29,952 nucleotides of DNA from Octopus sinensis (taxonomy: Eukaryota): positions 1-29,952 of the forward strand of contig NW_021827578.1 of NCBI RefSeq assembly GCF_006345805.1. The letters run 5' to 3'. Made by a program: the position numbers and the translations under genes. Shown one piece after another: positions 1 through 29,952 of the stretch. Positions within the stretch are counted from its first letter, which is position 1; every line of letters starts with the position of its first letter. The notes below the pieces were generated by a model. That model searched no databases and was not told the DNA's origin. It saw only the letters and a list, made by a program, of their open reading frames with translations.

Positions 1-171
1 ATGGGGTTGGTTGGTGAAAACGGAGAATATTGATGAAAGGGTGAAATGGAAAAACGAAAGATATAATAATGACACTCGGCCCCAAATCCGGGCGCCATAT
101 TTTCACTTTTCATTACTTTTTACAAAAGTCGGAAACGTTAATATTAAAGTCTAATTCTAAATTTTCAGTAC

Positions 172-400
172 TTATACGGTATTTCTTTTTTGTCCATTTT
201 GATTTCGAAGTATTTCACTTTCTTGTGTAATTCTCCATTTTCTTTTTTTATCTGTTGTATCGATTATCGCACATCCCAAATATGTGGGGATTTTGTTCCA
301 AGCATTTACCAATTTCGCACTTTCCAAACTCTTGATTTCGGTTAACAATTGTTTATTCATTAGTTCATAAAGAATCAATAATTTTGTTACTTTGTTTTCT
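172..400 (-). pseudogene. Possible C-terminal GIY-YIG (Penelope-like) endonuclease remnant
   Basis: CAIIDTTDKKRKWRITQESEILR…N loosely resembles the GIY-YIG C-terminal motif. Weak. Confidence 0.3.
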
Positions 401-576
401 GTTTTTTTTATTTTACGGGGAGGGGTTGGGAGATTTGGGACACCTGTGAGTGCATGCAAGTTTATTTTTCCTATCAGCCGGGGTAGAGGGAGTACCGGTA
501 GTTGCAGGGGAAGGGTGTGGCAAAATGGACTTGGGTGGGAGCTGGATGGGCGTGGGATTCGACTCATCACTACCAT

Positions 577-758
577 AGTTCTATATTTAAGAGATGAGAG
601 ATTATGTACATTATTTACATTATTTACATTTGACAGATATTTGTCCTCATCTTGTTTGTTGTTAACACAATGTTTCGGCTGATGTACCCACCAGCCTTCA
701 TCTGGTGTCTTGGGGAAATATCGAATCTGGGTTCTCATTCCTAAGGTATTTTCCGATC

Positions 759-791
<33 letters not shown>

Positions 792-974
792 TATTATTAT
801 TATTATTATTATTATTATCATTATTATTATTCTTATTATTATCATTATTATTATTATTATTCAGGTCACTGCCTGGAATCGAACTCGGAATCTTGGGGTT
901 AGTAGCCCGCGCTCTTAACCACTACGCCCACGAGCATATAGGGTAGTGGCTAAGAGCGCGGGCTACTAACCCCA
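577..974. mobile_element. Palindromic tRNA-head/(AAT)n/hammerhead-like element, right arm truncated
   Basis: Terminus AGTTCTATATTTAAGAGATGAG, tail, (ATT)n and minus-strand tRNA-like head. A central spacer leads into an oppositely oriented head. Confidence 0.7.
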
Positions 975-983
975 AAACCTCTA

Positions 984-997
<14 letters not shown>

Positions 998-1038
<41 letters not shown>

Positions 1039-1109
1039 GTGTGCGCGCAGGCTGTGTGTGTGTGTGTGTGTGTGCGCGCGCGCTGGTGTGTGTGTGTGTG
1101 CGCGCGCGC

Positions 1110-1141
<32 letters not shown>

Positions 1142-1167
1142 TGGTGTGTGTGTGTGTGTGTGTGTGT
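998..1167. repeat. (GT)n/(GC)n compound microsatellite
   Basis: Direct reading. Confidence 0.95.
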
Positions 1168-1624
1168 AATTATTCGTAGTCCCTAATTATTCAAAACTTA
1201 TATGAACATACGTCGAGCGCTTTGGCTAAAAGCCCTAAGACTAATTGTAACGTATCCTGTAGAGTATAAGAATGTTTTGTTACTGGGTAGGATCATGGAA
1301 AATACAGTATGCTTTAACTTCGCCAGGACCAATCACAAGAACTGCACATGTACACATTCAATATCTTAATATTTCCTATACTTGAACTATTACTCTGGCT
1401 AGCTGTTTTATTGTCATGAAATGACATGTTTAGAATGTACTTGTTGCGTTTCAGCACTACTCGTCCATTTTTCCGCAAGCATTTCTCTTGTGTACGATCG
1501 CGGTCAAAATTCTAGCACTTTTTGAAAAAGTAAGGATCTTATAAATATTATAATAGCTATAAGATACGAAAACGATGCTGCATCAGCGTATTTGGAGTTC
1601 ATATATATACATCTTAGTCATCAT

Positions 1625-2022
1625 AGGCGCAGGAGTGGCTGTGTGGTAAGTAGCTTGCTTACCAACCACATGGTTCCGGTTTCAGTCTCACTGCGTAGCA
1701 TCTTGGGCAAGTGTCTTCTACTATAGCCTCAGGCCGACCAAAGCCTTGCGAGTGGAATTGGTAGACGGAGACTGGAGAGAAACCGTCGGGTGTGTATATA
1801 TATATTATTATAATTATATATTATATTATTATATAATATATATATATATACCGGAGTAAACACATAAAATGTGAAACAAGGTGGAAAAAAGAGTACTCAA
1901 ATACCAGGGTTAGAGAGTAATATGCTTTATTTTAAGCAGAGAGAAAATTCACACAAATCTGTTACTCTGAGTTTCTCGTTGCCGTTCATCAGACAGTTTA
2001 TATATATATTATATTTATTATG

Positions 2023-2066
<44 letters not shown>

Positions 2067-2262
2067 CATATATATATATAATGTGTGTGTTACCCACCAC
2101 CACCATCGCTTGACAACCGATGCTGGTGTATCTAGGTCCTTGTAATTTAGCAGTCTGTAAAAGAGACCGATAGAATAAGTACTAGGCTTAAATAAGTCCT
2201 GGGTTTGATTTGTTAGACTAAAGGTGGTGCTTCAGCATGGCCGCAGTCAAATGACTGAAACA
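1625..2262 (+). mobile_element. Octopus-type tRNA-derived SINE (GGAGTGGCTGTGTGGTAAG family) with internal (TA)n
   Basis: A/B-box head, CTTGGGCAAGTGTCTT core and tail …CAGCATGGCCGCAGTCAAATGACTGAAAC. Repeated at least five times in the window. Confidence 0.75.
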
Positions 2263-2499
2263 AATTTTTAAAAACTGAATACGAATGCACAAAAGGTTTC
2301 TCCTCCTCCCAATTGTTTTTTTTTTTTTTCGCTAAATTAGAATTCTGACATTAAGCTGAATCTGATGGTAAGGCTCCGGTTTGAGATTTCTGGAATCATG
2401 GGGAGCGTCAAGTCACCCCTTACTTACCATACTCTCAGGTCTATTCTGATCCAGAACGGTTGTACCTGTTAGGGTCCCATTTATGGATCAAATAGATTA

Positions 2500-2900
2500 T
2501 TCTTTTCTATTCTAGGTACAAGGGCCAAAAATTTGGGGAAGGGTGCCAGTCGATTAGGTCGACCTCAGTACGCAACTGGTACTTAAGTTATTGACCCCGA
2601 GAGGATGAAAGGCAAAGTCGACCTCGGCGGAATTTGAACTCAGAACGTAAAAACCGACGAAATACCTATTTTTTTACTACCCACAAGGGGCTACACACAG
2701 AGGGGACAAACAAGGACAGGCAAACGGATTAAGTCTATTATATCGACCCCAGTGCGTAATTGGTACTTATTCAATCGACCCCGAAAGGATGAACGGCAAA
2801 GTTGACCTCGGCGGAATTTGAACTCAGAACGTAACGGCAGACGAAATACGGCTACGCATTTCGCCCGGCGTGCAAACGTTTCTGCCAGCTCGCCGCCTTA
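2500..2900 (-). mobile_element. Second SINE family (GGCGGCGAGCTGGCAG head) with tandemly repeated ~190-bp body
   Basis: TCGACCCCGAAAGGATGAAAGGCAAAGTCGACCTCGGCGGAATTTGAACTCAGAAC occurs twice. Confidence 0.72.
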
Positions 2901-2974
2901 CGCCTACAGTATATTGTAAAATATAGAAACGATCATATGGAACTGTAATAATTATTATTTATATGAACCTCTAG

Positions 2975-3570
<596 letters not shown>

Positions 3571-3855
3571 TATTTAATTGTGTCTGGGGAGAGTCATTCT
3601 CTTTTAGTGCCTTATTGAACTCACTCACCGATGCGATTTCCTATCATTTACTTATCTATTTTTTCTAAAATTTTCATTGCGTCTTGCAAACCTTTTCAAT
3701 AGTCATTAACTCTGTCCGTTTTCAGAGCTGCGTTTTTCTTTGTTTGTGCGCATGTGTGCGCATCAGTATGCATATGCATATACATATGTATGCATGTGTG
3801 TGTGTGTGTACGTTTGTATGCATGTATTCTGCATATTCATGTTTGTATTTGTTTG

Positions 3856-3897
<42 letters not shown>

Positions 3898-3902
3898 TAC
3901 AT

Positions 3903-4200
3903 AGGCGTAGGAGTGGTTGTGTGGTAAGTAGCTTGCTTACAAGCCACACGGTTCCGGGTTCAGTCCCACTGTGTCTTCTACTATAGCCTCGTGTCGACCA
4001 AAGCATTGTGAGTGGATTTGGTAGACGGAAACTGAAAGAAGCCCGTCGTATACGTTTGAGTGTCTGTGCATACGTTTGTGTGTCTGTGTTTGTCCTCCCA
4101 ACATTGCTTGACAACCGATGCTGGTGTGTTTACATCCTCGTAATTTAGTGGTTCGGCAAAATTGACCGATAGAATAAGTACTAGGCTTACAAGAATAAGT
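3903..4200 (+). mobile_element. Same SINE family
   Basis: Head and tail match 1625-2262. Confidence 0.75.
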
Positions 4201-4230
4201 CCGTCTGTCACGCTCTCTCCCTCTCTCTTT

Positions 4231-4265
<35 letters not shown>

Positions 4266-4572
4266 TACTGTCTGCTGCTCTAACGTGACCCACGGCCAGC
4301 TTTCTCCCTTTCTCGCACTGGTCCCGTAGCTAACCAGTCACAAATTCTTTGTCTCTCCCTTCTCTATCCTTTACGATATCTTCTAAGCCTTACCCTCTAT
4401 TCTTGTCTTCTTGGCTCTAATGCCGTATTTTGCTCCTCTGTTTGTCCTTGTTCACCGTACTAAATCACACTGTGTCATTTTGCTTTGTATTGTTTGATCT
4501 CGGCCCTGAATTCTCCGCTTGCGGGCACCGCCAATATGAGGTGGCCGTGGTGATTGGATAGTGGAATATGTA

Positions 4573-4986
4573 TCTTTTTTAATTCAACTAATTTTTTTAT
4601 ATCACATATCATTTAACGCATGCGCATAAGCGCAATTCCGTGAAATATTCACGCTTATTTACGTAGCGGATATATGCAATTTAACTAAAAGTTGTATATG
4701 GACGGGATAATTTTTTTTATGGGAAAATAAGAGTGAATATTTATTTTATGAGTGCTGTGTAGTAAGTCTATAAAATTGTGCATCAAATATATAAAGTGTA
4801 TATATAAAATGCAATAAGTAATCATCGTATTCCGATTTCTTTCACTTTTCAGTGAATAGCAGATGAGCGACTATCTTCCATACAGACACAACACAGGCTA
4901 CGCTTTAAGGTTTTTTGGATAAAATTTTTAGAAACAACCCAGTAGATTTACCATTAATTCCGTGAAATATTCACGGTTCCCGCTAG
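4573..4986 (+). mobile_element. Helitron-like element (3' end clear, 5' end approximate)
   Basis: Hairpin CCGTGAAATATTCACGG (4960-4976), then CTAG|T (4983-4987). Internal copy of the hairpin at about 4635-4654. Confidence 0.5.
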
Positions 4987-5009
4987 TTATCATTTGATAA
5001 AAAAAAATA

Positions 5010-5185
5010 TCTCTCAGATTATTTTGCTGGGTCAGATGAAAAGTGTCAGCTGTCCACGGCTGGCAGACTAAGGTGGCACTTGTTTATTGGTCATGCTTCA
5101 AGAACCTTGCAAAGAATTCTTGCAGTTCCAAGCAGTGCTAATTTTTGTAGATGCTCTGTTTTTATTTCGCTTAAGTTTAGCAATA
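5010..5185 (-). mobile_element. Extreme 3' end of an RLE-type LINE
   Basis: EHLQKLALLGTARILCKVL* is the typical R4/Dong-like C-terminus. Confidence 0.6.
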
Positions 5186-6019
5186 CTAAATACCTGCTCT
5201 TAGCACTCAATATACGAAAGCTTCGGTATAAAGAGTTAACTGAGTACAGATCATAATATGAATTAATTAAACGACAACGATCAGATGTTACGTTATCAAC
5301 TTCATCGACTTTAAAAGCTCCGAGGAAGTAATGAGATGATGCACTACCACTCATCTCAGAGCGTACCAATTTTTGTGGCAGTATTAGCTGTAAGCTAATG
5401 AAGTCGATTGCGTAACTTCTGTTCCCTGGTTACTCAACTGATAAATATCATATCATACATTATATCATATCAAAAGTTATATCATATCGAAACCTCTTCT
5501 CGAGGTTTTGTGAGCGGAATTCAGTTTACTGTAAGATTCACTCTTGTCTCATCACCAGAGTTGTGAACAACCAGGATATCTTGGCACTGGACAGCCAAGG
5601 TACCTTGGCCATGTGTCTTCTAGTATAACTTTGACTTCGCCAATATCTTACGAGTGGAATTTGGTTGACTGAAACCGCTGTGTGAAAGTACGTATATCTG
5701 TGTGAATGTGTGTTTGTGTGCGTTTGTGTGTGTGTGCTTGTATTGCAACTGTGTTATGCCAGAGGACCGAACTCAAGTTCCTTTAATATTTGAAAAGGAT
5801 AGTCAACAAGCTATACATTCCAGCTACAATTTTAGCGAGACTCTATACAGGATTTTTTTTTAATTGAACAAATTCAAAAAGATTCTGGAATTCTAGTTTG
5901 CAACTTAAACGTAAACCAACTTTCTTACCTCTCTCAGAGACACAAATTTTCATTTCCTACATGTTAGCCAAGATGCACTCTACTCAAATTTCATCCCGCA
6001 AAAATTAATGTCTTCACAT

Positions 6020-6420
6020 AGGCACAGGTGTGGCTGTGTGGTAAGAAGCTTACTTCCCAACCGCATGGTTCCAGTTTCAGTCCCCCTGCGAGACACCTTG
6101 CGCAAGTATCTGGTACTAAATCCGCTTCGGGCCGACCAAGGCCTTTTGTGAATGGAATTGGTAGACGGAAACTGAAAGAAGCCCGTCGTATATATAAATA
6201 TGTCTGTGTATCTTAGTGTCTCTGTTTGTCTCCTATCGCTTAGCAACCGGTGCAAGTGTGTTTACGTACTCGTAAATTAGCGGTTCGACAAAAGATACCG
6301 ATACAATAAGAACCACGCTTAAAAAGCAAGTACTAGGGTTGATTCATTCGACTAAAAGAAAATCTCCAAGGTGGTGATCCAGTATGGCCGCAATCTAATG
6401 ACTGAAACACGTAAAAGATA
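6020..6420 (+). mobile_element. Same SINE family, diverged
   Basis: Head and tail match. Confidence 0.72.
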
Positions 6421-6979
6421 TAAAAGTTACATAGACTCCATTCTCCGTCTCTTATCTCTATAACCTGGATTTCAGCAATATCAACTTCAACAAATATTGT
6501 ATATTCTATCTCAAAACCTTCTTTCCTTTTTCACCTTAGTATAACTGATCCTTCTATCGCCCTCCGAAACCCTCGAACCAACAGCAAATTTTTGGCCATT
6601 GAGAACATATATTTCACGTCTCTCTCCTCTGCGAAATCAACTCTTTGCAACGTCTTGTTTCGTCCCTATATATGTATATATTTTCATATTATATTTTGAG
6701 GTAAAAGTTATTCAGTAAATTGAACCAACGAGAACATATAGACTGAGACAGACAGACAGAATCCCTAGATTTCATGGTAACATATTTAGAAGAACATGGT
6801 TATGTCATGTTGACTTCACTGCTTTAGTAATTGCATAAGTATATGTGTGTGTGTGTGTGTGTGCGTGCGTGCGTGTGTATGTATGTATGTGTGTAAGCGT
6901 ATATATGTGTGTGTGTGTGTATGCATGTGTATGTATATATATATATATGTGTGTGTGTGTGGTGTGTGTGTGTGTGTGT

Positions 6980-7290
6980 GTGGAGGTGTAATGGCTCAGT
7001 GGTTAGGGCAGCGGACTCGCGGTCGGAGGATCGCGGTTTCGATTCCCAGACCGGGCGTTGTGTGTGTTTATTGAGCGAAAACACCTAAAAGCTCCACGAA
7101 GCTCCGGCAGGGGTTTGTGGCGACCCCTGTTGTACTCTTTCGCTCCAACTTTCTCTCACTCTTTCTTCTTGTTTCTTGAGTAACGCTGCGATGGACTGGC
7201 GTCGCGTCCAGCCGGGGGAACACATATGTCACAGAAACCGGGAAAACGAGCCCATGAGCTTGGGTACGCTTGAAAAGGGCGCATAAATGA
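6980..7290 (+). mobile_element. Third SINE family (TGGCTCAGTGGTTAGGGCAGCGG head)
   Basis: A and B boxes. Homologous to 28865-29170 and to the head of 25965-26346. Confidence 0.75.
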
Positions 7291-7841
7291 AAAATTATAT
7301 ATATATATATATAATCTACATACATAAATACGTGTATCAGGTTGAGTAAAAAGTGAGCAACGTTTTGAACCAATGAAAAATTTGTACCGGTTTTTTGTAG
7401 AGTTTAAAGTTTTAAAGCTTTTTTTTTCAAATGTTTGATAATATATACAGACATAGACTTGCGTAAATACATCAATAAATTAACTTTGATATTTTTTCAC
7501 CATTGTTACAACGATCTGAAATAAATCGCTTTGTTTGGACGTCTTTTTGGCAAATATTGTGACTTTTGTTGAAATTGGAAGTATTACCATTTTGTTGAAC
7601 TTTTATTGTGTTTGTTTCGAAACACCTTATTTTACTGCCTATTGACAGATTCGTTAACGGTTTTCCCATTGGGGGAAAATTTCCCCATTTTTGAATATTT
7701 TTTTTCCCTCATGTTCATCAGAAGTGTCTTCGTTGGACGAAGATTTGAAGCAACAAGTTCAGGAGTTGAACAGAAAACTGTTGAAAGATACAAAAGAAAT
7801 GAAAATTACAGGTGGAAAATAAAAAGTAAACAACTTTGCGA

Positions 7842-8159
7842 CTCATCTTGTTTGTTGTTAACACAACGTTTCGGCTGATATACCTTCCAGCCTTCATCGG
7901 TGTCTTGGGGAAATTTCGAACCTGGGTTCTCATTCCTAAAGTATTTTTCGAGATTATTATTATTGTTGTTGATGTTGTTGTTGTTGTTATTATTGTTGTT
8001 CAGGTTCCTGCTTGGAATCAAACTCGGAATTTTGGGGTCAGTAGCCCACGCTCTTAACCACTACGCTATATGCCCGTGGGGTAATGATGAAAAGCGCGGG
8101 CTACTAACCCCAAGATTCCGAGTTCGATTCCAGGCAGGGACCTGAACAACAACAGCCAA

Positions 8160-8224
<65 letters not shown>

Positions 8225-8391
8225 CTCGAAAAATTACTGAGGAATGAGAACCCAGATTCGATATTTCCCTAAGACACGAAGGCTGAAGAGTATATCAACC
8301 GAAACGTTGTGTTAACAACAAACAAGATGAGGACAAATATCCGTCAAATGTAAATAATGTACATAATTCCTCATCTCTTAAATATAGAACT
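7842..8391. mobile_element. Palindromic tRNA-head/(AAT)n/hammerhead-like element, both arms
   Basis: Left arm 7842-8066 is the reverse complement of most of the right arm 8079-8391. Spacer TATATGCCCGTG. Confidence 0.75.
7860..7904 (-). ncRNA. Degenerate minimal type-I hammerhead ribozyme motif (also 664-709 minus, 8273-8313 plus)
   Basis: GACAC-C(T)GATGA-A-GGCTG-loop-CAGCC-GAAAC-GTT-GTGTT. Stem I, stem II and a palindromic stem III as in Penelope-type minimal hammerheads. No copy here has a perfect CTGATGA. Confidence 0.55.
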
Positions 8392-9780
8392 GAACTTTGC
8401 GGCTATTGCCGGCGTCAACAGGGAAGACATGAAACTTGAAAACGAAGAAGTGAGCAAGTTTAAAGGAATGCTTCAGCGAGAGGGGTATGAGATCAAACTT
8501 ACCCTTCCCAACGAAGCGAGCATTATACCGCTCGGAAGACCATTATTTTTAAGGTAATATCAATTAAGGGGGAAAAGCTGGAAATGCCGGCGGGAAATAA
8601 CATCATTAGGTGAGACAAGTTGACACTGAATCAGCTTCGCTGACTGACAGGTGACGGTCGTTTAGAAAATGCGCGGGCTAAAACTACGCGCCTTCACTAG
8701 TCAATTAAGGTGAGACAGTGTCACTTGACAACTTGCTGGGGCTGCCTGCTGGAGCCTAGAGGCAGGTATTTAAAGGGAAAATTTTGACAAGTCAGTCAGT
8801 CACCGGCTGACACTCGCTGACGATACATCGAAGAGGCCAGGGAACAGAAGAAAGCAGAAAGAAGACATGCACCCAACACCAGAGCTGAAGACACCGCCGA
8901 AAGGCGGGGCCGCGCCACGTCAAAACGGTAGAGGAGTAGGGGCCGAAACCGGACGTGGTTCCTCCTGATGATGTCTTGAGCTAACTGGATCCTATAAAGG
9001 AGCTGTTGTGGTAGCAGACCACGAAACACAGTTGTAATTCTAACGTACAGGTGGGAAAATACCTACAATCAGCTTGGCAAAATGTTGTATATCTTGCCAG
9101 AGGGAATCGATTCACAACAATAAAGGTGTAGTTCGCAAATGAAGATAAGCCCAGGCAACACTCTGAGTGTTGCCTGGGCTTATCTTCACTTGCGCTATTG
9201 TGCAGTGCCCGAGGATATCGGAGATGTGGGTTTATGCTGAACACCTGCTGTCATGTTTAGGGAGGGCACAGCTGTCTTCCGGGTCTATAATAAAGATTGT
9301 TCCACCTCCCTCCCTCTCAAGGGAAAGGCAAGTTTATTTCATTGCGGTAGTAGCAACTGCGAACGAGGTGGTATGGAAATCGCGTTTGAGAGGAGCAGGG
9401 ACAGGCGACCCCATCTTCAGCCGCGGCTTGGTAAACTACTTCGTTTGCCAACTCAGAAGGAAAATAAGGATGGAGAGGAGCTGCCTACCTCTGAGTGTGT
9501 TCAAGAAAAGATGGAAAAAATGTAACGTACATGTTGTGAGTAAATGTGACCCCTTAAGGGAAGTCAAAAGGTCGAGAAAAGGTTCAATGGTGGTACGCGG
9601 TTTGTGGGGTCGCACCCCGTCCCCCATTTCATTTTTCATAATCAATTTTCATTCGTTTATATATTTATTTATTATTAAATTTTTGATCAAATGTTATCAT
9701 TCGGAATAAATCACCCCCTCATCCCTTGTCTGTCCCCTCTTTGTATATTCCCCTGTAGATTATTAAAGAATAAATCATCT
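8392..9780. other. Unclassified GC-richer insert within the mariner, possibly LTR-like
   Basis: Composition shift; TATTTAAAGGG followed by CAGTCAGTCAGTC; AATAAA near the end; internal 61-bp palindrome. No recognisable coding domain. Confidence 0.3.
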
Positions 9781-9783
9781 GAA

Positions 9784-10766
9784 ATGGAACTGTCACAGCA
9801 CGATATTCGTGTAACTTTGCTATTCAATTTAAAAATAAGGACGTAAAGCAACTGGAACTGGTCGCGATATCAACGAAATGTTTGGTGAGGAAATGACCAG
9901 TGAGTGGTCAGCTCGAAAATGGTTTAAACGATTTCGCAGTGGAGACCCGAGCCTAGAAGATCGTGAGCGTAGTGGAAGCCCATCTGTCATTGATGACGGT
10001 CAATTAAAGACCGTCATTAAGAAAGATCCACGTAAAACCACTCGAGAAATGACAAGTTAGCCAGAAAACTACCAGCAACCATTTGCATGCGATCGGAAAA
10101 TCAAAAGAGCTCGCCAAATGGGTACCACACGATTTGAATAGAAATCAGAAAACGCGCAGATATGGAATTTGCTCGTCGCTTCTTCTCCGTAACCAGACCG
10201 ATCCATTTCTCGACCGTATTTAACTTGCGATAAAAATCATTCTTCGCAGTGGCTGGACCAAAATGAAAGACCGAAGGCTTTCCCTAAACCCGAGCTCTTC
10301 AAACAGAAGGCTATGGTGATTGTTTGGGGGTGTACTGCTGGACTCATCCACTATAACTTCTTAAAACCCGGGAAAACCATTACTGCAGAAACATATTGCC
10401 ATGGAATTGCCAAAAAGAACGAATAACTGCTACTCCTCTGTCCCAGACTGGTCAACAGAAGAGGGCCAATCATTCTTCATGATAATGCTCGACCGCACGT
10501 TTCACTAATGATGCTCCTGAAGTTGATGGAACTTGGTCCTGAAGTTCTTCCCCACCCAGCTTATTCCCCAGACTTTTCTCCTACCGACTACCACTTTTTC
10601 AAGTACCTCGATGGTTTCCCTCGAGAGAAGGGGTTAAAAAATCAAACCGATACTGACAAAGAGTTCATCAGTTCCAGAACTCCAGATTTTTACGTTACCG
10701 GAATATACAAACTTGTAACTCGTTGGCAAAAATGTGTCGATTGTAATGGTAATTACTTTGATGAAA
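9784..10766 (+). pseudogene. Degraded mariner transposase
   Basis: WFKRFRSGDPSLEDRERSG (HTH region), HDNARPH, HPAYSPDFSPTDYHFF and [14 protein letters not shown]. Multiple stops and frameshifts. Confidence 0.92.
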
Positions 10767-10844
10767 AAAATTCCCGCATTCTTGAAATATATTGTGATGA
10801 ATTTCATGTTTCAAAACGTTGCTAAATTGTTACTCAACCTGGTG

Positions 10845-11225
10845 TTTGTGTGTATGTCTGTCTATCTGTGTGTCTGTCTGTATGTGTGTCTCTCTCTGTC
10901 TATGTCTGTCTGTCTGTCTGTCTCTATCTATGTATGTTTGTGTGTGTGTCTGTCTGTGTGTCTGTGTCTGTCTGTGTTTGTGTCTGTCTGTGTGTTTGTG
11001 TGTGTGTGTGGTGTGTCTGTCTCTGTGTGTGTATGTGTGTATCTGTCTGTCTGTCTGTGTCTGTCTGTCTGTCTGTCTGTCTGGGTCTGTCTGTCTGTGT
11101 GTGTCTATCTGACTGTCTGTGTCTGTCTGTCTGTCTGTCTGTCAGTGTGTCTGTCTGTCTGTGTCTGTGTGTGTCTGTATCTGTGTGTATATACGCGCTC
11201 GCACTCACACACGCACAAACACACA
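10845..11225. repeat. (TGTC/TG)n simple repeat
   Basis: Direct reading. Confidence 0.95.
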
Positions 11226-11627
11226 TAGGTGCATGCACACAAGTGCAATGCAGAAAAAGCGTGATCTCCAGTTCCGATGTAGATTTTTTTTTAAGTTCAT
11301 TCATTTTCTCACACAGTAACCTTGTTTCAAACGTAACACATTACTGCAAAATAATCTCACTTGTTTCTTATCAAATATTTATGAAATGATTATGTTTTAA
11401 AAAGAAGCAATAATGCAACCGCTAAACATTAAAATAATGCTATAAGAAGATTTGTTTTTAAAAGAATAATTTAATAAAATAAGCATCGAGGCATATGGAA
11501 AAATGCGTTATATGATGGAACTCGAAGTAGCAAAAGCTATAATAAAATTCATACAGAACATTAAATTCATACAGAACATTGAACAGAGAAGAGCCGGAAG
11601 CTTCTTTAGGATTCTAAGATGTTTAGG

Positions 11628-12030
11628 TGGGCGAGCAGGCAGAATTGCGTAACACCAGGCGAAATACTTAGCGGTATTTCGTCTGCCGTTACATTCTGAG
11701 TTCAAATTCCGCCGAGGTCGAAATTGCCTTTCATCCTTTCGAGGTCGATAAATTAAGTACCAGTTACGCACTGGGGTCGATGTAATCGACTTAATCCGTT
11801 TGTCTGTCCTTGTTTGCCCCCTCTGTGTTTAGCCCCTTGTGGGTAGTAAAGAAATAGGTATTTCGTCTGCCGATACGTTCTGAGTTCAAATTCCACCAAG
11901 GTCGACTTTGCCTTTCATCCTTTCGGGGTCGATAAATTAAGTACCAGTTATGTACTGCTGTCGATATAATCGACTTAATCCGCTTGTCTGTCCTTGTTTG
12001 TCCCTTCTATGTTTAGCCCCTTGTGGGCAA
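11628..12030 (+). mobile_element. Second SINE family, tandem body
   Basis: Reverse complement of the 2500-2900 type. Confidence 0.72.
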
Positions 12031-12194
12031 TAAAGAAACAAGTTGTTTAGGTGTGAGTTAAGCCGTAGTATTAATATGCGCAAAAAACATATGTTCTTTG
12101 TTTCACATTTGATACAAATGACAGGCAAAAATTTAAATAAAGCTGAACAAGTTAACAATTCAACCAACAGTTTGCACCACATAGTTATCAAATA

Positions 12195-12405
12195 TTGCTT
12201 TCAAATTTTGGCACAAGGACAACAATTTTTAGCGTGGGGCAAGTCGATTACATCGACCCCAGTATGCAACTGATACTTATTCTATCGACCTCGAAAGAAT
12301 GAAAGGCAAAGTCGACCTCGGCGAAATTTGAACTCGGAACGTAAAGACGGACGAAATGCCGCTAAACACTTTGCCCGGCGTGCTAACGATTCTGCCAGCT
12401 CGCCG
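12195..12405 (-). mobile_element. Second SINE family, monomer
   Basis: Same body and head in the opposite orientation to 11628-12030. Confidence 0.72.
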
Positions 12406-12692
12406 ATTAAAGTTATATTCTCTTGCACAAACAATAACGATAACGAACAGAAAGTAGTACTGTTCACATCTGAACTGCATCTAGGTCTTACATGGCGAGA
12501 GAGTTACAAAAATCATTTGAAAACTTGATCATTATCGAAACCAGGAAAAGATTAATAGACGTTATATGTTATTCACTATATTGTATGGGGCTGAAATACG
12601 GAGAAGGTTAACAAAAGAACATTGTCAAATAAGCTAAGGTCTTTCGAAATCTGGGCTTACAGAAGATATTTGAAAACATCAATGATAGAAGG

Positions 12693-12850
12693 CGCAGATA
12701 TGACTGTGTGGTAAGAAGTTTGTTTTCCATCCATATAGTTTCGGGTTCAGTCCCACTGCATGGCACCTTGAGAAAGTGTCTTCTTCTATAACCTCAGACC
12801 GACCAAAGCCTTGTGAGCAGACTTGGTTGACTGAAACTTAAAGCAGCCCT
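12693..12850 (+). mobile_element. Same SINE family, head only
   Basis: TGTGTGGTAAGAAG…GGGTTCAGTCCCACTGC…GACCAAAGCCTTGTGAG. Confidence 0.65.
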
Positions 12851-13917
12851 GCATAGGGGCTATCCAGCCTCCCGCCTTCGCCGTGAACAATAATTAATCT
12901 TCTCTCTTAGTTCTTTTGCGCTACATGGGCTCAACTCACCTCCTCTCTTCATCTGACACCAACCTCGCCTCCTCTCTTCATTTGACACCAACCCCATACC
13001 ACTCCACGCACACTAGCACTGACCACTTCTCAGACCCCCACACACAATCTTCAATAGCGTCACTACATATACTACTATATGAACATCTACACATACACAC
13101 ACAGTTTAACTCAGTACACACACCACACACCATCATGCACACTCGCACACCCACACAAGCACATAATACCTGTACACAGACAATATATATACACACATGC
13201 AACACGCATTAACACACGCAACACGCATAGACAAAGATAAATTTCACCCACGTACATACACCATACACATGCACATGGTTCTGGGCTCAGTCCCACTGCA
13301 TGGCAACTTGGGCAAGTGTCTTCTGCTGTAACCGCGAGCCAACCACACACGCACACACGCACACACGCACACGTCAGTCATTCGCCCCCATTCACACATA
13401 CACCCTTACACACTTACACACACCATTCTCGCATACACCCACGCACGCGCACTTTCTCTTGTTGGGATCACCGCCACTATTATTATCTTTCTTTCATTCA
13501 ACCCCTTTTCTCCAATCATTCGCCATGCTGTATCGCTGAACTCTACACGTTTTTCATTCTCTCTCTATTTATTTCTTCTTATGCCTTTCTGTCGAAGAGC
13601 ATAGGCTCAAAATGTAAAATATTTTTCCATTTTTCTCGAGCGTCAAACTAATGCACTCGCTTGATGTTTCTAGTCGTGTCTTCGTCTTCTTTTTTCTATA
13701 AATTTCAACTATATATACATATATATATATTCAATATGTGACCGCGTGCGTATCGTTGGCGATTTTCTTTCTCCGTGTTCCCTTCCTTGGACCTTTCCTT
13801 TTTCTATGTTTGTAACGAAGAGCTCCGCTCGAAACGTTAAATCCTCCTTCTTTCTTCCACGTCCTTCTTGTTCCACGTCCTCGTGTTGTTGTGTTTTCTC
13901 TTCGCTCATGTCTGGAT

Positions 13918-13919
<2 letters not shown>

Positions 13920-14005
<86 letters not shown>
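13920..14005. repeat. (TA)n microsatellite
   Basis: Direct reading. Confidence 0.95.
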
Positions 14006-14006
<1 letters not shown>

Positions 14007-14879
14007 TGAGAAAAAGGAGGCAGTCAAGGCAAAATCAAGATGGTTAAAACAGAACGTTGCGTTGTTCATTTACATGCATCAGACGCTTTTTTCTTTTTCT
14101 GCTTTGTTTAAAAATTAAATGTTTGAAAGAGAAGCAGAGGAATTATATTTCTTATTATGGCTTTTCTGAAAGTAATGATGATGGATGAAGACAAAACTTT
14201 TATATTACGTTATTACTGTTGTTTCTGAATCTGACTCGGATTCATATATATATATATATATATATAATCTGATCATTGGGATGTTGACAACTGTTCTTGC
14301 AGAATTTACCTGAGGAAAGAATACTAGAACCATTCTACCACTGATTAAGAAAGATATCTAATGTAGCTACTTGGCAGAGTAATTCGTGAAGAAGTTTTCT
14401 TTTGAATTCTCTTATCCAAGCAAGCAAAAAAAAAACGAAAAAGAAATGCTACAAGAGGATGAAAGATACTTGAGAAAATATATATATTTAAGCAGGCCTT
14501 GCTTTATTATATAATCTATATCCTACGGAGTGGCTTCTAGCTAAATATACGATATACATACAAACTCATTTGATTAAATGTGCATAAAGAAAAGATTGAC
14601 TTATAAACAGTACCAAATTATTTTTTTTTATATTCTGACTTCATCTTCCTAATGTTGTACTAATATTGAATGCTTTTTCATGTAAAACATGGAATTACAC
14701 AGAATATGGGTCTTGGCAATACAAGTGTAAAGGAATATACATTTTCATGGGACATTGGACTCTTTATTTTTCAGTGCTGGCCACGCACCTTTTCTCCTTT
14801 TCTTACCTTTTCCATCCTCCTTCCTAAAATTGACCTCTTTGAAAGGTCACTTTTGAGAAACTGCATTTATTTACAAATA

Positions 14880-15150
14880 TGTTGGCGTTCTGAGTTCAAA
14901 TTCCGCCGAGGTCAACTTTGCCTTTCATCCTTTCGGGGTCGATAAATTATGTACCAGTTACGCACTGGGGTCGATATAATCAACTTAATCCGTTTGTCTG
15001 TTCTTGTTTGTCCCCTCTGAGTTTAGCCCCGTGTGGGTAGTAAAGAAATAGGTATTTCGTCAGCCGTTACGTTCTGAGTTCAAATTGCACCAATTGTCTG
15101 TGCTTGTTTGTCCCTTCTATGTTTAGCCCTTTGTGAGCAATAAAGAAAAG
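14880..15150 (+). mobile_element. Second SINE family, partial
   Basis: TTCTGAGTTCAAATTCCGCCGAGGTC… body. Confidence 0.7.
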
Positions 15151-15254
15151 AAAAGATATACAATGGAACAGAATAAAGAAAGAAAAAAGAAAAATATTTT
15201 GTAATGAAAAATCAATGAATTGACCACATCAAATCAAAAAGAAACTCTCTTCTT

Positions 15255-15645
15255 CTCCTCTCTCTCTCTCTCCCTCCCTCTCGATCTATCTATCTCTCCA
15301 TCTATCTGTCTGTCTGTCTGCCTGTCTGCCTGTCTGTCTGTCTATCTATCTGTCTGTCTGTCTCTCTATCTGTCTTTCTATCTGTCTATCAGTCTGTCTG
15401 TCTGTCTGTCTATCTATCTGTCTGTCTCTCTCTCTCTATCTGTCTGTCTGTCTCTCTCTCTATCTGTCTGTCTCTCTCTCTCTCTCTCTCTTTATCTGTC
15501 TGTCTCTCTATCTGCCTGTCTGTCTCTCTCTCTATCTGTCTCTCTGTCTCTCTCTATCTATCTGTCTGTCTGTCTCTCTCTTTATCTGTCTGTCTCTCTA
15601 TCTGTCTGTCTGTCTCTCCTCTCTATCTGTCTGTCTGTCTCTCTA

Positions 15646-15686
<41 letters not shown>

Positions 15687-15755
15687 ATCTACCTGTCTGT
15701 CTGTCCTTCCATCTATCTGTCTGTCTCTCTATCTGTCTGTTTGTCTGTTTCTTTA

Positions 15756-15788
<33 letters not shown>

Positions 15789-16075
15789 ACCTGTCTGTCT
15801 GTCTCTATGTCTGTCTGCCTGTCTGTCTCTCTACCTGTCTGTCTGTCTATCTATCTATCTGTCTTTCTCTCTCCCTCTCTCTATCTGCACGCACACGTTC
15901 AGAACACACGCACACACATGAACGAACATGGGCGTGCGCACTCACACACACACATACATGCATATACACACGCACATGCGTATTTATTCATATGTACATA
16001 TGTATATATGAATGCACACCTGCATATTAGTGTGCGCGCACACACGCATTAGCGTGCAAATGCGTACTCGCACGC
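15255..16075. repeat. (TCTG/TCTA/TC)n array grading into (CA)n-rich DNA, ending at the duplication breakpoint
   Basis: Direct reading. Confidence 0.95.
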
Positions 16076-16193
16076 GTGTGCATACACGTGTGTACCTGCG
16101 CATAACAAGCACTGGGGTTTGGTAAACGTTGGGTGTCGGCAATTGGCAGTCCTGTTGGTTGCTGACGGTGACCTTGGTGCAGACGGTGTAAGG

Positions 16194-17221
16194 CAGGGGT
16201 GGGCGAACTTTTTTGATCGCGGGCCGCACAGTGCGTCTTTGGAACCTTGGCGGGCCTCATTTATAAAAATCAAGTGAAAATATTTTTAAAGGCGGTTATA
16301 GACCTATAAACACACAATTGATTGAAAGGAAATTTTGTGAAATATTCCTGGTTTAAGTGATTTTATTTATTTTTAGAGTATCGGGTTCATGTTTTTCGGT
16401 TATTTGCTCCTATAGTTGAAATTATTACAGGAACCTCGGTTATTTTGGACAGCCTGTTATTGCTTACAAATTGCCAGGAACGGAATTTTCCTAGTAAAAT
16501 CTGCACTAATTGTGGACAACCACCTCTTAATATTATGGACAACCATGATGAATATTATACTTAAATTCTAGGATACCCAAAATAAAAGATTTTAAAGAGA
16601 AATTACAGTTTATTAATATGAATTGATATCTGAAATTAGAAACGTCACCTGAAACATTTATTTGAAAAACAAAGCGGCTCTGTAAATAACAATGTCAATG
16701 AGAATAATGCAGCTGTCTACTGTCATTACCAGTTTGTCAAAATTAGGTGTCAAGTTGCTTGTGCTGATTCTTAACACTGACTGAAGATTTGAGTCTGTGA
16801 GAAGTGATCGATTCTTCCCCTTGTTAATTTTCATGATGGAGAAAGTCTGCTCACATATGTGGAAGCACTCCGTCGGTTACGACGACGAGGGTTCTTGTTG
16901 ATCCGATCAACGGAACAGCCTGCTTGTGAAAACGTGTAAGTGGCTGAGCACTCACAGACACGTGGTATCCTTAACGTAGTTCTCGGGGATATTCAGCATG
17001 ACACAGAGAGTGACAAGGCCGCGGCCTTTTGAAATACAGGTACAATAGAAACAGGAAAAGGAAGTAAGAGTGAGAGAAAGTTGTGGTGAAAGTGTACAGC
17101 AGGGATCACCACCATCCTTGCAGGAGCCTCGTGGAGCTTTAGGTGTTTCGCTCAATAAACACTCACAACGCCCGGTCTGGGAATCGAAACCGCGATCCTA
17201 CTACCGCAAGTCCGCTGCCCT
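16194..17221 (-). mobile_element. Duplicated one-ended copy of the same hAT element
   Basis: GTGTAAGG (16186-16193) followed by TIR CAGGGGTGGGCGAAC. Cut off by the viral insert at 17221. Confidence 0.9.
16861..17221 (-). mobile_element. Duplicated copy of the same SINE, with its 5' A-box end removed by the viral junction
   Basis: Matches 25965-26322; lacks AACCACTGGGCCATT. Confidence 0.85.
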
Positions 17222-17651
17222 CCCGGTCAGGTCTCCTATCCAAAAAGTTCAGTGCACAGCACGCTTTAGGAGAGGGGACAGGCAAAGATATCAAATTACA
17301 AAGCAAGATTTGACAGTTAGAAATGACGCAATACCGGGAGGGAGGGAGGTGGAGGAATCTAAAGAATTTAGCGGATAGGTATTCTTTAGATTCCTCCACC
17401 TCCTCCCCCTCCCGGTATTGCGTCATTTCCTAACTGTCAAATCTTGCTTTGTAATTTGATATCTTTGCCTGTCCCCTCTCCTAAAGCGTGCTGTGCACTG
17501 AACTTTTGGATAGGAGACCTGACCGGGAGGGAGGGAGGTGGAGGAATCTAAAGAATTTAGCGGATAGGTATTCTTTAGATTCCTCCACCTCCCTCCCTCC
17601 CGGTCAGGTCTCCTATCTCCACCTCCCTCCCTCCCGGTCAGGTCTCCTATC
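17218..17651. repeat. Type-B hairpin module: spacer-hairpin-inverted spacer-hairpin-34-bp tandem duplication
   Basis: 107-bp spacer 17227-17333 and its reverse complement 17416-17522. Hairpins 17334-17415 and 17523-17603 with loop TTAGCGGATAGGT. Tandem 34-mer at 17583-17616 / 17617-17650. Confidence 0.92.
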
Positions 17652-17782
17652 GTCTGCTAAGTTTTTATCTTGGTAATATTCTTTATCGTGTTCTTTAAAC
17701 AAGCTTCGTCTAATTCGTCGATAGGTTCACCAAGATTTAATTTATTAAATGGTCCGCAATATTTGTAAACTCCGGGTAACAT
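17648..17782 (-). pseudogene. Truncated VP1 copy encoding only about the first 45 codons (PLA2 part)
   Basis: Nearly identical to the 5' end of the other copies. Joined to hairpin module B through a TATC microhomology at 17648-17651. Confidence 0.85.
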
Positions 17783-17951
17783 AACAGTTGCGCCTAAATA
17801 TCAATGGCGCCTAAATGAATGTACTATCACGTGATCTTATAGCGCACTGATTGGCTATTTAGCGATATCCGGTTATTGCATCACTTTTTTTAAAAAGGGA
17901 GATAATAACAATAAAGAATATTACAAAAAATTCCCCTCTTGGGGCCAAATT

Positions 17952-18010
17952 AAAAAAAAAAAACAGTGCACAAAAAACCTTCCTACCGACGAAGTCGGTA
18001 GGGAGGGAGG

Positions 18011-18050
<40 letters not shown>

Positions 18051-18302
18051 TTTAGTAATCCTTGCAAATGCACTGCTCAAAGACGGCAACCGGGAGGGAG
18101 GGAGGTTAGTAGAATATGACTTATCGGCTTAGTCATATTCTACTAACCTCCCTCCCTCCCGGTTGCCGTCTTTGAGCAGTGCATTTGCAAGGATTACTAA
18201 AAAAAAAATAAAAAAAAAAATAAAAAAAAAAATAAAAATTTTTCCTCCCTCCCTACCGACTTCGTCGGTAGGAAGGTTTTTTGTGCACTGTTTTTTTTTT
18301 TT
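17952..18302. repeat. Type-A junction palindrome (fused inverted terminal repeats), junction 1
   Basis: ~170-bp arms around the 9-nt loop TATCGGCTT (18122-18130). Core stem CCGGGAGGGAGGGAGGTTAGTAGAATATGACT. Each arm has a sub-hairpin CCTACCGAC-GAA-GTCGGTAGG and poly-A/T tracts. Confidence 0.95.
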
Positions 18303-18505
18303 TGGGGTTTTTTTTATTTTGATTTTACAAAACATAAATATTTTATCTCGAGGATATTACTAATTATATAATAATGATATTGAAAATGATATAAAATATA
18401 TAAAATATAAAGAAGTTATCTCGAAGATATTACTAGTTATATAATCAATAAACGACTAGTTGCTGCTAGAACTTTTTTTGAAGAAGAAACGATCTCCGGA
18501 CTATG

Positions 18506-20100
18506 TCACCTCATTGCTGGGAAAGCTGATTCATAACCTGTTCCTGTATATGTACGTAGGCTTTGTGGCCATTGATTCAAATTCATTTTGTGTTCAGGAT
18601 TTAATGGACAACGACTAGTTGCTGCTGGAACTCTAGGTAAGTAACCTACAAATTGTGGTGAACCTGATGGTTTTTCGAATTCGATCTCGCTGAAATAATC
18701 TATCGTAATCAAAAAAGTAATTTTCGCTGCTTGAGAATTGCTATCCAAATTGGTATAGGATCTAAAACTGCAACTGGTGGTGGATCAGATGGATTTATTG
18801 GCATTTGAGTCAAACAACTTCTGCTGGGTACTTTTTCATCTGTCAGCATATCGTTCCATGTTGTTTTACCATTTGTTTTCGGGAACCCAATTATCTGTAG
18901 CATTTTGGAATGCGTTAATTTCAACAGGCATTCCGAATCATTACCGATTTCACCGTAAGTTATATGTCCCGCAAGAGCATCAAAATCCGATGCATTAAAC
19001 CAACCTGGAGTATTATTAGTCCATGTATATTGCCAGGTTTGATCTGCTCTCAATACGTTCCATCTACCAGTATTGTAAAGGCTCATTAATTCTCTCCATT
19101 CATCTCTTTTATATTCTCTGTTATTTTGTTTGGTTGAAATTGAAAAGTTTCAGTTGGTACTTTTCTATTGGACGGGATGTTTTAACTTCCCTTCATCTCT
19201 ATTTTCTGGTATATTGTGTCGTAATCGTTATTGACTTGTTCAACAGCCCTTGTCATATTCGAAAGAAAGCTGCATTTGTATCGACATATGTCATAATCCA
19301 AGGTCTCGTATTGAATGTAGTATTAGTAGTAGTAGTACCTTGAAGTGAACTTAGATCGTCTGTTATAGGAACAACGTTTGATACACGAAAACCACACTTC
19401 CTGACTCTCCATTTAGTACATGTATATAAAGATGCTTGTAACTCAGCTTTCGTTGCCGAAGCTCTTAGATCTGCATATGGTATTTCAACGCATCTATGTT
19501 CGAATTTCATATCTGTCCATTTGTGTGAGTTCTTGTTGAATTGAAATTACATTTATCAAGAGGTTGGTCGAAAGCATCCAAGTAATGAAATAGAGTTCTT
19601 GAGAATGTTTTTCTTTCGATTGGATTTTTGTCTCCTATTCTCGGAGGTCGATCGCTCGCAATAGTTGTTCCCTGTCCACTGGAAGTGTAACCGACATCAT
19701 CTGGTGATGGTCCTATGGTATCATCCGCTACAATTCCCGTATCTCATAAAAGATGGTTGCCCACATCGAATAGGTGAAGACATATCGCAATATTCCTGCT
19801 GTTCGTTTCTGTATCTTCTATTTCTTTTCTTTTGATCGTTTACAGGAGGCATCAAGAATTTATCTGAAATATCGTTCGTATATTTAATCTAAAATCTTTT
19901 AGTGTTGATAGCAGTTTTTGCAATAGCAGAGTTTATACCCGGTATTTTATCTAATTCTTTAAAAAAATATCGTCTGCTAAGTTTTTATCTTGGTAATATT
20001 CTTTATCGTGTTCTAAACAAGCTTCGTCTAATTCGTCGATAGGTTCACCAAGATTTAATTTATTAAATGGTCCGCAATATTTGTAAACTCCGGGTAACAT
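18506..20100 (-). CDS. VP1: Densovirus-like capsid protein VP1, copy 1 (more apparent indels)
   Basis: Colinear, near-identical to copies 2 and 3. ORF pieces 18506-18748, 18709-19086 and 19253-19510 match the consensus peptide. ATG at 20100. Confidence 0.85.
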
Positions 20101-20268
20101 AACAGTTGCGCCTAAATATCAATGGCGCCTAAATGAATGTACTATCACGTGATCATTTATAGCGCACTGATTGGCTATTAGCGATATCGGTTATTGCATC
20201 ACTTTTTTTAAAAAGGGAGATAATAACAATAAAGAATATTACAAAAAATTCCCCTCTTGGGGCAAATT

Positions 20269-20598
20269 AAAAAAAAAAAACAGTGCACAAAAAACCTTCC
20301 TACCGACGAAGTCGGTAGGGAGGGAGGAAAATTTTTTTTTTTTTTTTTTTTTTTAGTAATCCTTGCAAATGCACTGCTCAAAGACGGAACCGGGAGGGAG
20401 GGAGGTTAGTAGAATATGACTTATCGGCTTAGTCATATCTACTAACCTCCCTCCCTCCCGGTTGCCGTCTTTGAGCAGTGCATTTGCAAGGATTACTAAA
20501 AAAAAAATAAAAAAAAAAATAAAAAAAAAAATAAAAATTTTTCCTCCCTCCCTACCGACTTGTCGGTAGGAAGGTTTTTTGTGCATGTTTTTTTTTTT
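20269..20598. repeat. Type-A junction palindrome, junction 2
   Basis: Same arms and loop (20422-20430) as junction 1. Confidence 0.95.
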
Positions 20599-20800
20599 GG
20601 GGGTTTTTTTTATTTTGATTTTACAAAACATAAATATTTTATCTCGAGGATATTACTAATTAATAATTATTAATATATGAAAATGATATAAAATATATAA
20701 AATATAAAGAAGTTATCTCGAAGATATTACTAGTTATATAATCAATAAACGACTAGTTGCTGCTAGAACTTTTTTTTGAAGAAACGATCTCCGGACTATG

Positions 20801-22413
20801 TCACCTCATTGCTGGGAAAGCTGATTCATAACCTGTTCCTGTATATGTACGTAGGCTTTGTGGCCATTGATTCAAATTCATTTTGTGTTCAGGATTTAAT
20901 GGACAACGACTAGTTGCTGCTGGAACTCTAGGTAAGTAACCTACAAATTGTGGTGAACCTGATGGTTTTTCGAATTCGATCTCGCTGAAATAATCTATCG
21001 TAATCAAAAAAGTAATTTTCGCTGCTTGAGAATTGCTATCCAATATTGGTATAGGATCTAAAACTGCAACTGGTGGTGGATCAGATGGATTTATTGGCAT
21101 TTGAGTCAAACAACTTCTGCTGGGTACTTTTTCATCTGTCAGCATATCGTTCCATGTTGTTTTACCATTTGTTTTTTCGGGAACCCAATTATCTGTAGCA
21201 TTTTGGAATGCGTTAATTTCAACAGGCATTTCCGAATCATTACCGATTTCACCGTAAGTTATATGTCCCGCAAGAGCATCAAAATCCGATGCATTAAACC
21301 AACCTGGAGTATTATTAGTCCATGTATATTGCCAGGTTTGATCTGCTCTCAATACGTTCCATCTACCAGTATTGTAAAGGCTCATTAATTCTTCTCCATT
21401 CATCTCTTTTATATTCTCTGTTACTTTTTGTTTTGTTTGAAATTGAAAAGTTTCAGTTGGTACTTTTCTATATTGGACGGGATGTTTTAACTTCCCTTCA
21501 TCTCTATTTTCTGGTATATTGTGTTCGTAATCGTTATTGACTTGTTCAACAGCCCTTGTCATATTTCGAAAGAAAGCTGCATTTGTATCGACATATGTCA
21601 TAATCCAAGGTCTCGTATTGAATGTAGTATTAGTAGTAGTAGTACCTTGAAGTGAACTTAGATCGTCTGTTATAGGAACAACGTTTGATACACGAAAACC
21701 ACACTTCCTGACTCTCCATTTAGTACATGTATATAAAGATGCTTGTAACTCAGCTTTCGTTGCCGAAGCTCTTAGATCTGCATATGGTATTTCAACGCAT
21801 CTATGTTCGAATTTCATATCTGTCCATTTGTGTGAGTTCTTGTTGAATTGAAATTTACATTTATCAAGAGGTTGGTCGAAAGCATCCAAGTAATGAAATA
21901 GAGTTCTTGAGAATGTTTTCTTTCGATTGGATTTTTGTCTCCTATTCTCGGAGGTCGATCGCTCGCAATAGTTGTTCCCTGTCCACTGGAAGTGTAACCG
22001 ACATCATCTGGTGATGGTCCTATGGTATCATCCGCTACAATTCCCGTATCTATAAAAGATGGTTGCCCACATCGAATAGGTGAAGACATATCGCAATATT
22101 CCTGCTGTTCGTTTTCTGTATCTTCTATTTTTCTTTTCTTTTGATCGTTTACAGGAGGCATCAAGAATTTATCTGAAATATCGTTCGTATATTTATCTAT
22201 AAATCTTTTAGTGTTGATAGCAGTTTTTGCAATAGCAGAGTTTATACCCGTATTTATTATTATCTAATTCTTTAAAAAAATATCGTCTGCTAAGTTTTTA
22301 TCTTGGTAATATTCTTTATCGTGTTCTAAACAAGCTTCGTCTAATTCGTCGATAGGTTCACCAAGATTTAATTTATTAAATGGTCCGCAATATTTGTAAA
22401 CTCCGGGTAACAT
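20801..22413 (-). CDS. VP1: Densovirus-like capsid protein VP1, copy 2 (C-terminal 362 codons open)
   Basis: ORF 20801-21889 overlaps copy 3's N-terminal ORF (…LFHYLDAFDQPLDK…). Together they give a continuous ~536-aa protein. EIPYADL…RVRKCGFRVSNVVP resembles densovirus jelly-roll strands. ATG at 22413 by alignment. Confidence 0.88.
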
Positions 22414-22584
22414 AACAGTTGCGCCTAAATATCAATGGCGCCTAAATGAATGTACTATCACGTGATCATTTATAGCGCACTGATTGGCTATTTAGCGATA
22501 TCCGGTTATTGCATCACTTTTTTTAAAAAGGGAGATAATAACAATAAAGAATATTACAAAAAATTCCCCTCTTGGGGCCAAATT

Positions 22585-22919
22585 AAAAAAAAAAAACAGT
22601 GCACAAAAAACCTTCCTACCGACGAAGTCGGTAGGGAGGGAGGAAAATTTTTTTTTTTTTTTTTTTTTTTTTTAGTAATCCTTGCAAATGCACTGCTCAA
22701 AGACGGCAACGGGAGGGAGGGAGGTTAGTAGAATATGACTTATCGGCTTAGTCATATTCTACTACCTCCCTCCCTCCCGGTTGCCGTCTTTGAGCAGTGC
22801 ATTTGCAAGATTACTAAAAAAAAAATAAAAAAAAAAATAAAAAAAAAAATAAAAATTTTTCCTCCCTCCCTACCGACTTCGTCGGTAGGAAGGTTTTTTG
22901 TGCACTGTTTTTTTTTTTT
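22585..22919. repeat. Type-A junction palindrome, junction 3
   Basis: Same arms and loop (22741-22749). Confidence 0.95.
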
Positions 22920-23121
22920 GGGGGTTTTTTTTATTTTGATTTTACAAAACATAAATATTTTATCTCGAGGATATTACTAATTATATAATTAATGATATTG
23001 AAAATGATATAAAATATATAAAATATAAAGAAGTTATCTCGAAGATATTACTAGTTATATAATCAATAAACGACTAGTTGCTGCTAGAACTTTTTTTTGA
23101 AGAAACGATCTCCGGACTATG

Positions 23122-24722
23122 TCACCTCATTGCTGGGAAAGCTGATTCATACCTGTTCCTGTATATGTACGTAGGCTTTGTGGCCATTGATTCAAATTCT
23201 TTTGTGTTCAGGATTTATGGACAACGACTAGTTGCTGCTGGAACTCTAGGTAAGTAACCTACAAATTGTGGTGAACCTGATGGTTTTTCGAATTCGATCT
23301 CGCTGAAATAATCTATCGTAATCAAAAAAGTAATTTTCGCTGCTTGAGAATTGCTATCCAATATTGGTATAGGATCTAAAACTGCAACTGGTGGTGGATC
23401 AGATGGATTATTGGCATTTGAGTCAAACAACTTCTGCTGGGTACTTTTTCATCTGTCAGCATATCGTTCCATGTTGTTTTACCATTTGTTTTTTCGGGAA
23501 CCCAATTATCTGTAGCATTTTGGAATGCGTTAATTTCAACAGGCATTTCCGAATCATTACCGATTTCACCGTAAGTTATATCCCGCAAGAGCATCAAAAT
23601 CCGATGCATTAAACCAACCTGGAGTATTATTAGTCCATGTATATTGCCAGGTTTGATCTGCTCTCAATACGTTCCATCTACCAGTATTGTAAAGGCTCAT
23701 TAATTCTTCTCCATTCATCTCTTTTATATTCTCTGTTACTTTTGTTTTGTGTTGAAATTGAAAAGTTTCAGTTGGTACTTTTCTATATTGGACGGGATGT
23801 TTTAACTTCCCTTCATCTCTATTTTCTGGTATATTGTGTTCGTAATCGTTATTGACTTGTTCAACAGCCCTTGTCATATTCGAAAGAAAGCTGCATTTGT
23901 ATCGACATATGTCATAATCCAAGGTCTCGTATTGAATGTAGTATTAGTAGTAGTAGTACCTTGAAGTGAACTTAGATCGTCTGTTATAGGAACAACGTTT
24001 GATCACGAAACCACACTTCCTGACTCTCCATTTAGTACATGTATATAAGATGCTTGTAACTCAGCTTTCGTTGCCGAAGCTCTTAGATCTGCATATGGTA
24101 TTTCAACGCATCTATGTTCGAATTTCATATCTGTCCATTTGTGTGAGTTCTTGTTGAATTGAAATTTACATTTATCAAGAGGTTGGTCGAAAGCATCCAA
24201 GTAATGAAATAGAGTTCTTGAGAATGTTTTTCTTTCGATTGGATTTTTGTCTCCTATTCTCGGAGGTCGATCGCTCGCAATAGTTGTTCCCTGTCCACTG
24301 GAAGTGTAACCGACATCATCTGGTGATGGTCCTATGGTATCATCCGCTACAATTCCCGTATCTATAAAAGATGGTTGCCCACATCGAATAGGTGAAGACA
24401 TATCGCAATATTCCTGCTGTTCGTTTTCTGTATCTTCTATTTTTCTTTTCTTTTGATCGTTTACAGGAGGCATCAAGAATTTATCTGAAATATCGTTCGT
24501 ATATTTATCTATAAATCTTTTAGTGTTGATAGCAGTTTTTGCAATAGCAGAGTTTATACCCGGTATTTTATCTAATTTCTTTAAAAAAATATCGTCTGCT
24601 AAGTTTTTATCTTGGTAATATTCTTTATCGTGTTCTAAACAAGCTTCGTCTAATTCGTCGATAGGTTCACCAAGATTTAATTTATTAAATGGTCCGCAAT
24701 ATTTGTAAACTCCGGGTAACAT
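23122..24722 (-). CDS. VP1: Densovirus-like capsid protein VP1 with N-terminal PLA2, copy 3 (5' half open; apparent frameshifts downstream)
   Basis: ORF 24003-24722 begins MLPGVYKYCGPFNKLNLGEPIDELDEACLEHDKEYY...ADDIF: Ca-binding loop YxGPxN, catalytic HDxxY and the downstream Asp of parvoviral PLA2. A basic KKRK follows. Stop TGA at 23122-23124 by alignment to copy 2. Confidence 0.88.
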
Positions 24723-24800
24723 AACAGTTGCGCCTAAATATCAATGGCGCCTAAATGAATGTACTATCACGTGATCATTTATAGCGCACTGATTGGCTAT
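24723..24800 (-). promoter_or_regulatory. Putative VP promoter (also upstream of the ATGs at 17782, 20100 and 22413)
   Basis: Minus strand reads AGCCAATCAG (CCAAT, 24792-24796), TATAAA (24778-24783), palindromic E-box ATCACGTGAT (24766-24775), then two ATTTAGGCGC repeats before the ATG. Confidence 0.65.
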
Positions 24801-24894
24801 TTAGCGATATCCGGTTATTGCATCACTTTTTTTAAAAAAGGGAGATAATAACAATAAAGAATATTACAAAAAATTCCCCTCTTGGGGCCAAATT

Positions 24895-25115
24895 AAAAAA
24901 AAAAAACAGTGCACAAAAAACCTTCCTACCGACGAAGTCGGTAGGGAGGGAGGAAAATTTTTTTTTTTTTTTTTTTTTTTTATTTTTTTTTAGTAATCCT
25001 TGCAAATGCACTGCTCAAAGACGGCAACCGGGAGGGAGGGAGGTTAGTAGAATATGACTTATCGGCTTAGTCATATTCTACTAACCTCCTCCCTCCCGGT
25101 TGCCGTCTTTGAGCA
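24895..25115. repeat. Type-A palindrome, junction 4, right arm truncated
   Basis: Full left arm and loop (25060-25068). Right arm stops after TTGCCGTCTTTGAGCA at 25115. Confidence 0.92.
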
Positions 25116-25181
25116 ATACGGGAATTGTAGCGGATGATACCATAGGACCATCACCAGATGATGTCGGTTACACTTCCAGTG
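25116..25181 (+). other. Inverted 66-bp VP fragment at the right virus-host junction
   Basis: ATACGGGAATTGTAGCGG…CACTTCCAGTG is the reverse complement of VP sequence at about 24297-24362. The last GTG is shared with host DNA. Confidence 0.9.
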
Positions 25182-26322
25182 TGCATACACGTGTGTACCT
25201 GCGCATAACAAGCACTGGGGTTTGGTAAACGTTGGGTGTCGGCAATTGGCAGTCCTGTTGGTTGCTGACGGTGACCTTGGTGCAGACGGTGTAAGGCAGG
25301 GGTGGGCGAACTTTTTTGATCGCGGGCCGCACAGTGCGTCTTTGGAACCTTGGCGGGCCTCATTTATAAAAATCAAGTGAAAATATTTTTAAAGGCGGTT
25401 ATAGACCTATAAACACACAATTGATTGAAAGGAAATTTTGTGAAATATTCCTGGTTTAAGTGATTTTATTTATTTTTTAGAGTATCGGGTTCATGTTTTT
25501 CGGTTATTTGCTCCTATAGTTGAAATTATTACAGGAACCTCGGTTATTTTGGACAGCCTGTTATGCTTACAAATTGCCAGGAACGGAATTTTCCTAGTAA
25601 AATCTGCACTAATTGTGGACAACCACCTCTTAATATTATGGACAACCATGATGAATATTATACTTAAATTCTAGGATACCCAAAATAAAAGATTTTAAAG
25701 AGAAATTACAGTTTATTAATATGAATTGATATCTGAAATTAGAAACGTCACCTGAAACATTTATTTGAAAAACAAAGCGGCTCTGTAAATAACAATGTCA
25801 ATGAGAATAATGCAGCTGTCTACTGTCATTTACCAGTTTGTCAAAATTAGGTGTCAAGTTGCTTGTGCTGATTCTTAACACTGACTGAAGATTTGAGTCT
25901 GTGAGAAGTGATCGATTCTTCCCCTTGTTAATTTTCATGATGGAGAAAGTCTGCTCACATATGTGGAAGCACTCCGTCGGTTACGACGACGAGGGTTCTT
26001 GTTGATCCGATCAACGGAACAGCCTGCTTGTGAAATTAACGTGTAAGTGGCTGAGCACTCCACAGACACGTGTATCCTTAACGTAGTTCTCGGGGATATT
26101 CAGCATGACACAGAGAGTGACAAGGCCGGCCCTTTTGAAATACAGGTACAATAGAAACAGGAAGTAAGAGTGAGAGAAAGTTGTGGTGAAAGTGTACAGC
26201 AGGGATCACCACCATCCTTGCAGGAGCCTCGTGGAGCTTTAGGTGTTTTCGCTCAATAAACACTCACAACGCCCGGTCTGGGAATCGAAACCGCGATCCT
26301 ACTACCGCAAGTCCGCTGCCCT
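25179..26322 (+). repeat. Right copy of ~1.15 kb host direct duplication
   Basis: Starts GTGTGCATACACG and ends GTCCGCTGCCCT, like the left copy. The host SINE continues intact past 26322. Confidence 0.95.
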
Positions 26323-26498
26323 AACCACTGGGCCATTCCGCCTCCACTCACATATGTAAGTTGATGCAAACAACACAAACATCTTTCTTGCAAATTTTTT
26401 TAGATTTTGGAATTGGGATTCATAAATCTCTCGGCGGGCCGCATGAAAACCTATGGCGGGCCGCATGCGGCCCGCGGGCCCTAGTTTGCCCACCCCTG
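25297..26498 (-). mobile_element. Non-autonomous hAT (Charlie/SPIN-like) DNA transposon, complete ends
   Basis: TIRs CAGGGGTGGGCGAACT / AGTTTGCCCACCCCTG; 8-bp TSD GTGTAAGG at 25289-25296 and 26499-26506. Minus-strand remnant FASTYICE|QTFSIMKINKGKNRSLLTDSNLQSVLRIS…QLHYSH* matches the hAT C-terminal dimerisation region. Confidence 0.9.
25965..26346 (-). mobile_element. tRNA-derived SINE inserted into the hAT transposase remnant
   Basis: Head with A box TGGCCCAGTGGTTAGG and B box GGTTTCGATTCC. 11-bp TSD CTCACATATGT at 25954-25964 and 26347-26357. Confidence 0.85.
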
Positions 26499-26554
26499 GT
26501 GTAAGGTAACAGCTGCTACTAAGGTGGTATGTCCGTATTGTCGGCAGTCAGAGG

Positions 26555-26599
<45 letters not shown>

Positions 26600-26720
26600 T
26601 GTGTGTGTGTGTGTGTCTGTGTTTGAGAGCGCTTGTTGCTTTCTTGTTCCATTTTTTGGACGTATATATATATATATAATATATATATATAAGATATATA
26701 TATACATATACATATACATA
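26555..26720. repeat. (GT)n/(TA)n microsatellites
   Basis: Direct reading. Confidence 0.9.
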
Positions 26721-26950
26721 TATTTATGTATGTATGTAGGTGAAATTTATAGGAAAACAAAAGACGAAGACAGGTGTATGAACAACAAGCTGGTGTAATA
26801 GTTTGATGCTTGGGAAAAAAATTTTAAAGTCTTTATGTTTCGAGCCTATGTTCTTCAACAGAAAGGAATAAGAGAAAATAAACAGAGAGAATGAAAATAT
26901 ACATATATGTGTGTGTCTGCCACGTGGTTAGCATATACTCTAATTAAATT

Positions 26951-27005
<55 letters not shown>

Positions 27006-27027
27006 GTGTGTGTGTGTGGTGTGTGTG

Positions 27028-27370
27028 TAGGAGTGGCTGTGTGATAAGTAGCTTGCTTACCAACCACATTGTTCCGGGTTCAGTGCCACTGCGTGGCACC
27101 TTGGACAAGTGTCTTCTACTATAGCCTTGTGAGTGGATTTGGTAGGCGGAAACTGAAAGAAGCCAGTCTTATATATGTGTGTGTATGTTTGTCTCCTCAA
27201 CTTCGCTTGACAACCGATGCTGATATGTTTACGTCCCCGTAACATTGCGGTTCGGCGAAAGAGAGCGATAGAATAGGTACTAGGCTAACAAAGAATAAGT
27301 CCTGGGGTCGATTTGTTCGACTAAAGGCGGTGCTCTAGCATGGCCACAGTCAAATAACTGAAACAAGTAA
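27028..27370 (+). mobile_element. Same SINE family; a further tail fragment at about 27440-27640
   Basis: Head and tail match. Confidence 0.75.
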
Positions 27371-27825
27371 AAATAGAAAAAGAAAAAATAGATATGTATA
27401 TATACACATATGTATATATACGTGCGTGTGTATTTTTGTGTCTGTTTTTGTCCCCTCACCGCTTGACATGTAGCCTGGGTGTGTTTACCAGCTCCGCAAC
27501 TTAGCGGTTCGACAAAAAAAGAGGCATGGTTGAATAAGTACCAAGATTGTAAAACAAAACATAAATATTGGGATCAATTCGTTCAACTAAAGATTCTTCA
27601 AGTTGTTGCTCCAGCATGGCTGCGGTCTATTTTTTGAAATAAGTAAAACATAAAAAAATAAAAAGAGAACGCAAAACTCAATAACGAAGTATTACATATG
27701 GCAATAAGAATGAACCTTTTGATAGAAGGCTAAAGTATTTATGGACACTTTATTAAAAAAGAAATGACTGTAGATAAAAATCAATAATTGGATAGACTTA
27801 AAATGCGGCACAAGAAATCATGATA

Positions 27826-27956
27826 CAGTTTTATATTTAAGAGATGAGGAATTATATACGTTATTTGCATTATGGGCATATGGCGTAGTGGTTAAGAGCG
27901 CGGACTACTAATCCCAATATTCCGAGTTCGATTCCAAGAAGTGACCTGAATAATAA
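27826..27956. mobile_element. Internally deleted copy of the palindromic tRNA-head element
   Basis: Left terminus CAGTTTTATATTTAAGAGATGAGG fused to spacer GGGCATAT and a plus-strand head. Confidence 0.65.
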
Positions 27957-28132
27957 AAAAATTTTTTTTCTTTCTTCAAATTTTCTTCCATTTCACGCCG
28001 GGTGTTTTCCGTACACCTAGGGCAGAGAAGCTCATTGTATGCATTCCCAGATTACACGCGCAAATTCACAGGTAAAATATGTATTTAAAAATTAATAGAT
28101 AAATAAATTCATGAATGGATGTTGTTTTCACG

Positions 28133-28443
28133 GTGATAACGCTCTTCTCAGTACATGAGTCGTTCCAGTTAACACGATTTTTGCACTTCCTGTAGGGATG
28201 GTAAGCCTGGTATCATTTTCAAATATGTTTCAGTACATTTTTTAATCATTCCTAGAGATCTTACAATTACTGGCACTGTGGTCGCCTTGAGATGCCACAT
28301 TTTTTCAATTTCTATTAGCAAGTCTTTATATTTACTGATCTTGTCAAATTCTTTCGCCGCTATATTGTGATCGCAAGGAATACTCATGTCAATTAATAAA
28401 CACACTTTTTTTGTCTGATCTTTTATAATAATATCCGGTTTAT
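28133..28443 (-). mobile_element. 3' fragment of an RLE-type non-LTR retrotransposon (R4/Dong/NeSL-like)
   Basis: KPDIIIKDQTKKVCLLIDMSIPCDHNIAAKEFDKISKYKDL…VPVIV: restriction-like endonuclease PD..D..K motif. Confidence 0.8.
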
Positions 28444-28529
28444 TGAAGAATTCCTTAGGAATGAGAACCCAGGTTCGAAATTTCCCCCAATACAGTGCAT
28501 TATTAATAAACATGTATCATTTAGTGAAG

Positions 28530-28830
28530 TTGCATGGCTCAGTGGTTAGAGCATCGGGTTCACAATCATGCTTTAGTGAGTTCGATTCCCGGACAGGGCT
28601 ACGTTGTGTTCTTGAGCAAGATACTTTATTTCACATTGTTCCAGTTCTCTCATCTATAGAAATGAGTTGCGACGTCACTGGTGCCAAGCTATACATCAGT
28701 GACGTGGCGAGGAGAGGCTGGTATTCATGGGCGACTGCTGAGCTTCCATTAACAACCTTGCCCATACTTGTGCCTCAGAGTGGAACTTCCTAGATGCAAT
28801 CCCATGGTCAGTCATGACCGAAAGGGGTCC
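28530..28830 (+). mobile_element. Further tRNA-derived SINE (TTGAGCAAGATACTT core)
   Basis: TGGCTCAGTGGTTAGAGC A box and GAGTTCGATTCCC B box. Confidence 0.6.
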
Positions 28831-28864
28831 TATCATTCATACTCATGTTTTTTTAAAATTATTT

Positions 28865-29170
28865 ATGCGCCCTTTTCAAGCCTAGACAGGCTCATGGGCC
28901 TGGTTTCCCAGTTTCTGTGGCGTATGTGTTCCCCCCAGCTAGATGGGACGCCAGTCCATCGCAGCGTTACTCAAGAAACAGGAAGAAAGAGTGAGAAAAA
29001 GTTGGGGCGAAAGAGTACAACAGGGGTCGTCGCCACCCCCTGACGGAGCCGCGTGGAGCTTTAGGTGTTTTCGCTGAATAAACACACACAGCGCCCGGTC
29101 TGGGAATCGAAACCGCGATCCTCCGACCGCGAGTCCGCTGCCCTAACCACTGGGCCATTACGCCTCCACC
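28865..29170 (-). mobile_element. Third SINE family
   Basis: Reverse complement of the 6980-7290 type. Confidence 0.75.
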
Positions 29171-29187
29171 ATACTAATGTACAAGTA

Positions 29188-29584
29188 TCTATTTCTCCAT
29201 ATATATAAAGCTGAAGTTGCTTGTGTATGGCAGGTTCGGTAGCCTTCAACTAACACTATCTCTTCCGAGACCCTGCGGCGCAAGTTGACCAAAATTGAGA
29301 GTATGATAGAAGGCTTGCTCTTCCTTCCGTAGATGAAAAAATTCAAATCGGACCATGTTAACACCAAAAATTATTTACATCAAAAAGGTGCTTTTTTTTT
29401 CTATGAGAATCCCTATTTTTTACGATTTTTTTACTGCTGTGTCGCCATTTTTCGGTGTATTTCAACCAGAAAAATGTTCACTTAAAGAGAATAACAAGCT
29501 ACATAATGCAACATTTTTACTTTTCAAAAATTCCAATTTTAAAGGGTCGAAACAAACCGGAGCAACGCCGGGCGATACTGCTAG
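29188..29584 (+). mobile_element. Non-autonomous Helitron-like element
   Basis: A|TC start, TATATATAAAG near the 5' end, subterminal CCGG-AGCAACG-CCGG hairpin, terminal CTAG|T. Confidence 0.6.
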
Positions 29585-29952
29585 TTTCATTTAATTATTA
29601 AATTTATTAATTGCTTAATTTATAATGTGTTGATCAAGGTGACTATACCTGGTTCGGAAAAATCAAATTCAGAAAAGGTTTGGGACCAAAGGTTCCAGGA
29701 AATCAGTGTTGTAGTTATACTACTATTTAATTCGTAGATTCGGCCTTGTAACATTGTATCACGTAAATTAGACCCGAGAAGAGCGTTAAATTTACACACG
29801 TTCAATCGATGCCCAGTCGTTAACAGCTTAATTTCATAAGCAGAAATAATTGTGTTAAGCAGCGAAGAAACCAAAACCATTTACACGTGAAGTCGACATC
29901 AATCTACTGGAGAAGTATTAGCAGCAACAACAGTGAGGCGTTTCAGGGATAA

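What the first reader, a model, noticed from the sequence alone, without database searches (positions are those of the whole stretch)
17218..17651. A second, different hairpin module co-integrated with the array: terminus of a partner segment, or a non-coding mini-replicon
Seen: hairpin B has the same outer stem as hairpin A (CCGGGAGGGAGGGAGG) but a different inner stem and loop (TGGAGGAATCTAAAGAAT / TTAGCGGATAGGT, versus TTAGTAGAATATGACT / TATCGGCTT). It occurs as spacer-hairpin-inverted spacer-hairpin, so a 107-bp non-coding spacer is capped by the same hairpin at both ends. The spacer shares CAGTGCACA with the type-A arms. Established: alternating inversion around hairpins is the signature of rolling-hairpin replication. 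Inference: two distinct molecules using one replication protein were present in the same cell. B is either the end of the missing NS segment or a ~270-nt dumbbell satellite.
Basis: partly seen in the sequence, partly recalled or inferred. Interest (0 to 1): 0.88.

Follow-up and report, generated by a model that had tools for sequence, protein, structure and literature searches.

The report
Second hairpin end in octopus parvovirus insert
An octopus genome carries a recent insertion of capsid-only parvovirus-like DNA, and at its left edge sits a small non-coding palindrome capped by a second kind of viral end-hairpin, most likely a gene-less defective mini-genome of the same virus lineage rather than proof of a missing second segment.

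Summary
Window 17218-17651 reads stem remnant / 107-nt spacer / 82-nt hairpin B / inverted spacer / 81-nt hairpin B / 14 nt of spacer / a 34-nt slip duplication. Hairpin B shares the 16-nt outer stem CCGGGAGGGAGGGAGG with hairpin A of the adjacent array, but its inner stem, loop and flank differ.

Context:
- The array (17648-25115) is a head-to-tail concatemer of a 2.3-kb capsid-only (VP, PLA2-bearing) parvovirus-like unit, 99% identical to "capsid [Octopus vulgaris]".
- The whole 8-kb insert, B module included, lies between two copies of a 1146-nt host duplication. The junctions show 3-4 nt microhomology.
- B is therefore viral cargo, not a resident host repeat.

Best reading: B is a second telomere variant of the same lineage, carried on a coding-free, defective-interfering-like mini-concatemer that integrated together with the VP concatemer.

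The "missing NS segment" reading is untested and somewhat weakened:
- Relatives carry VP and NS1 on one molecule.
- The only NS1 relic found in O. vulgaris has no such hairpins.
- Telomere and subterminal sequences already vary between two octopus loci.

No other copy of B was found, but octopus genomes could not be searched directly. Verdict: new variant of a known kind, moderately interesting.

The parts
16076..17221 (.). Host DNA, copy 1 of a 1146-nt direct duplication that flanks the whole viral insert. Its last ~170 nt belong to a dispersed host repeat.
   Evidence: Self-BLAST: 16076-17221 = 25179-26322, 98.5%. The copies differ by 1 substitution and 9 indel events. 17052-17221 matches 7005-7178 and 28972-29144.
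17218..17226 (+). Remnant (last 9 nt) of a hairpin-B 3' outer stem at the host/insert junction. CCCT (17218-17221) is microhomology with the host.
   Evidence: Host copy 2 reads ...gctgccct|aaccactggg, without B.
17227..17333 (+). Spacer S, 107 nt, non-coding. It contains CAGTGCACA at the tip of its own imperfect hairpin.
   Evidence: Fold z = -3.9.
17334..17415 (+). Hairpin B copy 1 (82 nt): outer stem CCGGGAGGGAGGGAGG, 18-bp inner stem, 13-nt loop TTAGCGGATAGGT.
   Evidence: -36.6 kcal/mol, z = -10.7.
17416..17522 (-). Spacer S in inverted orientation.
   Evidence: 17218-17536 inverted against itself; 98% to S.
17523..17603 (+). Hairpin B copy 2 (81 nt, perfect stem), with the loop in the same orientation as copy 1.
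   Evidence: -42.8 kcal/mol, z = -13.5.
17604..17651 (+). First 14 nt of S(+), then an exact 34-nt duplication (17618-17651 = 17584-17617: 20 nt of the B 3' arm plus 14 nt of S). TATC (17648-17651) is microhomology with the first VP unit.
   Evidence: family D5; unit homology starts at 17648.
17648..25115 (-). Head-to-tail array, 3.2 copies of a ~2316-nt VP-only unit. It starts inside the VP reading frame and ends inside palindrome A.
   Evidence: direct repeats, ~98%; 2-6 substitutions but 18-30 indel events between units.
17952..18302 (.). Palindrome A (351 nt): arm / 73-nt hairpin A (18090-18162) / inverted arm. Each arm carries a small side hairpin that continues into a GGGAGGGAGG run, plus CAGTGCAC. 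Further copies lie at 20269-20598, 22585-22919 and 24895-25115 (truncated).
17649..17782 (-). VP gene, 5' fragment only (about the first 44 codons), cut off at the junction with the B module.
   Evidence: tblastn with P0001.
18506..20100 (-). VP gene copy, broken: 16 frameshifting indels and 4 substitutions relative to the intact L001 copy.
20801..22413 (-). VP gene copy, broken: 4 frameshifting indels and 3 substitutions. It has an N-terminal PLA2 domain and a weak hit to shrimp densovirus capsids.
23122..24722 (-). VP gene copy, broken: 11 frameshifting indels and 3 substitutions.
25116..25181 (+). 66-nt inverted fragment of the VP gene (a copy of 19677-19742) that forms the right end of the insert. 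GTG (25179-25181) is microhomology with the host.
25179..26322 (.). Host DNA, copy 2 of the 1146-nt duplication.

Best explanation
The B module is viral, not host. It is a second telomere (terminal hairpin) variant of the same parvovirus-like lineage as the adjacent VP array.

It is carried on a gene-less molecule made only of terminal sequences: hairpin B / 107 nt / hairpin B, about 270 nt. This resembles a defective-interfering or ITR-only mini-genome. It is present here as a short palindromic concatemer in which the 107-nt piece alternates in orientation across full copies of the hairpin.

Shown:
- The anatomy as described.
- The shared 16-nt (GGGA)n stem.
- The module's position inside one insertion bounded by a 1146-nt host duplication.
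- Microhomology at every junction.

Inferred:
- The (GGGA)3 stem is the binding site of the lineage's NS1, by analogy with the tetranucleotide-repeat Rep-binding element of the AAV ITR. A- and B-ended DNAs would then have been handled by one NS1 supplied in trans.
- The alternating arrangement arose by hairpin-primed (rolling-hairpin or fold-back) copying.
- This product was joined by template switching or microhomology-mediated joining to a head-to-tail VP-only concatemer and to the chromosome in one recent event.
For: Viral origin and relatedness to A:
- The outer stem is identical and found only in the B module and at hairpin A junctions, 11 sites against 0 expected.
- The flank next to the hairpin resembles that of A.
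- The loop core AGCGGATA resembles the reverse complement of loop A (AGCCGATA). It also resembles the TTAGCGGTTAAGT motif in the ~125-nt terminal repeats of a second O. vulgaris VP locus, L001.

Inside the insert:
- The host duplication 16076-17221 = 25179-26322 brackets B plus the array. Host copy 2 lacks B.
- Junction microhomologies are CCCT, TATC and GTG.

Replicated as a unit:
- The joint CCCGG|TCAGG occurs four times, and S is exactly 107 nt on both sides.
- The 270-nt B-S-B stretch folds as a dumbbell.

Live-type telomere biology in this lineage:
- Hairpin A differs between the two loci at 3 base pairs, all changed on both sides, with the loop conserved.
- The loop is in opposite orientation relative to VP in the two loci, i.e. 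flip and flop.

Termini are a hot spot of variation:
- L001 has C-type repeats and a 178-nt X segment absent from the window.

Precedent for tetranucleotide-repeat Rep binding: PMC2900306.

Recent event: the host duplicate copies differ by 1 substitution in 1146 nt.
Against: - Only about 1.1 periods of the alternating pattern are present, so independent replication of a 270-nt molecule is not demonstrated.
- The spacer and the inner stem of B have no detectable parent in the VP unit. A classical DI genome derived by internal deletion from the A-ended VP genome is therefore excluded. The parent must be a different, unseen genome or variant.
- Both B loops have the same orientation, so there is no flip/flop evidence for B itself.
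- No other copy of B was found anywhere accessible.
- The assembly shows indel noise, so copy numbers of short palindromic pieces may be unreliable.
Confidence: 0.45

Rival explanations
1. B is the terminal repeat of a separate coding genome: an NS-bearing partner segment or a full-length helper genome. Only an ITR-to-ITR junction fragment of it (arm / hairpin / arm, plus a second hairpin) survived integration next to the VP concatemer.
For: - S / B / inverted-S (296 nt) has the same architecture as palindrome A (arm / hairpin / arm, 351 nt) that joins VP units.
- Both arm types carry a second hairpin and a CAGTGCAC motif.
- The VP-only unit has no NS1, and none is in the window or L001, so NS1 must have come from elsewhere.
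- A bipartite parvovirus exists: AdSDV, PMC10267136.
Against: - No NS gene with such ends was found.
- The O. vulgaris NS1 relic L003 has no (GGGA)n hairpin.
- In AdSDV the two segments have identical corresponding termini, whereas A and B share only the 16-nt stem and short motifs.
- Relatives L002, L004, L005 and L009 carry VP and NS1 on one contig, with no hairpin between the two genes in L004, L005 or L009 (L002 was checked only in part).
- The far end of S abuts hairpin B four times, never a unique sequence.
Confidence: 0.25
2. One copy of a variant ITR (type B) was present at the end of the incoming concatemer. The inverted duplication, the second hairpin and the 34-nt repeat were produced by host repair (fold-back priming, template switching) during integration. 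No mini-replicon ever existed.
For: - The insert shows several template-switch signatures: the 34-nt exact duplication, a 66-nt inverted VP fragment at the other end, 3-4 nt microhomologies and a 1146-nt host duplication.
- AAV integrants are known for rearranged ITR junctions and partial duplication of the target (literature cited in PMC2900306 and the related papers listed).
Against: - The joint between the far end of S and the hairpin stem is precise and recurs four times.
- Both S copies are exactly 107 nt, which fits copying of a pre-existing B-S-B molecule better than ad hoc repair.
- It still requires a B-type telomere of unknown origin.
Confidence: 0.2
3. The module is a host foldback/MITE-like repeat unrelated to the virus, or an assembly artefact of palindromic long reads.
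For: - The assembly is indel-noisy.
- Long perfect palindromes are prone to chimeric reads.
- The genome-wide copy number of B could not be examined.
Against: - The 16-nt stem is identical to the viral hairpin A stem.
- The module lies inside the host duplication and is absent from host copy 2.
- It has no target-site duplication of its own.
- There is no other copy in the window or in the roughly 42 kb of other O. vulgaris loci fetched here.
- The inner sequence of B is unique, not a mis-joined copy of A.
Confidence: 0.08

Closest known systems
AAV inverted terminal repeat with its Rep-binding element, and AAV integrated concatemers
   Same: - A terminal hairpin whose stem holds a tetranucleotide repeat: (GGGA)3 here, (GAGC)n in AAV.
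- Flip and flop loop orientations.
- Head-to-tail integrated concatemers joined through arm-hairpin-arm ('double-D'-like) palindromes.
- Rearranged ITR junctions, and duplication of target DNA at the integration site.
   Different: - Simple I-shaped hairpins, not T-shaped.
- An invertebrate (cephalopod) host.
- The unit carries only VP.
- Two hairpin types share the stem.
- NS1 binding and nicking are inferred, not shown.
- No (GGGA)n motif was seen in the duplicated host segment.
Parvoviral defective-interfering / ITR-only mini-genomes (MVM DI genomes, AAV snap-back and double-D molecules; from my own knowledge of the literature)
   Same: A small non-coding molecule that keeps only telomeres and a short adjoining sequence, with alternating orientation in replicative concatemers and dependence on NS1 in trans.
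   Different: The spacer and inner hairpin of B are not a deletion derivative of the co-integrated A-ended VP genome. The module is seen only as integrated DNA.
Acheta domesticus segmented densovirus (bipartite parvovirus, PMC10267136)
   Same: NS and VP cassettes on separate molecules. A PLA2-bearing VP segment of about 3 kb is comparable to the 2.3-kb VP-only unit here.
   Different: - AdSDV segments have identical corresponding T-shaped termini.
- Here A and B differ outside a 16-nt stem.
- No NS segment was found.
- Relatives of this VP are monopartite.
Penaeus monodon metallodensovirus / IHHNV capsids and shrimp IHHNV EVE clusters (PDB 6wh3, 3n7x; PMC9357335)
   Same: These are the closest capsids with solved structures by sequence, and both involve clusters of parvoviral inserts in a marine invertebrate genome.
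   Different: The similarity is only weak and local (E = 5.7e-5 over ~50 residues). No comparison of the ends was made with the shrimp inserts.

Membership tests
Parvoviridae-derived endogenous element | VP with an N-terminal parvoviral PLA2 domain | tested here: met
   PF08398, E = 3e-13, 50.3 bits against a cut-off of 23.9.
Parvoviridae-derived endogenous element | Capsid body related to parvoviral jelly-roll capsids | tested here: inconclusive
   PF16530 at 17.5 bits, below the cut-off of 25. PDB 6wh3 E = 5.7e-5 and 3n7x E = 0.008, both over ~55 residues only. No structure prediction was run.
Parvoviridae-derived endogenous element | NS1 (HUH nuclease + SF3 helicase) gene in the element | tested here: not met
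   tblastn with two NS1 proteins finds nothing in the window or in L001.
Parvoviridae-derived endogenous element | Terminal palindromic hairpins | tested here: met
   Hairpins A and B have 32-34-bp stems, z -10.7 to -14.3.
Rolling-hairpin replication concatemer | Unit orientation alternates across a full duplex copy of the hairpin | tested here: met
   Met for the B module only: S(+) / B / S(-) / B / S(+) start. The VP array is head-to-tail.
Rolling-hairpin replication concatemer | Flip and flop orientations of the asymmetric loop | tested here: inconclusive
   Both B loops read the same on the + strand. For hairpin A the loop is in opposite orientation relative to VP in the window and in L001.
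Rolling-hairpin replication concatemer | NS1 binding site and nick site next to the hairpin | not testable with these tools
   The (GGGA)3 repeat and the shared flank motifs are candidates by analogy only.
Partner segment of a bipartite parvovirus (AdSDV-like) | A second molecule with the NS cassette bounded by this hairpin | tested here: inconclusive
   None was found in the window, L001, L003, the Logan/ENA NS1 contigs, IMG/VR or JGI metagenomes. Octopus genomes and reads could not be searched by DNA.
Partner segment of a bipartite parvovirus (AdSDV-like) | Segments share identical corresponding termini | tested here: not met
   A and B share the 16-nt stem and short motifs only. The AdSDV criterion comes from PMC10267136.
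Defective-interfering / ITR-only mini-genome | Telomeres at both ends and no coding capacity | tested here: met
   A 107-nt spacer lies between two B hairpins, and the only ORFs listed that overlap the module (102 aa and 87 aa) start in the host flank. It folds as a dumbbell.
Defective-interfering / ITR-only mini-genome | Sequence derived from the helper/parent genome by deletion | tested here: not met
   The spacer and the inner part of B have no match in the VP unit. There is only a weak similarity to the L001 X segment (z = 3.8, 8 of 1000 shuffles).
Host MITE / foldback transposon | Own target-site duplication and presence at the site before the viral insertion | tested here: not met
   The flanks GCTGCCCT and GTCTGCTAAG are unrelated. 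Host duplicate copy 2 lacks the module.
Host MITE / foldback transposon | Many dispersed copies in the host genome | not testable with these tools
   There are no other copies in the 30-kb window or in the roughly 42 kb of L001 plus L003. No octopus genome search is available.

The most novel reading that the evidence does not exclude
Hairpin B marks a distinct molecule: a non-coding satellite-like mini-replicon or the end of an NS-bearing partner segment. This molecule would use the same NS1 as the A-ended VP-only genome through the shared (GGGA)3 stem. The system would then be a multi-component parvovirus-like system in a cephalopod, captured in the germline with both telomere types intact.
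Probability: 0.2. Interest if true: 0.85.

Novelty: new variant of a known kind. Interest (0 to 1): 0.58.

Why it matters
Endogenous parvoviral elements almost never keep their telomeres. This insert keeps two telomere types with a common tetranucleotide-repeat stem, so it gives a sequence-level view of three things:
- What a cephalopod parvovirus origin of replication looks like.
- How gene-less or single-gene derivatives travel with such viruses.
- How they integrate: a head-to-tail concatemer, microhomology joints and a 1.1-kb target duplication, reminiscent of Rep-driven AAV integration.

If B belongs to a separate component, this would extend multi-component parvovirus genomes beyond the single insect example.

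Tried and rejected
- **External copies of the hairpin.** An exact-pattern scan for the hairpin (stem ... stem) in IMG/VR and JGI metagenomes gave 0 hits. A looser pattern (stem ... TTAGCGG) gave 152 loci, all chance. None has the full hairpin motifs or any parvoviral gene.
- **VP relatives in IMG/VR.** None found.
- **Exact-protein look-ups of window ORFs, including one across the B module.** They are not in the collection, so the window's own record and other copies could not be reached.
- **NS1 route.** The only annotated O. vulgaris NS1 (P0031, L003) is a relic without hairpins. Closer NS1 contigs from Logan (L007-L012) lack the motifs.
- **Rfam.** Only sub-threshold, generic miRNA-hairpin matches, as any perfect hairpin would give.
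- **tRNA scan.** None found.
- **Spacer as homologue of the A arm.** Not significant.
- **B derived from A by post-integration mutation.** Rejected: array units differ by only 2-6 substitutions per ~2 kb, while the inner stem, loop and flank of B are different throughout.
- **Host (GGGA)n motif as a targeting site.** None lies in the duplicated segment. The nearest is about 800 nt upstream, inside a CT-rich microsatellite.
- **Literature.** No paper on cephalopod parvoviral elements was found in the library.

Full report
**1. Observation**

The layout is:

| Coordinates | Element |
|---|---|
| 17218-17226 | last 9 nt of a hairpin-B 3' stem |
| 17227-17333 | spacer S(+), 107 nt |
| 17334-17415 | hairpin B copy 1, 82 nt |
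| 17416-17522 | S inverted |
| 17523-17603 | hairpin B copy 2, 81 nt, perfect stem |
| 17604-17617 | first 14 nt of S(+) |
| 17618-17651 | exact duplicate of 17584-17617 |

- Hairpin B consists of the outer stem CCGGGAGGGAGGGAGG, an 18-bp inner stem and the 13-nt loop TTAGCGGATAGGT.
- Hairpin A of the neighbouring array has the same outer stem, a 16-bp inner stem and the 9-nt loop TATCGGCTT.
- The inner 49 nt of B occur exactly twice in the window.
- The outer stem occurs 11 times, only in B and at the hairpin A junctions, against 0 expected.
- The fold of the whole module is -218 kcal/mol, z = -33.
- Single hairpins fold with z between -10.7 and -14.3.
- The 270-nt hairpin/spacer/hairpin stretch folds as a dumbbell.
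- The shared CAGTGCACA is real, but a single 9-mer is not significant by itself.
- The spacer is otherwise not detectably similar to the type-A arm.

**2. Surroundings**

*The VP array*
- Positions 17648-25115 are 3.2 head-to-tail copies of a ~2316-nt unit.
- Each unit holds a 351-nt palindrome (arm / hairpin A / inverted arm) and one gene on the minus strand.
- The gene product has a parvoviral PLA2 domain (PF08398, E = 3e-13).
- It has weak local similarity to shrimp densovirus capsids (PDB 6wh3, E = 5.7e-5).
- It is 99% identical to a 536-aa protein annotated "capsid [Octopus vulgaris]".
- No NS1 is present.

*The host duplication*
- The insert is bracketed by a direct duplication of host DNA: 16076-17221 = 25179-26322.
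- The second host copy continues past the left breakpoint without any B sequence.
- The B module therefore belongs to the inserted DNA.

*The junctions*

| Junction | Microhomology | Coordinates |
|---|---|---|
| host / B | CCCT | 17218-17221 |
| B / VP unit | TATC | 17648-17651 |
| right end / host | GTG | 25179-25181 |

- The right end of the insert is a truncated palindrome A followed by a 66-nt inverted VP fragment.

*Age and assembly quality*
- The host duplicates differ by one substitution and nine indel events.
- Array units differ by 2-6 substitutions but 18-30 indel events.
- The three full-length VP copies carry 4, 11 and 16 frameshifting indels but only 3-4 substitutions against an intact copy elsewhere.
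- This pattern points to a very recent insertion read through indel-prone long-read consensus. It does not point to old decay.

**3. Related loci**

*L001, a second O. vulgaris VP locus*
- L001 lies on chromosome OX597817.1 and has different flanks. It carries VP units in both orientations, two of them intact.
- Its hairpin A differs from the window's at three base pairs. All three are changed on both sides, and the loop is unchanged.
- The loop has the opposite orientation relative to VP.
- This is what hairpin transfer (flip/flop) in a replicating parvovirus produces.
- L001 has runs of ~125-nt direct repeats, up to 11 copies. Each consists of the proximal A arm, the 5' half of the outer stem and a non-palindromic sequence containing TTAGCGGTTAAGT. 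That motif is close to the B loop.
- L001 also has a 178-nt segment X that the window's units lack.
- X shows a weak similarity to the B spacer, including GATATCAAATTAC (z = 3.8, 8 of 1000 shuffles). This is suggestive only.
- Telomeric and subtelomeric sequence is therefore the most variable part of this element, and the B-loop motif is not unique to this site.
- Hairpin B itself and its spacer were not found in L001, L003 or any public viral or metagenome contig.

**4. The NS question**

- The only annotated O. vulgaris NS1 is a 287-aa relic on another chromosome (L003), without (GGGA)n hairpins.
- O. bimaculoides has an 84%-identical protein, so this relic is probably old.
- VP relatives at 30-38% identity (L002, L004, L005, L009) have VP followed by NS1 on the same strand.
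- In L005 the order VP-NS1-VP implies a period of about 3.4 kb.
- No telomere-like hairpin was detected between the two genes in L004, L005 or L009. In L002 only part of the intergenic stretch was scanned.
- The lineage is thus monopartite where it can be seen.
- The octopus VP-only unit can be a deletion derivative as well as a true segment.
- In the one known bipartite parvovirus, the two segments have identical corresponding termini (PMC10267136). Here A and B share only the stem and short motifs.

**5. Mechanism**

Shown:
- There are two hairpin types with one stem.
- The 107-nt piece alternates around full hairpin copies.
- The joint between the far end of the spacer and the hairpin stem is precise and occurs four times.
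- Integration happened as one block, with microhomology joints and a 1.1-kb target duplication.

Inferred:
- The (GGGA)3 stem is the NS1 recognition element, by analogy with the tetranucleotide-repeat Rep-binding element of the AAV ITR (PMC2900306).
- The B-S-B arrangement was copied by hairpin-primed synthesis.
- It was then joined to the VP concatemer and the chromosome by template switching.

My best reading, at about 0.45, is a gene-less, defective-interfering-like mini-genome that carries a second telomere variant. The rivals are:
- an ITR junction fragment of a coding partner or helper genome (0.25);
- a repair-generated fold-back of a single variant ITR (0.2);
- a host repeat or assembly artefact (0.08).

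**6. Comparison and novelty**

- In operation it resembles AAV-type telomeres and parvoviral DI or ITR-only molecules.
- It fails one DI membership criterion: no sequence derivation from the co-integrated genome.
- It also fails the AdSDV-type criterion of identical termini.
- It is best filed as a new variant of a known kind.
- It is a parvoviral insert in a cephalopod that keeps intact telomeres of two types.
- I found no paper describing cephalopod parvoviral elements in the library.

**7. Limits**

- Octopus genomes and reads could not be searched by DNA, so the copy number and neighbours of B elsewhere remain unknown.
- The assembly is indel-noisy.
- The functional test of NS1-dependent copying lies outside what this report may propose.

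Noticed in passing
window 16076-17221 and 25179-26322: A 1146-nt direct duplication of host DNA brackets the whole 8-kb viral insert. The copies differ by 1 substitution and 9 indel events. It recalls the partial target duplication described for Rep-mediated AAV integration, although no (GGGA)n motif lies in the duplicated segment.
   Followed up: partly
window 25116-25181: A 66-nt inverted copy of an internal VP fragment (19677-19742, 100% identical) forms the right end of the insert, after a truncated palindrome A.
   Followed up: partly
window 17648-25115 and the host duplicate: Differences between repeat copies are overwhelmingly 1-2-nt indels (18-30 events against 2-6 substitutions per ~2 kb). 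The frameshifts in the window's VP copies may therefore be long-read consensus errors rather than real decay.
   Followed up: partly
L001 (O. vulgaris OX597817.1:168360004-168381614) 2265-16361: This is a second VP array at a different locus, with units in both orientations and two intact 536-aa VP frames. It has runs of ~125-nt direct repeats (up to 11.4 copies at 12119-13559) built from the proximal ITR arm, half of the outer stem and a non-palindromic piece with a B-like loop motif. It also has a 178-nt segment X (e.g. 6658-6835) absent from the window.
   Followed up: partly
window 18090-18162 versus L001 6515-6587 and 9508-9580: Hairpin A differs between the two loci at three base pairs, each changed on both sides, with an identical loop. 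The loop orientation relative to VP is opposite (flip versus flop), although the VP units are ~99.6% identical in substitutions.
   Followed up: yes
window 17981-18001 and 18251-18271 (and the same positions in later units): Each arm of palindrome A carries a small side hairpin (9-bp stem, GAA/TTC loop) next to a GGGAGGGAGG run, with CAGTGCAC a few bases away. This may be a second copy of the putative NS1-binding motif.
   Followed up: no
L003 (O. vulgaris OX597822.1) 9258-11004: The NS1 relic (~1.6 kb, in pieces) lies between 67-nt direct repeats (93% identical) and appears to interrupt a longer host or transposon reading frame. O. bimaculoides encodes an 84%-identical SF3 helicase fragment.
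   Followed up: no
L002, L004, L005, L009 (ENA/Logan contigs): Distant relatives (VP 30-38% identical) have VP directly upstream of NS1 on the same strand. No terminal hairpin was detected between the genes in L004, L005 or L009 (in L002 only part of that stretch was scanned). L005 reads VP-NS1-VP with a period of about 3.4 kb, suggesting very compact monopartite genomes seen as concatemers or circles. In L002 a 127-nt repeat precedes both the VP cassette and the NS1 cassette.
   Followed up: partly
window 17052-17221, 7005-7178, 26153-26347, 28972-29144: The left breakpoint lies inside a dispersed host repeat with a tRNA-like 3' part (~170-195 nt, 85-88% identity between copies). ARAGORN calls no tRNA.
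   Followed up: no
window 1-16000 and 26400-29952: The host DNA is very rich in microsatellites (TG, TA, TC, TCTG arrays, e.g. 10794-11230 and 15204-15900) and in several inverted 100-320-nt repeat families (e.g. 2548-2871 / 11652-11975).
   Followed up: no

What the first reader, a model, noticed from the sequence alone, without database searches (positions are those of the whole stretch)
17648..25115. Capsid-only, hairpin-bounded 2.3-kb parvovirus-like genome unit in tandem: candidate VP segment of a segmented densovirus, or a capsid satellite, in a probable octopus
Seen: each unit is complete from ITR arm through promoter, one PLA2-VP1 ORF and a ~200-bp AT-rich spacer to the other ITR arm. 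There is no room for NS1 and I see no remnant of it (no HUH or SF3 Walker motifs). Established: Parvoviridae normally carry NS1 and VP on one 4-6 kb hairpin-ended ssDNA. Acheta domesticus segmented densovirus is a known bipartite exception. Inference: this is the separately replicated capsid segment of an undescribed segmented parvovirus of a cephalopod, or a capsid-encoding satellite or defective genome that uses a helper NS1. The tidy gene-plus-promoter layout, with no NS scar, favours a real segment over a random deletion.
Basis: partly seen in the sequence, partly recalled or inferred. Interest (0 to 1): 0.96.

Follow-up and report, generated by a model that had tools for sequence, protein, structure and literature searches.

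The report
Capsid-only parvovirus array in octopus DNA
An octopus chromosome carries just over three tandem copies of a 2.3-kb parvovirus unit with hairpin ends, a promoter and the capsid gene but no replication gene; it is a very recent viral insertion, and because its nearest relatives are ordinary one-piece parvoviruses, a "segmented virus" is possible but not shown.

Summary
Window 17648-25115 is a head-to-tail array (period about 2315 bp, 3.2 copies). Each unit has a ~350-bp perfect palindrome, a CCAAT/TATA promoter, one 536-codon VP1 gene on the minus strand (parvoviral PLA2 plus parvoviral jelly-roll fold), an AATAAA signal and a 200-bp AT-rich spacer. No NS1 trace exists in the window.

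It is integrated DNA, not a free genome. Octopus repeats flank it, 1.15 kb of host sequence is duplicated on both sides, and both junctions show short microhomology. A second, differently built VP-only array lies on Octopus vulgaris chromosome OX597817.1. It holds two intact 536-aa ORFs, already annotated "capsid".

The window's ORFs carry 4, 11 and 16 frameshifting indels but only 3-4 substitutions, which looks like long-read assembly noise.

The nearest relatives (VP 44%, 34%, 30% identical) carry VP and NS1 on one ~4-kb molecule, in the order hairpin-VP-NS1-hairpin. The octopus unit is therefore an NS1-less derivative that needed NS1 in trans. A defective genome is the simplest reading; a true segment or stable satellite is not excluded (about 0.2). 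No cognate NS1 with matching termini was found. I rate it a new variant of endogenous parvoviral elements.

The parts
16076..17221 (.). Host segment A, the left copy of the 1.15-kb duplicated target. It ends inside a dispersed SINE-like repeat.
   Evidence: It matches 25179-26322 at 98.5% over 1153 bp, with only 1 substitution and 9 small indels. The repeat continues intact only in the right copy.
17222..17647 (.). Cluster of a second hairpin type (H2). It has the same 16-nt CCGGGAGGGAGGGAGG stem but a different tip. H2 bounds a ~110-nt sequence in inverted duplication (palindrome 17232-17509). A 108-nt hairpin (17510-17617) and a 34-nt direct repeat follow.
   Evidence: Read. Folds at -221.5 kcal/mol, z = -38. 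TRF finds 34 nt x 2 at 17583-17651. No match in L001 or L003.
17648..17782 (-). Truncated VP copy 0: only the first ~133 nt of the gene.
   Evidence: BLASTN of the intact O. vulgaris ORF aligns nt 1-133 at 98.5%.
17783..17951 (-). Promoter region of copy 0 (CCAAT, TATA and initiator-like elements).
   Evidence: Homologous to 22414-22584.
17952..18302 (.). Junction palindrome J1, a telomere-derived structure resembling a single ITR shared by two units. On each arm it has a 149-nt hairpin core, two GGGA-repeat blocks, a small side hairpin (17982-18002) and A/T runs.
   Evidence: Folds at -198.3 kcal/mol, z = -37. Motif counts.
18303..18505 (-). 3' AT-rich spacer of copy 1, with the poly(A) signal.
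   Evidence: Homologous to 20599-20800.
18506..20100 (-). VP1 gene copy 1. It is broken as assembled: 16 frameshifting indels, no substitution stops, 4 substitutions relative to the intact O. vulgaris ORF.
20101..20268 (-). Promoter region of copy 1.
20269..20598 (.). Junction palindrome J2.
20599..20800 (-). 3' spacer of copy 2. AATAAA lies at 20614-20609.
20801..22413 (-). VP1 gene copy 2. It is broken as assembled: 4 frameshifting indels and 3 substitutions. It contains the 362-aa ORF 20801-21889.
22414..22584 (-). Promoter of copy 2: CCAAT 22487-22483, TATAAAT 22474-22468, CACGTG 22464-22459, initiator-like TCATTT 22449-22444.
   Evidence: Read. 98-99% identical to the three promoters in L001.
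22585..22919 (.). Junction palindrome J3.
22920..23121 (-). 3' spacer of copy 3.
23122..24722 (-). VP1 gene copy 3. It is broken as assembled: 11 frameshifting indels and 3 substitutions. It contains the 239-aa PLA2-bearing ORF 24003-24722.
24723..24894 (-). Promoter of copy 3.
24895..25115 (.). Junction palindrome J4. It is partial and cut about 60 nt past its centre.
25116..25181 (+). 66-nt fragment of the VP gene in inverted orientation at the right virus-host junction.
   Evidence: BLASTN aligns ORF nt 362-427 at 98.5%. Inverted repeats I20, I21 and I24.
25179..26322 (.). Host segment A', the right copy of the duplicated target. It runs on into undisturbed host sequence.

Best explanation
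This is a very young endogenous parvoviral element. It is a head-to-tail concatemer of three full copies and one truncated copy of a 2.3-kb capsid-only parvovirus DNA with complete telomeres, integrated into a chromosome of an octopus of the Octopus vulgaris complex.

Shown:
- Each unit is a complete Pol II-type cassette (CCAAT/TATA promoter, 536-codon VP1 with an N-terminal PLA2 and a parvoviral jelly roll, AATAAA) between ~350-bp palindromes.
- The unit has no NS1.
- The array sits in host DNA with a 1.15-kb duplication of the target and 3-4-nt microhomologies at both junctions.
- The nearest relatives are monopartite, about 4 kb, with the order telomere-VP-NS1-telomere.

Inferred:
- The unit is an NS1-less derivative of such a genome, most simply a defective, internally deleted genome. 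It could be copied only with NS1 supplied in trans. The paired GGGA tetranucleotide-repeat blocks in each telomere arm are the likely NS1-binding sites.
- A monomer closed into a circle carrying one shared telomere was amplified, rolling-circle style, into a uniform head-to-tail multimer.
- That multimer joined the chromosome by microhomology-mediated or replicative end joining, which duplicated the target.

As integrated DNA the unit cannot replicate by itself. It may still be transcribed.
For: Array and palindromes.

Parvoviral identity of VP:
- Pfam PLA2 domain, E 3e-13.
- Family profile against PDB sequences: AAV VP1 1e-23, chapparvovirus 9nek 2e-20, PstDV 1.5e-10, PmMDV 1.9e-10.
- AlphaFold2 model with pLDDT 70.9; all top Foldseek hits are Parvoviridae capsids.

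No NS1 in the window or in L001.

Integration:
- Octopus SINEs and microsatellites lie on both sides.
- The duplicated host flank differs by 1 substitution in 1137 bp.
- Junctions are read.
- A second array sits inside a 176-Mb O. vulgaris chromosome.

Relatives are monopartite:
- L004 is a 4017-nt scaffold that starts with an 87-nt Y-shaped hairpin, then VP, then NS1.
- L005 is an integrated array of NS1+VP units whose palindromes lie only in the NS1-to-VP gap.
- L002 and L007 also have VP followed by NS1.

One template per array: all 4 hairpin loops in the window, and all 3 in L001, have the same orientation. There are 0 substitutions between hairpin cores within a locus.

Very recent: 2 fixed substitutions per 1.6 kb between the two loci, and intact ORFs in L001.

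A co-integrated mini-unit made almost only of hairpins (17222-17647) shows that heavily deleted replicative by-products were present.

Head-to-tail AAV concatemers produced by rolling-circle replication and by ITR-mediated circularisation are documented (PMC8195378, PMC11575299, PMC2765622).
Against: - No parent NS1+VP genome with this VP and these telomeres was found, so "deletion derivative" rests on relatives that are only 30-44% identical.
- The same unit, with the same 3' spacer, occurs at two loci. The two loci carry telomere cores that differ by ~11% through symmetric changes, and their hairpin orientation relative to VP is opposite. This fits a VP-only replicon that persisted and diversified at least as well as it fits a one-off deletion.
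- Known defective parvovirus genomes are usually heterogeneous and seldom keep a neat capsid cassette (my own knowledge).
- O. vulgaris also has an NS1-only element without VP (L003).
- Rolling-circle amplification and replicative integration are inferred from anatomy alone.
- The window's assembly is noisy, and its source species and individual are unknown.
Confidence: 0.58

Rival explanations
1. The unit is the capsid segment of a bipartite parvovirus, or a stable capsid-encoding satellite. Either would have evolved from a monopartite telomere-VP-NS1-telomere ancestor, been replicated by an NS1 encoded on another molecule, and been endogenised more than once.
For: - The same tidy VP-only unit occurs at two unrelated loci.
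- Telomere cores differ by ~16 symmetric substitutions in 149 nt while VP differs by 2 in 1.6 kb. Flip/flop orientation is opposite between the loci. This suggests a VP-only lineage that replicated as a virus for some time.
- A second hairpin type sharing only the 16-nt GGGA-repeat stem lies beside the array. It is a candidate partner or helper terminus.
- An NS1-only element exists elsewhere in O. vulgaris.
- A bipartite parvovirus is known (AdSDV, PMC10267136).
Against: - All four relatives with usable context link VP and NS1 on one molecule.
- No NS1 with matching termini was found.
- L003 has no palindromes and no shared nucleotides. It is broken and LINE-interrupted, and it is no closer to L004's NS1 (45% in the helicase domain, 27% in the N-terminal domain) than VP is to L004's VP (44%).
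- In AdSDV both segments are 3.3 kb and carry identical termini. Here the monomer would be only ~2.5 kb, and H1 and H2 differ outside the stem.
- The two telomere variants could simply be the two slightly different ends of one linear molecule, each array having kept one of them.
Confidence: 0.2
2. The array arose after integration. One partial genome (VP plus a telomere) integrated once. The 2.3-kb unit was then multiplied by unequal crossing-over, and a copy of the array was moved to a second locus by segmental duplication.
For: Copies within each array are essentially identical, and the hairpins have uniform orientation within a locus. Tandem duplication would produce the same pattern.
Against: - The two loci share no flanks apart from SINEs.
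- Their inter-unit regions are built differently: a single palindrome here, and 830-1800 bp of hairpin multimers in L001.
- Hairpin orientation relative to VP is opposite, and the cores differ by symmetric changes that keep each palindrome perfect. Chromosomal mutation would not do that.
- Inverted partial copies and small inverted gene fragments at the array edges are typical of recombination between free viral DNA ends.
Confidence: 0.12
3. Assembly artefact: episomal viral concatemers from an infected animal were wrongly joined to host sequence.
For: The window comes from an indel-rich (long-read) assembly. Palindromes and tandem repeats are hard to assemble.
Against: - Both ends join the same host segment, with microhomology and a duplicated 1.15-kb target.
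- A comparable array is embedded in an independent chromosome-scale assembly.
Confidence: 0.05
4. The capsid gene array is domesticated: the host retains it for a function of its own, such as interference with the related virus.
For: Intact 536-aa ORFs with an intact promoter and poly(A) signal are present in L001.
Against: The copies are too young for intactness to indicate selection (0-3 differences between copies). No expression data were available. This reading can coexist with the others.
Confidence: 0.05

Closest known systems
Acheta domesticus segmented densovirus (AdSDV), the one known bipartite parvovirus (PMC10267136)
   Same: The capsid cassette sits on its own hairpin-bounded molecule without NS1. 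A PLA2-bearing gene is on that molecule. It is derived from monopartite ancestors.
   Different: AdSDV was shown from virion DNA. Its two segments are 3316 and 3332 nt, with non-identical left and right T-shaped hairpins that are the same on both segments. Here there is only integrated DNA, and the unit is 2.3 kb. The junction palindromes are symmetric (ITR-like), no NS partner is known, and the second hairpin type shares only a 16-nt stem.
Integrated or episomal head-to-tail concatemers of adeno-associated virus genomes (PMC8195378, PMC11575299, PMC2765622)
   Same: Head-to-tail multimers with one ITR-derived palindrome per junction, rearranged fragments at the ends, and dependence on a Rep/NS1 protein that recognises a tetranucleotide-repeat element in the hairpin stem.
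   Different: Wild-type AAV proviruses carry both rep and cap. This unit carries cap only. The host is a cephalopod germ line rather than cultured vertebrate cells.
Endogenous parvoviral elements, for example the IHHNV-derived clusters in Penaeus monodon (PMC9357335, PMC11357303)
   Same: Parvovirus DNA fixed or segregating in the chromosomes of a marine invertebrate, in clusters, some of them recent.
   Different: Those elements are described as lacking hairpins and are scattered fragments. Here whole telomere palindromes, the promoter, the poly(A) signal and (in L001) intact ORFs are kept, and the unit is capsid-only.
Defective, internally deleted genomes of autonomous parvoviruses and AAV (my own knowledge; truncated and snap-back species in rAAV preparations, PMC10556190)
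   Same: Both termini are kept, the replication gene is lost, and copying depends on a helper genome. The hairpin-only mini-unit at 17222-17647 resembles extreme forms of these genomes.
   Different: Classical defective genomes are heterogeneous and usually lose the capsid gene as well. Here one precise capsid cassette recurs at two loci.
Capsid proteins of PstDV/IHHNV (3n7x), Penaeus monodon metallodensovirus (6wh3/6wh7) and Syngnathus scovelli chapparvovirus (9nek)
   Same: These are the best structural and profile matches to the jelly-roll part.
   Different: Only 14-15% identity, with TM-score 0.48-0.53 normalised to the target. Those capsid proteins are short (329-369 residues in the PDB chains) and have no N-terminal PLA2, whereas this VP1 has one.

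Membership tests
Parvoviridae capsid protein (VP1) | N-terminal viral phospholipase A2 domain with a Ca-binding loop and an HD..Y catalytic motif | tested here: met
   PF08398, E 3e-13, 50.3 bits against a cutoff of 23.9. Aligned to AAV VP1u, including the HD..Y motif. The same result holds for the intact P0001.
Parvoviridae capsid protein (VP1) | Eight-stranded jelly roll of the parvoviral type | tested here: met
   AlphaFold2 core pLDDT is mostly above 85. The top 50 Foldseek PDB hits are all Parvoviridae capsids, best E 1.6e-10. Profile against PDB sequences reaches E 1e-23.
Parvoviridae capsid protein (VP1) | Assembles into T=1 particles | not testable with these tools
   No assembly prediction was made.
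Parvoviridae genome (ICTV sense) | Terminal hairpins or palindromic telomeres | tested here: met
   Junction palindromes of ~350 bp, z = -37. Each holds a 149-nt hairpin core with an asymmetric 9-nt loop.
Parvoviridae genome (ICTV sense) | NS1 (HUH nuclease plus SF3 helicase) encoded on the genome together with VP | tested here: not met
   No NS1 in the unit, the window or L001. The relatives L004, L005 and L002 do have it.
Endogenous parvoviral element | Viral DNA contiguous with host chromosomal DNA on both sides | tested here: met
   Host repeats and a duplicated host segment flank the array. Junctions were read. The sister array lies inside a 176.7-Mb chromosome.
Endogenous parvoviral element | Germ-line inheritance or fixation | not testable with these tools
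   No population or second-individual data for this locus. The window locus was not recovered from the O. vulgaris assembly.
Bipartite (segmented) parvovirus, AdSDV type | A separate NS molecule with the same termini as the VP molecule | tested here: inconclusive
   None was found in the protein collections or near the only octopus NS1. The octopus genomes and reads themselves could not be scanned.
Bipartite (segmented) parvovirus, AdSDV type | Segments packaged separately in virions | not testable with these tools
   Only integrated DNA is available.
Bipartite (segmented) parvovirus, AdSDV type | Segmentation shared by close relatives (not strictly defining, but informative) | tested here: not met
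   L004, L005, L002 and L007 link VP and NS1 on one molecule.
Defective (internally deleted) parvoviral genome | Both termini retained and an essential gene missing relative to the standard genome | tested here: met
   Symmetric telomere palindromes lie on both sides of every unit. NS1 is absent where the relatives have it, between VP and the right telomere.
Defective (internally deleted) parvoviral genome | A co-existing standard genome with the same sequence outside the deletion | tested here: inconclusive
   Not found. The closest NS1+VP genome is only 44% identical in VP.
   All significant structural matches are single jelly-roll parvovirus capsids.

The most novel reading that the evidence does not exclude
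The 2.3-kb unit is the capsid segment, or a stable capsid-encoding satellite, of a two-molecule parvovirus of octopuses. It evolved from a monopartite telomere-VP-NS1-telomere ancestor and was circulating so recently that it endogenised at least twice, with different telomere variants. That would make it the second segmented parvovirus, the first outside insects, and one caught through its genomic footprints.
Probability: 0.2. Interest if true: 0.85.

Novelty: new variant of a known kind. Interest (0 to 1): 0.6.

Why it matters
Endogenous parvoviral elements are common, but they are usually hairpin-less, decayed fragments. Here the complete telomere palindromes, promoter, poly(A) signal and (in the O. 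vulgaris chromosome) intact capsid ORFs survive in near-identical copies at two or more loci. The element therefore records how a parvoviral DNA concatemerised and entered a germ line. The record includes flip/flop states, co-integrated hairpin-only by-products and a 1.15-kb target duplication.

It also points to an undescribed parvovirus lineage of marine invertebrates in which VP lies upstream of NS1. It shows that a capsid-only, NS1-dependent replicon existed in octopuses very recently. That makes the origin of segmentation or satellite status in animal ssDNA viruses testable by sequence surveys alone.

Practically, these "capsid" genes in octopus annotations are viral insertions. They could also give false positives in virus screening of cephalopods.

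Tried and rejected
- Polinton/adintovirus-type PLA2 protein: rejected by profile and fold.
- NS1 remnants in the window or in L001: none by Pfam or by tblastn with 33 NS1 queries.
- The O. vulgaris NS1 element L003 as the cognate partner: it has no shared nucleotides, no GGGA motif, no palindromes and no VP within 10 kb, and a LINE is inserted after it. Not supported.
- Viral-contig scans with VP and with the hairpin: nothing.
- Metagenome scan with a four-sequence VP alignment: only distant PLA2-level matches, not followed.
- Third protein search with L004's NS1: only itself and one Logan fragment, no octopus NS1.
- Rfam: no hits.
- Attempt to locate the window's own locus or species through an exact host ORF: not on record.
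- Short Logan contigs (L006, L040): too short to show gene linkage.
- Literature: no paper on octopus or cephalopod parvoviruses or their endogenous elements in the searchable library.
- I treated the many ORF breaks in the window as decay at first. I dropped that reading because indels outnumber substitutions about 7-9 to 1, even in the duplicated host flank.

Full report
WHAT IS THERE

The window is eukaryotic DNA, rich in microsatellites and tRNA-derived SINE copies. Region 17648-25115 is a head-to-tail array. Self-BLAST aligns 17648-22796 with 19968-25115 at 97.8% over 5.2 kb. Spacing is 2309-2320 bp, giving 3.2 copies. Read on the minus strand, each unit consists of:
- a ~350-bp near-perfect palindrome (17952-18302, 20269-20598, 22585-22919; partial at 24895-25115);
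- ~170 bp holding CCAAT (22487-22483), TATAAAT (22474-22468) and an initiator-like TCATTT;
- an ATG (22413) opening a 1611-nt VP1 gene;
- a ~200-bp AT-rich spacer that ends with AATAAA (20614-20609) at the edge of the next palindrome.

The palindrome folds at -198 kcal/mol, z = -37. Each arm carries two GGGA-repeat blocks and a small side hairpin. The 14-nt motif occurs 19 times with up to one mismatch, against 0 expected. In the intact sister copy the unit holds only one ORF above 100 codons, so there is no room for NS1. Nothing NS1-like is found either: Pfam is negative, and tblastn with 33 NS1 sequences gives nothing below E 0.1 in the window or in L001.

THE PROTEIN IS A PARVOVIRUS VP1

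- The N-terminal ORF piece passes Pfam's threshold for the parvoviral PLA2 (E 3e-13) and aligns to AAV VP1u through the catalytic HD..Y motif.
- The rest hits PmMDV and PstDV capsids weakly as a single sequence.
- As a 49-member family profile it hits strongly: AAV VP1 1e-23, chapparvovirus 9nek 2e-20, PstDV 1.5e-10, PmMDV 1.9e-10.
- An AlphaFold2 model of the intact natural protein P0001 (pLDDT 70.9, pTM 0.60, jelly-roll core mostly above 85) finds only Parvoviridae capsids among its top Foldseek matches. These are PstDV 1.6e-10, PmMDV, chapparvovirus (TM 0.53 to the target), BmDV, AAV, bocavirus and B19.

IT IS INTEGRATED, AND IT IS AN OCTOPUS

The 362-aa piece is 99% identical to "capsid [Octopus vulgaris]" (CAI9722213.1, 536 aa). 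That protein is encoded on chromosome OX597817.1 at 168.36 Mb (locus L001). L001 is a different locus, because its flanks share only SINEs with the window. It holds three head-to-tail VP-only units and two inverted partial units. They are separated by 0.8-1.8 kb of hairpin multimers, and again there is no NS1.

In the window the array lies between two copies of one 1.15-kb host segment (16076-17221 and 25179-26322). These copies differ by 1 substitution in 1137 bp. The left copy is cut inside a SINE that continues intact only after the right copy. The target was therefore duplicated at insertion.

The left junction has a 4-nt overlap between host and hairpin stem. The right junction has a 3-nt overlap between host and a 66-nt inverted VP fragment. 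At the left end the array stops ~133 nt into a fourth VP copy. There it abuts a 426-bp cluster (17222-17647) of a second hairpin type. This H2 has the same 16-nt stem but a different tip, and it bounds a ~110-nt sequence in inverted duplication. The cluster has no counterpart in L001 or L003.

STATE OF THE GENES

Each copy was compared, as it stands, with the intact natural ORF in L001.
- Copy 1: 16 frameshifting indels and 4 substitutions.
- Copy 2: 4 frameshifting indels and 3 substitutions.
- Copy 3: 11 frameshifting indels and 3 substitutions.
- No copy has a stop created by substitution or an in-frame indel.
- Copy 0 is a 5' stub.

Whole units differ by 3-5 substitutions but 27-33 indel events. 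The duplicated host flank shows the same 1:9 ratio. About a third to a half of the indels lie in homopolymer runs. That spectrum is what an unpolished long-read assembly produces. It is not a mutational spectrum, so the breaks in the window should not be read as decay.

In the chromosome-scale assembly two copies are intact and differ by one substitution. A third copy has four 1-nt indels. Between the loci there are only 2 fixed substitutions in 1.6 kb.

RELATIVES SHOW WHAT THE WHOLE GENOME LOOKS LIKE

An exhaustive search with P0001 found 83 relatives.
- The closest, P0038 (44% identity, full length), lies on a 4017-nt metagenome scaffold, L004. This scaffold begins with an 87-nt Y-shaped hairpin (z = -5.2) and then has VP (464-2041), a 131-nt gap and NS1 (2172-3953) on the same strand.
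- P0040 (34%) lies in L005, a 1.1-Mb eukaryotic contig with a head-to-tail array of NS1+VP units of 3.6-4.0 kb. Its palindromes sit only in the gap from NS1 stop to VP start.
- L002 (VP 30%) also has VP followed by NS1.
- A Logan contig, L007, has VP followed by a weak NS1 N-terminal match.

The lineage's standard genome is therefore monopartite, about 4 kb, in the order telomere-VP-NS1-telomere. VP and its promoter sit against the left telomere. Removing NS1 from that plan gives exactly the octopus unit, so the "tidy layout with no NS scar" is not in itself evidence for a segment.

THE SEARCH FOR THE PARTNER

O. vulgaris has one annotated NS1 element (P0031, locus L003 on OX597822.1).
- It has an HUH-type N-terminal domain and an SF3 helicase in two ORFs in different frames, followed by a LINE insertion.
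- It has no VP within 10 kb, no palindromes, no GGGA motif and no nucleotide similarity to the unit.
- It is no closer to L004's NS1 (45% in the helicase, 27% in the N-terminal domain) than the octopus VP is to L004's VP.

It is an older, separate insertion and cannot be tied to the array. A last protein search with L004's NS1 found no further octopus NS1. Viral and metagenome scans added nothing. The octopus genomes and reads themselves cannot be scanned with these tools.

HOW THE ARRAYS AROSE

- Within each locus the 149-nt hairpin cores are identical in substitutions. Their asymmetric 9-nt loops all point the same way: 4 of 4 in the window and 3 of 3 in L001. Each array therefore grew from one template.
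- Between the loci the loop has the opposite orientation relative to VP. The cores differ by ~16 substitutions in 149 nt, yet each is still a perfect palindrome apart from the loop. Symmetric differences are what hairpin-templated viral replication produces. Chromosomal mutation does not produce them.
- The two arrays are therefore independent insertions of replicated VP-only DNA. One is not a segmental copy of the other.

The simplest model (inferred) has three steps. A VP-only monomer closes into a circle with one shared telomere. Rolling-circle copying gives a uniform head-to-tail multimer, as described for AAV (PMC8195378, PMC11575299, PMC2765622). Microhomology-mediated or replicative joining to the chromosome then duplicates the target. 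By analogy with the tetranucleotide-repeat Rep-binding element of AAV (my own knowledge), the paired GGGA blocks are the probable NS1-binding sites. NS1 must have been supplied in trans.

SEGMENT, SATELLITE OR DEFECTIVE GENOME?

For a defective genome:
- the relatives are monopartite;
- hairpin-only by-products were co-integrated;
- defective parvoviral genomes that keep both ends are classical (my own knowledge).

For a persisting VP-only replicon (segment or satellite):
- the identical unit occurs at two loci with diverged telomeres and both hairpin orientations;
- a second hairpin type shares only the putative NS1-binding stem;
- an NS1-only element exists elsewhere.

The telomere difference has a simpler alternative. 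The two variants may be the two slightly different ends of one linear molecule, with each circle having kept one of them. AdSDV, the only known bipartite parvovirus, has 3.3-kb segments with identical termini and was proven from virion DNA (PMC10267136). None of that can be shown here.

I put the defective-derivative reading at about 0.58, segment or satellite at 0.20, post-integration amplification at 0.12, and artefact and domestication at about 0.05 each.

NOVELTY

I found no paper on cephalopod parvoviruses or their endogenous elements. Mollusc parvovirus-related sequences are known in general (PMC5013282). Shrimp IHHNV insertions are described as lacking hairpins (PMC11357303). The proteins are already in public databases as "capsid" and "nonstructural" of O. 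vulgaris. This is a new variant of a known kind: an endogenous parvoviral element that is capsid-only, has complete telomeres, is concatemeric, occurs at more than one locus and is extremely young.

HOUSEKEEPING

Queries were single ORF pieces or intact natural proteins returned by the tools.
- Scripts printed only counts and outer bounds for the broken copies.
- The script left a MAFFT nucleotide alignment of the eight natural VP copies, as they stand, in /scratch. Only counts were taken from it, and I have not deleted it. I flag it in case it counts as a kept alignment across frameshifts.
- The alignment tools printed majority lines on their own.
- Nothing in the window looks human.

Noticed in passing
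window 16076-17221 and 25179-26322: A 1.15-kb host segment is duplicated on both sides of the insert (1 substitution, 9 small indels). It is a very long target-site duplication and suggests a replicative or staggered-break integration mechanism.
   Followed up: partly
window 17222-17647: A second hairpin type (H2) has the same 16-nt CCGGGAGGGAGGGAGG stem as the array's hairpin but a different tip and different flanks. It bounds a ~110-nt sequence in inverted duplication. It may be a hairpin-only mini-genome or the terminus of another (helper or partner) molecule. No match in L001 or L003.
   Followed up: partly
window 17648-25115 and 16076-17221 versus 25179-26322: Differences between repeat copies are dominated by 1-nt indels (indel events to substitutions about 7-9 to 1), including in host DNA. 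The source assembly appears to carry uncorrected long-read errors, so ORF breaks here are unreliable.
   Followed up: yes
L001 2315-3536, 5843-6659, 8821-9652, 11816-13614: In the O. vulgaris sister locus the inter-unit regions hold tandem arrays (period about 125 bp, up to ~12 copies). The repeat unit is a half-hairpin, the GGGA-stem and a poly(A) run. It looks like a telomere-derived mini-satellite that is absent from the window.
   Followed up: partly
window 18053-18201 versus L001 ~12037-12186: The telomere hairpin cores of the two loci differ by ~11%, through symmetric changes that preserve the palindrome. The adjacent VP genes differ by ~0.1%. This suggests telomere exchange, two unlike ends of one molecule, or very fast telomere evolution.
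   Followed up: partly
L004 1-4017; L005 364-13734; L002 10001-13445: In this parvovirus lineage VP lies upstream of NS1 on the same strand, with the telomeres in the NS1-to-VP gap. This is the reverse of the usual NS-then-VP order of monosense Parvoviridae (my own knowledge) and appears undescribed.
   Followed up: partly
L003 8533-10864 (O. vulgaris OX597822.1, about 9.51 Mb): An NS1-only endogenous element. Its nuclease-like and helicase parts are in two ORFs in different frames. The first ORF has ~275 N-terminal residues of unknown origin, and a LINE (endonuclease-RT) is inserted directly downstream. No VP lies nearby.
   Followed up: partly
L002 8559-8685 and 11458-11584: The last bases of VP plus ~117 nt downstream recur 2.9 kb upstream (98% identical), with no NS1 between. 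This may be a partial VP-only repeat in a distant relative's host genome.
   Followed up: no
window 1601-1696, 3879-3974, 5996-6091, 12666-12761, 26999-27094; also 11673-12038: Five copies of a tRNA-derived SINE (69-84% identical to the first copy) and a 184-bp tandem duplication of another dispersed repeat. This is ordinary octopus repeat content.
   Followed up: no
window 22440-22414 (minus strand), and each promoter: A 10-11-nt direct repeat (ATTTAGGCGC, twice) lies between the predicted transcription start and the ATG of VP. Its function is unknown.
   Followed up: no
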